Made by a program: the position numbers and the translations under genes. A stretch of 59,820 bases of DNA, counting the filler, from a bacterium (GTDB lineage Bacteria > UBP15 > UBA6099 > JAJRTR01): assembly GCA_024278215.1 (NCBI GenBank). It is 3 parts of 3 records of this genome, joined end to end, with 100 filler letters (N's around TTAATTAATTAA, not from the genome) between each part and the next. Parts side by side here need not be neighbours in the genome. Positions count along the whole stretch, not along the records: positions 46,216 to 59,820 come from JAJRTR010000030.1; 2 more parts are not named here. The stretch is one strand, 5' to 3'. The stretch's first letter is position 1, and every line of letters begins with the position of its first letter. Shown here in pieces: positions 1 to 59,820 of this stretch. The notes under the pieces are model-generated. The model was not told the origin of the DNA. It made no database searches and saw nothing but the letters and a program-made list of their open reading frames with translations.

Positions 1-401
1 GCAATAAGTGCATCCTTTGCCGGTTCTAAACCTCCTTCCCTTTTGCCTTCTCCTCTCTGAAGATTTTCCATCCTTATCTCGATTCGACTGTTTGCCCTGT
101 TGACTCCCTATGTTTCAGTCTGCTACCCTGTGAACGGTTACCTATATTCAGGGATACAGTATAATCCGGCGCGTGATAATTCATTGTCGCTTTCAGGGAT
201 GTAGTAAACTCCCCCGGCAAAACAAAGCAGTGATGAATCACTGCGCTCCGGATGAAGAAAAACACCTCCCCGTGAACGGTCACAGATATTCAAGTCGGGA
301 AAAACGGTCTCCGGGCGGGTAACACTTTACATGCCAATAACGGTATCCGTATAATTCTCCAAGTGTATATCCGGAAAATATCTCGAATTGTTATATCTAT
401 T

Positions 402-435
402 AAAAAGCCACGCCTGATAACATGACGTGGCTTTT
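402..435. terminator. Intrinsic terminator-like hairpin downstream of the pilin array
   Basis: AAAAGCCACG...CGTGGCTTTT inverted repeat with A/T runs on both sides, about 120 nt after the stop of the last pilin. Confidence 0.6.
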
Positions 436-553
436 GTGAAATATCACCTGATTTATATACTAATTTCATACCGACACTTCCGCATCCACTTCAGGTCAAG
501 CGGAGTAATCCGGCGAGTTGTAAACAATATACTTTCGGCGGCTCAAGTTGCTA

Positions 554-898
554 TCAGAGCTTATGAGTGCCTGCGCCTTCGCGGTGACCGGAAACCCTGT
601 GATATGGCGACGCGACGAGTACGTATGATGTCATATCCACCGGACATGTGGGTATACCGTCCGGGAAATAGTTGACATTCGTTTTGATGTCGCTCATTGA
701 ATCTGTAGGCCATGTAGCTTCAATGTAAAAGTAGGCTTCGATCTGTTTATTAATGATCGCCCTGTTCATTTCACATGACTGTACCTTGGCAGTCTTTGTC
801 GTAACCGTAAACCTTGGAATTACGATTGCCGCCAGGATACTGATCAACAGTACCACCAACATTACTTCCAGTAGTGTGAATCCAGCTTGTTTTTTCAT
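554..898 (-). CDS. Type IV pilin / pseudopilin (ComGC-like), last copy in the array
   Basis: Class III signal MKKQAG|FTLLE with Glu at +5, hydrophobic helix, two Cys, 114 aa. Confidence 0.9.
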   Translation of the reverse strand: MKKQAGFTLLEVMLVVLLISILAAIVIPRFTVTTKTAKVQSCEMNRAIINKQIEAYFYIEATWPTDSMSDIKTNVNYFPDGIPTCPVDMTSYVLVASPYHRVSGHREGAGTHKL

Positions 899-941
899 GT
901 TCTTACCCCTTCTGTAATATAGTTTTGTTACTGAACATACT

Positions 942-1292
942 TTAATTCAAAGTATGTGTACCCGCGCCTTCGCGGTGACCGGAAACCCTGTGATATGGCG
1001 ACGCGACGAGTACGTATGATGTCATATCCACCGGACATGTGGGTATGCCGTCCGGGAAATAGTTTACGTTCGTTTTGATGTCGCTCATCGAATCCGTAGG
1101 CCATGTAGCTTCAACAAAGAAGTAGGCTTCCACCTGCTTATTGATGATCGACCTGTTCATCTCACAAGACTGCACTTTCGCAACCTTTGTCGAGATCGTG
1201 AATCTTGGAATTACGATTGCTGCCAGGATACTGATCAACAATACAACCAGCATGACTTCCAGCAGTGTGAATCCAGCTTGCACCTTTTTCAT
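942..1292 (-). CDS. Type IV pilin / pseudopilin
   Basis: MKKVQAG|FTLLEVMLVV N-methylation motif; near-identical to neighbouring pilins. Confidence 0.9.
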   Translation of the reverse strand: MKKVQAGFTLLEVMLVVLLISILAAIVIPRFTISTKVAKVQSCEMNRSIINKQVEAYFFVEATWPTDSMSDIKTNVNYFPDGIPTCPVDMTSYVLVASPYHRVSGHREGAGTHTLN

Positions 1293-1342
1293 ACTTTATA
1301 CCTCGTCTTCCTGTTTTTTGCATTTATACTGTTACGGTTTTC

Positions 1343-1708
1343 TTATCTTTTAATTACGCCGCTGAAGATATGTGTTCCGTCTCCCTCGCGGTGTCCACTG
1401 ACGCGGTGGTAGGGGGAAGGTACGAGCACATAAGATGTAAGATCAACCGGGCACGTGGGTATTCCGTCCGGAAAATAGTTGACATTCGTTTTGATGTCGC
1501 TCATGGAATCTACAGGCCATGTGGCTTCCACAAAGAAGTAGGCTTCCACCTGCTTGTTGATAATCGACCTGTTCATTTCACATGACTGCACTTTCGCCAT
1601 TTTCGTCGATACTGTAAATCTCGGTATGACGATAGCTGCCAGTATACTGATCAGTATAACAACCAGCATCACCTCAAGTAACGTAAAACCTGCCTGGCTC
1701 TTTTTCAT
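1343..1708 (-). CDS. Type IV pilin / pseudopilin
   Basis: Start moved from 1852 to ATG 1708 (MKKSQAG|FTLLE), which has GAGAGG upstream and matches the paralog N-termini. Confidence 0.88.
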   Translation of the reverse strand: MKKSQAGFTLLEVMLVVILISILAAIVIPRFTVSTKMAKVQSCEMNRSIINKQVEAYFFVEATWPVDSMSDIKTNVNYFPDGIPTCPVDLTSYVLVPSPYHRVSGHREGDGTHIFSGVIKR

Positions 1709-1757
1709 TTCCCGCATCCTCTCAAAACTTCGATTTATCACCCTGCTGTTAATATTT

Positions 1758-2138
1758 TTAATGATTGAATTGCAGCATTCTTTCGAATATGTGCGTACCG
1801 GCACCTTCTCTGTGCCCCGAGACTCTCTTGTAAGGTGACGGAACGAGCACATAAGATGTCAGGTCCACCGGGCATGTGGGTATGCCGTCAGGGAAGTAGT
1901 TGACATTTGTTTTGATGTCTGCAAGGGTATCAAGGGGCCATGTCGCTTCCACAAAGAAATACATTTCGACCTGTTTGTTGATGATCGACCGCTGTATTTC
2001 GCAGGCCTGCACTTTTGCTCTTTTTGTCGATATCGCATAGCGGGGAATCACAATCGCACCCAGTATGCTGATGAGGATTACGACGAGCATTACCTCAATG
2101 AGCGTAAAACCTGTTTCTTTTCCTATTAGCTTCCTCAT
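1758..2138 (-). CDS. Type IV pilin / pseudopilin
   Basis: MRKLIGKETG|FTLIE motif; same YFPDGIPTCPVD core as the other copies. Confidence 0.9.
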   Translation of the reverse strand: MRKLIGKETGFTLIEVMLVVILISILGAIVIPRYAISTKRAKVQACEIQRSIINKQVEMYFFVEATWPLDTLADIKTNVNYFPDGIPTCPVDLTSYVLVPSPYKRVSGHREGAGTHIFERMLQFNH

Positions 2139-2179
2139 ATCCTGTTGCTCCTGTTCAAATACAATATATTTAATCCGGT

Positions 2180-2548
2180 TCAGTTAGGCAGAACGTGTGT
2201 TCCGGCACCTTCCCTGTGTCCGCTGACCCTGTGTTTCGGAGCAGGTGCCAGCACATAAGAAGTCATATCAACCGGACATGTTGGTATTCCGTCCGGAAAA
2301 TAGTTGTCGTTTGTTTTTATATCTGCAAGTGAACCAAGCGGCCAGGTACTTTCTGTGAAGTAATATGTCTCAACTGATGTATTTATTATTGCCCGATTCA
2401 TTTCACATGCTTGCACTTTTGCTGTTTTCGTTCCTATAGAAAACCTGGGGACAATTATTGCTGCCAGTATGCTTATCAGCACAACTATCAGAAGTACTTC
2501 TATAAGTGTAAATCCACTCTGATTGATTTTCAGTCCGGTCAGAAGCAC
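2180..2548 (-). CDS. Type IV pilin / pseudopilin, first and most divergent copy
   Basis: NQSG|FTLIE motif. Start uncertain: GTG 2548 chosen for a short leader; the ORF is open to 2626. Confidence 0.82.
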   Translation of the reverse strand: MLLTGLKINQSGFTLIEVLLIVVLISILAAIIVPRFSIGTKTAKVQACEMNRAIINTSVETYYFTESTWPLGSLADIKTNDNYFPDGIPTCPVDMTSYVLAPAPKHRVSGHREGAGTHVLPN

Positions 2549-3003
2549 ACCTTCCACAATAATCTGTAGACTTTTATCAACAACTTCCGTGCCAACTTCA
2601 GTAAAACCCTGCCTGGAAAAATCCAATATCCCGCTTTTTCAAAAAAAAAGAAATATTTCTCTGCGTATCTTGCGGCAACTACTACCCACAATGGCATTAC
2701 CCTCATATTGAGCCGTTTAAACATACTAATTAACATAATATGTGTTATCTGAAATCATTTGCAGCTTCAATTATCTTGTTTTGCAGTGAAAAACTGCATC
2801 CCAAGCAAAAATTGTTCCTGTGAATCTAAAAAATACTGAAAAAAACAAATCTTTTTCTGTTTTTTGCGAACCTTGAGAAAACTTTTAAGCGCTTGGATTA
2901 TTCCTGTATATTAACATTTTCAGGAATTGTGATTCGCGAAAATCCCGAAAAAGGGGTATTTGAATACCCGTCTTTACGCATGAATGGGTAATGCGATACA
3001 CAA

Positions 3004-4209
3004 TCAATTGGGGGCAAAACTGACAATATTGAAGATGGGAAGATACATGGCGATAGCGATAAATCCGATAATGAAAGCCACGAAAACTGTTATCAGGGGT
3101 TCGAGAATCAGCAGCAATCTCTTTATCAGATGATTGAGTTCTTTTTCCAGCGCGTCGGCACTGCCGTCGAGCATTTCCGACAGGTTACCGTTCTGTTCGC
3201 CGGCGGCTATCATGTAGGTCACGAGAGGGGAGAAGTCTCTGGACAACCGCAACGGCGACGAAATCGTCCCGCCGGATTCGACACTTTCTATGACCCTCTA
3301 GAGGTCTCTTGAAATGCAATCGTTTTCTACAAGGCTGCGGGCGGTTTCAAGTGAGGTGATGACCGGCACCCCGCAGTTGAGCATTGATCCGAGAGTGCGG
3401 ACAGTTCGCGAAATCGCTATCCTTCTATTTATAGGGCCGAATATGGGGACCGACATCCGCAGCCTGTCATAAGTAGGTTTTGTCGACGGGCTGCTCTTGA
3501 ACAGCAGGAACCCGACAAACAACACAATGAGCGCGCCTATGCACATCATCCAGTTACTGACGAGGAAATTGCTGATCCCGAGCATAATTCTTGTCGTCTG
3601 GGGCAGTTTCAGGCCTGCATCGGAATATATCTTGTCGAATGCGGGGATAACTTTGAAAGTGAAGAAAAACACGGCAACCGCCGCGAGCGTAAGAACAAGT
3701 TTCGGATATGTAAACGCGGAACTGATCGCCCGTTTCAGTTCGACATCTCTTTCGAGATACTGTGTAAGATTGTCAAGCACCTTAACGAGATTACCGCTGG
3801 CTTCACCCGACTTTATCATGCTTATGTAAAAATGGGGAAATACCTTCGGGTGGTTCTCGAAAGCGGCGGATAGTGAGACTCCGTTTTCGACTTCTTCACG
3901 TATTTTTTTTATTACTTTTTTCAGAGAAACATTTTCAGTCTGCTCTTCGAGCGCCGCGAGCGCGTCGACCGCCGGAAGCCCTGTGGATATGACGGTGCTG
4001 AGTAGTTTTGTGAAAATCACGATGTCGTCGATCGTTATCCGCTGCTGGATGAGGGTGATTCCTTCGGATAGTTCTTTTTCCGTGACGGACAGTACTACAT
4101 AGCCGAGTTTCTGAAGCCTGAAGAACACGGCCTGTTCGGTGGCACCGTAAAGAGTGCCCTGATAGTTTCTGCCGAGCTGGTCTTTTGCTATGAATTTATA
4201 GTGTGGCAT
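3004..4209 (-). pseudogene. pilC: PilC/GspF-family inner-membrane platform protein interrupted by an in-frame TAG at 3298-3300
   Basis: Two T2SSF domains (GEASGNL...YPK; GEQNGNL...LEPL..AMYLPIF). The two ORFs are in the same frame: ...ISRDL*RVIESVESGGTISSPLRLS... Confidence 0.8.
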
Positions 4210-4231
4210 ATTTGATGTTTTCGCGGCTTTT

Positions 4232-5935
4232 TCAGTCTATGCTGATGAAAACCGCTTTTCTGACTTCTTCGAAAGTAGTAATTCCTTCGACAACTTTTCT
4301 GAAGGACGCATGGCGCAGAGTGCTCATACCTTCTTTTATAGCAGCCTGTCTTATGTCGCCTGCGCCCCGGCCTTCGAACACCATTTCCTGTATCGTTTCC
4401 GTGACACGCATTACCTCGAAGACACCGATCCGGCCATAATAGCCTGTGAAGGAACAGAATTTGCATCCCCGGCCTCTGAAAAGTGTGGCCTTTCCGCGTT
4501 TTTCGGATTTTACGCCGAAATCGCGGAAAAGAGTCCGGACATCAACTTTATACGGTTCTTTGCAATAAGGACATATCTTTCGGATAAGTCTCTGTGCGAC
4601 AACACCAATGAGTGATGCCGCGAGCAGATAGTCCTGCACACCCATTTCCACAAGTCTTGTGATGGCATTCGAGGCGTTGCTGGTGTGCAGAGTGCTGAAA
4701 ACGAGATGGCCCGTGATGGACGCCTGGTTCGCGATGCGGGCAGTTTCACTGTCGCGTATCTCACCTACCATTATAATGTTAGGGTCCTGTCTCAATATGG
4801 AGCGCAGCCCGGTGGCAAACGTGATGCCCGCGCCCTGGTTGACCTGCGACTGGTTGATGCCCGGCAGCTTGTATTCGACGGGGTCCTCGATTGTAACAAT
4901 GTTCTCTGTCTGGTTGTTTATCCTGCTGAGAATGGAGTAGAGAGTAGTGGTTTCTCCGCAGCCTGTGGGGCCGGTAACGAGAATCATGCCGTTCGGGCGC
5001 TCGATCAGGTCTTTTATTACAGTGAGGTCGCGGCCTTCGAGTCCCAGCCCCTCGAGACTGATAAGCATATTCTCCTTACTCAGAATACGCATAACAACTT
5101 TTTCGCCGTTTATAGTGAGATAAGTGGCAGCGCGAATATCATACTCGCGACTCCCTTTTTTTATCGTGATATGACCGTCCTGCGGGACCCGTTTTTCGGT
5201 TATGTTCATGTTCGACAGAATTTTTATCCTGGATATGACGGAAGCCTCGACATGGCTTGGTATCTGCATGACATCATGAAGAACACCGTCGATGCGGTAG
5301 CGCACCCTGAGCGCGTTTTCCTGGGGTTCGAGGTGTATGTCGCTTGCACGCTCGTTGATAGCCCCGTCGATGATGTCTACAACAAGCCTTACAACCGGCG
5401 GGCTTTCCACCGCGGCCAGCATGTCGTCGATAATAAGCTCGCCGGTCTCCAGTGGAATCTGCTCCTCGACGTGCATGTCGATAATTGTCTGCCGGGTTCT
5501 GTGTTGCGGGTTGAAGTGCTGGTTCAGGGCAAGCCGTATCTCGTTTTCAGCAGCCAGAAACGGTTCCACATTGTAGCCCGTGGTGAGTTCCACCTCGTCG
5601 ATAACCGACATATCCACCGGCGGTGCGAGAGCGAGACTGATCGTGTCGTTTTCAATGCTGAACGGGAACACGTTGTGTCTTCGCAGCAGATCTTCCGGAA
5701 GCAGGTGCGAAACCTGTGGATCGACATTGTCGTCGCTAAGCTCGATGCGAGGGACAGCGAGCTGCTCTGCCAGCACATCCACCATATCTTCGTGTGAGAT
5801 CAAACCGAGTTCGACAAGAGAATGGACTATTGCCTGATCTCCCGCTCCCCTTGCCTGTCGCCGGGCCTGCTCGTACTGTTCATGAGAGATAAGTTTTTTT
5901 CTCTGCAATATTTCCGCGACACGTGCACGCGCCAT
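4232..5935 (-). CDS. pilB: PilB/GspE-family secretion ATPase (Walker A Lys reads as Glu)
   Basis: ASDIHLEP, RIDGVL, TIEDPVE, LRQDPNIIMVGEIRD, GHLVFSTLH and a CxxC...CxxC zinc motif. Walker A is GPTGCGETTT. Confidence 0.9.
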   Translation of the reverse strand: MARARVAEILQRKKLISHEQYEQARRQARGAGDQAIVHSLVELGLISHEDMVDVLAEQLAVPRIELSDDNVDPQVSHLLPEDLLRRHNVFPFSIENDTISLALAPPVDMSVIDEVELTTGYNVEPFLAAENEIRLALNQHFNPQHRTRQTIIDMHVEEQIPLETGELIIDDMLAAVESPPVVRLVVDIIDGAINERASDIHLEPQENALRVRYRIDGVLHDVMQIPSHVEASVISRIKILSNMNITEKRVPQDGHITIKKGSREYDIRAATYLTINGEKVVMRILSKENMLISLEGLGLEGRDLTVIKDLIERPNGMILVTGPTGCGETTTLYSILSRINNQTENIVTIEDPVEYKLPGINQSQVNQGAGITFATGLRSILRQDPNIIMVGEIRDSETARIANQASITGHLVFSTLHTSNASNAITRLVEMGVQDYLLAASLIGVVAQRLIRKICPYCKEPYKVDVRTLFRDFGVKSEKRGKATLFRGRGCKFCSFTGYYGRIGVFEVMRVTETIQEMVFEGRGAGDIRQAAIKEGMSTLRHASFRKVVEGITTFEEVRKAVFISID

Positions 5936-6375
5936 AGTTAAATCTCCATTTTACGGCACATTCCCGGCATTACTAATGTACCATCACTCGGACCTGCTCT
6001 ATTTTGTCACTCAAACAGCAGCCTGTAATAACTTGCGTAACTTAATGCTGAACCTGCGCGAACTCAGATGTTTTGTAAGAATTTCGGGGACATGACTGGA
6101 ATTTACCCATTAATTCCGAATCGTGTACCCGGTAATTCGGATCCTTCTGTAAAAACATGCAAGTTCAGCAATAATGTAAAATATCACGCACCGATTGCGT
6201 TCGGTACTTATCTATAATAATCCTTTTAAAGGACTGTTTGTTTCCAGTATCGTACTAAAATGCAATTTAGCATTATACACGATTTCACATTTTTTGTCAT
6301 CATGTTTCGACAGCACATTTCACAAATGATATGGCCGTGAACAAACAGAACCTGGAATAGTACTGAACGATATTA

Positions 6376-6403
6376 TTGACACTGCCGTAAAAATCGCTAC
6401 AAT
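6376..6403 (+). promoter_or_regulatory. Sigma70-type promoter of the tRNA pair
   Basis: TTGACA (6376-6381), 16-nt spacer, TACAAT (6398-6403), upstream of the tRNAs. Confidence 0.6.
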
Positions 6404-6548
6404 TTTAGGTCGGGTCACGTAGCACGGTATAAGTTATACCCTTGTTGCTCCGTAAGCGAGTGGCCTGTCGGATTCCGACTTTGCCGGTCAAGGAAAACTT
6501 AAGAATAGGAATGGGTAAATCGGAAGCAGTCTATCGTCAATAGAAGAA

Positions 6549-6622
6549 GCGCCCGTAGCTCAGCTGGATAGAGCGCATCCCTGCGGAGGATGAGGTCTCA
6601 GGTTCGAATCCTGTCGGGCGCA
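6549..6622 (+). tRNA. tRNA-Arg, anticodon GCG
   Basis: Cloverleaf: GCGCCCG/CGGGCGC acceptor stem, anticodon stem CATCC/GGATG, loop CT-GCG-GA, TTCGAAT T-loop. CCA is not encoded. Confidence 0.9.
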
Positions 6623-6630
6623 CTGGCGGA

Positions 6631-6703
6631 GCCCCCATAGCTCAGGCGGATAGAGCGCTGGATTCCTAATCCAGGTGGACAGGTTCGAGTCCTGTTGGGG
6701 GTA
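6631..6703 (+). tRNA. tRNA-Arg, anticodon CCT
   Basis: GCCCCCA/TGGGGGT acceptor stem, CTGGA/TCCAG anticodon stem, loop TT-CCT-AA, TTCGAGT T-loop. CCA is not encoded. Confidence 0.92.
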
Positions 6704-6752
6704 CTGAAATGAGGCTCCCTACAGCAAACCACGAGAGTATCAAAGATGTGCC

Positions 6753-6784
6753 ATTCCCGCGAAAGCGGGAATTATTTCTTTTTT
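6753..6784 (+). terminator. Hairpin plus T-rich tract after the tRNAs (terminator or REP-like)
   Basis: ATTCCCGC-GAAA-GCGGGAAT followed by TATTTCTTTTTT. Confidence 0.55.
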
Positions 6785-6928
6785 GCGTATCCGGCAATCC
6801 CGCTTTAGACATTTAGCCCCCTTGAGGGCAAGCTCGCGATACGGGCCTTGAACTTATTGTATTTCAGCTATAGAATTACGGCTTATTCAACATAATGAAG
6901 GAACTTACAACATAGCTGCCGGAGAGCA

Positions 6929-8023
6929 ATGAACAAGCCGAAAAACGACAAAAGCGCGTCGAGCAATTTCTCCGGTTGTATTGTTCTTTTGATATTTTCT
7001 TTTATTGGTTTTCTTTTTCTGGCTAACATAGTTTTTGTGATAAAGTTTCGAACGGACGGACAGACGGAGCGAGCGATAAGACTCCGCGAATTTCCGGCGA
7101 ATATTGATATATCAGGGCGCCGGCCCGGCACTGACCGGCTTTTTCGGCTAAGAACAACAGCGGATCATTTCATCTACCCGGCGGGGATACACGCGCAACC
7201 CGACAAAAAAATATTTTTCCTCGGCGGCTCGACTACCGAGTGTTTTTATGTCGATGAGAAAAAACGTTTCCCATATCTTGCCATCGAGTTGCTCGAAGAA
7301 AGAACGGGCAAGAAGATAAATTCCTACAATGCCGCCGTCAGTTCCAGCAATTCTCTGCATTCAATAAATATTCTGTTCAATAAAGTGATGCCCTATGAAC
7401 CCGACGTCAGTGTCATGATGCACAATATCAACGATCTGATAATACTGATGTATACAGGCACGTACTGGAACGATCATTTCAACCGTTCGGCGCTGATAGT
7501 AATGAACAATGATAATGCGGACAGCATCTTCAAACTGATTTTTCCCGGACTCGCGGAACTGGCGACAAGGATCAGGCAGAAGATGGGAAAAGCCGAGAAA
7601 AAAGATGAGTGGGCGAAATATAGAAACAGGAAAGTAATAATTGACGAGGATTATTTCACCACTCAGTTTTCAGCCAATATCGATACCTATATAGGAATGT
7701 GCCGCGCGAGGGGAATCGTTCCAGTGCTTATGACACAGCCTAACAGATTTAAAAAAGACATGGAAGATGAAAACTTTGAGATTGTGAAAACTCTGGACAG
7801 GGACTTTGGAATTAAATATGAAGAATTTCTGGCGTTGTATTACAGGTTTAACGATATTATCAGAAATAAAAGCCGGGAGAAAGATGTCATTGTCATAGAC
7901 CTTGCAAACAGAGTGCCGCAGAGTGATGAGTATATGTATGACTGGGTTCATCTTAATAACAAGGGAAGCGTTCTTGTATCCGACATAATAGCATCCGACC
8001 TGGCCGGGAAACTCCAGTGGTAG
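6929..8023 (+). CDS. SGNH/GDSL hydrolase-family protein, membrane anchored
   Basis: N-terminal TM segment, FLGGSTT block I, INDL block III, DWVH block V. Confidence 0.8.
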   Translation: MNKPKNDKSASSNFSGCIVLLIFSFIGFLFLANIVFVIKFRTDGQTERAIRLREFPANIDISGRRPGTDRLFRLRTTADHFIYPAGIHAQPDKKIFFLGGSTTECFYVDEKKRFPYLAIELLEERTGKKINSYNAAVSSSNSLHSINILFNKVMPYEPDVSVMMHNINDLIILMYTGTYWNDHFNRSALIVMNNDNADSIFKLIFPGLAELATRIRQKMGKAEKKDEWAKYRNRKVIIDEDYFTTQFSANIDTYIGMCRARGIVPVLMTQPNRFKKDMEDENFEIVKTLDRDFGIKYEEFLALYYRFNDIIRNKSREKDVIVIDLANRVPQSDEYMYDWVHLNNKGSVLVSDIIASDLAGKLQW

Positions 8024-8120
8024 TATTGCCGTCGGATGTCGGGGACCGTCTGCATGTAGCGACACATTCACAACTCGTTGCGCCATTCATGTTTTCCGGT
8101 GTCTTCACATAATCCTGATA

Positions 8121-8152
8121 TTAACCCGCATATTTCACCAATGCGGGCAAAA
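8121..8152 (+). repeat. End fragment of repeat family B
   Basis: TTAACCCGCATATTTCACCAATGCGGGC is identical to the left end of the element at 22724; a degenerate copy lies at ~9590-9620. Confidence 0.7.
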
Positions 8153-8194
8153 TGTCATAACAATGTATAGTATACACACGGTAAAAATCCGGAA

Positions 8195-9496
8195 ATGTTT
8201 GAAGACAACACTATCGTCATGATGCAAATACTGAATTCCACATATCAATGGCTCAACGAGAAAGGGTTCTTCCACCTTCTTTTTGTAAATTTTCTTGCCA
8301 ATATACTTGGATTCATATCATCGCTGACAGTGGCAAAACTTCTTAGTCCGACCGAGTTGGGGCAGACCCGGATTTTCCAGACTTACCTGAATCTGCTCCT
8401 GCTCATCTGCGGTTTCGGACTCAACACCTCGGTTCTTAAATTCTGCGCGGAGCGGCTTTCGGAAGAAAAACGCAATTACATTCTCAAGTACGCGACCGGT
8501 CGCAGTCTTATCGTCACCGCTGTTGTCTTTGTTGTAGCGTTTATACTCACAAAACTCGGCATCATCGTTTCCTCCGGCAAATTTTCAACATGGTTCATCA
8601 TACTGATGTTGTCGATGCCGTTTTCTATCGTTACACAAATGTTGCTTACTTATAAGCAGGCTTTGAAGGAAATGAAAACGCTGGCGAAGTTGCAGTTGAT
8701 CATAAGAGGCGAGAGCTTCGTCCTGGTGATCCTGTTGACCTGGAAATGGGGTTTCAAAGGATTTGTAATCTCCCTGGTTGTTGCAAATGTTGCAGGGCTT
8801 ATCCCGGCTCTTATCGATACAACAACAAAACCGTTTTACACGTTGGCCGAAAAACTTCCCTCGAACTTCTGGAGTGTCTCTATATACAGCATGATGGCAA
8901 ACGGTGTGAATATGCTCGGCCATTATGTGGATGTCATCATGCTCGACCATTTCAATCCCGACAGGGAGTCGATCGGCTACTACTCGCTCGCTCTGATTTT
9001 CCTCAACGCCTGCATTCAGGTCAATGGCACTGTTCAGTCGATTATAACACCGTATATCAGTGAAAAATCAGATGATAAAGTATGGGTACATAAACAGATC
9101 GTGATGAATCAGTTGCGAATGAGCGCGCTCAGCATATTCATAGCGGCAGGCACATATCTGGCCGCCTCTGTGTGCATCCACTATTTGTTCGGCCCCGAAT
9201 ACCGGATTGCACTGACATTTCTGGCGGTGCTGCTGATAAAATATATCATAATGTCTTCATATTCCGTCATCGGAGCTGCCTTCGTGGGCCTTGGACTTAT
9301 GTCATATAATTTCCTTGTCGTCTCCATCTCGACACCGGTCGGATTCGTTCTCTCATACCTGATGCTGAAAAAATGGGGAGTCGTCGGAGTCGCCTGGGCG
9401 CAGGTTTTCTCTTCGTCCCTGATACTGATCCTTCTTCTTGTACTGTATCCGTTCGCAATGAGAAAAACTTTCGCTGATCGCGAGAACATCGACTGA
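8195..9496 (+). CDS. Wzx-type oligosaccharide flippase
   Basis: About 12 TM segments, LLSPTELG, FGLNTS, IGYYSLA; glycan-cluster context. Confidence 0.85.
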   Translation: MFEDNTIVMMQILNSTYQWLNEKGFFHLLFVNFLANILGFISSLTVAKLLSPTELGQTRIFQTYLNLLLLICGFGLNTSVLKFCAERLSEEKRNYILKYATGRSLIVTAVVFVVAFILTKLGIIVSSGKFSTWFIILMLSMPFSIVTQMLLTYKQALKEMKTLAKLQLIIRGESFVLVILLTWKWGFKGFVISLVVANVAGLIPALIDTTTKPFYTLAEKLPSNFWSVSIYSMMANGVNMLGHYVDVIMLDHFNPDRESIGYYSLALIFLNACIQVNGTVQSIITPYISEKSDDKVWVHKQIVMNQLRMSALSIFIAAGTYLAASVCIHYLFGPEYRIALTFLAVLLIKYIIMSSYSVIGAAFVGLGLMSYNFLVVSISTPVGFVLSYLMLKKWGVVGVAWAQVFSSSLILILLLVLYPFAMRKTFADRENID

Positions 9497-9648
9497 GCTT
9501 GCGATTATCCTTGTTTTTGATCTTTCCGGTCGAGCACATTTACCCGGATTTATTATTTCAGTTGCATGTGTTATATTTGAAATAATAACTAACCGCATAT
9601 TTCACCAATGCGCGGAAAAACTCTTCGAGATGTGCGCATGGGCAGGTA

Positions 9649-11412
9649 ATGAATAAAAAGAAACTCGCAACAATACCGACAATACTGTTCGTTGTAATTC
9701 TGGCGGCGGCAGTGTTTCTAAGGTTTGTCAACATTACAACAATCGGTTTCAGCGGCGCAGATACATTCATGTACTACAGAGTGGCCACTTCATGGAGCGA
9801 GGGTGACTATTCAGTGCTCGGCGACGAGCATCTGATCGACGAACAATTAGACCTGTTTCGCCCTGTCCCATTCTATATCTATTCACAGCTTATACGGCAT
9901 TTCGGACAGTACGATTACTCTATTATGTTGTTTAATTCAGTCGTTGATATTTTTAATATCATTCTTCTTTTCATGTTGGGGACGAGGCTAAAGAACGCAT
10001 GGCTGGGACTGCTGTCGGCAATGACATACGCGTTTATCCCGGCAGCTATCGAACATTCGCGGATGGCACTTTTTCATATTATGACTGAGTTTTTCGTACT
10101 GATAATGGTTGTTTGTCTTTTGAATCTCATCGGATGCAAAACAAAAAAGTCTTTTTATTTCAACTGTGTGTCGGCAGGATTGTTCGCGGCACTTGGTATA
10201 TGTACACATCCTGCAGTAGGGTTTCTGCTGCCGGGGGCAATCGCCGTCATCGGAATCGCCGCCCTTGGGCAACAAGGGGTTCAAGACAGAATAAGGCGCT
10301 TTTTCTACGGCTCGCTTCAGTTTGTAGCGGCATCGTTGTCTCTACTGTTCGCCGGTTGCTTTTTCTGGGGTTTTCAGAGAATCTTCGATGCTTTCTTCAA
10401 AGGCGGCATGAGGGGTGTATCGCAGAATTCGCGCAGCTTAATGGATATGGGCATTCAGCTTGTAAAACTGATACATGTCAACATCTATTTCTTTTTCAGT
10501 TTGAAAATTTTCGATCTGATTTTCTTCTTCGCGTGTATCTCCTGCGTCATCCTTTTTACCAGGTCGAATATTTTAAAAAGGAATAAAGGAACTGCCGGGA
10601 CTATACCTTTCGTCCTGATGATTCTGATGTTCTCCTATTTTATTTTCACTACTCTTTTCACTACCGAGATAATCACGAGATACTTCATCCCCCTGCTTCC
10701 CCTTTTCATTCTATTCATCTATCTCACGATATATGAAACTTATGAAGAGATCGTTTTATTTGCAACAGCAAGATATGGCCGGGAGCGAAGCATTATCGTG
10801 TTCATGCGAAAATCGCCGATACACCTGATTGTCATCTTTCTGCTTTTCTCGCTCTTTTTTACCAGCAATTACTCTGTCGCCCGAACTATGGCTTATGTCA
10901 GAGGTCAAAGACCGCATCTCTATCTTGATTTCTGGAACGTCTACGGCAGGACCCCGTCCGTGTACAGGGAGGTCTACAACACAATCGGAGGCAGGGTGAC
11001 CGATAAAGAAAGACTGCTCGTCCTGCCTTTTCTTTTCAGGCACGAAGGTGGTTTCAGCATAAAGCCTTATTTCGGCGATAACGTATCTTATATCAGGAAT
11101 CTTTACCTGAACCTCGAATTCGGCTGCGACGACAACTGGGAGGACTATATCAAACGGAACAGGATACGATACATATTCTTTGGAACTGCCGGAGAAATGT
11201 TCGCGCCGAATGCGGAGTTTTTTCTACGTTATTCACCCGGGCAGGACATTCCCGCATGTTATGGAATACCTTCCGGAAATTTCAATCCATCGGATGAGTT
11301 GGCATTTATTATAGATAAAGTGAAACAGGCCGGCGGAAAAGCCATCTACCGACTGGATACCGGGATAATTTTCGACCTGGGACAGCAGGGTGCTTCGAAC
11401 AAAATAAACTGA
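9649..11412 (+). CDS. GT-C (ArnT/PMT, GT39/83-like) membrane glycosyltransferase
   Basis: LRF after TM1, acidic loop (ADTFMYY), RP.PFY motif, many TMs, RYFIPLLP. Confidence 0.75.
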   Translation: MNKKKLATIPTILFVVILAAAVFLRFVNITTIGFSGADTFMYYRVATSWSEGDYSVLGDEHLIDEQLDLFRPVPFYIYSQLIRHFGQYDYSIMLFNSVVDIFNIILLFMLGTRLKNAWLGLLSAMTYAFIPAAIEHSRMALFHIMTEFFVLIMVVCLLNLIGCKTKKSFYFNCVSAGLFAALGICTHPAVGFLLPGAIAVIGIAALGQQGVQDRIRRFFYGSLQFVAASLSLLFAGCFFWGFQRIFDAFFKGGMRGVSQNSRSLMDMGIQLVKLIHVNIYFFFSLKIFDLIFFFACISCVILFTRSNILKRNKGTAGTIPFVLMILMFSYFIFTTLFTTEIITRYFIPLLPLFILFIYLTIYETYEEIVLFATARYGRERSIIVFMRKSPIHLIVIFLLFSLFFTSNYSVARTMAYVRGQRPHLYLDFWNVYGRTPSVYREVYNTIGGRVTDKERLLVLPFLFRHEGGFSIKPYFGDNVSYIRNLYLNLEFGCDDNWEDYIKRNRIRYIFFGTAGEMFAPNAEFFLRYSPGQDIPACYGIPSGNFNPSDELAFIIDKVKQAGGKAIYRLDTGIIFDLGQQGASNKIN

Positions 11413-11441
11413 TTTTTTCTCACAGCGCCGACCGGCTGTTA

Positions 11442-12515
11442 TCACATCCCTTTCCGGTCAACCTTGTTGTAGCCTATGAGAAAAAGAATTTTTGCAATTG
11501 TAAGCATATCGAAGACAGTCTGCGCGCAATTGCCCGCAATACCACGTTTCCTTGCCGGTGCATAGTCACAATGAGAGCAGACCGGATGCTCCTTTTTCCC
11601 TTTTTTAACACTCTCCCTGAATTCCTGCGCGGCAGGCGAGTTCCACACTTCCTCGACAGTCTGAGTGTTCAGGTCTCCATAAAGCACGTCTCTCTGGAGA
11701 TCATGGCCGCATGGTGGAACCAGGCCGTCGGACTTGATATTCAGCCAGTACCAAGGCCGGTCACACAGAATATTCGGAAATTTCAAGTCGTCCACATCTT
11801 TGACATCCCATTTTATCATCGGTTTAACTATTACATTGACATCATATTGCGACCAGTAATTTCTGAAGGCGTTTACTTCGTGTTTGTTTTCCGCCATTTC
11901 GATCATTTGGACCGTGACAAAAAGACCGGAATTCATTTTTTTCTTCATGTTGATGAAATTTATAATGTTGGCCCTGGTTTTTTCGAAATCCGCGCCCACC
12001 CGGATCGATTCATAAGTCTCCGCGGTAGCACCGTCGAAGGATATAACGAGGCCATTGAGCCGGGACCGCAGGAGATTCTCTGCCGCTTCTTCATCGAGCA
12101 ATGTGCCGTTTGTCGAAATCCATGCTCCGATTCCCGCTTCGCCGGTCATGTCGATCATTTCAAATATTCTTTTATTTAATAGAGGCTCTCCTCCGGAATG
12201 CAGTATGGCCAGCTCCATTTTTCCCGCGCATTGATCGATTATCTTCGTGAAAAGATCGAAATCCATGTGCTGATGCTTTTTGCCAGAACCCTGGACCGCC
12301 CTGCTGCACATTACACATTTCAGGTTGCAGATACTGGTTGTTTCAATCGCGGATAGTGTCGGGAAACCCGTCACCTCGGCTTTCTTACGAAGGTAACTGT
12401 TCATTATTCTTACGCGGTTTATAAAATGTGAAGGAGAGAAGGTATTCCTTCCAATGTTCCGCGTAATTTTTATGTATTTCCCAAATGTGCCGTTGCTCAA
12501 AAAACACCCACCCAT
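11442..12515 (-). CDS. Radical SAM/SPASM(Twitch) protein
   Basis: CNLKCVMC, GGEPLL, STNG; C-terminal CDRPW...DG.VPPC...CSHC. Confidence 0.88.
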   Translation of the reverse strand: MGGCFLSNGTFGKYIKITRNIGRNTFSPSHFINRVRIMNSYLRKKAEVTGFPTLSAIETTSICNLKCVMCSRAVQGSGKKHQHMDFDLFTKIIDQCAGKMELAILHSGGEPLLNKRIFEMIDMTGEAGIGAWISTNGTLLDEEAAENLLRSRLNGLVISFDGATAETYESIRVGADFEKTRANIINFINMKKKMNSGLFVTVQMIEMAENKHEVNAFRNYWSQYDVNVIVKPMIKWDVKDVDDLKFPNILCDRPWYWLNIKSDGLVPPCGHDLQRDVLYGDLNTQTVEEVWNSPAAQEFRESVKKGKKEHPVCSHCDYAPARKRGIAGNCAQTVFDMLTIAKILFLIGYNKVDRKGM

Positions 12516-12516
12516 A

Positions 12517-13575
12517 TCAATGTTTAATTAGAATATGCCGGATCAGGTTGCCGGAGTAAACACAACTGGGGATAACTTCGCATTCTTTCCAGCACATATT
12601 GCATTTTTTGACAATATTTCTGAATCTCGCGGCTTTCTCGCCGAACCACAGGCTGCTGAAGTCCTGTTCGGCGATGTTGCCGAGTACTTCCGGTCGGATC
12701 ATGCACATGATTATATCGCCGTTGGGCTCCATACGGAAATAGCTCCACAAAGCCATACAATCATGACGAAAAGAATCCGCGCCGTTTTCCATTCTGGCGT
12801 TGAGGCCGGTCATGTAGTAGTCGTTCAGCATTCTATAAAGCAGGCCCTGCTTCCTGTTGTTGCTCCTTACAAGATCAAGAATCTTTTTTCTATGTTCATT
12901 GTCGGTTTCGGTGCCGCTTTCAATACCGGTCGACTTGAGAGAAAGCGGATCGTCATAGAACTGGTTGGCGTCGGCGATGAAATATGCCAGCCTGTCAAAG
13001 TTCACATCCGAAAGCGACTTCTCGAAGTGATCGATATTTTTATAATTGAAATGTGAAATCGTGCAATTGACAGTCAGCAAAACATTTTTAAAGTCTTTTT
13101 TGATCATTCTGAGAGTTTCATGAGCATGTTCGAAGGCGCCTTTTACGCCCCGGACTTCATCATGTACGTCCGGAGGGCCGTCAATGGAGACAGAGATACT
13201 CAATTTTCTTCCGGCTGTTGTCTTAATAAAATCCTGTATCCGGTCGATATAGAAGCCATTAGTCGTTATGTGAAAAGTCGCGGGATTGTTTTTCTCAAGA
13301 AGGTAGCTGAAAAGCTCGGTGGCGTCTTTACGTATGAAAGGTTCTCCGCCGGAGATTTTGACAACATCAAGTCTTTTCAGTCCGGTATCAAACATTTTTC
13401 TATAAGCGTCTACCGATAGATCGTCCCTGCCGTCCTGTTTCTCGACACCGCACATGGCACATCTCATGTTGCAGCGTTTTGTCACGAGGAAAACAGCATG
13501 ATTAGGTAGAAACGCTTTTGAAAACTTCCTGCCTGCTATGTGTTTAGCTATGTGCGCCGCCTGATGTAATTTCAT
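12517..13575 (-). CDS. Radical SAM/SPASM(Twitch) protein
   Basis: CNMRCAMC, SGGEPF, TTNG, SIDG; C-terminal CMAL...NGDIIMC...CNMCWKEC. Confidence 0.88.
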   Translation of the reverse strand: MKLHQAAHIAKHIAGRKFSKAFLPNHAVFLVTKRCNMRCAMCGVEKQDGRDDLSVDAYRKMFDTGLKRLDVVKISGGEPFIRKDATELFSYLLEKNNPATFHITTNGFYIDRIQDFIKTTAGRKLSISVSIDGPPDVHDEVRGVKGAFEHAHETLRMIKKDFKNVLLTVNCTISHFNYKNIDHFEKSLSDVNFDRLAYFIADANQFYDDPLSLKSTGIESGTETDNEHRKKILDLVRSNNRKQGLLYRMLNDYYMTGLNARMENGADSFRHDCMALWSYFRMEPNGDIIMCMIRPEVLGNIAEQDFSSLWFGEKAARFRNIVKKCNMCWKECEVIPSCVYSGNLIRHILIKH

Positions 13576-14530
13576 ATTCTTTCACTTCTCTAAATATTCT
13601 TGGGAAACATATCCATGCCAGCGCCTGGCCGAGCAATATCAGCAACAGCATGTCTGCAAGTATCAGGAATGAATATGCCATTGCATCCACTGCGCTGAGC
13701 CCCTTGAGCCCCAGCATATAGACAAGAACGGCCTCTCTCGATCCTATGTTCAGAAATGTCACGGGGAGCAGCCTGACCATCATCACCAGAGATATTGCAA
13801 GCGTTACGAACACGAACGACAGTCCCTGGTTCAGGGCACCTGATAAAAGGTAAAATTTTGCATAAGTTACAACGACGGCGACGATGGACAATCCGGCGAC
13901 TTTCCATACTCGAAAGAACAAAAGACTACCGAAGGTTCTCCCGTCCGCATGCTCCTGATCACCGGAAAACAATTTCTTGAACTTTTCCGGCGATACCTTT
14001 TTTATAATATTCTTTGCAATAGTATATGCAGGCTTCCATGCCGTCACAAGAATCGCGGCCGCGATAAAAAAAACTATCAACGGCAGTGCCCTGACCTGGA
14101 TATTTCCGTGCTGTACACATATAAAGAAATACAGGGAAGCCGCACCGAATATCATGAGCAGAAAAAAATCCCAGAGCCTGTCCGCAACTGCCGTCTTCAG
14201 TGCGGACATGAAATTGTATCCCTGCTGGTGGAGATAATAAGGCCTGACAGCCTCACCAATTCTGCCGGGGGTCATGCTGCCGTATGAGTTTCCGACAAGC
14301 ATAAGTGCGCAAGCATGGAAAAAAGAAATCCGTATATTATAGAATTCCAGAAAGACCATCCAGCGAACAACTCTTACGGACATGGCTGCCAGCCCGATGA
14401 GAAAGGCACAGGCGAATTTCACCGGGTCGGCCTTCAACATCACTGCGAATATCGCAGCAGGATCAATCCTTGCACATAACCATATAAAAAGAATCAGGCC
14501 TGACAGTCGGATAAGGGATTTGTATTTCAT
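13544..14530 (-). CDS. Lysylphosphatidylglycerol-synthase TM-domain / UPF0104 flippase-like protein
   Basis: RW, TPGRIGEAVRP, DRLWD, LPVT..IGSRE motifs; multiple TMs. Confidence 0.85.
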   Translation of the reverse strand: MKYKSLIRLSGLILFIWLCARIDPAAIFAVMLKADPVKFACAFLIGLAAMSVRVVRWMVFLEFYNIRISFFHACALMLVGNSYGSMTPGRIGEAVRPYYLHQQGYNFMSALKTAVADRLWDFFLLMIFGAASLYFFICVQHGNIQVRALPLIVFFIAAAILVTAWKPAYTIAKNIIKKVSPEKFKKLFSGDQEHADGRTFGSLLFFRVWKVAGLSIVAVVVTYAKFYLLSGALNQGLSFVFVTLAISLVMMVRLLPVTFLNIGSREAVLVYMLGLKGLSAVDAMAYSFLILADMLLLILLGQALAWICFPRIFREVKEYEITSGGAHS

Positions 14531-14937
14531 TTTCTTGAAAATCCGGTTTCCGGGTCATCTCCCGCGGCCTTGCGCTTTCCGCTCTCTCGAGTTTCAAAAC
14601 GGTTTACCCTGTAATTCAAAATGCCTGCTTCCTGTGATAGTTTCCTGATTTTCTGCTCCAGTTTTATTATTCTTTCAAACTGATAATGTGCGATGATAAG
14701 CAGGGAGAAAATGGGAATAGCGAAAACAAGATTCATCCGCTTTTTTATCATAACCAGATTCTGAATCAATGTGAGTAGAGACGGAAAAAGGCTGAACAGA
14801 ATCACACCGCCCCAGACGGCACTCCATAAAAGTGTTGTCGAGACCCCGGTTTTGCCTTTCCTGAAGGTTGCCCACCCTTTTATGAGAAATAAAAAAGCGA
14901 GCATCGCTATAATGAATGTTATTCCCTTGCCAGCCAT
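14527..14937 (-). CDS. DUF2304-family membrane protein
   Basis: Three TMs, LLW..W...FP motif, C-terminal coiled coil LEQKIRKLSQE; directly downstream of a GT2 gene. Confidence 0.8.
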   Translation of the reverse strand: MAGKGITFIIAMLAFLFLIKGWATFRKGKTGVSTTLLWSAVWGGVILFSLFPSLLTLIQNLVMIKKRMNLVFAIPIFSLLIIAHYQFERIIKLEQKIRKLSQEAGILNYRVNRFETRESGKRKAAGDDPETGFSRK

Positions 14938-14991
14938 ATTATTTGTTCTCTGGATCCAATTGCAAATTCTGATTCTTCTGCAATTAGTTCT

Positions 14992-15708
14992 CTATTTCTT
15001 TCGCGCGATATCCACACTCGATCTCAGGATGGCTGTCACGACGCCGACGCCATACCTGAACATGCCTTTATATGACACTCCGTGTTTTCTTTTTCGGAGA
15101 TTTATCGGGACTTCTCCCACTTTAATGCCTACCCTTGAAAACCTGATCCACATTTCTGAAGCCATATACTCGGGTTCGATTATCTCGTTGAGAACAGGGA
15201 TCACCTTTTCACGCAGGCTGTCTCCTCTGAATGCCCTGAATCCGCACATGGAATCTGTGAGATTGTAGCCTGTAAGCCTGTTGAGCAGAGCTGTTAACGG
15301 ACCGAGAAAAATCCGTCTCATCAGTGGCGCTTCCTTATAATTTGTGCCGAGTATTCTGGACCCGATCACGGTATCACTGCCGGTTTCTTTTAATGCTTTT
15401 ATAAAAAGAGGTATCTCCGCCGGATCGTGCTGTCCGTCGCCGTCCATTTTTACAAGGTATTCGTGACCTTCCATTGCAACAGTCCTGTAGCCTGCGATCA
15501 CAGCGGCCCCCTGTCCCAGGTTGACGGGAAGCGGTATCACCCTTGCTCCATTGTCGCGGGCTATTTCCGCGGTCCCGTCGCCGGAGCCGTCATCGACTAC
15601 ATAAACAGTACAACCATCGGGGATATCGCTCAGCACATGGCTGATATTCTTCGCTTCGTTGTATGCGACAATCAGTACAGCGACATCGTCTTTCAATTCG
15701 GTCGTCAC
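14992..15708 (-). CDS. GT2 polyprenyl-phosphate sugar synthase (DPM1-like)
   Basis: AYNE, VDDGSGDGT, NLGQG, DGDGQH, GSR, DSMCGFRAF. Confidence 0.9.
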   Translation of the reverse strand: MTTELKDDVAVLIVAYNEAKNISHVLSDIPDGCTVYVVDDGSGDGTAEIARDNGARVIPLPVNLGQGAAVIAGYRTVAMEGHEYLVKMDGDGQHDPAEIPLFIKALKETGSDTVIGSRILGTNYKEAPLMRRIFLGPLTALLNRLTGYNLTDSMCGFRAFRGDSLREKVIPVLNEIIEPEYMASEMWIRFSRVGIKVGEVPINLRKRKHGVSYKGMFRYGVGVVTAILRSSVDIARKK

Positions 15709-16520
15709 CCTGAAAACCTTTCGAGTTCTGTTCCCTGCAAATCGTCAATTATCGACTTACGGATTTCCTCCTGAAGCTCACTTTTCCATTTGACTTTAAC
15801 GCTTTTATTTTTAAAGACCGAATACTTATCGTTTGTCTTTTCATGAGATGATTCCTGTAAAAAGTCCAGAGTCTGTTGCGTGACGGGCAGTTCGAGAAAG
15901 TCGAAACACCTGCGTGTTTCTTCGAGTGTATCATCAACGAGTCTTTCGTATGATACGATCCTGAAAGAGGCGGCATACTCACGTTCGAGCTTCAAAAAAA
16001 GTCGCGCCAGTTTTTTCCATGCCTCGAACCCCCAGTATTCATGCGGTCTGCCGCTGTTGCGGCAATTCGCGTGCCGCCATTCAGCCATCGGGTCGGCGTC
16101 CCCGGGGAACTCGGCGGGGTTCGTCAGCCATGAGTTTATCGTCCCGCAGGGGTTCCTTATTATTCCCAGCACTCTGATATCCGGGAACAGTTCGATCATT
16201 CTTTCGAGAAGATCGTGATACCTGACGGTTTTGATTGCCAGCACTTCAGGATTATCGTTTTTCTGTCTGAATTCCTTGTGTATCCCCTTTTCCTTTCGCT
16301 CTGTCTGAAGGAGAAAGCTGTCATTGCTATCGTAGATATCATTACAAAACGCCTCGAAATCTTCCCTGCAGGACGAAACGGTCACCCTGTTCTTGAAAGC
16401 GTGCGCGAAGAAAGGCTGGTATCTATAACACACATTCGGGCAACTGTCTACTATCTGGCCCAGCCAGCTCGTTCCCGAGCGTGGCGTTCCCGCAATCACC
16501 ACCAGTTTGCTGAACTTCAC
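15705..16520 (-). CDS. PAPS-dependent sulfotransferase
   Basis: 5'-PSB motif GTPRSGTSW, 3'-PB motif IRNP..TINS, YERLV. Confidence 0.88.
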   Translation of the reverse strand: MKFSKLVVIAGTPRSGTSWLGQIVDSCPNVCYRYQPFFAHAFKNRVTVSSCREDFEAFCNDIYDSNDSFLLQTERKEKGIHKEFRQKNDNPEVLAIKTVRYHDLLERMIELFPDIRVLGIIRNPCGTINSWLTNPAEFPGDADPMAEWRHANCRNSGRPHEYWGFEAWKKLARLFLKLEREYAASFRIVSYERLVDDTLEETRRCFDFLELPVTQQTLDFLQESSHEKTNDKYSVFKNKSVKVKWKSELQEEIRKSIIDDLQGTELERFSG

Positions 16521-16534
16521 TCCTGCAATACCCC

Positions 16535-17605
16535 CTATTCGGCATCACGGTATGCCGGAAAATAGCCTCCAGCCACAGGGTTTCCATGTTTTTCCCTCAC
16601 TTCACACAACTTATTATAAATATCAGTTTTGTGAATGATTTTTGACGTAAAAAATGTTTTGCGCAATTTCGAGAAATTCTTCTTGAAGTTGAAAACCGGT
16701 TCTCTTCCGCCCTGAATGTCATAGATTTTCAGGCCTTTTTCCCTGCACCATTTGATCGCCCTGTCAATCATAATGTTGTTGGCATTAAGCTTCCGGCTGT
16801 CCCACAGGGATGTGCGCAGAAAATCATGCGCCACCGTTTCGCCGTAGAGGCACACGATGCCGCCGACAACATTTCCTTCATGCCACGCCGTCAACAGCAT
16901 TGCGGAATCATGCAGTTTTTCAAACAGGTTCATAAAAAAGGATGTGTCGAACCTGTAATGGGGCAGGGCCTCTTTCCGGTTCATTTCACTTCTGTATATT
17001 TCGGAGAATCGTTTTATTGCGTCCGGGTCGGCTGAGATTTTCAACTCGACTCCATTTTTTTCGGCATTTCTTATTTTATTCCTGCAGGATGATTTATATC
17101 CTCCCCGTATTTCGTCTTCCGGTTGCGAAAGGTCGACATAAACAGTCTTCCGGTTTTCTTCGATATTAAAAATGTTCTCGAATATTTCATAGTTTCCGGC
17201 ATTTGGATCGAAACGTACGAATTCGGAAACAATATTCTCCTGAATACAATAGTCATGGAAGCAATCGGCAAATAATTTTGCTTTTACCTTATCGCTCAAC
17301 CAGGTATAATCCGATATCAAAGGACCGCCATAATACCAGGAAGATATAATGTCGAAACAGCTTTCGACATCGAAAACGCAGGCTTCCGCATATTGCAAAT
17401 CAGAGAGCTGCCTCTTGAAATAGGGATAGTAGTAGAAGAAATCGTCAAACTCCAGAACGAAAAGCTCGGGTTCGTAATTATAATGCCCGGCAATAAAACT
17501 CACATAACCAGGTGAATTGTAAACCGGTTTGAATTCCAATTGATTGTAATAATATGACCACCTGGAAACATCATTCCCAGAATATATAATTATTTTACAA
17601 TCCAC
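16535..17605 (-). CDS. GNAT/FemAB-like acyltransferase
   Basis: YYGGPL, IVSEFVRF.P, RNKIRNA, FKKNFS, YFPAYR. Confidence 0.8.
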   Translation of the reverse strand: MDCKIIIYSGNDVSRWSYYYNQLEFKPVYNSPGYVSFIAGHYNYEPELFVLEFDDFFYYYPYFKRQLSDLQYAEACVFDVESCFDIISSWYYGGPLISDYTWLSDKVKAKLFADCFHDYCIQENIVSEFVRFDPNAGNYEIFENIFNIEENRKTVYVDLSQPEDEIRGGYKSSCRNKIRNAEKNGVELKISADPDAIKRFSEIYRSEMNRKEALPHYRFDTSFFMNLFEKLHDSAMLLTAWHEGNVVGGIVCLYGETVAHDFLRTSLWDSRKLNANNIMIDRAIKWCREKGLKIYDIQGGREPVFNFKKNFSKLRKTFFTSKIIHKTDIYNKLCEVREKHGNPVAGGYFPAYRDAE

Positions 17606-17628
17606 TGGAATTCACCTCTGGGGGACAA

Positions 17629-18612
17629 TCAGAGCATGTAGTGATAGCGCACGTTGTAGTATTTGTCGTCGCGCCAATCTTCAAATTCGCGGGCTTCGAT
17701 GGCCTTGCTGATCTCGATTACACTCTCGGGAATCTGTCTGCGAACTTTGTATTCGAGCAACCAGTTAAGCTTGGCGAAGTCTACCCTGTAACTGCGTTCG
17801 TCTTCTCTTTCGGGGCGGACGTCGACCGGCACACCAAGGGTGTCGGCGATGATGGTTCCCAGTTCCTTAATGTTGAAGTTCTGCTCATTGCTGCCTACGT
17901 TGAAAACTTCGCGTTTCACCTTATCTTCGGGGGCTTCGAGAGCTGCGACAAATACGCGCGCGATGTCTTCGCAATGCACGAAAGGTCTGTACTGGCCGCC
18001 GCCGAGCACGAGGACTTTCCCTTCGGTGGCCGCCTTCAGGGCCATAATATTCACAGCAAGGTCGAAACGCATTCTTGAAGAATATCCGTAGGCCGTGGCA
18101 AGTCTGAATATGATTGGAGCGGCTATGTTTCTTGCGTTGGAAAGTATTATTTCTTCGGACAGTATCCTTGATTCGGCATAGAGAGAAACCGGATTGAGGT
18201 ACGAACCTTCGTTGAGCAGTATTCCCGGCGGCGCCACGCCGTATACGCTGCAGGAAGACGCGAACAGCAATCTCTCGACTCCATAGAAATTGCACAGGTC
18301 GACAACGATTTTTGTGGACTGGACGTTCACCATGCGTGTCAGGTCCGGATTCTTCCTGCATGCCGGGTCTCCCACGACCGCCGCGAGATGTATTACTGCG
18401 TAGGCGTCTTTGAAGGCACGCGCGAGGTCCGCCACGTTCAGCACATTCCCCTGTTCGAATGTAAGGTTGGGGTGGTCTTTGAAGTCCGACATCCCTCTGT
18501 CGCCGAACAGCAAACTGTCCACCATGTGTATCCTGTATCCTTTTTCGAGAAGGAATCTGGTGACATAGTTTCCTATATAGCCAGCTCCGCCTGTGACAAC
18601 AACTTTTTTCAT
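17629..18612 (-). CDS. NAD-dependent nucleotide-sugar epimerase/dehydratase (extended SDR)
   Basis: TGGAGYIG, HLAAVVGDPAC, SSCSVYG, YAESR (YxxxR instead of YxxxK), RMRFDL.VN. Confidence 0.88.
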   Translation of the reverse strand: MKKVVVTGGAGYIGNYVTRFLLEKGYRIHMVDSLLFGDRGMSDFKDHPNLTFEQGNVLNVADLARAFKDAYAVIHLAAVVGDPACRKNPDLTRMVNVQSTKIVVDLCNFYGVERLLFASSCSVYGVAPPGILLNEGSYLNPVSLYAESRILSEEIILSNARNIAAPIIFRLATAYGYSSRMRFDLAVNIMALKAATEGKVLVLGGGQYRPFVHCEDIARVFVAALEAPEDKVKREVFNVGSNEQNFNIKELGTIIADTLGVPVDVRPEREDERSYRVDFAKLNWLLEYKVRRQIPESVIEISKAIEAREFEDWRDDKYYNVRYHYML

Positions 18613-18682
18613 TTTACTTTATCAGCCTCAAGTAATATTTATAACCGTTTAGGCAACTGTAAAATTAATTTTTTCAATAGGC

Positions 18683-19828
18683 TCAGATGTCTTTTATAAC
18701 ATCGACGACCATGTCGAGGTCTTCACGTTCGAGCCCCGGATGGTTCGGCAAACCGATAACCCTTCCGGCAACATCTTCAGCGACAGGCAATTTGATAGAA
18801 TCATAATCCGGCAGGCTGTCTTTATAAAGGTTTCCGAAAATCGACTTTTTATCTGCCTGCAATGTCTTGAAAATCTTCTGTCTGTTCAGGGGTTCCTTAT
18901 ACCTGTTTCGAACCTCGACACCCCTTTGCCTTAACTTTCCGATCAACTCTTCCGTGTTATAGCCGAGTGTTTTCTCGTCGACCTTAAACGCCGCCCAGAA
19001 AAAAGTGTGCTCGACATGGGGCAGCAAAACAGGTGGGATGAGCCAATCGACACCGGCGAGTTTTTCAATGAGATACAGTGAATTCCTGACGCGCCTCGCG
19101 TTGAGACCATTCAATTTCTCCAGTTGCACCAGTCCGATGGCGGCGGCGATCTCCGTCATCCTGAAATTGTAGCCGAGATATTCGTGTGTGTCTCTGTCCG
19201 TCATTCCGTGAGACCTGACCGCCCTGGCCTTCGCCGCGAGCTTTTCATCGTTGGTTGTTATGATCCCGCCTTCGCCCGTTGTCATGTGTTTTGTCGCGAA
19301 GAACGAAAAAGCTCCGGCACTGCCGATACTACCGGTGATTCTGCCCCTGTACTTTGTGCCGTGGGCCTGCGCGCAGTCCTCGACGACGCTGAAACCATGC
19401 CGCCCGGCCAGCGACATGACGGCATCCATGTCGGCGGACTGTCCGAAATAGTGGACAGGGATCACTGCGGCTGTTCTCTGCGTGATTTTGTTCTCCATGT
19501 CCGCAGGGTCGATGCAATAGGTATCGGGATCGATATCCACAAATATCGGTACAGCGCCCTGCATAATGACGGAACTTACCGTGGCGAAGAAGGTCAGGGC
19601 CGGGACCAGGACTTCGTCGCCCACCCCTATTCCGAGACCTCCCAGCGCAAGTTGCAGGGCGGCGGTGCCGCTGTTTACCGCGACGGCGTATTCCACACCG
19701 ATGTATTCGGCAAACCGTTTTTCGAACTCCGCTACGCGCCGCCCGGACACATAGTTGCCTGAAAGCAGTACTTCTCTCACCGCCTCGGCTTCTTCTGCGT
19801 CCACAAAAGGTTTCGATACTTTTATCAT
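18683..19828 (-). CDS. DegT/DnrJ/EryC1/StrS sugar aminotransferase
   Basis: NSGTAAL, EDCAQAHG, FSFFATKHMTTGEGG, GYNFRM. Confidence 0.93.
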   Translation of the reverse strand: MIKVSKPFVDAEEAEAVREVLLSGNYVSGRRVAEFEKRFAEYIGVEYAVAVNSGTAALQLALGGLGIGVGDEVLVPALTFFATVSSVIMQGAVPIFVDIDPDTYCIDPADMENKITQRTAAVIPVHYFGQSADMDAVMSLAGRHGFSVVEDCAQAHGTKYRGRITGSIGSAGAFSFFATKHMTTGEGGIITTNDEKLAAKARAVRSHGMTDRDTHEYLGYNFRMTEIAAAIGLVQLEKLNGLNARRVRNSLYLIEKLAGVDWLIPPVLLPHVEHTFFWAAFKVDEKTLGYNTEELIGKLRQRGVEVRNRYKEPLNRQKIFKTLQADKKSIFGNLYKDSLPDYDSIKLPVAEDVAGRVIGLPNHPGLEREDLDMVVDVIKDI

Positions 19829-20976
19829 GCCGTCAACAGGTCCTTATAGCCTGAAATCCTGTCCTTGTTTGCCATCAAAGCGTTGAGGACGGGCCCCACA
19901 CTTTCTTTCATCGTCCTGGGCTCGCCGGTCAGCATATTTATGAACTTTTCATTTCTGAATCTGTATTCATTCCCTTCCTTTTCGATCCTGGGATTCGGTA
20001 TGAAATCGACTTGCGCGTCATGGTGGTTGTCTTTCATAAAGTCGACAATCGACTGTGCGAGGTCTTTTATTCTGGTGTACTCCGTAAGCTGATTGAATAC
20101 ACGAAGTTCCTTTGTTTTTTCGAGCCTGACCGCGTCGACAATCGACCGGGCGGCATCTTCAATGTGGATGAAAGGCTTTATCTGGTTGCCGGTTCCATAG
20201 ATGCTGAGCGGCTGCTCCAGAACCGCCATCACGCACCAACGGTTGAAAAGTGTTCCGAAATAGAAATCGAAATCGAAGCGCGTGGCGAACACTTTGTTTT
20301 CCAGCGTTTCCGCCGTATCCGCCCCATAAATTATGGAGGTTCTGATATCGGTTATGGGCATTCCGGTCTGGAAGTTCATCAGTTGCATATTCGTGGCGTT
20401 GAAGCCTTTGCTGACATGGTACCAAGAAGAAGCCATGTTCGGGTAAGGCACAAGATCGACGTTACCGTCGGCGCCTTCCGCGCGGATGCTGCCTTCAGGG
20501 ATGTCGAAATTCGGGGCCCCGTAAATACCTGTAGTCGTAGTTTCAATAAAATGTGTATCGAGCAGCCCCTTCTCCTTCAGCGCCCACAGAAGATTTCTCG
20601 TCATAGCAATATTGTTGTCCTGGGTGTAGGCGCACTTCTCGGAGTCCAGATGAGAATATGGAGCCGAAGGCTGAGCTGCGGTGTGCACTACCACTTCCGG
20701 CTTATAAATGTTGATCAGGTCTTTTACAAAACTGTAGTCCGAAAGGTCTCCCTCTATAAAACTGATATTCCTGTACCCGCTCTCGAACGCGGCCTCAAGT
20801 CTTTCTTCCATTGAAAAAACCGGTATTGCCGACACTGAACCTATCTCCTCGACCCACATCCTTCTCCCGAAATTATCTACCCCGATTATCCTGTCGCCGG
20901 GGAACGCTTTACTCAATTTCAGCAGCGACGGCCAGCCCAGATACCCATCCGCTCCTGTCAGTAATACACGCATCAT
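19825..20976 (-). CDS. UDP-sulfoquinovose synthase-like protein (SqdB/SQD1/Agl3 family)
   Basis: GADGYLGW, DNFGRR, QPSAPYS, TQDNN, YG.PN.DIPEG, YP..ASSWYHVSK and TRFDFD.YFGT..NR match the SQD1 family pattern. Confidence 0.8.
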   Translation of the reverse strand: MMRVLLTGADGYLGWPSLLKLSKAFPGDRIIGVDNFGRRMWVEEIGSVSAIPVFSMEERLEAAFESGYRNISFIEGDLSDYSFVKDLINIYKPEVVVHTAAQPSAPYSHLDSEKCAYTQDNNIAMTRNLLWALKEKGLLDTHFIETTTTGIYGAPNFDIPEGSIRAEGADGNVDLVPYPNMASSWYHVSKGFNATNMQLMNFQTGMPITDIRTSIIYGADTAETLENKVFATRFDFDFYFGTLFNRWCVMAVLEQPLSIYGTGNQIKPFIHIEDAARSIVDAVRLEKTKELRVFNQLTEYTRIKDLAQSIVDFMKDNHHDAQVDFIPNPRIEKEGNEYRFRNEKFINMLTGEPRTMKESVGPVLNALMANKDRISGYKDLLTA

Positions 20977-21066
20977 TACCCTCCGTTGTGTTCTGTGCTC
21001 TGGTGATCAATTATACATAAAAAACCTGATATAATTAAGTTATTAAGCAAATATAACAAGTCAGGA

Positions 21067-21116
21067 GAACCGATTGCAAATTATGTTCGTAGCGAGGTCG
21101 AACGAAATTGTTCAGA
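21067..21116 (+). mobile_element. Truncated copy of MITE family A
   Basis: GAACCGATTGCAAATTATGTTCGTAGCGAGGTCGAACGAAATTGTTCAGA matches the left ~50 nt of the full copies. Confidence 0.75.
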
Positions 21117-21574
21117 CGAAAAACTGTGTTGCCGGTCCCTGTTTTTCGCGCATTCTTATGCGACTTATTTGAAAACTACATTTATGTCGCACACCCTTTG
21201 TAGATACGGACCTTGTTTTAACAGGGGTTATGGGTAGAATATGCAATAGTCACCGGTATTCATGGAGTCCGATAGATGGCGCTTTCCGGGTTTTCGGCAA
21301 CTCCGGGGCAGATCAAGTCCGTTCAAGGTTTGATCCAATGGTTGTCGGATTATGTAGCTTTTTAGGCGTAGTATCTTAGGACTAAAATGCTACGCAGGAT
21401 GGTAAAGAAATGCTGAAAATAGATCGGTGAAAGCTGGAGCTTCCAGTTACAGGCGTTTCCAAGGTAGACCTTTGGAACGATGAAACTCTGTGTGCCGTGC
21501 TCAAACCGCATTTGTTTGGGCACGAAAATGCGGCCTGTTTGGTTCCGGCTTTGCCGGTCTAGGGGAATACGCTC

Positions 21575-22675
21575 ATATCTCACCTAAGTCACGACAAAAG
21601 CCTTAGAATCATTCATGTCGGGTCCGTGCCGCCTCCTTACGGCGGTGTGTCCGTACACATCGAACGACTTGCGGAATACCTCAACCTTCAGGGGCATCAA
21701 TGCTCTGTTGTCGATGTACTTAAAAAAGAGGGTGATGTCAAAGATTATGTTCTTCTGATGGATCGCTACAGAGCCCTGTCTTTCCTTTTCAGACATCCAC
21801 GATGTATCGTGCACATGCATGATTTCGGATTTGAAGATTTCGGATCAAAATTATACATTACGCTCAGACTGTTCGGGCTATTGATGAAAAAACATTTTTT
21901 TATTCTTTCTTTTCATGATGAACGTTTCCTTGAGCGGCTGAACAACTATGTTGAGACATCCCGCAGGATTATCGCCGCTCACTTCAACAGCTACAGGAAA
22001 GTCATTGTCGATAATCCGGATTGCAGGGAGCTTGCGGCGTGTTTCATAAAGAATCACGACAGAATCGCCGTAGTTCCGGAGTTCATTGCTCCTCCGGTTA
22101 TTCCTCCGATCGAGAACACTGCCGTCAACCGCCTGAGACACGAGCACAGATTCCTTCTTACTTCAAATGCCTGGAAGATATGTTTTCACAACAGGCAGGA
22201 CCTTTATGGAATAGATATGCTGATAGAACTGATGAACAGGCTAGTTAACGAACACAGTATAGACGTGGCACTTGCTTTTCTTCTGCCGCAGATCGAAGAG
22301 CGGGAGTATTTCGAGAAACTTAACAGGCGAATATCCGAACTTGGTCTGACGGAGAGATTCATCTTCATAACCGAACCGCTGAAAGTAGGCGCTTCGCTGT
22401 GGGCTCTCGGAGATATTTTTGTCAGGGCGACAAATACTGATGGAAACTCGGTCGGTCTGATGGAAGCCCTTTCTCTCGGCATACCCGTTATCGCAAGCGA
22501 TTGCTCTCCAAGGCCCGAAGGAACAGTTCTTTTTCAAACCAGAAATAATAATGATTTATTGGAAAAAACTCTTTCCATTCTTGATAATATTGATAACGCT
22601 CGAAAGAAGGTGAAGGCGCTTAAAATACCGGATGCCGGCAAAGCCATACTCGACATATACAGACATTTGCCGTAA
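21575..22675 (+). CDS. GT4 glycosyltransferase (start uncertain)
   Basis: PPPYGGVSVH, DGNSVGLMEALSLGIPVIASD. The frame is open upstream of GTG 21626 through LRIIHVGS to an ATA at 21575 that has AGGGGA upstream. Confidence 0.8.
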   Translation: MSHLSHDKSLRIIHVGSVPPPYGGVSVHIERLAEYLNLQGHQCSVVDVLKKEGDVKDYVLLMDRYRALSFLFRHPRCIVHMHDFGFEDFGSKLYITLRLFGLLMKKHFFILSFHDERFLERLNNYVETSRRIIAAHFNSYRKVIVDNPDCRELAACFIKNHDRIAVVPEFIAPPVIPPIENTAVNRLRHEHRFLLTSNAWKICFHNRQDLYGIDMLIELMNRLVNEHSIDVALAFLLPQIEEREYFEKLNRRISELGLTERFIFITEPLKVGASLWALGDIFVRATNTDGNSVGLMEALSLGIPVIASDCSPRPEGTVLFQTRNNNDLLEKTLSILDNIDNARKKVKALKIPDAGKAILDIYRHLP

Positions 22676-22723
22676 TCGAAGCGATCTTCACTCATTTCCA
22701 GTTGTCACGGAACTGCTTGTGCG

Positions 22724-22906
22724 TTAACCCGCATATTTCACCAATGCGGGCCAAAAATCGGGAGAATGCCTGTAATACAAGGCGCGGCAAGTGAGTGGTG
22801 CGGGAGCATACTGCCGGTATGTGACCAATCCCAAATCGCCGCCGCAACGCAGTAGAACAGGCGTTATAGCGATTTTCCGGATTTATTTGTGAGAAATCCG
22901 GGTTAA
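22724..22906. mobile_element. ~183 bp non-coding element with imperfect terminal inverted repeats (repeat family B, MITE/REP-like)
   Basis: Left end TTAACCCGCATATTTCACCAA; right end reverse complement TTAACCCGGATTTCTCACAA. The left end recurs at 8121 and ~9590. Confidence 0.65.
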
Positions 22907-22918
22907 AGAGGCGTAATT

Positions 22919-23908
22919 ATGGACTGGAAAAAACAAGAGGTGCTTGTGACCGGAGCGGGGGGGTTTATCGGCAGCCACCTTGTAGAACACCTGTTGGACC
23001 TTGGTGCTTCCGTTCATGCTTTCATACACTACAACTCGCGCAACGACTGGGGTAATCTCGAACTGATTCCAGACGAAAAAACAAAAGAGTTGGAAATAAT
23101 TACGGGCGATGTCACCGATCCGTTTTCAATCGGGAAAGCTGTCGCGAAAACTTCGGTGGTTTTTCATCTCGCCTCGCTGATCGCGATACCTTATTCGTAT
23201 ACCGCGCCTGCAAGTTATGTAAAAACAAATGTCGAGGGAACTCTCAATGTTATGCAGGCCTGCCTCGAATGCGGAGTGGAGAAAGTTGTGCATACATCCA
23301 CGAGTGAAGTGTATGGAACGGCGCAATATGTTCCGATAGACGAGAAACATCCCCTCCAGGGCCAGTCGCCATATTCCGCCAGTAAGATCGGAGCAGACAA
23401 AATCGCGGAGAGTTATTACCTTTCTTTCGATCTTCCCGTGGCGACGGCCAGGCCCTTCAATACGTATGGTCCGAGACAATCGGCAAGGGCGATAATCCCC
23501 TCTGTGGCCTGCCAGGTGCTCGCCGGGCAAGACGTCCGGCTCGGCTCTCTTTCGCCTGTCAGAGACCTCACTTACGTACTTGATACCGTGAAAGGCTTCA
23601 CTGCCGTCGCCGCTTGTGCCGATACCGCCGGACAGGTTCTGAATATCGGGTCCGGCAAAGGAATAAGCATCGGTGACCTTGCCGACAAAATCATTGCCGC
23701 GACCGGGAAGGAATCCGGAATTATCCGTGATCCTGCACGTACCAGGCCCGATAAGAGCGAAGTCATGCGGTTGATATGCGATAATTCATTGATGAAAAAG
23801 ACTACAGGCTGGGAACCCCGCCATACTCTGACAATGGGGATAGAAGAGACGGTAAAATGGATTTCCGACAACCTGTACCTCTACAAAACAGGGATATACA
23901 ATGTATGA
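22919..23908 (+). CDS. NDP-sugar 4,6-dehydratase (LegB-like)
   Basis: TGAGGFIGSHL, YNS.N.WG.L, LIAIPYSY, TSTSEVYG, QSPYSASK, RPFNTYGPRQSARA. Confidence 0.88.
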   Translation: MDWKKQEVLVTGAGGFIGSHLVEHLLDLGASVHAFIHYNSRNDWGNLELIPDEKTKELEIITGDVTDPFSIGKAVAKTSVVFHLASLIAIPYSYTAPASYVKTNVEGTLNVMQACLECGVEKVVHTSTSEVYGTAQYVPIDEKHPLQGQSPYSASKIGADKIAESYYLSFDLPVATARPFNTYGPRQSARAIIPSVACQVLAGQDVRLGSLSPVRDLTYVLDTVKGFTAVAACADTAGQVLNIGSGKGISIGDLADKIIAATGKESGIIRDPARTRPDKSEVMRLICDNSLMKKTTGWEPRHTLTMGIEETVKWISDNLYLYKTGIYNV

Positions 23909-24627
23909 TTAAAAACACAAAACAGGCTGTTGTACTGGCGGGCGGCAGGGGTACACGTCTGCGCCCGTATACTTCGATATTGCCGAAACCGCTCATGCCC
24001 GTGGGCGACATACCCATCCTCGAAGTGATCGTAAGACAGCTCAGGCACCACGGGTTCAGGGAGATTATCCTGGCGGTCGGTTATTTGTCGTCATTGATCG
24101 AGGCCTACTTCGGCAACGGTGAAAAATGGGGAGTCGACATTCGTTATTCCCACGAGCCCAAAGCGCTTGGAACTGTCGGACCTCTGAAACTGATAGATAA
24201 TCTTCGCCCGCCATTTATCCTGATGAACGGCGACGTCCTCACTACACTCGATTACAGCAAACTCTTTTCTTTTCATCTTGAAGAGAATCCTTTTATCACT
24301 GTCGCCGCTCATGAAAAAAGTATCCAGATAAACCTGGGAGTGATCAATAAAGACGACAGCAATTATATTTCCGGCTATACGGAAAAACCCAAGCTCGACT
24401 ACCTGGCCAGCATGGGCGTTTATGTCTTCGGCGAACAAGCGATGGATTTTATTGAAAAAGATGAATATATGGATTTCCCGGACTTGATACAACTGCTTGT
24501 GCGCAGGCAGCACCCAGTGAAAGTCTATCCCTTCAACGGAAGGTGGATCGACATCGGAATCAGAGAAGAACATGAGAAGGCCATAGAGGTCTTCGAGGCC
24601 CTTAAGCATGAGTTCATCCCCGAATAA
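23905..24627 (+). CDS. Sugar-1-phosphate nucleotidyltransferase
   Basis: LAGGRGTRLRPYT..LPKPL, NGD, W.DIG. Start reset to ATG 23905, which overlaps the upstream stop (ATGA). Confidence 0.9.
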   Translation: MIKNTKQAVVLAGGRGTRLRPYTSILPKPLMPVGDIPILEVIVRQLRHHGFREIILAVGYLSSLIEAYFGNGEKWGVDIRYSHEPKALGTVGPLKLIDNLRPPFILMNGDVLTTLDYSKLFSFHLEENPFITVAAHEKSIQINLGVINKDDSNYISGYTEKPKLDYLASMGVYVFGEQAMDFIEKDEYMDFPDLIQLLVRRQHPVKVYPFNGRWIDIGIREEHEKAIEVFEALKHEFIPE

Positions 24628-25798
24628 TAAGATTTCCGCGGCTGGTTTCAACTGGAAGGTGACGCTGTGCGAACCCGACATAGGCACGGAAGAGATAGAA
24701 GCCGTCACGGAGGTCCTGAAGAGAAGGTGGCTGACCGCCGGCGGCGTAACAGCCAGGTTCGAAAAGCAATTCGCCGAAAGGCTGAATGTTAAAAACGCCA
24801 TTGCCGTATCAAACTGTTCCGCCGCACTGTTACTCGCAAACCAGGCGCTCGGCATCGGGCGCGGCGATGAAGTGATATGTCCTTCCCTGACTTTCGCCGC
24901 TTCGGCCAATGCTTCGATTTTCGCGGGCGCTTCCGTCGTTTTCGCGGATATTCGCTCGGAACATGATTTGACTGTTGACCCCTCGGATATCGAATCGAAA
25001 ATCACTGAAAAAACAAAAGCGATTACTGTTGTGCACTATGCCGGTTTCTCTTGCATGATGGACGAAATAACGGAAATTGCGGAACGGCACGGACTTCATA
25101 TTATTGAGGATTGCGCCCATGCTCCGCTCATGAGCCATGTGTTCAAGGATGGAAAAGTTATGTCGCTCGGCTCCATAGGCGAGGCCGGCTGCTTCAGTTT
25201 CTACGGGAATAAAAACATAACAACAGGCGAGGGCGGAATGGTAACTGCAAATGACGATGCCATCGCGGAAAAAATCAGGCTGCTTCGCTCTCACGGCATG
25301 AGCGCAAACTCCTTCGACAAGATAAAGGGCCACGCCTTCAAATACGATATTACATCTCCGGGTTTCAACTTCAGGTTCGACGACCTTAGAGCCTCTATCG
25401 GCATTGTCCAGCTCGATAAACTTGAAAAATCAAATGCTGTCCGCAAGAAAGTCGCCGGCATATATCTGGAATATTTCGACAACTCGCCGGTTTCCATTCC
25501 TTTCAGAAACAGATACGAAACCGGACAGGGCCTTCATATCTTCCCTGTTCTGCTTCCGCGGCGCTGCGACAGGAATAGCGTGATGATGAAACTCAAAGAA
25601 TCCGGTATTCAATCTTCAATACACTATTCGCCCATCCATTTGTTTTCTTATTACAGAGAGAATTTCGGATGCAAAAAAGGATCGCTGCCTGTTACCGAAA
25701 GAGTGAGCGAAAGGATTCTCACTCTTCCACTGCATTCACGCATGTCCGGCGACAACGCTGCTTTTGTAGCGGAAAACCTGCTGAAAGTGATTGCCTGA
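24608..25798 (+). CDS. DegT/DnrJ/EryC1/StrS sugar aminotransferase
   Basis: EDCAHA, FSFYGNKNITTGEGG, GFNFR, LTLPLH. Confidence 0.92.
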   Translation: MSSSPNNKISAAGFNWKVTLCEPDIGTEEIEAVTEVLKRRWLTAGGVTARFEKQFAERLNVKNAIAVSNCSAALLLANQALGIGRGDEVICPSLTFAASANASIFAGASVVFADIRSEHDLTVDPSDIESKITEKTKAITVVHYAGFSCMMDEITEIAERHGLHIIEDCAHAPLMSHVFKDGKVMSLGSIGEAGCFSFYGNKNITTGEGGMVTANDDAIAEKIRLLRSHGMSANSFDKIKGHAFKYDITSPGFNFRFDDLRASIGIVQLDKLEKSNAVRKKVAGIYLEYFDNSPVSIPFRNRYETGQGLHIFPVLLPRRCDRNSVMMKLKESGIQSSIHYSPIHLFSYYRENFGCKKGSLPVTERVSERILTLPLHSRMSGDNAAFVAENLLKVIA

Positions 25799-25809
25799 CA
25801 GAGACAAAC

Positions 25810-26568
25810 ATGACTGACGACATCAAAAAGCTTAAAGCATATAAAACGTATACGAAGGAACTTCTTTGCGACCCGACCGGGTACAATTCCGGCTCCCATA
25901 ATTTTATGGATGAACTAAACATCCGCCAGATGTACGAATACGCCGTGCTTTTCCGCAGGGCTTTTCTCCGCGCCGGATACGCGAAACGCAGTCCTGTGGA
26001 TCTGACACTGCTGGAAGCCGGTTGCGCATGGGGGCTAAGGCTCAATCAGTTGACAAACTTCAATTTCCAACCATCGAATATGTTCGGAATAGACATTATT
26101 CAGGAGTATATCGACGAGGCGAAAAAACTGAATCCGTCGATGAATTTCGATGTCATGTCCGCTACCGATATGAATTTCGAAAACGATTCCTTCGATTTCT
26201 CTTTCGCATGTGTCGCTCTTTCGGCGATGATAGATGAAAATGTGATAAAACGATCGTTGTCCGAACTTTGCAGAGTCTCAAAAGATTTTGTGCTGATCCT
26301 CGATAATTTTGAAAAAGAATATTCCAATATTAAAAACGACATTACATATTTCAAAGGGGTAGACGAGCAGCTTGTACTGAAACTCGCCGACCGTAAAGAT
26401 GTCCGGAGCGTCGAATGTATCGGTTCGTTCTGGACAACAAGCAGTTTCTCATGGCGGATGCACGACATTTTCAACATGTTCCGCTTCCTCGAGAACATCT
26501 CATATCCTTTGTTCATCAAATGGTTGTCAAAAGATTCTCACAAGGCCTTTTTTATTGAACTGAAATAG
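25810..26568 (+). CDS. Class I SAM-dependent methyltransferase
   Basis: LEAGCAWG motif I, GIDI, F.NDSFD; start reset to ATG 25810. Confidence 0.8.
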   Translation: MTDDIKKLKAYKTYTKELLCDPTGYNSGSHNFMDELNIRQMYEYAVLFRRAFLRAGYAKRSPVDLTLLEAGCAWGLRLNQLTNFNFQPSNMFGIDIIQEYIDEAKKLNPSMNFDVMSATDMNFENDSFDFSFACVALSAMIDENVIKRSLSELCRVSKDFVLILDNFEKEYSNIKNDITYFKGVDEQLVLKLADRKDVRSVECIGSFWTTSSFSWRMHDIFNMFRFLENISYPLFIKWLSKDSHKAFFIELK

Positions 26569-26578
26569 CCCTTGGTTC

Positions 26579-28074
26579 CAATACCGTTCAGTTAAGCGAA
26601 ATATGGCTGAAAAACAGGATAGGGTATCAAGAGAAAGGAGGACGGACGATGCCCTATTATGGACAGAGGAAACCGCGGGGAGAAGTCAAACTGACGGAGA
26701 TTATCAGCATGGGCGCTCTGGCGCGAGTTATTCCTGCGAAAGTTGTTGACGAGGCGGTGGAAAAACATGAAAGGAAGGAGACTCGAAATCGTTTACTTCC
26801 TGCGAGAGTAACGGCCTATTACATTATTCTGATGACGATATACAGTCATCTGGGATACCGGGAGATATTGCATGTGATGGTGGAGGGATTCAAAGCACTT
26901 TTCAAGGATCTGAAGGGCTGGCATGTGCCTCACAAATCTGCGGTCACGCAAGCAAGAGCGCGTTTAGGAGCCGAGCCGATGAAGGAACTTTATCGCAACA
27001 TAGTGAGGCCTGTCGCTAAAAAGGAAACAAAAGGGGCATGGTATCGTGGCTGGCGGCTGACAAGTTTTGACGGCACGACACTCGACGTCGCGGACACACC
27101 GGAGAATGAAGCAGCTTTCGGGCGACCTGGCAATGGTCGCAGCGATAACAAGAGCGCATACCCGCAGGTGCGTCTGGTCATGCTGTGCGAGCAGGGAACC
27201 CATGTTCTGGCTGATGTTGAATTCGGCAATCTGGCCACTGGAGAACAAAAAATGGCGCGCAGCCTGTTTCGTTCATTGGAGCCGGAAATGCTCAACCTTG
27301 CAGATCGTAATTTCTTCGGCTACAAGCTGTGGAACGAAGCCAGCGCCACGGGAGCGCAACTGCTGTGGAGAGTGAAGAAAAACTTGATACTCGAACCTGT
27401 GAAGACATTTGAAGACGGATCATTCACCGCATGGATCTATCCCAGCACAAAAGCGCGGCGCAAGAAACATAACGGAATACTTGTGCGGGTCATAGAATAT
27501 ACTATTAATGATTCCGGCCGCATGGACACAGAACCGAAATACCGCCTGATAACAACCATATTAAACCCTGACGACGCGCCCGCCCATGAACTGGCCTGCC
27601 TCTACGAACAGCGACAGGAAATCGAATTCACTTTCGACGAAATCAAAACACATCAGCGCGGCGCCGGCGTTGTGCTTCGCAGCAAAACGTCGCAAGGAGT
27701 TGTCCAGGAAATCTATGGCTACCTGCTCGCCCACTTTGCCATACGCAGCATCATGCACGAAGCCGCCCTTGCGCTGGATATCGATCCCGACCGCGTTTCA
27801 TTCACAAACACTATTCGCATCATCCGAAGAAAGCTTCAGCGGTTCCAGTCCATTTCCCCCCAGGCGGTGGGGTGATTTGCATCAGGAGATTATAGATGAA
27901 ATCGCACAGGAATTATTGCCGAAAAGAAGGCTTAGAATGAATCCGAGAGTTGTCAAAAGAAAAATGTCGGGGTATGCTCTGAAACGCCGGAAACACAGGA
28001 ATTATCCGCAACCGTCCAAGAGAATTCCGGATGCTGTGAAAATTGTCGGCGAGGTGCTTAACTGAACGGCATTG
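26579..28074 (+). mobile_element. IS4-family insertion sequence
   Basis: 19-bp terminal inverted repeats CAATACCGTTCAGTTAAGC / GCTTAACTGAACGGCATTG (1 mismatch) around a transposase. No clear target duplication. Confidence 0.9.
26649..27875 (+). CDS. IS4-family DDE transposase
   Basis: SAVTQARARLG, FDGT, ADRNF, Y..R..IE..F.E.K (YREK-like motif), LRSK...V.QE.YG. Confidence 0.93.
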   Translation: MPYYGQRKPRGEVKLTEIISMGALARVIPAKVVDEAVEKHERKETRNRLLPARVTAYYIILMTIYSHLGYREILHVMVEGFKALFKDLKGWHVPHKSAVTQARARLGAEPMKELYRNIVRPVAKKETKGAWYRGWRLTSFDGTTLDVADTPENEAAFGRPGNGRSDNKSAYPQVRLVMLCEQGTHVLADVEFGNLATGEQKMARSLFRSLEPEMLNLADRNFFGYKLWNEASATGAQLLWRVKKNLILEPVKTFEDGSFTAWIYPSTKARRKKHNGILVRVIEYTINDSGRMDTEPKYRLITTILNPDDAPAHELACLYEQRQEIEFTFDEIKTHQRGAGVVLRSKTSQGVVQEIYGYLLAHFAIRSIMHEAALALDIDPDRVSFTNTIRIIRRKLQRFQSISPQAVG

Positions 28075-28546
28075 GGGTTAGCGCAATATTTCCAATGCCA
28101 CCCACCCGTGAACGGGGTTACAAATTCATGTACGATTGAAATCCTGATATTTCCATGACTGATCCACGAATAGCTATCTTCATATCAGACATGATTATTA
28201 TTTTGTGATTTACTCAAGGTCTTTGTATTGAATGCCGATAATATAACAGGAAAATCCAAAGACATGGACGTCATTGTTTATCACGGAGGATAGCAATATG
28301 TTTGTTTCGTCATTCATATATCATTTCCTTTGTTGAAAAGGCCAACCGTATCTATTATGATGCGGTTTTTTTGTGGGGAATAAATCTGTGTGCTGAAGTG
28401 CTCCACACAACACTTCAGCCGTGTTAAGTGAAGTTGCCGGGTTCCGGGAACATGACGGAAATTCGCTTTCGAATTCCGGATCATGCCCTCAATGGATTCT
28501 ATTCCCGGCTGAAATGTTACTGCTTGCAAAATAACGTCACTGTTTT

Positions 28547-28689
28547 GCGCCAATTGCAAAATTATGTTCGTAGCGAGGTCGAGCGAAATTGTTCAGAGCA
28601 AGGCGGAGGTGTAAAATCCTCGCAGGCGTACTTGTAGAGTACGTCGAGGACGATTTCGCGCCGACAACGCAGCTATGGACAATAGCAGC
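28547..28689 (+). mobile_element. MITE family A copy cut by the assembly gap
   Basis: Near-identical to 59527-59704 up to the N run. Confidence 0.85.
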
Positions 28690-28789
28690 NNNNNNNNNNN
28701 NNNNNNNNNNNNNNNNNNNNNNNNNNNNNNNNNTTAATTAATTAANNNNNNNNNNNNNNNNNNNNNNNNNNNNNNNNNNNNNNNNNNNN
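28690..28789. other. Artificial contig linker
   Basis: N44-TTAATTAATTAA-N44 (stops in all six frames). Confidence 0.97.
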
Positions 28790-29031
28790 GCGTCGGCAAG
28801 AACCTCCTCGACCGGCAGCGAAGGCTTCACTTCATCAGCCCTGAAGACATTTTTCAGTGGAATAACATGCGATGTCGGCTCGACATCTTTTATATCGAGT
28901 TCATCGAGCATGGAAGCGTATTCAAGAATTTTGCTAAGCTGGCCGGCGAAGACGTCGAGTTCATCGTCCGTCATTTCCAGCCTTGAAAGATGCGCGACAT
29001 TCCTGACTTCTTCTATTGTGAGTTTTGCCAT
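28790..29031 (-). CDS. gatC: Asp-tRNA(Asn)/Glu-tRNA(Gln) amidotransferase subunit C (3' end truncated by gap)
   Basis: EEVRNVAHLSRL, QLSKILEY..L.ELD...VEPTSH, NVFRAD. Confidence 0.92.
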
Positions 29032-29942
29032 CAATCGTCGTCCCCCGTACTGTTCAATATGTCTTCGACAGAGCCGAGCGCCGGCTGAATCTTCAGCGCT
29101 TCCCTCGCCGCCTCCTCCGCCTCTGCATCGCGGTCGAGCTTTTTCAGCGTGCGTGCAAGGAAGCCGTACGCCTGCACATAGGACGGATCAAGTTCTATCG
29201 CCGTCCTGAATTCATCTGCCGCTTCGCCGCCCCTGCCTTCCGCCAGAAGCGTCAGCCCCAGTGTCATGTGTGCCCTCGGGTGGTTCCTGTCTATCTCGAT
29301 AGCGTTCCTGTAAAGCGCCTCCGCGTTTTTCAGGTCTTTCATCGCATAATATGTTTTGCCGAGATTGAACATCGCCCGCGCATAATTGGGATTTAATTCA
29401 ATCGCCTTCTTGAACTGCTCCGCCGCTTCCGCGAACCTGCCACTGAAACGCAACGCATTACCCAGATTGTTTCGCAGGTCGGGATAATCGGGTTTAAGTT
29501 CCACGGCGCGGCTGTATATGCGGATAGCCATATCATGGTTGCGCACATCGCCGCCGTAAATGTTGCCCAATGCAAGCAAAGCTTTAAAGTGATCTGCATC
29601 AAGGGAAATGCAACGCTCGTATTCGTTTATCGCGCTCTCGACCTGCATGTTCTTATAGTAGATGTTGCCGAGTTGATAGTGGAGTTCAGGCACGTGCGGA
29701 TAGTGGCGGATCGTCCTGACAAGTTCTTCGACCGCCTTCTCGTGCTGCCCGCGCGTCGAATATATGAAGGCTTTCCCCTTCATGGATTCTATGTCGAGCT
29801 TTTCGGCGTCGTCGAGGTTCTCTATCTCCACTGTCACAAGACTCAGCAGCCTGTTGCCGCACTCTTTACAATACTTGTGATCGTCTTCGTTTTCTGTTTT
29901 GCAGTATTCGCAGACCTGCATCCCGATATCCGTTCGTTCCAT
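29031..29942 (-). CDS. TPR-repeat protein with N-terminal zinc ribbon
   Basis: CEYC...CKECG followed by several TPR units (HYQLGNIY, NNLGNAL, FNLGKTY). Confidence 0.85.
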   Translation of the reverse strand: MERTDIGMQVCEYCKTENEDDHKYCKECGNRLLSLVTVEIENLDDAEKLDIESMKGKAFIYSTRGQHEKAVEELVRTIRHYPHVPELHYQLGNIYYKNMQVESAINEYERCISLDADHFKALLALGNIYGGDVRNHDMAIRIYSRAVELKPDYPDLRNNLGNALRFSGRFAEAAEQFKKAIELNPNYARAMFNLGKTYYAMKDLKNAEALYRNAIEIDRNHPRAHMTLGLTLLAEGRGGEAADEFRTAIELDPSYVQAYGFLARTLKKLDRDAEAEEAAREALKIQPALGSVEDILNSTGDDD

Positions 29943-30032
29943 CGTCGTAAAACATAAATTATAGCAAAGTGAATGAAGTTATCCAAATTCAACATATTCA
30001 AAAGGCCCGGTTATCGAAACAACTGACAGAAA

Positions 30033-30941
30033 TCAGTCCTCGCTTTTGACATATTTTTCGAGGAACGCGAACATCCGCTTCCGGACTTCAATTGATTGCG
30101 GACTATCGGGCTTGCTTATGACGAAGCCGTGACCTATGCCCTCGCCGCTTACGGCCACGCGCTCGAACACTGTGCCGGCTTCTTTCATCCTGTCCATAAA
30201 TTCATATTGTTGTGAGTTCTCGACTATGCCATCGGGCTCGCTGAAGGAAAGGAAAATCGGAGGTTCCTTTTTTACGTAGTTTATCGGGGAATAAAACTTC
30301 AGATATTCCGCAAACTTTTTATGACTTGATATGCCTGTTTTTTTCTTAAGCTGGAGTTTGAATATAGTTGCTATCGAGCTATTGAAGGTGTTGAAATTCA
30401 TCGGAGGATAAAACAGGACCGCCGCGTCTACCGAAGTGTCCGAGTCTTTCAGCGCTTTGTCGTCCGGCTGGAATCGCGCGTCGTTCGGAGTGAAAGCGAT
30501 CATCGCGGCAAGATAGGCCCCGGCGGACATTCCGATGACTCCGATCCTGTCGGAGTCTATTTTATACACGTCCCTGTGGGCAATCATCCAGGCCAGACCG
30601 GTCTTGACATCTTTGATGCAGTCAGGGAAAGTGCCTCCGTCCTGTATGAGTCGGTAGTTTATGCTGAAAACAGTGTATCCCTCCTGAGCAACAAGGTGGT
30701 AGAAAGGAACCTGGGAGGACCTCAGCTTGTCACCTGTTATGAAACCGCCGCCGTGAATAAACAGTATACCCGGAAAAGGGCCGGAGCCTTCGGGAACATA
30801 CATATCCCCGTAGAGAACGTAACTGCCCGCCTTGCCGAAAACTATATTCTTCGTTACTGTGATTCCGGCATCGGCACTGAAAGCGGAAACACTACATGTG
30901 ATGACAACTACCGCGAATAAAAACAAATAATACTTTTTCAT
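30033..30941 (-). CDS. Secreted alpha/beta-hydrolase (esterase/lipase)
   Basis: Signal peptide, HGGGF oxyanion motif, GMSAG nucleophile elbow, GHGF. Confidence 0.88.
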   Translation of the reverse strand: MKKYYLFLFAVVVITCSVSAFSADAGITVTKNIVFGKAGSYVLYGDMYVPEGSGPFPGILFIHGGGFITGDKLRSSQVPFYHLVAQEGYTVFSINYRLIQDGGTFPDCIKDVKTGLAWMIAHRDVYKIDSDRIGVIGMSAGAYLAAMIAFTPNDARFQPDDKALKDSDTSVDAAVLFYPPMNFNTFNSSIATIFKLQLKKKTGISSHKKFAEYLKFYSPINYVKKEPPIFLSFSEPDGIVENSQQYEFMDRMKEAGTVFERVAVSGEGIGHGFVISKPDSPQSIEVRKRMFAFLEKYVKSED

Positions 30942-31002
30942 AAGCCCTGATTACTCCTCTGAATCATCCCCCCGGTCACGATCCTTCAGATGCTATTTTA
31001 CG

Positions 31003-32358
31003 TCACTTCTTATGCGACACCTTGTTCCAGGCGTCGAGTTCGAGCACCATATTCTCTTTTATTTCTCTGAGTTCCTCGTCAGAGAAATCCGTAAAGTTCA
31101 CAACGATCTGTTCACCCTGCTCGCCGAGTGAAAGAAGGAACTCTTCTTTATCGCCTATCTTACCCGCCTTCTGAGCAATATCGTACAATTCGGTGCCGGG
31201 ATAAGGAGTGGCGAAAAAAATGACTTCCGGCTGCAGGGCAATGGATTTGCAGAAATCTATTGTTTCCCTCACGGTTTCCATCGTCTCTCCGGGCAGTCCG
31301 GCGATAAAGGAGCAATCGGCGCGTCCCATAAGACGTTTCGTCATCAGTATGGATTCCGTCGCCTGTTCGACGGAGACCTTTTTTCTTATATTCTTAAGAA
31401 TCTTCGGGCTGCCGGATTCGATACCGTAAGCGATGTATATGCAGCCTGCTTCGCGCATCTTCAGGATCATTTCTTCGGTCATGAGGTTAGCGCGGCCCGC
31501 GCATCCCCATTCGATGTCGATATTCTCTTGCAACAGAATATCGCAGAAGTCATAAACATTTTTTTTATTGATGATGAAACAGTCGTCGGTGAAATGAAAG
31601 TATTGAATATCGTACTTGCTTTTAAGCAAAATTATTTCGTCGGCGATATTGCGCGCCGACCTGAAGCGATAGCCCGCTCCCATGAAATCGTGATAGCAGT
31701 ATATACATTTGTATGGGCAGCCCCTGCTTGATACCAGGTTCATCGAGCCGGGCGTCCCGGCAGCAGCTCCGCCGTCAACCCACTTGTTCATATTCACCGC
31801 GCCGATTGGATTATTGACATAAGTTTCCATCGGGAAAAGCTCCCAGCGCGGGAAAGGAAGCGTGTCGAGGTCTTTAATTATCCTGCGAGGCGGATTGGCG
31901 ACAGGAGCGCCCGATTCGTCGCGACGCCAGATACCGTCGACTTTCGACATGTCGCCGCCGCCCTCGAGTGTGTCCACGAGATCAAGTATTGTGTTTTCGC
32001 CTTCGCCGATGCACAGGTAGTCGACCGGATTGTTCGCCATGACGACATCAGGCGCTGAAGTGGCGCAGCTGCCGCCGAGTATTACCGGGCGGTCCGGGTG
32101 AATGGTTTTCAGCTTCGCAATCAGCTCTTTGAGCGTTTTATATATCGTTACAATGCCGCCGGTGCCGACGATGTCGTAGTCCGCGTTTTTTATGTAGTCC
32201 TCGAATTCATCGGGCGCCGGCCTCAGCGCGTTTGCATCGTAGACGTCGACTTCGTGACCGGCGTCGAGCAACACGGAAGCGAGATAGCCGAGCCCCGACG
32301 GGAAACAGTTGGGGGGTGCCCATTCCCTTATTACAGGGTGTATAAGAAGTATTTTCAT
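31003..32358 (-). CDS. Cobalamin-binding radical SAM protein
   Basis: N-terminal B12-binding domain (PSGLGYLAS, GEGE), SRGCPYKCIYC, GIESGS, PYPGT. Confidence 0.9.
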   Translation of the reverse strand: MKILLIHPVIREWAPPNCFPSGLGYLASVLLDAGHEVDVYDANALRPAPDEFEDYIKNADYDIVGTGGIVTIYKTLKELIAKLKTIHPDRPVILGGSCATSAPDVVMANNPVDYLCIGEGENTILDLVDTLEGGGDMSKVDGIWRRDESGAPVANPPRRIIKDLDTLPFPRWELFPMETYVNNPIGAVNMNKWVDGGAAAGTPGSMNLVSSRGCPYKCIYCYHDFMGAGYRFRSARNIADEIILLKSKYDIQYFHFTDDCFIINKKNVYDFCDILLQENIDIEWGCAGRANLMTEEMILKMREAGCIYIAYGIESGSPKILKNIRKKVSVEQATESILMTKRLMGRADCSFIAGLPGETMETVRETIDFCKSIALQPEVIFFATPYPGTELYDIAQKAGKIGDKEEFLLSLGEQGEQIVVNFTDFSDEELREIKENMVLELDAWNKVSHKK

Positions 32359-32505
32359 TATGTCTCCTGTCCTGCAATGCGTTATTCCTGGTTTTCACAC
32401 AATATTATTATCGGCACGATCACAAAAAACAAAAGCGGCCGGTTTATGAGAGATGTTTCAAGCGCATAGCCTGCCATACAACCAGAGCCCATACAACTCA
32501 ATACT

Positions 32506-32684
32506 GAGCCAATTGCAAAATTAGGATTCGGCTGCGGTCGACTGCAATCGTCCATAGCTGCGTTGTCGGCACAAAATCATCTTCAACGTACTCGGCGAGT
32601 ACGCCTGCGGGGATTTTACACCTCAGCCTTGCTTCTGAAAAATTTCGTTCGACCTCGCTTCGAACATAATTTTGCAACTGGCTC
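32506..32684 (-). mobile_element. MITE family A, complete copy
   Basis: TIRs GAGCCAATTGCAAAATT / AATTTTGCAACTGGCTC, flanked by TACT on both sides. Confidence 0.9.
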
Positions 32685-32967
32685 TACTGAACTGCGTTTT
32701 TATCCCGGATATTTCACCATCACTACAGTGAAATTGAAAACTAAGGTTTGATTTGCCGATCTCGCTTGCACTTTTCATGAATTCTTGATTAGATGATAGG
32801 GCTTTAAGGGTTTTCGTTCAGGCACTATATGTATTTATAATTGAAATATTCAGGGTATTTGAAACTTTTTTTTTCCTGTCGACTCAATAAACACAGAAGC
32901 ATGAAGTTATAATAATGGAAAAATTGAAACTTAATCGACAAATATTTGCTTTATAACAAAAAAGGAG

Positions 32968-33180
32968 GTGATCGACATGACAGTGGACAGATATCTAAGA
33001 CTTATAGCAGGTTTTTTTATTTTGCTCAGCGTGGTGCTCAGCCAGGTGCATGACGAGCGCTGGCTCTGGTTTACCGCATTTGTAGGGCTGAATCTTTTCC
33101 AGTCGTTTTTTACGAGATGGTGCCCGATGATGTTTATTCTGGAGAAACTCGGCGTGGACAGTTGTGAAAGAAAAGCATAG
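32968..33180 (+). CDS. DUF2892 (YgaP-like) small membrane protein
   Basis: R.IAG, WLWFTAFVGLNLFQS.FT.WCP. Confidence 0.88.
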   Translation: MIDMTVDRYLRLIAGFFILLSVVLSQVHDERWLWFTAFVGLNLFQSFFTRWCPMMFILEKLGVDSCERKA

Positions 33181-33348
33181 CACTAATGGATGAGCTATGC
33201 CGCGACTTTATTTTGCGTCGTGTCAACGATGAGAAGTCGGCACGATATTCAGGAGAACCGCAGTGTTGCCGAATGACGATAGCTTGAATCCGGCGATTGT
33301 TCATTTGACATGGAATCAAAAACAGTGGAAATGAAATGAGGAATTGAT

Positions 33349-36171
33349 ATGAAGATACTAACACGTATTAGCATTAATCATCCCCGGATAGTGGTTTTTG
33401 TGGTGACGGTATTTACGCTCGGGCTGCTTCTCGCGTCAGTGCTTCCATCGCTGTTCCTGAAAACATTTCCATATATGAACACTATAAAGGTAGATACCGA
33501 CCCGGAAAATATGCTGTCCGGCGATGAACCGGCAAGAGTGTACCACAACGCGGAGAAAAAGGAATTCGGACTATGGGATGTGATTGTAGTAGGAGTAGTG
33601 AACGACACGCAGAAAAACGGAGTATTCAATAAGAAGACATTGAGTGATGTATATGATCTGGTGGAATATGCGAAGACGATAAGCTGGAAGGACGCCGACG
33701 GGAAGAAGCAGGGGGTAGTTGAAGTAGATGTAATGGCGCCCTCGACGGTAGACAATATCGAGCAGGCCGGGCCGGGCACAGTCAGATTCGACTGGTTGAT
33801 GCCGCGCGCGCCGAAGACCGAGGCCGAGGCGGAAGCTGTGTGGGAGAAGGCCGCCAGGCTGCCCATGCTGAACGGAACACTTGTGTCGGAGGATGGAACG
33901 GCGCTTGCCGTTTATATCCCGATTACCGCGAAGAATATAAGCTATCGGGTTGCAAAAAAGCTTGAGAAAAAGATAGCGGAATTCGAGGGCGGAGACAAAT
34001 ACTATATTACCGGACTTCCTGTCGCGCAGGACACTTTCGGTGTCGAGATGTTTACGCAGATGGCGATTTCCGCGCCGCTTGCGATGCTTCTTATTTTCAT
34101 CCTGATGTGGTTTTTCTTCAGGAACATTTCGGTTATATTGTCGCCGATGATTGTTGCCATCATGTCGGTGATAAGTACTATGGGACTGCTCGTGATAACC
34201 GGCAACACGATACATATTATGAGCTCCATGATACCGATATTCATCATGCCGATAGCTGTGCTGGATTCAATACATATTATCTCGGATTTCTATGACAAGT
34301 ATCAGAAAACGGGCGACAGGCGAAAGACTATCGTGGCGGTTATGGATGAGTTGTCCGCACCGATGTTTTTTACATCGTTGACGACGATGGCCGGTTTCGG
34401 TTCGCTTGTGATGACGCCGATTCCGCCAGTGCAGACGTTCGGACTTTTCGTCGCTGTCGGTGTGCTGATCGCGTGGGTGGTGACAGTGATGTTCGTACCG
34501 GCGTTCATCATGCTAAAAAGTGAAAAGTCGCTTGCGGGATTCGGCATGTCCCATCATGACGTTAACAAATCGTTGCTGGCTCGCATAATGCACTGGCTGG
34601 GCAGGGGAACATACAATCATGCCAGGCTAATCCTGACGGTAATGCTGTTGATGGGAGTAGTGGCAGTGTACGGCATAACAAAAATCACGATAAACGATAA
34701 TCCGGTTAAATGGTTCTCGAATAAACATAAAATCAGGATTGCCGACAGAGAATTGAACAAGCGTTTTGCCGGTACGTATATGGCATATCTCGAGATCGAA
34801 CCTGAAGACCTTGAAAAGGATCCAGAAAAAGTAATCGCCGGGTTGCGCGGTCTGAATATACCTGAGGCGGAGAGAACTGCGGCGGAAGCGGAAAAACTTA
34901 AAAATTCTGATGGAAATGATTTCATGTCGGGCATAAAAAACTTTGTAGAAAAAGCTGCCGCGGAGCCGTCGGGCGAAGACGCGAAAGCCGGATGGAACGA
35001 TGCTCTGGACTATCTCGATACGCTCGATCCCTATACCGGCGATTTCGACAAGGAAGCTGTTATCGGGCAACTTGCCGCAAAACAACAACCCGAGTTTCAG
35101 AGACTGGCCGCGAAAGCACGTGAACTGAAGGATTTGCCCGCCGAAGATTTTTACGACGACTTATATTCTTTCGCAGACGACGAATCGTTGACTACCGGCT
35201 GGGACAAAGTGCGCGGATACCTCGATGCAGTCGAACTCGAGGGACAGTTCTTTAAGAATCCGGAATCGCTTGCTTATGTTGAAAACCTCCAGAAGTATCT
35301 GCTCGATACCGGACTGGTCGGGAAATCGAATTCACTGGTCGATGTCGTAAAAACCGTATCGCGTGAACTTTACGGCAGCAAAGATGCGTTCAGGATTCCC
35401 GACACACAGGCGGCGGTCGGCCAGACGCTGTTGCAGTATCAGAACAGCCACAGGCCGAACGATCTGTGGAAAATGGTGACGCCGGACTACAGAAAACTGA
35501 ATATCTGGATACAGCTCAAAAGCGGCGACAACAAGGATATGAACGCTCTGGTTAAGGCAGTGGATAAGTATTTCGAGGATAATAAGTCTCCGCTGAAACT
35601 GAATCATAATTGGTTCGGACTTACATATATAAACGTGATATGGCAGGAAAAGATGGTGAAAGGTATGATGAAGGCGTTTCTCGGCAGCTTCGTTATTGTG
35701 CTGATACTGATGGTGATACTCTTCAGGTCGTTCCTGTGGGGACTGCTCTCGATGATACCGCTTACGCTGACCATCGGGATAATATACGGGATGATAGGCC
35801 TTGTCGGTAAGGACTATGATATGCCTGTAGCGGTGTTGTCGTCGCTGACTCTGGGTCTGGCAGTGGATTATGCGATTCACTTCATATCAAGAAGCCGTGA
35901 GATGCGGGAACGATACGACAACTGGCGCGATACGACAGATGCCGTGTTCGGCGAACCGGCACGCGCCATCACAAGGAATGTCATTGTCATAGGTGTCGGT
36001 TTCCTGCCACTGCTTGCCGCGCCGCTTGTGCCCTACAAGACGGTAGGCGTCTTCATATCCGCCATTCTGCTGCTGGCCGGAGCCGCGACACTTCTGATAT
36101 TACCGGCATTGATTAAGGTGATGGAAGGTGTTTTATTCAAGAAAACAAAGAAGGCTGAAAGTAATGAATGA
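33349..36171 (+). CDS. MMPL/RND-family exporter
   Basis: Two MMPL halves (DTDPENML, AVLDSIH, TSLTT.AGF.SL; GLAVDYAIHF). Confidence 0.9.
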   Translation: MKILTRISINHPRIVVFVVTVFTLGLLLASVLPSLFLKTFPYMNTIKVDTDPENMLSGDEPARVYHNAEKKEFGLWDVIVVGVVNDTQKNGVFNKKTLSDVYDLVEYAKTISWKDADGKKQGVVEVDVMAPSTVDNIEQAGPGTVRFDWLMPRAPKTEAEAEAVWEKAARLPMLNGTLVSEDGTALAVYIPITAKNISYRVAKKLEKKIAEFEGGDKYYITGLPVAQDTFGVEMFTQMAISAPLAMLLIFILMWFFFRNISVILSPMIVAIMSVISTMGLLVITGNTIHIMSSMIPIFIMPIAVLDSIHIISDFYDKYQKTGDRRKTIVAVMDELSAPMFFTSLTTMAGFGSLVMTPIPPVQTFGLFVAVGVLIAWVVTVMFVPAFIMLKSEKSLAGFGMSHHDVNKSLLARIMHWLGRGTYNHARLILTVMLLMGVVAVYGITKITINDNPVKWFSNKHKIRIADRELNKRFAGTYMAYLEIEPEDLEKDPEKVIAGLRGLNIPEAERTAAEAEKLKNSDGNDFMSGIKNFVEKAAAEPSGEDAKAGWNDALDYLDTLDPYTGDFDKEAVIGQLAAKQQPEFQRLAAKARELKDLPAEDFYDDLYSFADDESLTTGWDKVRGYLDAVELEGQFFKNPESLAYVENLQKYLLDTGLVGKSNSLVDVVKTVSRELYGSKDAFRIPDTQAAVGQTLLQYQNSHRPNDLWKMVTPDYRKLNIWIQLKSGDNKDMNALVKAVDKYFEDNKSPLKLNHNWFGLTYINVIWQEKMVKGMMKAFLGSFVIVLILMVILFRSFLWGLLSMIPLTLTIGIIYGMIGLVGKDYDMPVAVLSSLTLGLAVDYAIHFISRSREMRERYDNWRDTTDAVFGEPARAITRNVIVIGVGFLPLLAAPLVPYKTVGVFISAILLLAGAATLLILPALIKVMEGVLFKKTKKAESNE

Positions 36172-36313
36172 TTTTGTTATTTATATAGTGAGCCGTCGGT
36201 AAAGGTTTGCTGTACCGCATTCGGCTCCAGTATGAACCGGTTCCGGGTTATTCCGCTTGATCGAATGGGCCGGAATTGCAACAGGCTGAAACTAAAAACA
36301 GAGAACGGGGGTA

Positions 36314-37105
36314 ATGAAAATGAAAAAATTGATAGTGATATTGCTGGTAATGATGTTCGCGGTGCCCGCGCTGGCGATGGAGGTCGACGAGATTGTCGAC
36401 AGGGCAAACACTATGGCTTATTACCAGGGCAAGGACGGCAGGGCGACCGTAAACATGGTGATAACCGACTCGCAGGGGCGCGAGCGAACACGCCAACTCG
36501 TTATCCTGCGCTACGACGAAGGCGAGAAAGAGGATAACGGCAATCAGATGTTCTATGTCTACTTCACACGCCCGGCAGATGTGAACAAGACGGCTTTCCT
36601 CGTCCACAAGTTTCCCGATAAGGATGACGACCGATGGCTCTACCTGCCTGCACTCGATCTGGTGAAACGTATCGCCGCGGGCGACGACCGCACCAGCTTC
36701 GTCGGATCCACTTTCTTCTATGAAGATGTGTCCGGCAGGAGCCCGAATGACGACAAACACGAGCTGGTCGAAACAACCGACAATTATTATGTGCTGAAAA
36801 ATATTCCGAAAAATCCGGGCAACGTCGAGTTCTCTTACTATAAGGTATGGATACATAAATCGACCTTTCTGCCTGTCAAAATCGAGTACTACGACGAAAA
36901 AGGTGAGCCGTATCGCACGTATACCGCCACAAAAGTCGAAAAGATCGACGGATTCACTACTGTGACCCAGGCGACGATGACAGACAAAAGACTCGGCACA
37001 ACAACCTCCATGAGCTATTCCGATGTGAAATATAATGTTGGCGTACCGCCGGATATTTTCACGGAGCGATACCTGCGTAAACCGCCGAGGAAGTATCTGC
37101 GGTAA
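36314..37105 (+). CDS. LolA-like outer-membrane lipoprotein-sorting protein
   Basis: Signal peptide, F..PADV..T.FL, DDRWLYLPAL..VKRI, SFVGS.F.YED. Confidence 0.88.
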   Translation: MKMKKLIVILLVMMFAVPALAMEVDEIVDRANTMAYYQGKDGRATVNMVITDSQGRERTRQLVILRYDEGEKEDNGNQMFYVYFTRPADVNKTAFLVHKFPDKDDDRWLYLPALDLVKRIAAGDDRTSFVGSTFFYEDVSGRSPNDDKHELVETTDNYYVLKNIPKNPGNVEFSYYKVWIHKSTFLPVKIEYYDEKGEPYRTYTATKVEKIDGFTTVTQATMTDKRLGTTTSMSYSDVKYNVGVPPDIFTERYLRKPPRKYLR

Positions 37106-37229
37106 CGCGCTGTTTGAGGAACATCGGGAATCAGTTTCATGCGATCTGGTTTATGTGCATGACCCGGAAATTGCATGTTTTTTCTTACCGCATTGCAGGT
37201 CTGGGAATTAGCATTTAAGAGGTAACAAT

Positions 37230-38684
37230 ATGAAAATGTATGTGAAATGTGTATTCGCGTTGTTGATGATAGTCTTATTGCCGATCATTATATACGCTGA
37301 AGAACCCGCGCTCCCATCGGGGTTGAGCGGCTCGAGCGAGCCCGGCCTTCCTACCGGTCTCGGCGGCCCGGCAGAACCGGGACTGCCCGCGGGGCTCGGC
37401 GGCGGCGAACCGTCGCTTCCCACAGGCATTGGCTCCGGGAGTGTTGAAAACACAAGCATGTTTTTCGACGATGAAGATGCGGGACTTCCGATTACCGGCT
37501 TCTGGGAAGTGCTGCTCGGCACACGAATACAGGATGATCGGTATGAGCAGGAAATGCCGGCGGGCGAGACGCGACTCCAGATGGAATATGAGAAAACGAG
37601 GGGTATATTTACGCTCAATCTTACCGCCGATCTGCTTTATGATGTCGTGCTGAGCGACAAGGAAGTGGACCTCGAGACCGGGCGGGGCGCGTTCGATCTG
37701 CGCGAGGCAAAACTCAATTTCAGTCCGATAGATTCGCTCGATGTGAGCATCGGCAGGCAGACGCTCACATGGGGTACCGGCGACCTTCTGTTCATAAATG
37801 ACCTGTTCCCGAAAGACTGGAATTCTTTCTTCATCGGTAGAAATGATGAATATCTCAAGGCACCTTCCGATGCTGTGAAACTGTCGTTGTTCAATAATCT
37901 GATGAACATAGACTTTGTTTACACTCCGAAATTTGACTCCGACAGGTACATAGACGGGCGAAGGATTTCATATTATAACGCGAACCTCGATAGCCTGGCA
38001 GGCCGCAACGCCGTCGTGCGCGCAAGGGAAATGTACGACTGGTTCAGGGAAGATGAATTCGCCGTCAGGCTTTACAAAAACTTCGGGCCTTATGAATTCG
38101 CGCTCTACGGTTATGACGGCTACTGGAAAAGCCCCAACGGTCAGGACCCTGCAACATGGGACTATATTTTCCCTGAATTATCCGTCTACGGTTTCAGCCT
38201 CAGGGGCCCGTTCCGCACGGGGATAGCCAACATCGAGGCGGGACTCTATAAGAGCCGCGAAGACTCGAGCGGCGACAATATGTTTGTCCGCAACAGCGAG
38301 TTCCGCCTGCTGCTCGGTTACGAGCAGGAACTTAAGAAAAACCTCACAGGCGCGTTTCAGTATTACCTTGAAAATATGCTCGATTACGACGCCTACAAAG
38401 GCAGTATGCCCGCGGGGACAGCGCTCAAAGACGAGTTCCGGCATGTGCTGACATTCCGCATCACCAAACTTATGATGAACCAGAACCTGCAACTGTCGCT
38501 ATTCAATTATTATTCGCCATCCGACACGGACGGATATTTCCGGCCCAAACTGAATTACAAGATCAACGATTTTTACACAGTCGAAACCGGCTTGAATATT
38601 TTCTACGGAAACAGCGATAAAACTTTCTTCGGGCAGTTCGAGGACAACTCGAATATCTACGCTAGCATGAGGTACAGTTACTGA
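37230..38684 (+). CDS. Putative outer-membrane beta-barrel (DUF1302-like) with N-terminal Pro/Gly repeats
   Basis: Signal peptide, four EP.LP.G(L/I) repeats, LREA, GRQ.LTWG.GD, FGQF.DNSN, terminal aromatic residue (RYSY). Confidence 0.7.
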   Translation: MKMYVKCVFALLMIVLLPIIIYAEEPALPSGLSGSSEPGLPTGLGGPAEPGLPAGLGGGEPSLPTGIGSGSVENTSMFFDDEDAGLPITGFWEVLLGTRIQDDRYEQEMPAGETRLQMEYEKTRGIFTLNLTADLLYDVVLSDKEVDLETGRGAFDLREAKLNFSPIDSLDVSIGRQTLTWGTGDLLFINDLFPKDWNSFFIGRNDEYLKAPSDAVKLSLFNNLMNIDFVYTPKFDSDRYIDGRRISYYNANLDSLAGRNAVVRAREMYDWFREDEFAVRLYKNFGPYEFALYGYDGYWKSPNGQDPATWDYIFPELSVYGFSLRGPFRTGIANIEAGLYKSREDSSGDNMFVRNSEFRLLLGYEQELKKNLTGAFQYYLENMLDYDAYKGSMPAGTALKDEFRHVLTFRITKLMMNQNLQLSLFNYYSPSDTDGYFRPKLNYKINDFYTVETGLNIFYGNSDKTFFGQFEDNSNIYASMRYSY

Positions 38685-38740
38685 GTAAAAGGCCTTTGCT
38701 TCACAGTGGCTTAAGCGGTGGGAACAATGAAAAACACAAA

Positions 38741-38774
38741 AAGGGACGTCTCCGAATATTCGGAGACGTCCCTT
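38741..38774. terminator. Perfect 34-bp palindrome between convergent genes
   Basis: AAGGGACGTCTCCGAAT|ATTCGGAGACGTCCCTT; a T-run follows it on the minus strand. Confidence 0.75.
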
Positions 38775-38852
38775 ATATTGAGGGTCAGAGAGCTATATTT
38801 TAACCCGGATATTACCCCGCTTCGTTGGAATAAGCGGGTTGGAAATCCCGGT

Positions 38853-39776
38853 TTATTCCCCGTCTGTAGTGCCTGATTCCGTTGCACTGTCGACATCAGT
38901 TGTTGCGGTTGTTGCGTCGTCGGCAGTTGTGCCGGAATCTGTCGATATTGTCGTAGAAGACTCAAGATCGCCGATACTATTCAACGGGCATTGATCCGGG
39001 TCTTCCTCGCAGAGTTTCTTCATCTCCTGCATTTTGTTTTTCATGTCTTCTTTCTTCTGTTCACATTCTTCGGGGTTCTCTTCGCACCATGCTTTGAACT
39101 CTTCTCTTTTCTGTTGCAGTGCCTCTTTTTTCTGCTGACACTCGTCCGGATTTGTCTCGCACCAGCTTTTGAACTCCTGTGCTTTTTCCCTTATTTTCTC
39201 TTTTTTCGTTGCACATTCATCGGGGTTCTTCTCACACCAATCTTTAAGCTGCTGTGCATTTTTCTTTATCTTTTCTTTCTTCGCGGCGCACTCATCCGGA
39301 TTGCTGCTACACCATTCCTTAAACTCTTTCTTTTTCGCCTGCATCGCCTGTGCTTTTTCTTTTATCTTCTCTTTCTTCGCGGCGCACTCGTCCGGATTTT
39401 CCTCACAGAGGCTCTTCATCTCTTTTGCCTTCTCTTTAATTTTCTCCTTCTGTTTCTCGCATTTTTCCGGGTTTTTCTCGCACATCTTTTTTCTCTTGTC
39501 GACGATATTTTTAATTTTCTCTTTTTTCTGCGCGCATTCCTCCGGATTATCCTCACACCACTGTTTTTTCTCCTTAAGCTTTTCTTTGAATTTCTCGCAT
39601 TTTTCGGGATGATTCTTGCAGATGGCCCCACGACTCCTTATGTTCGGGGCTACTGTCTTGCCGGTAGAGTCTGTCGACTGCGCATTTGCCGTAATCGCAA
39701 CTCCGATAAGCATCACCGCGCAAAAAACAATCGTAAAAAAACATCTGAATCCCGAAACACTCTTTTTGCTTTTCAT
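38853..39776 (-). CDS. Secreted protein with nine CxxxPxxC repeats
   Basis: Signal peptide ending ANA; repeats (W/L/M/I)C-x2-(N/H/D)P-x2-C separated by Lys/Glu-rich helices; Thr/Asp/Ser-rich tail. Start reset to ATG 39776. Confidence 0.8.
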   Translation of the reverse strand: MKSKKSVSGFRCFFTIVFCAVMLIGVAITANAQSTDSTGKTVAPNIRSRGAICKNHPEKCEKFKEKLKEKKQWCEDNPEECAQKKEKIKNIVDKRKKMCEKNPEKCEKQKEKIKEKAKEMKSLCEENPDECAAKKEKIKEKAQAMQAKKKEFKEWCSSNPDECAAKKEKIKKNAQQLKDWCEKNPDECATKKEKIREKAQEFKSWCETNPDECQQKKEALQQKREEFKAWCEENPEECEQKKEDMKNKMQEMKKLCEEDPDQCPLNSIGDLESSTTISTDSGTTADDATTATTDVDSATESGTTDGE

Positions 39777-39930
39777 TTCTCCTGTACCGCCTTTCTGTGA
39801 TCTATACTTGTATTTGATGCGCAACTCGGGCGCAGGTTAAAAGAGGAATAAAAAAAAGTAACAGTCCCCAGGGTAGACCCCGGGAACGACGAAATAGCCG
39901 ACAGCCTTGTTGCTGCTTGGAGTGTTATTA

Positions 39931-40974
39931 TTATTGTGCGGCTGTTATCCACGCTTCATTGAAAACAGCGTGTTTTATCGAGACCCTTTTATATGTGTAT
40001 GTCACGTGTATCAGGTTGTCGGAAGTCGTGATTATCGCGGGATAAGAGAATTCTTCACCTTTTTTATATTCGAGGTTCCTTTTGGCCGACCATGTTTTAC
40101 CTTCATCGGTCGACAGTGCGACAGTGAGTGTATTTCGATTGTCGGGCGAATCATTATAAGCGAGTGCGATGTGACCGTCGGCAAGCATAACCATATCGCA
40201 GGCGGAATGCGGGTTACGGACATCCGTTGTATAAGGTTTGCTCCATTTTTTTCCGTTGTTTTTTGATCTCGACCACCACATCAAGCCGTTTTTCGAGCCT
40301 GTGCGCATACCGGCGAGCAGCGACCCGTCTGAAAGCTGCACGACAGTTGGTTGCAGGTTTGTGCCGGGTGACCTTATCACACTTGACATCTTCCATTTTC
40401 GGCCACCATTCCCGGATATCAGGAATTCGGAGTCGAACAGGACTTCATTGTATATCGGTAGCAGAATGTAACCGTTTTTCAGTTGAAGCGGTTTGTTGCG
40501 TGTCATCCATCCTTCGCGTTCGAGCATCTGCACGGGTTCCGACCACGTTTTACCCCGGTCGGGCGATTTCTTGAAGAAGATGAGCGCCTGGTTCCAATTG
40601 TCCTTCATGATAGTTACAAAAAACAGCCACAGTTTATTGTCCGGTCCGAACCACAGCACGGGGTTGCCCTCGCTTTTGTCCGGCGTGTCGTGCAGTATCC
40701 AGGGTTCGGACCATTTTGTTTCGCCCCTGCCGAGCCGCGCGCCGTAGACGGCGACATTTTTTGCCTTCTCGTAGTCGCCTCCGTAATATGCGGCGAGGAT
40801 ATCGCCGCCGGGCAGTTCCACAAGTGTCGATCCGTGACACTGTTTGATGTCGACCTTTTCCGGCTCGAAAATAAGTTCGCTCCGAAAGTATGGATTCTCA
40901 TCCGCTCGCACCGTGATAATATCGAGTGCCGAAAAAGCAATACATATCAGGCATGTTATCAGTACTGTTTTCAT
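39931..40974 (-). CDS. BNR/Asp-box sialidase-family protein
   Basis: Signal peptide; Asp-boxes SPDRGKTW, SGNGGRKW, SKNNGKKW, STDEGKTW; FSYP. Confidence 0.85.
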   Translation of the reverse strand: MKTVLITCLICIAFSALDIITVRADENPYFRSELIFEPEKVDIKQCHGSTLVELPGGDILAAYYGGDYEKAKNVAVYGARLGRGETKWSEPWILHDTPDKSEGNPVLWFGPDNKLWLFFVTIMKDNWNQALIFFKKSPDRGKTWSEPVQMLEREGWMTRNKPLQLKNGYILLPIYNEVLFDSEFLISGNGGRKWKMSSVIRSPGTNLQPTVVQLSDGSLLAGMRTGSKNGLMWWSRSKNNGKKWSKPYTTDVRNPHSACDMVMLADGHIALAYNDSPDNRNTLTVALSTDEGKTWSAKRNLEYKKGEEFSYPAIITTSDNLIHVTYTYKRVSIKHAVFNEAWITAAQ

Positions 40975-41073
40975 TAGAATACCACCTTAGTGATTTCGTG
41001 ATCCGGCGTTAGCCGGAACATAAACAGTATTATATCCCGGAATTCTTAACCATTCTGCTGCATAGTCGGATTA

Positions 41074-43671
41074 TCATTCGAGAAGCAGATCGCCATTCAG
41101 GCGAATGTCACGCGACGAACTACCGATCTGTATCTCGAATAGTCCCGGTTCGGCTGTCCACCGCATCCTGTCCGCATCGTAGAAGCTGAGAGCCGCGCGG
41201 CCGATCTCGAACACTACATTTTTTGTTTCTCCGGGTTTCAGCGCGATCTTTCGGATGCCTTTGAGTTCTCTGACAGGGCGCTCGACGCTTGCTTCGTCGT
41301 CGTGAACATATAGCTGGACGACCTCTTTGCCAGCGCGTGATCCGGTGTTCGTTACATCGAGGCTGACCTTCACGGTTTTATCGCCGGGGCCTATATTCTT
41401 CGGCTCGATCTTCAGCCCGTCATATTTAAAGCTCGTGTAGGAGAGTCCGTAGCCGAATGGGAAAACCGGCTCGATGTTTTGCTTATCGTAATACCTGTAT
41501 CCCACGAAGATACCTTCGTCGAAATGTACTTCGCCGTCTTTGCCGCTGCCGGGATAATTGCCGAACGCCGGGCATTGTTCCCACGAGCGCGGATATGTTA
41601 TCGGCAGCTTGCCGGAAGGATTCACATCACCGAAGAGAATCTCCGCAACGGCCCGGCCGCCTTCCTCGCCGGGATACCATGCTTCCACAAGCGCGGCTAC
41701 TTTATCCAGCCAGCGGTTTATAACCAGCGGCGTGCCGTTTATCATAACGACAATCGTATTGGGGTTTGCGGCGGCAACAGCCTCGATAAGGTCATTTTGC
41801 AGACCTGGCAATTCGATGTTGTCGCGGTCATGGCCTTCGCCCTCGAAACTCCTGTCGAGGCCGACAACGACTACAGCCGCGTCGCTGTCACCGGCAAGTT
41901 TCGCCGCCTCGCCAATAAGGCTCCTATCCGGGCGCGACCAGCCAAGTTTCACAGTTGCCGGACCGCCGAGATCAGAATATTCAAAACGGATTTTGTAGCG
42001 CCTGCCTGCCCTGAGTTTTACAGAACCGGACTTTGCTTTCCGGTTGTCTGTCCCATAATTATGCAGAATCGCCTTACCCTTTATATATAAATGTGCGGCG
42101 CCGTCGCCGATGGCGGTGAAGGTATATCGACCGCTAACCGGCGGGACGAGGACACCTTTCCAGCGGATAGTGAATCTGTCACGGTTGACCTTTTTGTCCG
42201 GCGATTCGGATTTCCAGTTGAAGTCGATTTGTTTGTAGACACGCGACAGAACCGGCTCGCCTGTAACATTCGCGGAATTGAAGAAATCGGCGGCAAGGCC
42301 GTGCTCGCCGCTGTTGACTCCGGCGGGTATGAGAAATGTCGACGGTATCACCTCGAAGTCGACGGGAACCCGGACATCGCATCCGGGCGCGTAGCGGACC
42401 TGGACATCGTCGCCGGCTTCCTTGAGTATCCCCTCGAGCGGCGACACGCCATAAGTCGGTGTGACTTCCGAACTGCCGCCGCCGCCCATGCGCGCCACTG
42501 CGGCGTTGGGGCCGATCACGGCCAGAGAGTGGATTTCGTCACGATTTATCGGCAACAGGTTGTTATCATTCTTCAGCAGCACTATCCCCTCGCGCGCCGC
42601 GTCGAGCGCCACGGCGCGGTTCTCCGGCGAGTCCGTCCAGTTGCCGTCGACGATGATTTTTTGATCGAACAGGCCGGTGGTAAACATAACCCTCAATATG
42701 CGCCTTACCATGTTGTCCAGTACCGATTCGGGCACGTCTCCATTACGCACCGCCTCGATCAGTTCGTCGTCAAGGTACTTCCCGCTGCCCATCTCGATAT
42801 CCATACCGGAAAGAACCGTAGGCACAGTGCTGTGCACAGCGCCCCAGTCGGACATGACAAACCCCCTAAAACCCCATTCGTTCCTCAGAATATCCGTCAG
42901 CAGATGTCTGTTTTCGCAGGCGTGCACACCGTTTATGCGGTTGTATGAGCACATGATCGACCACGCGCCGCCTTCCTGCATAGCCGCCCTGAACTGCGGC
43001 AGATAAAGCTCGCGCAGCGTGCGTTCGTCAATCTGCACACTGATCGAACCACGGTTTATCTCCTGATTGTTGACGGCAAAGTGTTTGGGGGTGGCGACAA
43101 CATTCAGGCTCTGCACGCCTTTAATATAGCCGACAGCCATGCGGCCCGCGAGGAAAGGGTCTTCGGAGAAACTCTCGAAGTTGCGACCGCCCATTGGCAC
43201 ACGGTGAATATTTATGCAGGGACCGAGGATAATGTTGCGGCCCTTCGCGAGAGTCTCGCGCGCCAGTCCCGCACCGACACTCTCCAGCAGTTGTTCGTTC
43301 CATGTAGAAGCGAGCGTAACACCGGTCGGGAAAGCCGTGGCTTCGCCCCAGCGCACGCCGTGCGGCCCGTCAGTCATGCTTAGGCGCGGAATGCCCAGCC
43401 GGGGCACCGGGGCCGTATCCATTCCTGTCGACGGATCGCCATGCACAAGCAAGTCTTTTTCATCGAGTGTCATGCGGTCCAGCAGGTCTTCCACTCTCTG
43501 CCCCGTCGGCGCGTCCTGTTTCATATACAGCGGCTGTTCGGTTTCGGAGCCGTCGGCGGCAACGCTGCCGCCCATCACTGAAACAAGCATAAATATCACT
43601 ACCGGAATGAGATATGGAATTCCTGTTTTTACTTCTGTGCATCTTTCAATGATCGTTTGAATGTTTCTCAT
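41074..43671 (-). CDS. GH3 beta-glucosidase with PA14 insert and Fn3-like C-terminal domain
   Basis: DGPHGVR, GGRNFESFSEDP, KHF, MSDW nucleophile, PA14-like insert, FPFGYGLSYT. Confidence 0.93.
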   Translation of the reverse strand: MRNIQTIIERCTEVKTGIPYLIPVVIFMLVSVMGGSVAADGSETEQPLYMKQDAPTGQRVEDLLDRMTLDEKDLLVHGDPSTGMDTAPVPRLGIPRLSMTDGPHGVRWGEATAFPTGVTLASTWNEQLLESVGAGLARETLAKGRNIILGPCINIHRVPMGGRNFESFSEDPFLAGRMAVGYIKGVQSLNVVATPKHFAVNNQEINRGSISVQIDERTLRELYLPQFRAAMQEGGAWSIMCSYNRINGVHACENRHLLTDILRNEWGFRGFVMSDWGAVHSTVPTVLSGMDIEMGSGKYLDDELIEAVRNGDVPESVLDNMVRRILRVMFTTGLFDQKIIVDGNWTDSPENRAVALDAAREGIVLLKNDNNLLPINRDEIHSLAVIGPNAAVARMGGGGSSEVTPTYGVSPLEGILKEAGDDVQVRYAPGCDVRVPVDFEVIPSTFLIPAGVNSGEHGLAADFFNSANVTGEPVLSRVYKQIDFNWKSESPDKKVNRDRFTIRWKGVLVPPVSGRYTFTAIGDGAAHLYIKGKAILHNYGTDNRKAKSGSVKLRAGRRYKIRFEYSDLGGPATVKLGWSRPDRSLIGEAAKLAGDSDAAVVVVGLDRSFEGEGHDRDNIELPGLQNDLIEAVAAANPNTIVVMINGTPLVINRWLDKVAALVEAWYPGEEGGRAVAEILFGDVNPSGKLPITYPRSWEQCPAFGNYPGSGKDGEVHFDEGIFVGYRYYDKQNIEPVFPFGYGLSYTSFKYDGLKIEPKNIGPGDKTVKVSLDVTNTGSRAGKEVVQLYVHDDEASVERPVRELKGIRKIALKPGETKNVVFEIGRAALSFYDADRMRWTAEPGLFEIQIGSSSRDIRLNGDLLLE

Positions 43672-43720
43672 AGCATGTCCTTTCCAGGCGATGTGTATGT
43701 TTCATTAGATTATGTCTCTT

Positions 43721-43770
43721 GAGCCGATTGCAAAATTATGATTATGATGCGGGCGGCTGCTATCGGCACT
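43721..43770 (-). mobile_element. Degenerate end fragment of MITE family A
   Basis: GAGCCGATTGCAAAATTATGATT... resembles the TIR and adjacent bases of the copy at 32506. Confidence 0.55.
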
Positions 43771-43930
43771 CCCTGTGCCTGAAAAAAAACAGGTTTTTGT
43801 CCATACATCGTTTAAATATAATATAATATTATTCTATCATACAATACAAAGGCAGGAAGCACGGCAAGTGCGGATTTTTGTAAGTGGCCTGCACAGAGAT
43901 ATTTTTTCTTACAACTACGAAACAAGTATT

Positions 43931-44109
43931 GAGCCAGTTGCAAAATTATGTTCGAAGCGAGGTCGAGCGAAATTGGTCGGAAGCAAGGCGGAGGTGCAAA
44001 ATCCCCGCAGGCGTACTTGTAGAGTACGTCGAGAATGATTTTGTGACGACATCGCTGCTGTTGACAATTGCAGCCGACCGTAGCCGAATCAGAATTTTGC
44101 AATTGGCTC
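43931..44109 (+). mobile_element. MITE family A, complete copy
   Basis: TIRs GAGCCAGTTGCAAAATT / AATTTTGCAATTGGCTC, flanked by TATT on both sides. Confidence 0.9.
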
Positions 44110-44149
44110 TATTGTATAATATTTTCAAAACGGACAGGGGAATGCATCT

Positions 44150-45424
44150 ATGGAAAACACAACAGCACGATATCGACACTACAGGGCACGAACATTCATC
44201 ATTATGTGGATCGTGTATGCGGGCTACTACTTCACGAGAAAAACGCTCGCCGTAGCCACACCGGGGCTGATGGATCAGTATGGGCTGAATGAAGTACATA
44301 TAGGATGGATCAGCGGCGCGTATCTCGGGTTGTACGCGCTGGGGCAATTTATCAACGGCATACTGGGTGATAAACTTGGTGCTCGGGTAATGTTGTCAAT
44401 CGGCATGATCGGCTCAGCGATGATGAGTATCTGGTTCGGGTTTACCACATCCGTTTTTCTGCTTGTCGCGGTCTGGGGTGCCAACGGTTTCTTTCAGTCG
44501 TCCGGCTGGTCTAACAGTGTGAAGTCGATGGCGCAGTGGTTCTCCGTCAAAGAGCGCGGCACGATTATGGGCTTCTATTGCACCTGCTACCAGATCGGTA
44601 GCGCGCTGGCGACAATGTTTGCAGCTTATGTGCTGGGCCACTACGGGCTGAAATCCACATTTGTGTTACCGGCGGTCCTGCTGCTTGTCGTTGCGGTAAT
44701 ATTCATTTTATTTCAGAAGGAAACACCGGAGAAGGCGGGGCTGCCGCCCATAGACGAATATACCGGAGAAAATACAGGTTCAACATCCGGCGACGCTGTG
44801 AGCGAATCCGAAGACGATGATACATCAGTGTTGAAGCAAGTGTTGTCGCACCCGATAGTGTGGCTTATGGCGGCCTCGTATTTTTGTCTGAAATTCGTGC
44901 GTTACAGTCTGCTGACATGGCTTCCGCTGTACCTGACGAAGAAGCTCGGCTATACACCCGAGTTATCGGGCTACATGTCCGCGCTGCCTGAACTTGTGGG
45001 TTTTCTGGGTACTGTTTTCGCTGGTGTCGTGTCGGACAAGCTGATGGGATCGCGGCGCGCTCCGATATGCGCGATGATGTTCCTCGGACTGGCAATAGCA
45101 TGTTACCTTCAATCATTTTTCGGTGTGATGGGGCCTGTCGGGATGACTATCGGACTGTCTCTTGTATACTTTATGATCTTCGGGCCCGATTCGATTATGA
45201 CAGGCGCGGCAGCGATGGACTTCGGCACTCGAAAAGGCGCTGCTACAGCTGCCGGATTCATCAACGGCGTCGGCTCTATCGGGGCATTCGTACAGGCGCC
45301 TCTGCTCGGATACCTCGCGCATAAATACGGATACGATTACTTTTTTCTTATCTTTATACCACTCTCGATCATTCCCTTTATACTAATGCTGACACAGTGG
45401 AATGTCAGAGCTAAGAAGAGTTGA
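44150..45424 (+). CDS. MFS transporter, organophosphate:Pi antiporter (GlpT/UhpT) family
   Basis: YYFTRK, GILGDKLGAR, WFSVKERG, AAGFING.G.IG; 12 TMs. Confidence 0.88.
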   Translation: MENTTARYRHYRARTFIIMWIVYAGYYFTRKTLAVATPGLMDQYGLNEVHIGWISGAYLGLYALGQFINGILGDKLGARVMLSIGMIGSAMMSIWFGFTTSVFLLVAVWGANGFFQSSGWSNSVKSMAQWFSVKERGTIMGFYCTCYQIGSALATMFAAYVLGHYGLKSTFVLPAVLLLVVAVIFILFQKETPEKAGLPPIDEYTGENTGSTSGDAVSESEDDDTSVLKQVLSHPIVWLMAASYFCLKFVRYSLLTWLPLYLTKKLGYTPELSGYMSALPELVGFLGTVFAGVVSDKLMGSRRAPICAMMFLGLAIACYLQSFFGVMGPVGMTIGLSLVYFMIFGPDSIMTGAAAMDFGTRKGAATAAGFINGVGSIGAFVQAPLLGYLAHKYGYDYFFLIFIPLSIIPFILMLTQWNVRAKKS

Positions 45425-45512
45425 TTACCGGCAGTCCGGATTTCCGTCTGCGGAACCGATGCAATTCAAGGGAAATCATTTGTTTTATCGAACAGGAGAA
45501 CCAGAGAATATT

Positions 45513-45914
45513 ATGAGTGTTGACGACCATAAAACCTGTACCGACAAAGAACGCATGACCACTAACGATCTACGTACACATCTGTCGAACGAACGTACAT
45601 TCCTTGCGTGGTGCCGCACAAGCATCGCGATAATCGCGTTCGCATTTGTCATAAAGCGTTTCGATTTTATCATAAATGCCGCGAGCAAAGGCACTATAGA
45701 AACAACGGCTGCATTGCATCACGAGTTGAATTACATCAGTCTCTTCGCTTTTGTCCTGGGCGGCCTGATCGTACTGATATCAGGCTACAGGTTCCTTGCT
45801 CTGAGAAAAATGATTCGCAGGGGCGAAATGTCCATATCGATATTCCCTGAAATCATGGTGATCGTTTCCATGGTCATCATAATAATCATGGTAATCGTTC
45901 TTATGTTCAGGTGA
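45513..45914 (+). CDS. DUF202 (YidH-like) membrane protein
   Basis: HLSNERTFLAWCRT motif; three TMs. Confidence 0.88.
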   Translation: MSVDDHKTCTDKERMTTNDLRTHLSNERTFLAWCRTSIAIIAFAFVIKRFDFIINAASKGTIETTAALHHELNYISLFAFVLGGLIVLISGYRFLALRKMIRRGEMSISIFPEIMVIVSMVIIIIMVIVLMFR

Positions 45915-46024
45915 AGCTATTTAATAACCGTTTCCGGACATTCCCACTACATTGAAATTGCCGGGAAACGGTAGGTGCTGTGGTAAACTCGGCCCGAAAA
46001 AACACACAGATGCTCCGACACAGC

Positions 46025-46114
46025 CTATTTCCTCTTATCGTTCTCTTGTATCTGTTTCATAATCTCATTGAAGCGTTCTTTGTATTCAGGGTGGTTTTTT
46101 AAGTTATTCAGTTC
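46025..46114 (-). CDS. 3' end of an unidentified gene truncated by the gap
   Basis: Open frame ELNNLKNHPEYKERFNEIMKQIQENDKRK* runs in from the contig edge. Confidence 0.4.
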   Translation of the reverse strand, partial: ELNNLKNHPEYKERFNEIMKQIQENDKRK

Positions 46115-46115
46115 A

Positions 46116-46215
46116 NNNNNNNNNNNNNNNNNNNNNNNNNNNNNNNNNNNNNNNNNNNNTTAATTAATTAANNNNNNNNNNNNNNNNNNNNNNNNNNNNN
46201 NNNNNNNNNNNNNNN
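46116..46215. other. Artificial contig linker
   Basis: N44-TTAATTAATTAA-N44. Confidence 0.97.
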
Positions 46216-48332
46216 ACGTGGAAGGCAACTACGACATTCTCAACTACGATGGATTCTTATGTATAGACAACGACGGCAACGCCTGCGTCGGAAGTACTGA
46301 TGGAACAATATACGCTGATGATTTTGTCTGTAATACCGGCAATTGTATAGATACTTCTGACCTGAACCTGTCAACTCTCACACGAGGCACGGGACTTACC
46401 GGCAGCAATTATAATGGATCTGCCGCCACAACCTGGGCCGTCAATTACGGAAGTACAGCCGGGACAGCAGTTGAAGGCAACAAAACACTGGGTATCACAG
46501 CCAATACCGGCATATCCGTGTCGGGCAGCCCGGTCACTCTGGGTACCGGCGGAAATATTACGGTTGGAGTCGATACCACCTGGTCAGATGGTCGCTATGT
46601 GAATGTTACAGGTGATACAATGACAGGCGCGCTGACGATGAGCGGAGCAGCCGCAGATATTACTTTCGACAATGCAGGCGGAAATATTACAACCGCCGGA
46701 GGTACAATCTCCGACAGCGCCGGCGATGTCACAGTAAATGATGCACTTGGAGTAACAGGGGCCATCACAGGATCGAGCACAGTACAGGGAACACGGTTAA
46801 TCTCAACCGTAGCAATCGGCACTGCGCCATTGACCGTCACATCCACCACGAAGGTAACCAACCTGAACGCCGACCTGCTCGACGGCCTCACATCTTCACA
46901 ATTCCTGCGAAGCGACACATCCGATGACTGGAACGGACTTATACAGGGACGGCAGGACGATAACCTGGCGGTCTCCGACGGCTATGTCTGTGTGGACAAC
47001 AACGGCGCCACGGCTGCCTCCTGCGCCGGAACTACGGACGGCACTGTTTACGCCGACGATTTTGTCTGCAACAGCGGGAATTGTATCAGTAGCGACGCGA
47101 TACCCGACATTTACGTTTTCAACACCAGCGACACAATGAGCGGCAGCCTGACTGTTCAGGATAATATATATGTGAACAATCCCGACTATGGGCAGGGGCT
47201 TGTGGGGAACTACGACTCGACGAAAATCCGGCTTGTCTACTCGATGGGCGCGGCCTACATGCTCTCCGCCGACGGAACGGCGCCCGGCAATCTCTACGGT
47301 ATCGCTTATACCCACACCAACTATACCGGCGGCGGAGCGAAGGCGGGGCTGGGACACCAGATGCTGATCATGGCCAACGGAGTCACCACAACAGCTATAG
47401 GAACCGGTATCTGGACAAATGGAAATATCACAACATCTACGGATGACAACCTCTACATAACCGACGGCTCGATCTGCGCAGACGATGCGGGCGGCACATG
47501 CGTGGGAAGCACGGACGGCACAGTTTACGCCGACGACTTTATATGCAACGGCGGCAACTGCCTTGGTGCCGCGGATATAGCCGACGGACTTGGAGCCAGC
47601 GAAATCGCCGATATCTATGTTTTCAATACCAGCGACACCATGTCCGGCACACTCGCCGTGGCCGGCACACTGTCCGCGAACAATGGTATCAGTGTCGATG
47701 GAAACACAGTCATCGACAACGGCGCGGGCTGGCATCGCTCTTATGGGGCCACCGGCTGGTACAACGGCACATACGGCGGCGGCTGGTACATGACGGACAC
47801 TACTTATGTCAAGGTATACGGTGGCAAGAAAATCTGGGCGCCGAGCTATTACGACTCGGACAACACGGCCCGCTATGTGGACCCGAGCGGCAACACGTAT
47901 CTGAACCGGCTCGTGAGCGTTGACGATACGACAAAGGTAACCAACCTCAACGCCGACATGACGGACGGCTACCACGTCAGCACTACAGCAAACGCCGCCA
48001 ATACGATCCCGGTTCGCAACGCGAGCGGTTATTTGTACCTAGGCTGGATCAACACAACAAGCGGCAGCGCCGGCACGACCACGCCGACCAGGATTTACGG
48101 ATCGTATGACAGCTTTATAAGATATTACACACCCGCCAACTTTAAAACAGCTATGGGCACCACCATGTCTTGTCATATAAGAAGCTTCACAGTCGGGTCG
48201 ACTTCCAACTGCAACGCCGGCACGGCGGTTGTCGGCACGATGGACACAGGTTACAACGTGGCGAATCCCGGGAACTTCACCGGCGGCCCTACAAGCGGCT
48301 ACATGATCTGTTGTCCGACATTGCCATGGTAA
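46216..48332 (+). CDS. 5'-truncated fibre/adhesin-like protein (PilV/tail-fibre-like motifs, Cys-rich repeats)
   Basis: Gly/Thr-rich; YVNVTGDTMTG and TKVTNLNAD fibre motifs; GWYNGTYGGGWYMTD motif resembling the conserved region of shufflon PilV; Cys-containing C-terminus. Confidence 0.7.
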
Positions 48333-48404
48333 TCATCTGTTTATCTTCTGTATAGTTTTGCAATTGCTCAGTGTCGGACATTCACAGGAAAGGCGGCAGA
48401 GAAG

Positions 48405-48758
48405 GTGAACTCTTTCGCGGAAAAGTACGACAAAGTAATTCCTCTCGATACGGATATATACCCGTTGGAGAGCATACAGCTTGCAGCCTGCGGTTTTCTG
48501 GACGAAGCTTTCTTTCATCTATTCCCTGAAAGCGGCAGCGGCAGACTCGGCAAGGTCAACGCGGCAATCAAGGCGAGAGCCGGCGGCGACATGAATACAG
48601 ATGAAATATGCGGAAGGTTCGTTAACGAACTTAACAGGCAGAGCTTGAGGATAGCGCTCGACAGGATAAACATAAAAGTGAGAACGCAGATAGTAGGCCG
48701 CGCGCTCGCCTCGGCGATTGCCCCCGCGGAGAAGGAATCCCGGGAAGACGCGATATAA
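48405..48758 (+). CDS. hxsD: His-Xaa-Ser system protein HxsD-like
   Basis: IYPLESI..A, F.NEL..QSLR...VRTQI..RAL resembles the HxsD LLNDYxLRE region; upstream of hxsB. Confidence 0.75.
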   Translation: MNSFAEKYDKVIPLDTDIYPLESIQLAACGFLDEAFFHLFPESGSGRLGKVNAAIKARAGGDMNTDEICGRFVNELNRQSLRIALDRINIKVRTQIVGRALASAIAPAEKESREDAI

Positions 48759-48804
48759 AGTCCGCGGATGGACGGGGACGCCGGAAAAATCCACAGGAGT
48801 TGTT

Positions 48805-49017
48805 ATGACGACAGCAAGAACAGTAACACTGGACGCAAGAATATATAAACCCAGCGCTGTAAAAGCGACGATCAAAGATTATTCGGATGTATCGGACATA
48901 AAGATGGAAAAAGACGGTCGCACAATCATAGTAACCTTCGAGAGCTGGCCCGAGGAGTACGAAGACACTATCGAATTCGAGTTCTGCAACTACACCCTAT
49001 GGAAGATGAGGAACTAG
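48805..49017 (+). CDS. Second, short HxsD-like protein
   Basis: ATG 48805 with AGGAG RBS; IY...AVK..I.DY, EFCNY.L; stop abuts the hxsB start. Confidence 0.7.
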   Translation: MTTARTVTLDARIYKPSAVKATIKDYSDVSDIKMEKDGRTIIVTFESWPEEYEDTIEFEFCNYTLWKMRN

Positions 49018-50472
49018 ATGTACACCGAAGTTATCGACAGAGCGCCCGCGATAAGGAAAGACCTGGGTTTTTTCCGTTTCAGGCGATACAGCGCGAATGA
49101 ATATATACTGACAAACGACCTTGGCGATTATATCTCCATGCGTAAGGAAGATTTTCAAAACCTGGTGCATGGCGGAGAGATGCCGGACGGAGCGATAGTA
49201 GAGAAACTGACTTCGATGGGTATACTGCGCCGTGAAGAGTTCGCCGTCCCGGAGAATATCCACAGGTACAGAAACAAGAACAGGTTTCTTTTTCAGGGCA
49301 CGCTTCTGCATATAATAGTCGGCACACTCCGGTGCAACCTGAAATGTTCATACTGCCAGGCGAGCGCGCAAAAAGGTGCGGAAAAGCAATTTGACATGGA
49401 TGAAGAAACCGCGAAGAGAGTAGTGGACGCCATCTTCCAGAGCCCCGGACCGAAAGTGGACATCGAGTTCCAGGGCGGGGAGCCGCTGGTCAACTGGCCG
49501 ATTGTCGAATACATAATCAACTACGCGAACAGGAAATCGCTCGTCGAGGATAAGGACGTTTTCTTTTCGCTGGTCTCGAATCTCGTTTCCATCTCGGACG
49601 ACCAGCTCCAGTTTCTCGTGGACAACGAAGTGGGAATATCAACATCTATAGACGGCCCCGAGAAGTTGCACGACCTGCACAGGGGAAGCGGCAGTTTCAA
49701 AAAAACGACGGCCAATCTGAAAAAATGTGTGGAAACATATAAGGAAAAGTATGTGTTGAGGCTTCCCGGCGCGTTGTTGACGGCAACTACGGATTCACTT
49801 GCTTACCCGGTGGAAATCGTAGACCAGTACGTGGAACTCGGTCTGGAATCCGTGCACCTGCGGAAAGTCAGCCCCTTCGGAATGGCCTCGAAGAGCATGG
49901 CGAAATTCGCTTATACGGACAGCGAGTTCCTCGAGTTCTATGAGAAAGCTTTTGACAGAATAATAGAGCTGAACAAAGAAGGAACGCGCTTCACTGAAAG
50001 GGCTGCTTATCTGTTCCTTTTAAAGATGATGACGGACTATCCCGTGAACCACATGGACTGCCGCAACCCGTGCGGCGCGGGGATAGGACAGGTCGCCTAC
50101 AACTATAACGGCAATGTTTATACCTGCGACGAAGGCCGCATGATGAGTATGATGGGGCGTGAGGATTTCAAACTGGGCAACGTCATGGAGAATACATTTG
50201 AAGAGATGATGGACAACGATGTCGTCAGAGCCATGTGCGCCTCTTCATGCCTGGAGAGTCTGCCCGCCTGTAATCTTTGTGCATACAAACCCTATTGCGG
50301 AGTATGTCCCCTGTACAATTTCGCCGTGGAAGGCTCCCTTTTCGGCATGGAACACTTCAACGAAAGATGCAGGATCAACAAAGGTATTCTGGACATTATT
50401 ATGAAGAAAGCCAGGGACCCTGAAGTATTAGATATTTATACGAGTTGGATAAACGACATTCTGATAACCTGA
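49018..50472 (+). CDS. hxsB: His-Xaa-Ser system radical SAM/SPASM maturase HxsB
   Basis: LHIIV.TLRCNLKCSYCQAS, IEFQGGEPL.NW, PCGAGIGQ.AYNY.G.VYTCDEGRM, C..CAYKPYCG.CP. Confidence 0.88.
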   Translation: MYTEVIDRAPAIRKDLGFFRFRRYSANEYILTNDLGDYISMRKEDFQNLVHGGEMPDGAIVEKLTSMGILRREEFAVPENIHRYRNKNRFLFQGTLLHIIVGTLRCNLKCSYCQASAQKGAEKQFDMDEETAKRVVDAIFQSPGPKVDIEFQGGEPLVNWPIVEYIINYANRKSLVEDKDVFFSLVSNLVSISDDQLQFLVDNEVGISTSIDGPEKLHDLHRGSGSFKKTTANLKKCVETYKEKYVLRLPGALLTATTDSLAYPVEIVDQYVELGLESVHLRKVSPFGMASKSMAKFAYTDSEFLEFYEKAFDRIIELNKEGTRFTERAAYLFLLKMMTDYPVNHMDCRNPCGAGIGQVAYNYNGNVYTCDEGRMMSMMGREDFKLGNVMENTFEEMMDNDVVRAMCASSCLESLPACNLCAYKPYCGVCPLYNFAVEGSLFGMEHFNERCRINKGILDIIMKKARDPEVLDIYTSWINDILIT

Positions 50473-50538
50473 CACAGGTTGATTATTAAGGAAAAGCATG
50501 TTTTAATTATTATAGGATGGAACAGGGGTGACCCAATA

Positions 50539-50844
50539 ATGAGAAAAAAAGAAGAAAAGAACAAACTGCCGAAGCCGGATAAGAGCATCAAGACATTCCT
50601 TTCATCCGAGGACGGGAAAGTTACGAAAAAGGGCCTGGTCGCCGGGGCGATCGTAATGGCGATAGTCGGCATGGCTACTGAAGCCTACGGGCATACCAGC
50701 CACAGCAACAGCCGGTTTCAGAACCTGCCTTCCCTGGACTATGGCCGCCACATATCACACAGTTCACATGGCTCGCACGGCTCGCACGGTTCTCATGGCT
50801 CGCACGGTTCACACGGCTCGCACGGTTCGCACGGTTCATGGTAG
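50539..50844 (+). CDS. His-Xaa-Ser repeat precursor peptide (HxsA-like), 101 aa
   Basis: ATG 50539 with AGGGGTGA RBS; basic leader, hydrophobic segment, HTSHSN...HIS-HSS-(HGS)8-W. Confidence 0.88.
   Translation: MRKKEEKNKLPKPDKSIKTFLSSEDGKVTKKGLVAGAIVMAIVGMATEAYGHTSHSNSRFQNLPSLDYGRHISHSSHGSHGSHGSHGSHGSHGSHGSHGSW
50749..50838 (+). repeat. Coding 9-nt tandem repeat (ten His-Xaa-Ser triplets)
   Basis: CAY-GGY-TCN units with synonymous third-position variation. Confidence 0.95.
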
Positions 50845-50890
50845 GACCGTGAAGGTTCAAAAAGGCTTTACGGCATTTGTTTAAGAACAT

Positions 50891-50955
50891 AAAACGGCGC
50901 TTGTCCTGTAACTACCGGACGCAACCGGATTTACAGGACAGGTTCCGTTTTTTTT
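50891..50955 (+). terminator. Long hairpin plus T-run after the precursor gene
   Basis: AAAACGG..CTTGTCCTGTAA..CCGG / CCGG.TTTACAGGACAGG..CCGTTTT, continuing into a T8 run. Confidence 0.7.
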
Positions 50956-51115
50956 CATACAATAACTTAACTTGTGCGTTTTTATAAAAGATAGTAGTAG
51001 AATTTATGGGGACACGATCCGGAACTAAAGGTCAAACTTCAGTCATGTCCCCAAAATTCTTGCAATATATCTGAATTCGTACAAGCAGTAATAATACAAG
51101 AGACTCATAAGTCTG

Positions 51116-52087
51116 GTGACGCTTTTGGACCGCATTGACGTAAAAGTCGGTTATTTATGCAACAACTCGTGCCTGTTCTGTGTCCAGGCCCACAACAAGG
51201 GCAAGGGCAGGGACAAGAGCACGGAAAAAATAATAAGTATACTTGAGGAATCGCGGAAGAAGTACGAAGCGGTGGTTCTCACGGGCGGAGAAGTCTCCAT
51301 CCGAGACGACGTCTTCGATATAGTCGCCGCCGCAAGGGACCTCGGTTACAAAAAAATCCATATCCAGTCGAACGGCAGAAGATTCTATTACAGGGATTTC
51401 TGCGTGAAAATGATAGAATCCGGAGCGACCGAATTCGGACTTGCTCTGCACGGCCATATCCCCGAACTGCACGACTATCTCACCCGCGCGCCGGGAAGCT
51501 TTCTCGCCACGCTGCGCGGCATCCGCAACCTGGTCGAACTCGGCCAGTCCGTCATGACCAACACGGTCATCACGAAATCCAATTACCGCCACCTTCCCGC
51601 TATTGCGCAGGTTCTTGTAAGCGCCGGCGTTTTCCAGTATCAGTTCGCTTTCGTACATGTAGCGGGCAACGCGAAAACCTACGCCCCGGCGGTTGTACCC
51701 AGAAAAACGCTTGTGGCTCCTTACGCGAAGCGTGGACTCGATGTCGGGCGGGCCAGAGGCGTGGCTGTGATGACGGAGGCGATACCCTACTGCTTTATGC
51801 GGGGCTACGAGCAGCACATCGCCGAAAAGATAATTCCTGAAACAAAAATATTCGACGCGGAATTCGTGATAGAAAGCTACACTGAAGTACGCAGAAACCA
51901 GGGGAAGGCCAAGGGCCCGCCGTGCGAGGAATGCGACATGCGCAAGATTTGCGAGGGGCCGTGGCGTGAATACCCGGAGATGTTCGGCTGGGATGAATTC
52001 AAACCGGTAAAATGGCACTCCGTCACCGGCGGCGCCGACATCGCGTTCAGGGAGAAAAAAACCGCCCCGCCCCGGAAGGGCGCATAG
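51116..52087 (+). CDS. Radical SAM protein (HxsC-like paralog 1)
   Basis: CNNSCLFC, TGGE, QSNGR, HD.LT..PGSF, IPYC, C-terminal CEECDMRKICEG. Confidence 0.85.
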   Translation: MTLLDRIDVKVGYLCNNSCLFCVQAHNKGKGRDKSTEKIISILEESRKKYEAVVLTGGEVSIRDDVFDIVAAARDLGYKKIHIQSNGRRFYYRDFCVKMIESGATEFGLALHGHIPELHDYLTRAPGSFLATLRGIRNLVELGQSVMTNTVITKSNYRHLPAIAQVLVSAGVFQYQFAFVHVAGNAKTYAPAVVPRKTLVAPYAKRGLDVGRARGVAVMTEAIPYCFMRGYEQHIAEKIIPETKIFDAEFVIESYTEVRRNQGKAKGPPCEECDMRKICEGPWREYPEMFGWDEFKPVKWHSVTGGADIAFREKKTAPPRKGA

Positions 52088-52094
52088 ATAACCG

Positions 52095-53063
52095 ATGGCC
52101 GAACAGGGATACATACAACTCACACGCGACTGCAACCAGAACTGCCGCTTCTGCTCGAACCCCGCCAACAGTAAGCGCATCGACATCGACCGCGCCGTCG
52201 GGCTGATCAACAGTTTCATCGAGCGCGGCTACAGTGGGATCATCTTCACAGGCGGCGAGCCCACACTCTGCCCGTTCCTGCCGGAACTCATAGCCCACGC
52301 GTCGCGAAAAGGTATCCCGAACCGCATTATAACCAACGGCCAGAAAATCTGTGACCGCTCATATTTCGAAACCCTCTACGAAGCCGGCCTGCGGAATGTG
52401 AACATTTCCATATATTCCGTCAGGGACGATGTCCAGGCGTTTCTTTCCGGCAACCCGGATTCGCTGAAAAACATCGCCGGTGCCCTGAAAACGCTGGATG
52501 TCTTTAAGGGTGATGTACAGACCGTGGTCAACACGGTGATCAACAAATATAACAGCGATCACCTGTCGGAAAACGTGCGCTGGGTGCTCGATAACGCGCC
52601 CTTCGTGCCCCATTTCGTGTGGAACAACCTTGACCCGGGAAACAGTAAGTGCAAAGAAAATCCCGACACAGTCCCGAAGCTGAACGACTTCCAGCTCGAA
52701 TTGTACAAAGCCGTGGATCACGTTCTCAAATCCGGGCGCACATGCCGGATCGAGCGGGTGCCCCTCTGTTACATGACGGACTTCGAGCATCTCTCCACGG
52801 AGACAAGGAAGATTGTAAAAAAGGAAAAAACCACGACCTACTTCCTGGACGAAAAGGAACTCTTTTCGCAGGACTCGTATCAGTACGACAAAGCGGATTG
52901 CTGCTCCGCCTGCTTCCTCGAGCGGATATGCGCGGGGCTGTTCGAGATGGATGTATATTATTCTTCCGACGAACTGTACGCCTGTTTTATCGACAGCGAA
53001 AAGATAACAGAGAAAATCCTCCACGGAACAACCGTGAAGGCCCCCGGCGGGATTATGACATAG
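52095..53063 (+). CDS. Radical SAM protein (HxsC-like paralog 2)
   Basis: CNQNCRFC, TGGEPT, ITNG, VPLC, C-terminal CSACFLERICAG. Confidence 0.85.
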   Translation: MAEQGYIQLTRDCNQNCRFCSNPANSKRIDIDRAVGLINSFIERGYSGIIFTGGEPTLCPFLPELIAHASRKGIPNRIITNGQKICDRSYFETLYEAGLRNVNISIYSVRDDVQAFLSGNPDSLKNIAGALKTLDVFKGDVQTVVNTVINKYNSDHLSENVRWVLDNAPFVPHFVWNNLDPGNSKCKENPDTVPKLNDFQLELYKAVDHVLKSGRTCRIERVPLCYMTDFEHLSTETRKIVKKEKTTTYFLDEKELFSQDSYQYDKADCCSACFLERICAGLFEMDVYYSSDELYACFIDSEKITEKILHGTTVKAPGGIMT

Positions 53064-53070
53064 AAACTGC

Positions 53071-54108
53071 GTGGAACCAATGAAAAGAAAAACCGGCGAC
53101 GGCTACTACGATGTACCGCCGCACGCACAGGACGATAAAAAGAAACACATCGAGATCAGCCTCGGCATGGCCTGCAACAACAAGTGCATATTCTGCCTGA
53201 ATGTCGGCCCGCGCAAGATCGTACCGTTCGAGCAGGTACGTAAAGAAGCGGCGGAATACGCCGGGGCCGGCTATAATTCCATCGGCCTCATCGGCGGCGA
53301 CCCGACCGTATATCCCCGCATTTCGGAACTCGGTCGACAAATCAAAGCCATGGGCTACAAACATATTCACATGATCAGCAACGGACGCCGCTTCAGCGAC
53401 ATCGAATTCCTGGATGAATTGATCGAGGCCGGTTTCAACAGGTTCTCAGTCTCCATCCACAGCCACCTGCCCGAAGTCGAGGACAAACTCACACAACGGC
53501 CCGGAAGCCACGCCCAGAAAATTCAGGGACTCAAAAATCTGGTCAGGCGATCAAGAGAGGGCGCGTTCCGCGAACGCGTCCCGATAAATATTGTTATGCA
53601 CAAGTTGAATATCGATAATCTGGCCGCGAGTGTCAGGTTCTTTTCCGACATCGGCATTACGGATATGAGGCTTCTCATCATACGACCCGAGGGCTACGCT
53701 CTGCAACATTTCGACCTTCTCGTGCCGCGCCTCACACGGGTGAGGGAGCGGCTGCCGGCCGTGATCCGCGCGGCACACCTGCGAAAACTCAAGGTCATGA
53801 TCGACCCGCCGCCCTACTGCCTGTTCTACGACATACCCGGTTTCAACCGGATGGTAGCGCGAGACTATCTCGATTATGTGATCTCCGACGCGCCGGACAG
53901 GGCGGTGCGCGAAACTTTTTCATGGAACGAATACAGGTTGAAGCAAAAAGTGAAAGACCCCGGCTGCAACAACTGTTGCTTCAACGGAATATGCGAGGGC
54001 GTCTGGACCGGCTATGTAAAGGTATTCGGGTTCGATGAATTCGTACCCGTCACGGACGAAATGCTGTCGGACATTCCCGCGCCGGGCGCCACAGGAAAAA
54101 CGGAGTAA
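53071..54108 (+). CDS. Radical SAM protein (HxsC-like paralog 3)
   Basis: CNNKCIFC, GGDPT, ISNGR, LTQRPGS, PPYC, C-terminal CNNCCFNGICEG. Start is GTG 53071 or ATG 53080. Confidence 0.85.
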   Translation: MEPMKRKTGDGYYDVPPHAQDDKKKHIEISLGMACNNKCIFCLNVGPRKIVPFEQVRKEAAEYAGAGYNSIGLIGGDPTVYPRISELGRQIKAMGYKHIHMISNGRRFSDIEFLDELIEAGFNRFSVSIHSHLPEVEDKLTQRPGSHAQKIQGLKNLVRRSREGAFRERVPINIVMHKLNIDNLAASVRFFSDIGITDMRLLIIRPEGYALQHFDLLVPRLTRVRERLPAVIRAAHLRKLKVMIDPPPYCLFYDIPGFNRMVARDYLDYVISDAPDRAVRETFSWNEYRLKQKVKDPGCNNCCFNGICEGVWTGYVKVFGFDEFVPVTDEMLSDIPAPGATGKTE

Positions 54109-54109
54109 A

Positions 54110-55261
54110 ATGGAGATAGATTTCAGTGACAGCGTCATCAAGTTGTTCTCCAGTGTTTCGCTGGTCGTTTTTCTGTTTCTCAGCTACCATGTCATAAAAG
54201 AGGACCTGGCATCCCAGAAAATCCCGAACAAACTCATTCTCAAATTCATGAAAATCGGCTTGTTCATGTGTGTGACTCTTTTGGTCTACGGTCTACTGAA
54301 AGACAATCAGTTCGCTGTCAATTATGCAAAGATACTGTTGCTTAATGCCGCCGTTGCCCTGGTTTGTGGATACTTATTGTGGTACTTCGACCTGTTCAGT
54401 CCGGGCGACTCGAAATATTTCGCACTGGCGGCGCTTCTTGTTCCACTCGAGTCATATACATACCAGTACGTGCCCGGTTTCCCCGCATTGCTTATTCTGA
54501 TAAACGCCTATGTCATAGCATTTCTCCTGATGTTCGCCTACACGCTTTATGTTTTGGCCGGGCGAGCTGTAACCGCCGTCGCCGCCGGTGATCTCTCGAA
54601 AGAGAATATCAGGCGAGTCGCCGACAGCGTAATGGAGAAACTCAAAGCGCCGGCATTCTGGGTCAGTCTCGCCGGTATGCTCCTCTACATGGCTTCCATA
54701 CTCCTGATAATGAGAGACTCGATCAACGTGATCCAGGGCTTCTTCAATTTCTCGCCGGGCCATTTTACCCTGATCACTGTTCTGATACTATACTTCGCCG
54801 GCAGCCGGCTTCAGGGCCTTATGAATGATAATAAAATAGTGGCCCGGGCCGCATATTTCGTTTTCGCGGGCGTAATATCCTTTCAGTATTTTATCCTCCG
54901 GCAAAATGTCTTTCACATGATCGCGGAAACTGTCGCCGCCTCCTTTTTCATGATCGTCTTCATCCCGATCGCGAAATATGTTATCGATTTATATTACGGA
55001 ACAATGGAGAACAATAAGGTTGAATATATCCGAATGGGTATCGTTCTGACGGAAGAGACAGTAGAGAAATTCCAGACGGACTGGGGTGTCGAGGTGCCTG
55101 CCCTTGTTCCCCTATCGGACAGTCAGTCGCAATCAGTCAAAGACAACATCCCCAACAACGAAAAAATATGTACGGTCAAGCACATAACATTCGGCCCGTT
55201 TATCTTTATCGGCGCGATGTTTACTTTCTTGTTACGGCACACGATCATTCACTATCTATAG
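54110..55261 (+). CDS. A24-family (prepilin/preflagellin) aspartic peptidase-like membrane protein
   Basis: EDLASQKIPN (first Asp), FSPGDSKY (GxGD-like second Asp), C-terminal ITFGPFIFIG; ATG 54110 lies 1 nt after the upstream stop. Confidence 0.7.
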   Translation: MEIDFSDSVIKLFSSVSLVVFLFLSYHVIKEDLASQKIPNKLILKFMKIGLFMCVTLLVYGLLKDNQFAVNYAKILLLNAAVALVCGYLLWYFDLFSPGDSKYFALAALLVPLESYTYQYVPGFPALLILINAYVIAFLLMFAYTLYVLAGRAVTAVAAGDLSKENIRRVADSVMEKLKAPAFWVSLAGMLLYMASILLIMRDSINVIQGFFNFSPGHFTLITVLILYFAGSRLQGLMNDNKIVARAAYFVFAGVISFQYFILRQNVFHMIAETVAASFFMIVFIPIAKYVIDLYYGTMENNKVEYIRMGIVLTEETVEKFQTDWGVEVPALVPLSDSQSQSVKDNIPNNEKICTVKHITFGPFIFIGAMFTFLLRHTIIHYL

Positions 55262-55358
55262 CAATTCGCGCCATCTTCGTAATTGCCCCGGCAGCTTCAC
55301 GGCAAAACATATCACGAACGCGAACGCATGTTCCGGCCTTACGAGAGCGGCTTTTCGC

Positions 55359-56891
55359 TCAATCACTGTTTTTTCCTGTGCCGGTATCGGCCGGGATAAG
55401 GCTGATCAAGGCGTAATAATAATTGAAAATATTCTCGGAAAACAACTCCCGTGGCGCAAACTTGCTGAAAACCTTCGAGCATATCTCCTTCCGGCCGGTC
55501 GCGCATTCCATCTCGAATACAACAACTTTACACCTGCGATGTTTCTCCATGAACGCGCCATCCAGCAACTGTGTTATCTCGTAATTCGGGTTGTCGGTAT
55601 ACGTCATTCCTATGGAAGGATTAACAGAAAAAACGGAACACTTATCAACCACTTTCGGAAGACGATCCGCAATGAAATCGTCCTGCGCCTCCGCGAAATC
55701 CCTCAGGACGACAAGACTCACATTAAACGACGAAAAGAGAAAGACTGCCAGACAGAGCGTGACCAGGCCGTTTCTTACAGCAATGCTTTTTGTCACGTCA
55801 AGAAGCCAATCGGCGGTTATTCCGAAAAAGAGAATTAACGGAATAGTCGCCGGCAGCATAAACCTCGGGAAATCCCCCAGGGGGAGATGAATGTCGAGAA
55901 GACTTATCGCGAGTATTGAAACAAAAACGAAAAAGAAAAGTGGGCGGGAAACACCGCAGCGACGACCGAGAAACACAGGCGCGACGAATAACGGGATAGA
56001 GACAAAAAACGGGATGTATTGATTCGAAAACAGGAAAATAATATTAGTCTTAACGACACCGGGATAACCACCCGGTGGAAGCGCGAATGCACTTCTGTAC
56101 ACAGGTGGAAGAACAAAAATCAGAGCAGCAATCAGTGCGGCTCCGGCCAGGGCCGCAAGTATCTTTTTGAGGTCGTGCGGACCGGCGGCAAGAAGAACAA
56201 TCAGGATAAAGGCGGCTGTATACGCGTTGCGAGGCTCGAGCAGGATAGAAAATACTATTGCCGAAAAGAGACCCGCCCCCGATAGTGCGTCTTTATTCCT
56301 CAGGTACAGAAACAAAAATGTGAATGTGATGCACAGAAACAGCAAATCCGCGGTTTCCGTGGTAGCGTTTCCGGAAAGAATCACATTGAGCGGGAGCACG
56401 GAAGCCGCGAACGACGCGAAAAGCGCAGTGCGCGCACTGCCCGCCGCCGCCATCGCCATGATGAAAACCACAGGGATGCACAAAACCCCCAGAACAGAAT
56501 TCAGCGTGAACAGGACATTCGGCGAATACCTGCCCGTCAGCCGCATCGCGGCGGCGCCCATGAATGGGAACCCGGTGGCGTAAACGGGAGGCTGCCTGTC
56601 TTCACATTTTTCAAATGTTCCAGCCGTGCAAACCGAGAAATCGCCTTCCCCCGCGATCATCCGCGCAATATTGTTGATTTCATACTCGACATAAAACACC
56701 TTGAACCTGTGTGGACTGTGGTCGAACCGAAACCATATCCCGAGAATAATTGTTGCCGCGAGAAGCAGGATGAAAACCGGCTTCAGCTTTTCTCCCACTC
56801 GCAGAGCGGCGGGTACCCCGACAATAAAAAGCGCCACCGCCGCCGATAAACACAATACGTGCAGGATAAGCAGTAAGAAATTGCCGGTCAT
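55359..56891 (-). CDS. GT-C (ArnT/PMT-like) membrane glycosyltransferase
   Basis: RF after TM, acidic loop YVEYE, ATGFPF, LP...LS....TE, RFMLP; many TMs. Confidence 0.65.
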   Translation of the reverse strand: MTGNFLLLILHVLCLSAAVALFIVGVPAALRVGEKLKPVFILLLAATIILGIWFRFDHSPHRFKVFYVEYEINNIARMIAGEGDFSVCTAGTFEKCEDRQPPVYATGFPFMGAAAMRLTGRYSPNVLFTLNSVLGVLCIPVVFIMAMAAAGSARTALFASFAASVLPLNVILSGNATTETADLLFLCITFTFLFLYLRNKDALSGAGLFSAIVFSILLEPRNAYTAAFILIVLLAAGPHDLKKILAALAGAALIAALIFVLPPVYRSAFALPPGGYPGVVKTNIIFLFSNQYIPFFVSIPLFVAPVFLGRRCGVSRPLFFFVFVSILAISLLDIHLPLGDFPRFMLPATIPLILFFGITADWLLDVTKSIAVRNGLVTLCLAVFLFSSFNVSLVVLRDFAEAQDDFIADRLPKVVDKCSVFSVNPSIGMTYTDNPNYEITQLLDGAFMEKHRRCKVVVFEMECATGRKEICSKVFSKFAPRELFSENIFNYYYALISLIPADTGTGKNSD

Positions 56892-57276
56892 AAAACACGG
56901 GCTCCGTTCCGGAAAAATTTTGTATGATCATTGGATCGAAAAGAATTCTCCGATGCTTGCATTGCGGTAAAATAAGCCGTGTGTGCCGTACTCAAAAAGC
57001 CATCTTTGATACCCTGTAGCCTGCTTCAGAGAGCTTCATTTAATCATAGCCATAAAACGATAAAAAGCAACAAAGAAAACCTTTGCCTTTTCAATAACCT
57101 GCATCGGATTCGCTTCGGGCGCCGCTCCTTGTATTACAGGCATTCTCATGATTTTCAACCCGCATTGGTGAAATATGCGGGTTATGTCCTTCTTGTCTCT
57201 TTGTTGTCGGCGTTTATGCCGAACACTCCGCACAGGTAAACTTCCCAAACAAACTGAAATAAGGTATCATTAAACC

Positions 57277-59487
57277 ATGGTAAGAGAAGCTTCCCCAGCA
57301 AAAAACATTCTGAAAAAATATGCCTGGATAATTATTATTTTACTTGCGATATTTCTTAGAACAGTCTACATGAATTATAACAATATCGGTCATTATATTA
57401 TCCCGTCTATGATAACGGCCCTGGATATCGCGGAGGGCAAAAGCTTTCCTCTCGAGGGTCCTGTTCTCGGCGAATTCAACGCGAAACACGGACCGGCTTC
57501 GTACTATCTTTTCGCGTTGCCTATTCTTTTTGATCACAACCCGCTTAATATCTTTTTCTTTATCGTGTTGCTTAATGTCATATCCGTATACGTGGTATAC
57601 AGGATAGGAAAAGATTTTTTTTCGGTGAATGCAGGCTTGATTGCGGCGCTTATCCATGCTGTGCAGCCCAATCTTGTAGTCTTCTCTCGCAATATTACAG
57701 ACGACGCGCTTGTGCAAATCTTTGTCGCGCTGATTTATTACTGCTTTTTTTCTATTATATCGAACAATAAAACACGTCTTTCCTGGGTTGTCCTGCCGGT
57801 CGCTTTCGCGCTGGGAATGCAATTGCATTTCCAACTCGTGGTTACTCTCTTTTTCGTTGTCCTGCTGTTTCTGTTTTTCAAACCTGCCGTGCCTCAAAAG
57901 CAACTGGGGATCGGTATTGCTATCGCCCTGCTGTGCCTCTCACCCCAGATATGGCACGATCTCACCATAAGCAACACACACTTTCTCTCTTTCTATTACG
58001 CAGGCTTGGACTTCCTGAAAAATAATGTAAGCATACCGGATAACCAGATGAACAGCAGGGGCAACATTTTCAGCAACTGCTTAATCGTCTTCGGCGTTCT
58101 GTTCTACTACTATCTCGCGGCGCTGGTTTTCGTGACCGCCGGAATGGTCAGGGAGAAAGTCGCGAGCGGCACGTGGTTCAACTTTGAAAATCAAAAGATA
58201 CTGTCTCTGCTGATCTTTTCCATCCCCTCACTTCTGGTGTTTTCCAATTACGGCAGCCAGATTTTCAACCGGCATCATGCCGCCTTCACGCCTATGGCTA
58301 TATTGATCGGGATCGCGCTGAGCGGCATGTTTTCCACCTCGCTCAAGGGTAAAAAAACATACGTGAGAATACCGGCGTTGTTCGCCAGGTCGGCGGTCAT
58401 GTTGTTTTTCGCCGGTATTATTCTTTTATACATCGTCAAATCATACGGCATTGCATTAATTAATGTGAATCCTGCTCCCGGCAAATACTTTAATGTGTTC
58501 GGTCGATTCATGTGCATGGATCAATACCGCAATGATTGCGAAGAAGTATTGGAGAGCGACAGTGTAGACTTCTGGCAGGACACATATTATTACCGGAGAA
58601 AGCAGTTTGAAATATTTTTTAACGACTTTGGATTAGATCGTAAAACACTTCTTGCAAATGTGCATGGGATGCCGTATTTCAGAATGTTTGGCGACGATGG
58701 GTATCTTTTCCGCACATTGCCGCAGGGCAAGTCGACAGATGCGGCATCATTCCATTACCTGATAGCAGAGGCGGACACGCTAAAATCTTTTATCGACCGA
58801 ATGAAAATCATAAAAACAGTGCGTCTTTCCTCGCTTGTAGCGCTTAAATACAAGTCGTATATCGATTATTCGGGTTTAAAGTATATGGATATAAACGATG
58901 GACAAACAATAGTGTCCGGCCCCGGCGATATGCAATGGATCAATAGAGCAGCCCCCTTGATGCAGTTGTCCGATATATGTTGCGGTCATGCCTTTTTCGG
59001 TGTTTTTCAGCACTATATATTGTGGCTGCATGAATCGTTGGAGTATCCGCACTGGAGCAGGTTCGAGCGTGGTGTGGACAGGTCGATAAACCTTGGGATA
59101 ACCGATAGTTCACTTGATACTACCAACCATTACCACTGGATCAGGGCATGGAACCAGGGCGGCAAGATAGTTAAGGGATCAATAGGGGAACCGGATGATT
59201 TTTCGTCGATGCTGCTGGTCGTCGAGGTGCTTTTCAAGGATATACGGGAAACGCTTGTCGGGCCGGGCCGGGATGTCGAGATACACTTGTATTTCAACAA
59301 TAAAGAGATACAGACAGCGGAGGTGGGTTACAGCGGAAATATCTTCTTCGGAGAGAGTTACAGACATTATTACATTATCGACAAGAAGTATTTCGGCGAC
59401 AGTAACGCCTTTACATTTACAATAAACGATCCACATACGGAAGAAAGATACGCGATCGACGTATACGGCATTGCGCTGAAAGACTGA
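57277..59487 (+). CDS. GT-C (ArnT/PMT-like) membrane glycosyltransferase with large C-terminal soluble domain
   Basis: LAIFLR, FPLEGP, HGPASYYL, GLIAALI.AV.P.LV.FSR, QLHF. Confidence 0.72.
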   Translation: MVREASPAKNILKKYAWIIIILLAIFLRTVYMNYNNIGHYIIPSMITALDIAEGKSFPLEGPVLGEFNAKHGPASYYLFALPILFDHNPLNIFFFIVLLNVISVYVVYRIGKDFFSVNAGLIAALIHAVQPNLVVFSRNITDDALVQIFVALIYYCFFSIISNNKTRLSWVVLPVAFALGMQLHFQLVVTLFFVVLLFLFFKPAVPQKQLGIGIAIALLCLSPQIWHDLTISNTHFLSFYYAGLDFLKNNVSIPDNQMNSRGNIFSNCLIVFGVLFYYYLAALVFVTAGMVREKVASGTWFNFENQKILSLLIFSIPSLLVFSNYGSQIFNRHHAAFTPMAILIGIALSGMFSTSLKGKKTYVRIPALFARSAVMLFFAGIILLYIVKSYGIALINVNPAPGKYFNVFGRFMCMDQYRNDCEEVLESDSVDFWQDTYYYRRKQFEIFFNDFGLDRKTLLANVHGMPYFRMFGDDGYLFRTLPQGKSTDAASFHYLIAEADTLKSFIDRMKIIKTVRLSSLVALKYKSYIDYSGLKYMDINDGQTIVSGPGDMQWINRAAPLMQLSDICCGHAFFGVFQHYILWLHESLEYPHWSRFERGVDRSINLGITDSSLDTTNHYHWIRAWNQGGKIVKGSIGEPDDFSSMLLVVEVLFKDIRETLVGPGRDVEIHLYFNNKEIQTAEVGYSGNIFFGESYRHYYIIDKKYFGDSNAFTFTINDPHTEERYAIDVYGIALKD

Positions 59488-59526
59488 ATTGTAGTTCAGA
59501 ACTTCTGAGGAAACACTTATACGGGT

Positions 59527-59704
59527 GAGCCGATTGTAAAATTATGTTCGTGGCGAGGTCGAGCGAAATTGTTCGGAGCAAGGCGGAGGCGTAAAATCCT
59601 CGCAGGCGTACTTGTAGAGTACGTCGAGGACGATTTTACGCTGACAACGCAGCTATGGACAATAGCAGCCGACTGCAGCAGAATCAGAATTTTGCAATTG
59701 GCTC
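59527..59704 (+). mobile_element. MITE family A, complete copy
   Basis: TIRs GAGCCGATTGTAAAATT / AATTTTGCAATTGGCTC, flanked by GGGT on both sides. Confidence 0.9.
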
Positions 59705-59820
59705 GGGTGCAATCAGCCGAATTTCAGGACTCCTGACCTGGGAGAAGGGTAGAAAAGAGGGCATGGCGAGAGAGGCACACAAAAAAGCGTATGAATAAAG
59801 GAAAAATGTCGAGTGGAGAG

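Follow-up and report, generated by a model that had tools for sequence, protein, structure and literature searches.

Background

Among His-Xaa-Ser (HXS) systems, the canonical HxsDBCA of E. coli is an antiphage system that blocks the entry of phage DNA (Li et al., Nat Commun 2026, PMC13128918). According to that paper, the N-terminus of HxsA is processed and the protein bears a modification of +8 Da, HxsD binds HxsC, and HxsA processing needs HxsB, HxsC, and HxsD. Electrostatic DNA binding is proposed there for HxsA, and 99.7% of HXS systems are placed in Pseudomonadota (PMC13128918). The first-pass annotation of the DNA studied here still treated HXS function as uncharacterised, which that report has made outdated. 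NCBIfam additionally holds models for variant components, namely HxsA3 (NF038309), HxsA4 (NF038313), HxsC4 (NF038332), and HxsD_rel (NF038315); all four are curated HMMs, and we have come across no paper that describes them.

Gene order and transcription units

Eight co-oriented genes occupy positions 48405-55261 on the + strand of the window (the whole 59,820-nt stretch of DNA that was analysed), with coordinates as first annotated and in the order D-D'-B-A-C'-C''-C'''-protease. The cluster was confirmed as a system of the His-Xaa-Ser type, an assignment in which we have high confidence; it encodes two HxsD-type proteins, four radical SAM enzymes, and, linked to them, an A24-like membrane protease. 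Gene starts were refined from the sequence, and shorter starts, all ATG, were chosen for three genes. AGGAG precedes the HxsD_rel ATG at 48805 (the longer ORF begins with TTG at 48718), the precursor starts at 50539 (longer ORF from 50479), and the membrane protein ATG at 54110 lies 5 nt 3' of GGAG, where the longer ORF (54035) would overlap rSAM3. The resulting gaps are, in gene order, 46, 0, 66, 271, 7, 7, and 1 nt, so that the spacing of 0-70 nt reported earlier for all but the gap after the precursor holds.

Within the 271-nt gap 3' of the precursor, a terminator-like hairpin followed by U8 lies at 50891-50955 (+ strand). The RNA fold of 50845-50960 had an energy of -46.7 kcal/mol (z -7.2) and none of 200 shuffles was as stable; a simple consensus terminator scan missed this hairpin. 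There was also a weak promoter-like site at 50935-50963, of a kind no commoner in the region than expected from shuffled sequence. Because of the strong hairpin and U8 after the precursor, the cluster is split into two transcription units, one with hxsD-like, hxsD_rel, hxsB, and the precursor gene and the other with three HxsC-like radical SAM genes and the A24-like protease gene.

HxsD-type proteins and radical SAM enzymes

HxsD-type proteins. The HxsD-like protein (48405-48758, + strand, 117 aa) matched NCBIfam HxsD (TIGR03976) at 33.0 bits (E 5.7e-8), under the cut-off of 50, and was 56% identical to the protein at the same position in locus L001. Its AF2 model (pLDDT 90.1) has a strand-helix-strand-strand arrangement and then a long helix. 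This model had no PDB match at E ≤ 0.001, and the predicted fold is not PqqD/RRE-like, i.e., unlike the known leader-binding RRE fold. HxsD_rel (48805-49017, + strand, 70 aa) passed NF038315 with 56.3 bits (cut-off 41) and shared 68% identity with its L001 counterpart. The pair was first listed as part of the expansion, but it is not special: both HxsD-type proteins occurred in 23/79 of the HxsB loci surveyed below, and a model for the second already exists.

HxsB. This radical SAM/SPASM maturase (49018-50472, + strand, 484 aa) passed TIGR03978 with 499.5 bits (cut-off 370) and matched Pfam Radical_SAM (68.4) and SPASM (22.7; cut-off for SPASM 21.5). It belongs to a small subclade of 12 clusters at ≥55% identity, the next ones being at ≤48%, and is 36% identical to the HxsB of a Nostoc plasmid.

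HxsC-like enzymes. HxsB and rSAM1-3 all matched Pfam Radical_SAM (67-80 bits vs 29.5) and contained CxxxCxxC; rSAM1-3 also had a C-terminal Cys motif. The best NCBIfam match of rSAM1 (51116-52087, + strand, 323 aa) was HxsC4 at 161.5 bits (cut-off 500), followed by HxsC at 107.2 (cut-off 267.9), and its Cys motifs are CxxxCxxC (residue 15) and CxxCx5C (residue 270). Relatives of rSAM1 (46-57% identity) were found in 23/79 loci, and its clade was not starred in any tree. rSAM2 (52095-53063, + strand, 322 aa) matched HxsC best (68.7 bits; cut-off 267.9) and HxsC4 at 58.3 (cut-off 500), with Cys motifs CxxxCxxC (residue 13) and CCxxCx5C (residue 269); its clade had 18 rows from several phyla with support of 100 in both FastTree and IQ-TREE, and was present in 17/79 loci. 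For rSAM3 (53071-54108, + strand, 345 aa), whose Cys motifs are CxxxCxxC (residue 35) and CxxCCx4C (residue 299), the best match was HxsC4 at 149.0 bits (cut-off 500) and HxsC scored 80.8 (cut-off 267.9); its clade of 7 rows (support 98) occurred in six of the 79 loci. Identity to HxsC was 21-32%, and the N-terminal HxsC domain of ~110 aa was absent from all three.

Assignment of rSAM1-3 to HxsC or HxsC4 was rejected, as each scored below both cut-offs. Reading the raised radical SAM count as a doubled HxsC also fails, since none passes the HxsC equivalog cut-off and the three are just 24-31% identical to each other; they are old paralogues, distant relatives of HxsC that stand in for one enzyme. 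Scoring with Hxs HMMs upheld the earlier calls of hxsB, the second HxsD-type gene (HxsD_rel), and the precursor (HxsA4-type), and left gene 1 and rSAM1-3 below cut-off, a weaker footing than first stated.

Precursor

The precursor (50539-50844, + strand, 101 aa) passed HxsA4 (NF038313) with 68.8-69.6 bits (cut-off 55). It comprises a basic leader (residues 1-31, 50539-50631, + strand; 11 K/R vs 5 D/E), a hydrophobic segment (residues 32-51, 50632-50691, + strand), and a His-rich core (residues 52-101, 50692-50841, + strand) that has 12 His but just 2 K/R among its 50 residues. There are 11 HxS motifs, mostly H-G-S, and the core is arranged largely as (SHG)8; the gene contains a 9-nt repeat of 8.9 copies at 50758-50837. 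Pfam searches found no peptidoglycan-binding domain in this protein. The leader motif FLxSE(E/D)GK(I/V)xKK was kept across 42 aligned precursors, and 41/42 related precursors matched both the HxsA4 and HxsA3 models (E ≤ 0.001). Those models already cover the precursor type; the architecture as a whole was found in no searchable paper.

The residue preceding the hydrophobic segment was G only in the window and L001 and was D, S, N, A, K, or Q elsewhere in the 42 aligned precursors, a variability at the -1 position unlike that of classical prepilin sites. The A24 enzymes known so far need a small residue at -1. Myxococcota precursors have a twin-arginine LTRRD(F/L)L where the window protein has VTKKG, which indicates that the precursor N-terminus is an export or processing signal.

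A core so rich in His, with (SHG)8 and almost no basic residues, would also suit the idea put forward first, a released RiPP-like peptide that binds metal as a metallophore or metal buffer, its metal site shaped by cross-links or epimerisations from the extra radical SAM enzymes. The leader-core layout, the terminator 3' of the precursor, and the lack of defence context in the window fit this idea. We nevertheless consider it unlikely, because no transporter, metal-uptake gene, or metal riboswitch was found in or beside the cluster, because the precursor bears a hydrophobic signal or anchor and not merely a typical cleavable RiPP leader, and because the sole characterised superfamily member is a protein effector against phage (PMC13128918).

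Membrane protease

The last gene (54110-55261, + strand, 383 aa) encodes a candidate A24-like (GxGD-type) polytopic membrane aspartyl protease. It matched Pfam Peptidase_A24 with 22.6-24.9 bits (E 2.9e-5), below the GA of 26.5, and no NCBIfam model matched it. Across its family, however, 40/47 aligned members matched Peptidase_A24 at E ≤ 0.01, and D32, D100, and K102 were invariant in 47/47, within the motifs D..GKI.NK and (S/A)GD(A/S)K. The nearest ESM Atlas clusters also carry Peptidase_A24. In the AF2 model (pLDDT 87.1) there are additional helices and, at the C-terminus, a small soluble part. No PDB structure matched it at E ≤ 0.001, and the top fold match, FlaK (3s0x_B), was weak (probability 0.80, E 0.93, TM-score normalised to target length 0.47). 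The original A24-like call is thus plausible from the family as a whole, though not from the Pfam score of the window protein itself.

Recurrence across HxsB loci

In 79 HxsB loci (1.36 Mb), the sequence within 10 kb of HxsB was surveyed for HxsC-like paralogues and for the protease. L001 had the identical gene order, with proteins 56, 68, 74, 80, 78, 76, 73, and 59% identical to those of the window, in order, so chance does not account for the arrangement. Conservation of the whole cluster is thereby shown for at least one other genome. HxsB-to-protease accession numbers were 5 apart in two MAGs, matching the window gene order, and besides L001 the same order was present in one more MAG, judged by accession spacing. 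Co-occurrence of the last four genes with hxsB elsewhere, on which the first interpretation depended, is borne out by L001 and the survey. At least two HxsC-like genes were present in 36/79 loci and at least three in 26/79, and the protease family was present in 19/79. Multiple HxsC-like paralogues and the protease family are recurrently linked to hxsB in many uncultivated lineages and Clostridia; the type seen in the window occurred in unclassified MAGs, CPR, Omnitrophota, Elusimicrobiota, Myxococcota, and Bacillota.

The protease is facultative. Counting absence only where at least 1200 nt of sequence remained, it was missing beside 7/17 rSAM2-type, 4/6 rSAM3-type, and 13/23 rSAM1-type genes. 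Tight linkage was limited to the clade nearest canonical HxsC (8/9), which the window does not have. The second-closest HxsB locus (L002, 60% identity) contained HxsD_rel and HxsB, then a B12-rSAM and housekeeping genes; no HxsC-like gene, protease, or precursor was found there.

The absences beside rSAM1- and rSAM2-type genes, the strong terminator between the two units, and the T2SS/T4P and pilin genes of the window could mean that rSAM1-3 and the protease form a separate pathway merely beside hxsD-D'-B-A, with the protease processing another substrate such as pilin-like proteins. We regard this as improbable, given that the HxsC-like paralogues and the protease were picked up by their location, no more than 10 kb from HxsB, in many phyla and that the protease adjoins a same-strand Hxs gene in 18/19 loci. 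In Clostridium drakei the protease gene is flanked by HxsD_rel and a bona fide HxsC (317 vs 267.9 bits), and a weak Peptidase_A24 score, ~380 aa, and an extra C-terminal part are unlike housekeeping prepilin peptidases. The protease likely belongs to the Hxs system.

Genomic context

Elsewhere in the window lie genes for T2SS/T4P parts and for four N_methyl pilins (554-5935), and the neighbours of the cluster are envelope and glycosylation genes. Among 30 window proteins there were no specific matches to defence genes, and defence context was likewise absent in L001 and other non-Bacillota loci. The three protease-bearing Bacillota loci lie amid defence genes, with 7 of the 10 PADLOC matches among 124 flanking ORFs.

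Just upstream of the cluster, a conserved 704-aa Cys-motif protein is encoded. In L001 a homologue (38% identity) immediately precedes hxsD, and the L003 cluster has a related fragment on its upstream side; together with the envelope and glycosylation neighbours this would agree with a structural or adhesive surface component that works with the 704-aa protein and has no part in defence or metal handling. We give this little credence: only 2/79 loci showed such a large protein, and since no family in Pfam, NCBIfam, PADLOC, or PHROGs matched it, no evidence links its function to that of the cluster.

Proposed mechanism

Our best explanation, at a probability of roughly 55%, is an expanded Hxs maturation system with a precursor of the HxsA3/HxsA4 type, in two units, that makes a protease-processed envelope effector. 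It would start with the 101-aa precursor, i.e., the basic conserved leader, hydrophobic segment, and core with its 11 HxS motifs. In the cytoplasm, HxsB and the three HxsC-like enzymes would modify the core at different sites or in successive steps, with the two HxsD-type proteins as putative adaptors. The precursor would then insert into or cross the membrane via its hydrophobic segment, and the dedicated GxGD aspartyl protease would act at the cytoplasmic face and cut off the N-terminal leader close to the dibasic ...VTKKG/LVAG... junction. We see about even odds that the protease cleaves the precursor. The product would be a modified His-rich effector in the envelope, and in the last and least certain step this effector may be a barrier to phage, by analogy with E. 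coli HXS; such an antiphage role is a tentative proposal.

The gene identities, the conserved cluster of L001, the survey counts with recurrence of the protease next to Hxs genes (18/19), the A24 features of the protease family, the conserved precursor leader, the hairpin with U8, and the defence genes around the three Bacillota loci count for this explanation. Counted against it are the sub-cut-off scores of rSAM1-3 and gene 1, the content of L002, the facultative protease, its sub-gathering Pfam score and weak FlaK match, the variable -1 residue, the missing defence context in the window, the few K/R in the core, and the non-RRE fold of HxsD.

Comparison with known systems

Canonical HXS. 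Canonical HXS shares with the window an HxsB-type SPASM maturase, small HxsD-type proteins, HxsC-related radical SAM enzymes, and a substrate in which tandem His-Xaa-Ser motifs accompany an N-terminal export signal that is processed, putatively so in the window. Unlike the canonical D-B-C-A order, the window has D-D'-B-A-C'-C''-C'''-protease, with three paralogues in place of a bona fide HxsC, and adds HxsD_rel and an A24-like protease, which are absent from the main text of the paper (PMC13128918). At 214 aa, the E. coli effector combines five basic repeats with a peptidoglycan-binding domain (PMC13128918), whereas that of the window has 101 aa and 11 mostly H-G-S motifs with few basic residues. 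The 2 K/R of the core make electrostatic DNA binding, as proposed for HxsA of E. coli, a poor model for the window effector. Canonical systems are mostly from Pseudomonadota, while the window type is found in unclassified MAGs, CPR, and other phyla.

Peptidase family A24. This family (PilD, FlaK, PibD) comprises GxGD aspartyl proteases with a solved structure for FlaK (3s0x). The window protease resembles it in its two invariant Asp, its Peptidase_A24 signal, its top fold match, and a putative substrate with a basic N-terminal stretch right before a hydrophobic helix. It differs in its sub-gathering score and its size of ~380 aa with extra helices and a small soluble C-terminal part, and its substrates would be radical SAM-modified His-repeat proteins, not pilins, with a -1 position not conserved as G/A.

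Variant Hxs systems. Against the NCBIfam variant models, the precursor scores above cut-off for HxsA4 and gene 2 does so for HxsD_rel, and although HxsC4 (NF038332) is the best match of rSAM1 and rSAM3, both fall far below 500 and so are not HxsC4. Clostridium drakei SL1 (L077, NZ_JIBU02000005.1) encodes HxsA3, HxsD, HxsD_rel, an A24-like protein, HxsC, and HxsB. It has the same protease family in an Hxs operon (HMM E 1.4e-43), the HxsD and HxsD_rel pair, and a precursor leader of the same type, but differs in gene order, in having one bona fide HxsC (317 bits vs 267.9) and not three divergent paralogues, in its 150-aa precursor, and in the defence-type genes alongside. The window cluster is an eight-gene variant of an already known His-Xaa-Ser system.

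Gene organization and family assignment

The eight genes at 48405–55261 that the first-pass annotation had described as co-oriented were all on the plus strand, with short gaps except for one after the precursor, and that description held. With all starts refined from the sequence, the order was an HxsD-like gene (gene 1, 48405–48758), HxsD_rel (gene 2, 48805–49017), HxsB (49018–50472), the precursor (50539–50844), three small HxsC-like radical SAM enzymes, namely rSAM1 (51116–52087), rSAM2 (52095–53063), and rSAM3 (53071–54108), and an A24-like membrane protein (54110–55261), separated by 46, 0, 66, 271, 7, 7, and 1 nt. A hairpin followed by U8 lay 3′ of the precursor, in the 271-nt gap, at ~50891–50955; it folded at −46.7 kcal/mol (z −7.2; 0/200 shuffles folded as well). 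We therefore divide the cluster into two units, with the precursor closing the first. A search of 45800–55700 for riboswitches and other RNA families found nothing but OxyS, at 24.9 bits vs a gathering score of 75.

The cluster had been called an expanded Hxs system with four radical SAM enzymes and a peptidase, and scoring against the NCBIfam Hxs models upheld this for three of its proteins. HxsB passed the radical SAM/SPASM maturase model TIGR03978 (499.5 bits, E 8.8e-150, cut-off 370), gene 2 passed HxsD_rel, the sister model of HxsD (56.3 bits vs a cut-off of 41), and the precursor passed HxsA4 (68.8–69.6 bits vs 55). Gene 1 for HxsD and rSAM1–3 for HxsC and HxsC4 failed. Gene 1 scored 33.0 bits against HxsD (TIGR03976; E 5.7e-8, cut-off 50), and by its sequence we class it as HxsD-related, though under the cut-off. 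Its AF2 model (pLDDT 90.1) had weak fold matches to RNA polymerase chain K subunits (E 0.02, TM ~0.5). A role for HxsD as an RRE/PqqD-like leader binder was unsupported, with no fold match at E ≤ 0.001. Most HxsD homologues (loci L003–L076 around other HxsB relatives, alignment A4) carried a DDPLGIAVPWEEK-like motif in a C-terminal extension that the HxsD-like protein of the window lacked.

Distribution of HxsB-centered loci

HxsB relatives at E ≤ 1e-60 numbered 4854 among 8000 candidates scored, and the window HxsB fell in a small subclade, in which 12 clusters stood at ≥55% identity and the next ones at ≤48%. Scanning one genome per species with the subclade alignment matched at least 600 stretches, 592 of which were confirmed, and the best 80 of these at least 600 matches yielded a sample of 79 loci (1.36 Mb).

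The arrangement recurred in the locus with the closest HxsB and not in that with the second closest. L001, in which HxsB was 74% identical, repeated the whole arrangement with proteins 56–80% identical, and the 704-aa protein encoded upstream had a homologue there as well. In both L001 and a second MAG, HxsB and protease accessions (NCBI) were exactly five apart, a spacing that fits the gene order of the window. L001 also had an extra 613-aa HxsC-like radical SAM gene downstream of the protease (9195–11036), with no counterpart in the window. L002, with an HxsB 60% identical, is a counter-example to the architecture: HxsD_rel and HxsB were followed by a B12-binding radical SAM gene and then glycine-cleavage genes (9366–13000), HxsC-like genes and the protease were both missing, and no HxS precursor was found within 10 kb.

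Gene content varied across the 79 best-match loci. HxsD-type matches occurred in 50, HxsD_rel-type matches in 28, and both in 23. At least two HxsC-like genes were present in 36 loci and at least three in 26, and 22 had none at ≥70 bits. HxsB-centered clusters were common in uncultivated phyla and Clostridia, often with several old HxsC-like paralogues standing in for a single HxsC.

HxsC-like radical SAM enzymes

All four radical SAM enzymes of the cluster matched Pfam Radical_SAM PF04055 (67.5–79.5 bits vs a GA of 29.5). The CxxxCxxC cluster motif began at residue 15 in rSAM1, 13 in rSAM2, and 35 in rSAM3, and each of the three also had a C-terminal CxxC...C motif. Scores against HxsC4 (NF038332, cut-off 500) and HxsC (TIGR03977, cut-off 267.9) were 161.5 and 107.2 bits for rSAM1, 58.3 and 68.7 for rSAM2, and 149.0 and 80.8 for rSAM3, under both cut-offs in every case. 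Since the three were only 24–31% identical to one another, they are not recent duplicates. They shared 21–32% identity with annotated or model-passing HxsC proteins of a Nostoc plasmid and Clostridium drakei, in alignments that started at ~residue 115 of HxsC, so rSAM1–3 are without the HxsC N-terminal domain.

Trees were built with FastTree (147 rows) and IQ-TREE quick (141 rows, six long-branch rows dropped). Both recovered an rSAM2 clade of 18 rows (support 100) and an rSAM3 clade of seven rows (support 98). The rSAM1 orthogroup had no starred clade beyond the pair of window and L001 sequences in FastTree, IQ-TREE quick, or a 64-row subset; this group was defined by BLAST identities of 46–57% and counted in 23 of the 79 best-match loci. 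Only L001 among these loci had rSAM1, rSAM2, and rSAM3 types together. A commoner trio, present in 9/79, had rSAM3 swapped for another clade that the window lacks.

A24-like membrane protease

The 383-aa membrane protein had only five close relatives (45–66% identical) in a set of 5.8 billion proteins, and an exhaustive search of representatives found 447 matches at E ≤ 0.001, 68 of them at E ≤ 1e-10. Most relatives were ~370–400 aa and matched over their full length. D32, D100, and K102 were invariant in a 47-sequence alignment of the family, within the motifs D..GKI.NK and (S/A)GD(A/S)K; the D100 region read SPGD in the window and SAGD in the consensus. By motif resemblance, D32 and D100 form a putative catalytic Asp pair. 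The window protein scored 22.6 bits (long ORF) or 24.9 bits (383-aa form) against Pfam Peptidase_A24 (PF01478), under the gathering score of 26.5, and 40/47 family members matched the same model at E ≤ 0.01 (best 1.6e-9). The AF2 model (pLDDT 87.1, pTM 0.79) had the GxGD protease FlaK (3s0x_B) as its best PDB fold match, a weak one with probability 0.80, E 0.93, and a TM-score normalized by target length of 0.47 over 144 columns; no PDB fold match reached E ≤ 0.001, and a sequence profile search of PDB with the family found nothing relevant at E ≤ 10. The nearest ESM Atlas clusters carried Peptidase_A24. Given the invariant Asp and Lys residues, the family-level Pfam matches, the weak FlaK fold match, and the ESM Atlas clusters, we accept the protein as A24-like, in a divergent subfamily that by the curated threshold does not belong to the family itself.

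The family profile was present in 19 of the 79 best-match HxsB loci, so that this dedicated membrane protease was joined into the operon in about a quarter of those sampled. It adjoined a same-strand Hxs gene in 18 of the 19 and was 1.4 kb off in the other. In C. drakei SL1 it lay between HxsD_rel and an HxsC that passed its cut-off (317 vs 267.9), with HxsA3, HxsD, and HxsB alongside. Linkage was tightest with the radical SAM clade nearest canonical HxsC (8/9, the ninth locus being cut off). The protease was beside 6/17 rSAM2-type, 1/6 rSAM3-type, and 10/23 rSAM1-type genes, and was missing though sequence remained for seven, four, and 13 of these, respectively. Linkage of the protease to Hxs loci is facultative.

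Precursor peptide

The 101-aa precursor consisted of a basic leader (residues 1–31, 11 K/R vs 5 D/E), a hydrophobic segment (residues 32–51), and a core (residues 52–101) with 11 HxS motifs, 12 His, and 2 K/R that ended in (SHG)8-W. Its DNA contained a 9-nt repeat in 8.9 copies. The original HxsA model (TIGR03979) had no match to it at E ≤ 0.01, and Pfam returned a weak Collagen match alone, on the H-G-S repeat region.

The fetched loci yielded 45 related precursors, 41 of which were aligned with the window precursor (42 rows). Both HxsA4 and HxsA3 were matched at E ≤ 0.001 by 41/42, and the original HxsA by five. The aligned leaders shared the consensus K-x-P-x-x-K-K-x-x-K-x-F-L-x-S-E-E-G-K-I-x-K-K, followed by a hydrophobic stretch. 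A class III-type signal, as in A24 substrates, combines a basic stretch and a small −1 residue with a hydrophobic helix after them. The junction between leader and hydrophobic segment was ...TKKG/LVAG... in the window and L001, and the remaining precursors kept the dibasic motif with D, S, N, A, K, or Q as the next residue. Three Myxococcota precursors (L017 12989–13387, L022 11511–11855, and L050 16841–17224) had a twin-arginine-like LTRRD(F/L)L at the position of VTKKG in the window leader, and on this basis we read the precursor N-terminus as an export or processing signal. The protease family profile found no A24-like protease within the fetched stretches of these three loci. A protein search with the leader only gave one match (P0276, 75% identity), a result that says little because short ORFs are seldom predicted.

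Neighboring genes

Directly upstream of the cluster, a plus-strand gene (46218–48332) encoded the 704-aa protein, which had 16 Cys, repeated motifs of the C..D..G..C.G.TDGT.YADDF.CN.GNC type, two TKVTNLNAD..DG motifs, a CCPTLPW tail, and no obvious signal peptide. It had no family match in Pfam, NCBIfam, PADLOC, or PHROGs, and three other unassigned ORFs had no match in PHROGs. In L001 the gene next to hxsD on its upstream side encoded a homologue (38% identical), and a short match (73%) occurred upstream of the L003 cluster. The protein may be an accessory of the Hxs system. Directly downstream were two large polytopic PMT_2-type (ArnT-like) glycosyltransferase candidates at 55359–56891 (−) and 57277–59487 (+), the latter also with a weak Agl23 resemblance.

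Elsewhere in the window, two adjoining radical SAM/SPASM genes (11442–13575, −) were part of a polysaccharide-type cluster with LPG_synthase_TM, DUF2304, GT2, sulfotransferase, GNAT, epimerase, and DegT aminotransferase genes, and a B12-binding radical SAM protein (31003–32358, −) had a weak PADLOC PDC-M51A match (E 1.2e-14). A type II secretion/type IV pilus cluster (554–5935, −) contained four small N_methyl proteins, T2SSF, and T2SSE, and no housekeeping prepilin peptidase was seen within the window. An IS4-family transposase (Nterm_IS4 and DDE_Tnp_1; 26649–27875, +) had sugar-modification genes on one side and a low-GC stretch on the other. An archaeal origin, suggested by a TATA-like AT-rich gap and the weak Agl23 and DUF7541 matches, was rejected in view of the N_methyl pilins, T2SSE, T2SSF, and LolA-like genes of the window and of relatives that are bacterial MAGs.

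Proposed processing pathway

With the parts and their linkage established, we propose that HxsB and the three HxsC-like enzymes would modify the core in the cytoplasm, with the two HxsD-type proteins as presumed adaptors. The precursor would then engage the membrane through its hydrophobic segment, where the GxGD protease would cut off the basic leader at ...VTKKG/LVAG..., leaving a modified His-rich effector in the envelope. A more far-reaching reading is that the A24-like GxGD protease may serve radical-SAM-modified His-Xaa-Ser effectors as their dedicated leader peptidase. Prepilin-type peptidases would thereby have a new class of substrate other than pilins, and the "non-canonical" N-terminal cleavage of HxsA would have a candidate activity. 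On this view the multi-paralogue clusters, widespread in CPR, Omnitrophota, Elusimicrobiota, Myxococcota, and Clostridia, would supply diversified envelope effectors, antiphage or metal-binding, produced by combinatorial radical SAM chemistry and anchored by a pilin-like N-terminal helix. We give this reading in full a probability of roughly one in three (~0.35). Cleavage of these precursors by the protease, if it occurs, would give the A24 family a substrate class unrelated to pili. For the processing step, the protease is a concrete candidate open to testing, and the cluster variants offer a natural series of enzyme combinations for assigning radical SAM roles.

Metal binding by the product, the idea put forward in the first-pass annotation, may still apply to the His-rich peptide, but no transporter or riboswitch was there in support.

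Comparison with the canonical HXS system

The E. coli HxsDBCA system blocks phage DNA entry (Li et al. 2026, PMC13128918), and an antiphage role for the window cluster is suggested by analogy only. The three protease-bearing Bacillota loci favor it, since they were flanked by restriction, Lamassu-like, SoFic, and PtuA-like genes; across 13 loci with 124 flanking ORFs there were 10 PADLOC hits, and these three loci accounted for seven of them. No specific defense-gene matches occurred in the window, in L001, or in the nine further loci, and PADLOC on 30 window proteins returned generic radical SAM core-pVip similarity alone, with no defense genes near the cluster. This lack of defense context argues against an antiphage role, as does the core, which with 2 K/R is without the basic residues invoked for DNA binding by HxsA in the main text of the E. 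coli study.

Literature searched for radical SAM combined with prepilin peptidase and precursor peptide yielded no paper. Besides the E. coli study, the sole other source in the searched literature was a radical SAM network study (PMC9062424), passages of which also discuss HxsB and HxsC. The main text of the E. coli study does not use "peptidase" or "protease" or name the phyla found here, and its supplementary tables of rare organizations could list such variants.

According to that main text, HXS systems are 99.7% in Pseudomonadota, >99.8% have four proteins/genes, and 99.6% are in D-B-C-A order; HxsC binds HxsD, HxsA undergoes a +8 Da change on an SHRSS motif, and mature HxsA is periplasmic with a peptidoglycan-binding domain (PMC13128918). 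Relative to the canonical system as described there, the window cluster has eight genes: D-like, D_rel, B, A4, three HxsC-like, and the protease. We conclude that the cluster is a real, conserved variant of the known Hxs system. It stands out by having HxsC replaced with three divergent HxsC-like paralogues, a minimal effector of the HxsA4 type, and an A24-like protease linked to the operon, none of which we found described in the searched literature. Beyond Pseudomonadota, such expanded clusters and the protease were seen repeatedly in many lineages, which makes HxsA cleavage directly testable. In its main text, the E. coli study left the HxsA-cleaving activity, the radical SAM chemistry, and the reach of the system beyond Pseudomonadota for later work, and the window and its relatives bear on each.

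Follow-up and report, generated by a model that had tools for sequence, protein, structure and literature searches.

Gene content of the locus

The window, that is the whole stretch of DNA analysed (59,820 nucleotides, filler included), comes from an uncultured bacterium. Its cluster comprises two HxsD-like genes, HxsB, a precursor gene, three HxsC-like radical-SAM genes and an A24-like gene, with the following features:

48405..48758, + strand: HxsD-like small protein, 117 aa; NCBIfam TIGR03976 HxsD 33 bits, E 5.7e-08 (cut-off 50, not reached)
48805..49017, + strand: HxsD-related small protein, about 70 aa; NCBIfam NF038315 HxsD_rel 56.3 bits (cut-off 41 passed)
49018..50472, + strand: HxsB, radical SAM/SPASM maturase, 484 aa; NCBIfam TIGR03978 499.5 bits (cut-off 370 passed)
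50539..50844, + strand: HxsA4-type precursor, 101 aa; NCBIfam NF038313 HxsA4 69.6 bits (cut-off 55 passed)
50539-50616, + strand: precursor leader, residues 1-26, with FLSSEDG at its C-terminal end
50617-50691, + strand: precursor basic plus hydrophobic segment, residues 27-51, ending AYG
50692-50841, + strand: precursor His-rich core, residues 52-101, ending (HGS)8-W
50885..50960, + strand: stem-loop with a U8 run after it, in the gap between the precursor gene and that of radical SAM protein 1
51116..52087, + strand: HxsC/HxsC4-like radical SAM protein 1, 323 aa; Pfam Radical_SAM; NF038332 HxsC4 161.5 bits (cut-off 500), TIGR03977 HxsC 107.2 bits (cut-off 267.9)
52095..53063, + strand: HxsC-like radical SAM protein 2, 322 aa; Pfam Radical_SAM; TIGR03977 68.7 bits (below cut-off)
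53071..54108, + strand: HxsC/HxsC4-like radical SAM protein 3, 345 aa; Pfam Radical_SAM; NF038332 149 bits, TIGR03977 80.8 bits (each under its cut-off)
54110..55261, + strand: A24-family (GxGD aspartic protease) homologue, 383 aa; last gene of the operon

Profile searches, in which HxsB, HxsA4 and HxsD_rel exceed their NCBIfam cut-offs, identify the locus as an HxsA4-type variant of the known His-Xaa-Ser (HXS) radical-SAM peptide-maturation system, to which a predicted A24-family membrane GxGD aspartic protease adds one conserved component. HxsB matches both Pfam Radical_SAM and SPASM. Homologues of the HxsD-like protein lie upstream of HxsB in 16 of 25 related loci. The HxsD-related ORF is listed from TTG 48718 and its likely start is Met30 at 48805; the NF038315 match covers residues 37-97 of the long ORF, and the homologues in loci L001 and L002 have about 70 residues each. 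The stem-loop behind the precursor gene (MFE -35.9 kcal/mol, z -8.8; none of 200 shuffles folds equally well) is absent from the list of a simple terminator scan and looks like a terminator or attenuator.

Translation from the ATG at 50539 to the stop codon ending at 50844 matches exactly the 101-residue precursor written out in an earlier note on this DNA: MRKKEEKNKLPKPDKSIKT-FLSSEDG-KVTKK-GLVAGAIVMAIVGMA-TEAYG-HTSHSN...HISHSS(HGS)8W. No second copy of the leader motif and no second HxS run was found in the window. The precursor has 336 homologues at E<=0.01, and the family layout consists of a 26-residue leader (..LPxIKKxIKxFLxSE(E/D)G), a basic KIxKK stretch with a short hydrophobic segment, and a His-Xaa-Ser repeat core. 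The earlier note had cautioned that the helix is short, and across 120 sequences the uncharged segment indeed has a median length of 16 residues (range 10-37). It often closes in a small-x-small pattern ahead of the first His; by a crude heuristic for signal-peptidase-type sites, a small residue directly precedes that His in 68/120 sequences and A/V/S/T/G/I/L/C stands at -3 in 81/120. Because the segment is short and ends in this manner, the piece that follows the leader resembles a cleavable Sec signal more than it does a pilin anchor.

Leader motif and A24-like protease

Conservation of the F..E(D/E)G leader was borne out. The earlier note had offered lack of conservation as a way to refute its reading; the motif F-L-x-S-E-(E/D)-(G/A) is present in 120 of 121 homologues, so that objection falls away. 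At the proposed cut position (position 0) the motif-bearing homologues have Gly (107/120) or Ala (13/120), either of which A24 enzymes accept at P1, flanked by E at -2 (118/120), E/D at -1 (117/120) and K/R at +1 (107/120). Positions +4/+5 carry conserved Lys, not Glu (the earlier note had raised +5 of this precursor, where pilins have Glu, as a caveat); the hydrophobic stretch begins about 7 residues past the Gly. Further downstream, K occurs at +9 in 75/120 sequences and G/A at +11 in 119/120, the latter being a candidate alternative site nearer the hydrophobic core. Conservation extends to both sides of the Gly over a stretch of about 30 residues in all, a pattern that would suit recognition by the maturases no less than cleavage by a protease.

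The ORF listed for the A24-like gene spans 54035-55261; translation probably begins at the ATG at 54110, which has GGAG upstream and lies one base past the TAA (54106-54108) that ends the gene of radical SAM protein 3. Both A24-type Asp motifs were found as claimed, IKED32LASQKIPNK (D32 codon 54203-54205) and SPGD100SKYF (D100 codon 54407-54409). They are invariant among six close homologues, and both Asp residues are kept in 11/11 full-length cluster-linked homologues from other loci; across 116 family members, conservation reaches 90% or more at D32, G99 and D100, and K102 never varies. Of these 116, 73 match Pfam Peptidase_A24 at E<=1e-3 (best 9.7e-10), and the window protein scores 24.9 bits from ATG 54110 and 22.6 bits as the longer ORF, both below the gathering cut-off of 26.5. 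In an hhalign comparison with a canonical prepilin peptidase of the TadV type, the two Asp motifs of each protein fall in register (E 0.0039, with a probability of just 8.6). Given this register and the Pfam matches across the family, the Asp motifs are judged to exceed chance occurrence. Among cluster homologues, the archaeal one of L008 passes both Peptidase_A24 (29.6 vs 26.5 bits) and Arc_PepC (26.6 vs 23.4), and those of L013 and L021 pass the Arc_PepC gathering cut-off.

The A24-like family numbers 718 representatives at E<=1e-3. The window protein has about 10 predicted helices and a small soluble domain (residues ~300-358). Its AF2 model (pLDDT 92.1) gave FlaK as the top PDB fold match (3s0x_B; prob 0.96, E 0.37, TM 0.48 on target); a sequence search of the PDB returned nothing, and the nearest Atlas clusters bear PF01478 and PF06819. 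By Pfam/NCBIfam annotation, this is the only protease-like gene found in the window cluster.

Linkage was examined in 25 related loci fetched through the precursor, an A24-like gene being counted when within 10 kb of a leader-bearing precursor. The A24-like gene recurs beside such precursors in 12/25 loci in addition to the window, a rate affected by the fact that 11 of the 13 A24-negative loci end at a contig end or the fetch limit. The positive loci are bacterial (unclassified bacteria, Deltaproteobacteria, Spirochaetes, Saccharibacteria, Azambacteria) and archaeal (Woesearchaeota, Aenigmatarchaeota, Methanosarcinales), and one, L021, is a minimal cluster of an A24-like gene, HxsD, HxsB and precursor only. 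L023 holds a lone precursor, Hxs enzymes being missing from its neighbourhood. In L024 the motif and HxsB are kept and no A24-like gene was found within +-10 kb; as the one A24-negative cluster that retains HxsB and was seen whole, it leaves a comparison by co-variation nearly powerless. Two classical HXS loci gave 0 matches to the A24-like gene, and their HxsA proteins, which carry an ordinary signal peptide, lack the FLxSEEG motif. HxsB adjoins the precursor in most loci; the A24-like gene varies in position and strand. Since the motif is tied as closely to HxsB and HxsD as to the A24-like gene, linkage gives no means of telling a protease site from a maturase-recognition role.

Candidate routes of precursor processing

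The explanation that we tentatively prefer, and to which we would assign slightly less than an even chance, is that the A24-like protease cleaves off the conserved leader, with the Gly as the most probable P1 residue. In the cytoplasm, the radical-SAM enzymes, namely HxsB and the three HxsC-like ones, would act together with the HxsD-like proteins to bind the leader and modify the core, and the hydrophobic segment would enter the membrane with the N-terminus inside. The A24-like protease would cut at the cytoplasmic face, most probably at the bond that follows the invariant Gly/Ala, which in this precursor is G26|K27. The KVTKK-hydrophobic-AYG remainder would serve as a Sec-type signal or anchor, and signal peptidase I may next free the His-rich peptide outside the membrane. 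Such putative processing resembles that of prepilins, and nothing indicates the building of a filament; the candidate substrate also departs from known A24 substrates, positions +1 to +6 being charged and +5 being Lys, not Glu.

A predicted complex of the A24-like protease with precursor residues 1-62 weakly favours their pairing, scoring 0.59 (runs 0.37, 0.60, 0.59) against 0.01 for the best of three controls; at least 76% of contacts agree between runs and the partner pLDDT is at least 55. The calibration counts are only roughly valid here, own alignments having been used: the score mark is reached by 58/80 solved complexes and 2/110 mismatched pairs, and it is reached at scores of 0.60 or under by only 7 of those 80 solved complexes and by both passing mismatches. 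The prediction came without a returned interface, so the scissile bond of the protease is a guess.

It is possible, if rather unlikely, that the N-terminal motif serves for recognition by the maturases (HxsB, HxsC-like, HxsD) only and that signal peptidase I makes the sole cleavage, at AYG|H; the A24-like protein would act elsewhere, clearing the long leader-signal remnant out of the membrane in the style of a signal-peptide peptidase or cutting another substrate. The conserved residues on both sides of the Gly agree with this, as do the position of HxsB directly beside the precursor in most loci, the variable place and strand of the A24-like gene, and the motif retained in L024. The length of the uncharged segment and the residues before the first His would suit signal peptidase I, although its rule was scored by the crude heuristic alone. 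As described in PMC13128918, classical HxsA, with its ordinary signal peptide, undergoes N-terminal processing without a dedicated protease. However, this explanation gives no account of an A24 protease that recurs with both Asp residues across two domains, even in the minimal L021 cluster, and leaves unexplained the restriction of position 0 to Gly/Ala in 120/120 sequences.

That the A24-like protease cuts the precursor nearer the hydrophobic core, at the G/A of +11 (A37 in the window) or, in the window's subclade, at KKG32|L33, appears improbable. In known A24 substrates the cut falls just ahead of the hydrophobic helix, archaeal prepilin peptidases likewise cleave right in front of the hydrophobic stretch, and archaeal cluster homologues bear the FlaK-type Arc_PepC domain; the near-constant G/A at +11, the K at +9 and the KKG|LVAG sequence of the window, L001 and L002 point the same way. 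Gly is, however, common in the h-regions of signal peptides, and in the alignment to a Flp prepilin it is G26 that falls on the cleavage Gly, and not G32. Since Gly at +6 occurs in only 8/121 homologues (among the loci, L001, L002 and L010 only), KKG cannot be the family-wide site.

The earlier note had called the leader Flp-pilin-like. This held for the alignment with a real Flp prepilin (18/36 identical, G26 on the cleavage Gly), but not for membership of the Flp family, which is unsupported on three grounds: the Pfam Flp model matches 0/24 leaders at E<=10, Lys replaces Glu+5, and the cluster has no pilus assembly genes. In a tblastn search of a plasmid collection at E<=1, a Flp pilin was the only match for the window leader plus helix (E 0.8), and 0/5000 segment-preserving shuffles reached the pairwise score. 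The family median score is 28.5 vs 67 for the window, whose match is the best of a whole database; judged by alignment score, the resemblance is specific to the window's subclade.

A true RiPP/pilin hybrid, in which the cleaved, anchored peptide would be drawn out and polymerised to give a Flp-like filament displaying modified His-rich tails, would be favoured by this similarity, by the type IV pilus/T2SS genes 45 kb away in window coordinates and by the canonical PilD genes that lie close upstream of the clusters in two related CPR (Candidate Phyla Radiation) loci. We regard it as very improbable: neither Pfam Flp_Fap nor a class III signal model matches any of the 24 leaders, conserved Lys stands in place of Glu+5/Tyr+6, the resemblance is subclade-specific, and neither the window cluster nor six annotated related clusters contain a gene for a secretion ATPase, platform or secretin. 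The membrane-anchored, pilin-like product proposed earlier likewise fits poorly with the short, Sec-signal-like segment, its signal-peptidase-like ending and the lack of pilus assembly genes in the clusters examined.

Comparison with known systems

The classical HXS system was reportedly predicted bioinformatically by Haft and Basu in 2011. PMC9062424 cites this prediction as reference 10, and PMC13128918 shows the classical system (HxsDBCA, Pseudomonadota) to be an antiphage system in which N-terminal processing of HxsA needs HxsB/C/D. Common to the window and classical HXS are an HxsB above the equivalog cut-off, HxsD-like proteins, HxsC-like radical-SAM enzymes, and a tandem His-x-Ser substrate that is exported (predicted in the window) and probably N-terminally processed during maturation here as well. 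[quoted passage not shown] The window has three HxsC-like genes, all of which fall under the HxsC and HxsC4 cut-offs, and the A24-family protease gene is additional to both classical loci. The variant occurs in uncultured bacteria, CPR bacteria and DPANN (small-celled) archaea, against a reported 99.7% Pseudomonadota for HXS.

With Flp/Tad systems, exemplified by Paraburkholderia terrae pPT65 and its TadV/CpaA-type A24 peptidase, the window shares a leader ending F..(E/D)(E/D)G ahead of a hydrophobic helix, and a peptidase gene that is linked to its (putative) substrate gene and has alignable catalytic motifs. It differs in having no TAIEY motif (Lys stands in for Glu5/Tyr6), no match to the Pfam Flp model and no tad assembly genes. 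The hydrophobic stretch is set off from the Gly by six charged or polar residues, and the peptidase has 383 aa (~10 helices plus soluble domain) as against 183 aa for the TadV-type enzyme.

The GxGD aspartic core is shared with the archaeal peptidases FlaK, PibD and EppA (structure 3S0X), FlaK being the best fold match and archaeal cluster members bearing Arc_PepC. The substrates of PibD extend beyond pilins, for example to sugar-binding proteins, which offers a precedent for A24 substrates other than pilus subunits. The window protease is nevertheless far longer than the FlaK PDB chains (383 aa vs 186-225 residues), P2/P3 are acidic in the window family whereas FlaK prefers Lys there, and the putative substrate is a radical-SAM-modified peptide, unlike those of the archaeal enzymes.

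RiPP leader peptidases include the C39 peptidase-transporters and subtilisin-type LanP. The window would share their logic, namely a conserved leader recognised by the maturases and a cluster-encoded protease expected to remove it. To our knowledge, neither the A24 class nor a membrane-face cut before a Sec-like signal is found among RiPP leader peptidases, and the literature searched held no paper linking these with A24 proteases. In gene content, the pairing of a prepilin-type protease with a His-repeat radical-SAM peptide is found in several bacterial groups and in small-celled archaea.

Gene content and identity of the cluster

The genes under study form a tight operon on the + strand of the window (48405-55261), listed here with the model scores on which their assignment rests.

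Genes of the operon (coordinates, strand, product, model scores with cut-offs)
48405-48758, +, small ORF 1, HxsD-like: TIGR03976, 33 bits (cut-off 50)
48718/48805-49017, +, small ORF 2, HxsD_rel: NF038315, 56.3 bits (cut-off 41)
49018-50472, +, HxsB radical SAM/SPASM protein of 484 aa: TIGR03978, 499.5 bits (cut-off 370)
50539-50844, +, HxsA4 peptide of 101 aa, the precursor: NF038313, 69.6 bits (cut-off 55)
51116-52087, +, radical-SAM protein 1, ~320-345 aa: HxsC4 161.5 bits (cut-off 500), HxsC 107.2 bits (cut-off 267.9)
52095-53063, +, radical-SAM protein 2, ~320-345 aa: HxsC4 58.3 bits (cut-off 500), HxsC 68.7 bits (cut-off 267.9)
53071-54108, +, radical-SAM protein 3, ~320-345 aa: HxsC4 149 bits (cut-off 500), HxsC 80.8 bits (cut-off 267.9)
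54110-55261, +, A24-like membrane protein: ORF open from 54035, likely start ATG 54110, 1 base past the preceding TAA stop, with GGAG upstream

NCBIfam assigns three of these genes (HxsB, HxsA4 and HxsD_rel), each over its cut-off, to the His-Xaa-Ser (HXS) system of radical-SAM-modified peptides; for all three downstream radical-SAM proteins the best NCBIfam match is HxsC4 or HxsC, far under the cut-offs. Given these matches, and since the classical HXS system (hxsD-B-C-A of Pseudomonadota) is published, the cluster is a variant of a known system and not a new kind of RiPP. PADLOC (2023) returned a generic radical-SAM similarity to pVip and nothing else. Translation bears out the precursor as the earlier note had read it, ending HIS-HSS-(HGS)8-W; its core carries 10 consecutive H-x-S units, and the gene is unique in the window.

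Between the precursor gene and the downstream radical-SAM genes lies a stem-loop followed by a U8 run (50885-50960, +), with a minimum free energy of -35.9 kcal/mol and a z-score of -8.8, a stability matched by 0 of 200 shuffles. It is likely an attenuator which sets the ratio of precursor to enzyme.

Directly upstream of the operon is a gene for a 704-aa Gly/Thr/Ser-rich protein (46218-48332, +) with repeats resembling "C(I/V)D(N/D)(D/N)GxxCVGSTDGT(I/V)YADDF(V/I)CN(T/S/G)GNC," the sole family match of which is a sub-threshold one to LDL-receptor class A. The downstream flank holds two large PMT_2-type membrane glycosyltransferase-like genes (55359-56891, -; 57277-59487, +), one of them with a weak Agl23 family match. 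Elsewhere in the window are two more radical SAM/SPASM genes within a sugar-modification/polysaccharide cluster, an IS4-family transposase and a B12-binding radical-SAM gene (11442-13575, -; 26649-27875, +; 31003-32358, -). A pilin-like protein with an N-terminal methylation motif is encoded together with T2SSF and T2SSE/MshEN ATPase proteins at 1343-5935 (-), and these type IV pilus/type II secretion genes stand 45 kb away from the operon; no prepilin peptidase of the canonical kind was detected in the window. In this uncultured bacterium the PilB-like ATPase has its nearest named relatives among unclassified metagenome-assembled "bacterium" records (57-68% identity), followed by Omnitrophota (~46-49%).

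A conserved leader and its resemblance to Flp prepilins

The precursor has 336 homologues at E ≤ 0.01. Among the window precursor and the best 120 of these, 120 of 121 possess the leader motif [FY][LFC]xxE[ED][GA]. With the proposed P1 residue (G26 in the window) set as position 0, this residue is Gly in 107/120 and Ala in 13/120 sequences. Upstream of it P-15 (106/120), K-12 (105), K-11 (108), F-6 (116), L-5 (112), E-2 (118) and E/D-1 (117) are conserved, and past it K/R+1 (107), I/V/M+2 (118), K/R+4 (101), K+5 (58) and G/A+11 (119). By a crude heuristic applied to the 120 sequences, the basic KIxKK stretch is followed by an uncharged run with a median length of 16 residues, a small residue immediately precedes the first His in 68/120, and position -3 relative to that His fits the signal-peptidase rule in 81/120.

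The NCBIfam HxsA3 and HxsA4 models both span the leader, and classical HxsA matches both in the repeat region only; the two classical HxsA proteins which we translated begin with an ordinary signal peptide and lack the FLxSEEG motif. In four related loci recovered through the precursor, the precursors combine the conserved leader with Cys-rich or Asp/Ser/Tyr-rich cores that contain few or no His-x-Ser repeats (L013, L015, L020 and L025), and the leader thus defines a broader precursor family than does the repeat. The same leader is also found on proteins of ~500-545 aa in four loci (L008, 4104-5741; L009, 9989-11482; L010, 9998-11572; L017, 9995-11524), where a hydrophobic segment comes next, then a repeat region (His-x-Ser, or Ser/Thr in L008) and finally a C-terminal domain that opens with CPF(V/I/L)xVWNG.

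The earlier note had described this leader as Flp-pilin-like, and the description holds in part. Like Flp prepilins, the family has a leader ending in Gly, within a conserved E(E/D)(G/A) motif. Unlike them, it has Lys in place of Glu+5/Tyr+6, and its hydrophobic run does not directly follow the proposed cut but begins at about +7, six charged or polar residues intervening. A Pfam search of 24 N-terminal regions revealed no Flp (PF04964), pilin or class III signal family at E ≤ 10, with HMMER filters that drop most matches above ~0.1. When the 54-residue window leader was compared by tblastn with 7.3 Gb of plasmid sequence, the single match at E ≤ 1 was a Flp family pilin of Paraburkholderia terrae (E 0.8), the gene of which adjoins one for a prepilin peptidase. 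The two share 18/36 identities, with G26 opposite the Gly at which the Flp pilin is cleaved. This pairwise score was attained by none of 5000 segment-preserving shuffles, a test which makes no correction for the Flp pilin having been picked as the best of the whole database; the score is 67 for the window precursor versus a median of 28.5 for other members of its family. A tblastn search started from that Flp pilin recovers, at E ≤ 1, no species other than its own, from which it follows that this search has little power for proteins this short. On this evidence the Flp resemblance is real for the window subclade, stands at chance level by database statistics and falls short of family membership.

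The A24-like protease and its distribution

The earlier note attributed both A24-type Asp motifs to the last gene of the operon, correctly so: its 383-aa product carries "IKED32LASQKIPNK" and "SPGD100SKYF." The Pfam Peptidase_A24 model (PF01478) gives this protein 24.9 bits (22.6 for the longer ORF), below the gathering cut-off of 26.5. No NCBIfam model matched it, and a sequence search of the PDB returned nothing at E ≤ 10. A word-index search yielded five relatives besides the protein itself, a result which had suggested a rare accessory gene; this notion was overturned when a profile built from the six proteins was run against 1.84 billion representatives and recovered 718 at E ≤ 1e-3 (296 at E ≤ 1e-10), most of them 340-420 aa long and matched over their full length. 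Close relatives bearing a source name are all annotated as hypothetical proteins.

An alignment of 116 family members shows K102 to be invariant and D32, N40, G99 and D100 to be conserved to 90% or more, with the consensus motifs "SYxDIxxGKIxNK" and "WxAGDAKLF"; Peptidase_A24 is matched at E ≤ 1e-3 by 73 of these members (best 9.7e-10). Alignment with a canonical TadV-type prepilin peptidase using hhalign places both Asp motifs in register with their counterparts "SDLHSRRIPN" and "AGDVKL" (E 0.0039, at a probability of only 8.6). The AlphaFold2 model (pLDDT 92.1, pTM 0.85) consists of about ten helices with a small soluble domain before the last, and the top of its 354 PDB fold matches is the GxGD protease FlaK (3s0x_B; probability 0.96, rmsd 4.5 over 142 columns, TM 0.48 on the target, but E 0.37). 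In the language-model Atlas the protein neighbors clusters carrying PF01478 and Arc_PepC. Taken together, these findings lead us to conclude that the protein is in all probability a divergent but genuine A24-family homologue, its putative catalytic pair intact.

One genome per GTDB species was scanned with a 35-row precursor alignment (a subset of the 121 sequences), resulting in 25 loci; the rows had been picked by the pattern FLxSE[ED]GK[IV][TSV], and the loci are consequently biased towards that form of the motif. All 25 contain a leader-bearing precursor, that of L023 lying on the opposite strand. A family HMM built from the protease-family alignment detected an A24-like gene in 12 of the 25 (L001, L002, L006, L008, L013, L014, L015, L017, L020, L021, L022 and, as a fragment at the edge, L025). 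The hosts of these 12 are unclassified bacteria, Deltaproteobacteria, Spirochaetes, Saccharibacteria, Azambacteria, Woesearchaeota, Aenigmatarchaeota and a Methanosarcinales archaeon. The 11 copies of full length all keep both Asp residues. The copies from archaea additionally match Arc_PepC, which in FlaK-type enzymes is the C-terminal domain, and the L008 protease exceeds the gathering cut-offs of both Peptidase_A24 (29.6 bits) and Arc_PepC. The smallest cluster, L021, comprises the A24-like gene, HxsD, HxsB and the precursor.

Eleven further loci (L003, L004, L005, L007, L009, L010, L011, L012, L016, L018 and L019) end, at the contig end or the limit of the 10-kb span, inside or right beside the cluster. 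The remaining two, visible over ±10 kb, are without an A24-like gene. In L024 the motif is retained, and the precursor is accompanied by HxsB and a fused radical-SAM gene. The precursor of L023, on a high-GC Myxococcales contig (9993-10337, - strand of the locus), is genuinely of the HxsA4 type and has a long (HGS)n run; it is an orphan, no HxsB, radical-SAM or A24-like gene lying within 10 kb. Two CPR (Candidate Phyla Radiation) loci, closely related to each other, have a canonical PilD-type gene ~0.1-1.1 kb upstream of HxsD: L009 (5794-6606; 114.5 bits for A24_N_bact and 57.6 for Peptidase_A24) and L017 (6805-7617; 111.8 and 49.6 bits), the latter of which also has the Hxs-type A24-like gene; PilD-type genes were sought in all loci and found in no others.

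The protease-family HMM gave no match in two classical HXS loci. The co-variation of leader motif and A24 gene raised in the earlier note stands at the level of system type, at which the two go together (12 of 25 loci as against none of the two classical ones). A finer comparison of motif with protease is without power, and HxsB and HxsD track the motif equally well.

A complex was predicted from the protease (116-row alignment) and precursor residues 1-62 (121-row alignment). It scored 0.59 (runs 0.37, 0.60 and 0.59) versus 0.01 for the best of three controls; the runs share at least 76% of contacts, and the partner pLDDT is at least 55. In the benchmark, 58 of 80 solved complexes attain the mark, as do 2 of 110 mismatched pairs; at scores of 0.60 or less it is reached by only 7 of the 80 solved complexes and by both of the passing mismatches. 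These counts apply here only roughly, our own alignments having been used. The prediction thus lends weak support to binding of residues 1-62 by the protease, and, reporting no interface, it is silent on which bond is cut.

Proposed leader processing and comparison with the classical HXS system

The reading which we favor, tentatively and a little short of calling it probable, is that the A24-like protease cleaves off the leader on the inner side of the membrane, most likely after the invariant Gly/Ala, and that what is left acts as a Sec-type signal or anchor. The conserved leader would first serve the cytoplasmic maturases and the segment past it would insert into the membrane, whereupon the protease would cut the leader off, in the window precursor most likely at G26|K27. 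The leftover KVTKK-hydrophobic-AYG stretch would then function as the signal or anchor, and signal peptidase I may cut before H52.

The main alternative, possible though rather unlikely, is that the motif serves for maturase recognition only, that signal peptidase I makes the sole maturation cut, and that the protease disposes of what remains or acts on some other substrate. Less probable still is a cut nearer the hydrophobic core, either at the G/A of +11 or, in the window subclade, at KKG32|L33. Gly is present at the latter position in only 8/121 homologues, and L001, L002 and L010 are the only loci to have it, which rules it out as the general A24 site of the family. A true, pilus-forming version of the RiPP/pilin hybrid inferred in the earlier note is hardly tenable, as the precursor has neither Glu5 nor a helix of pilin length and no tad/cpa assembly genes are found in the window cluster or in six annotated related clusters.

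If the favored leader removal by the A24-like protease is extended to the family as a whole, the distinct A24 branch represented by the 718 proteins may, though this is less likely than not, be the dedicated leader peptidase of HxsA3/A4-type radical-SAM peptide systems, with a pilin-type leader and its protease recruited to release a modified His-rich peptide at the cell surface or anchor it there. Systems of this type occur widely, in uncultured bacteria, CPR bacteria and the small-celled DPANN archaea. That models for HxsA3, HxsA4, HxsC4 and HxsD_rel exist indicates that the variants are already known to NCBI curators. Our literature search found no paper naming HxsA4 or HxsC4, and none linking A24 peptidases with radical-SAM peptides, the part concerning prepilin peptidases and RiPPs being judged from listings. 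Interest attaches to the finding that recruitment of a protease of the prepilin-peptidase type is conserved.

According to a recent report on the classical system (PMC13128918), HXS is an antiphage system of Pseudomonadota which blocks phage DNA entry. [quoted passage not shown] Antiphage activity and a modified, exported effector are established for classical HXS only. By analogy, the modified His-rich peptide of the window variant might bar phage or other invading DNA at the level of the envelope. With an obvious candidate protease encoded by the variant, processing is open to direct testing, and the A24-like gene provides a direct handle on this unexplained step of HXS-type systems. Were the enzyme the leader peptidase, peptide-maturation pathways would gain a new class of protease, A24 enzymes would gain a class of substrates other than filament subunits, and a conserved system would be defined in CPR bacteria and DPANN archaea, the gene content of which is largely uncharacterized.
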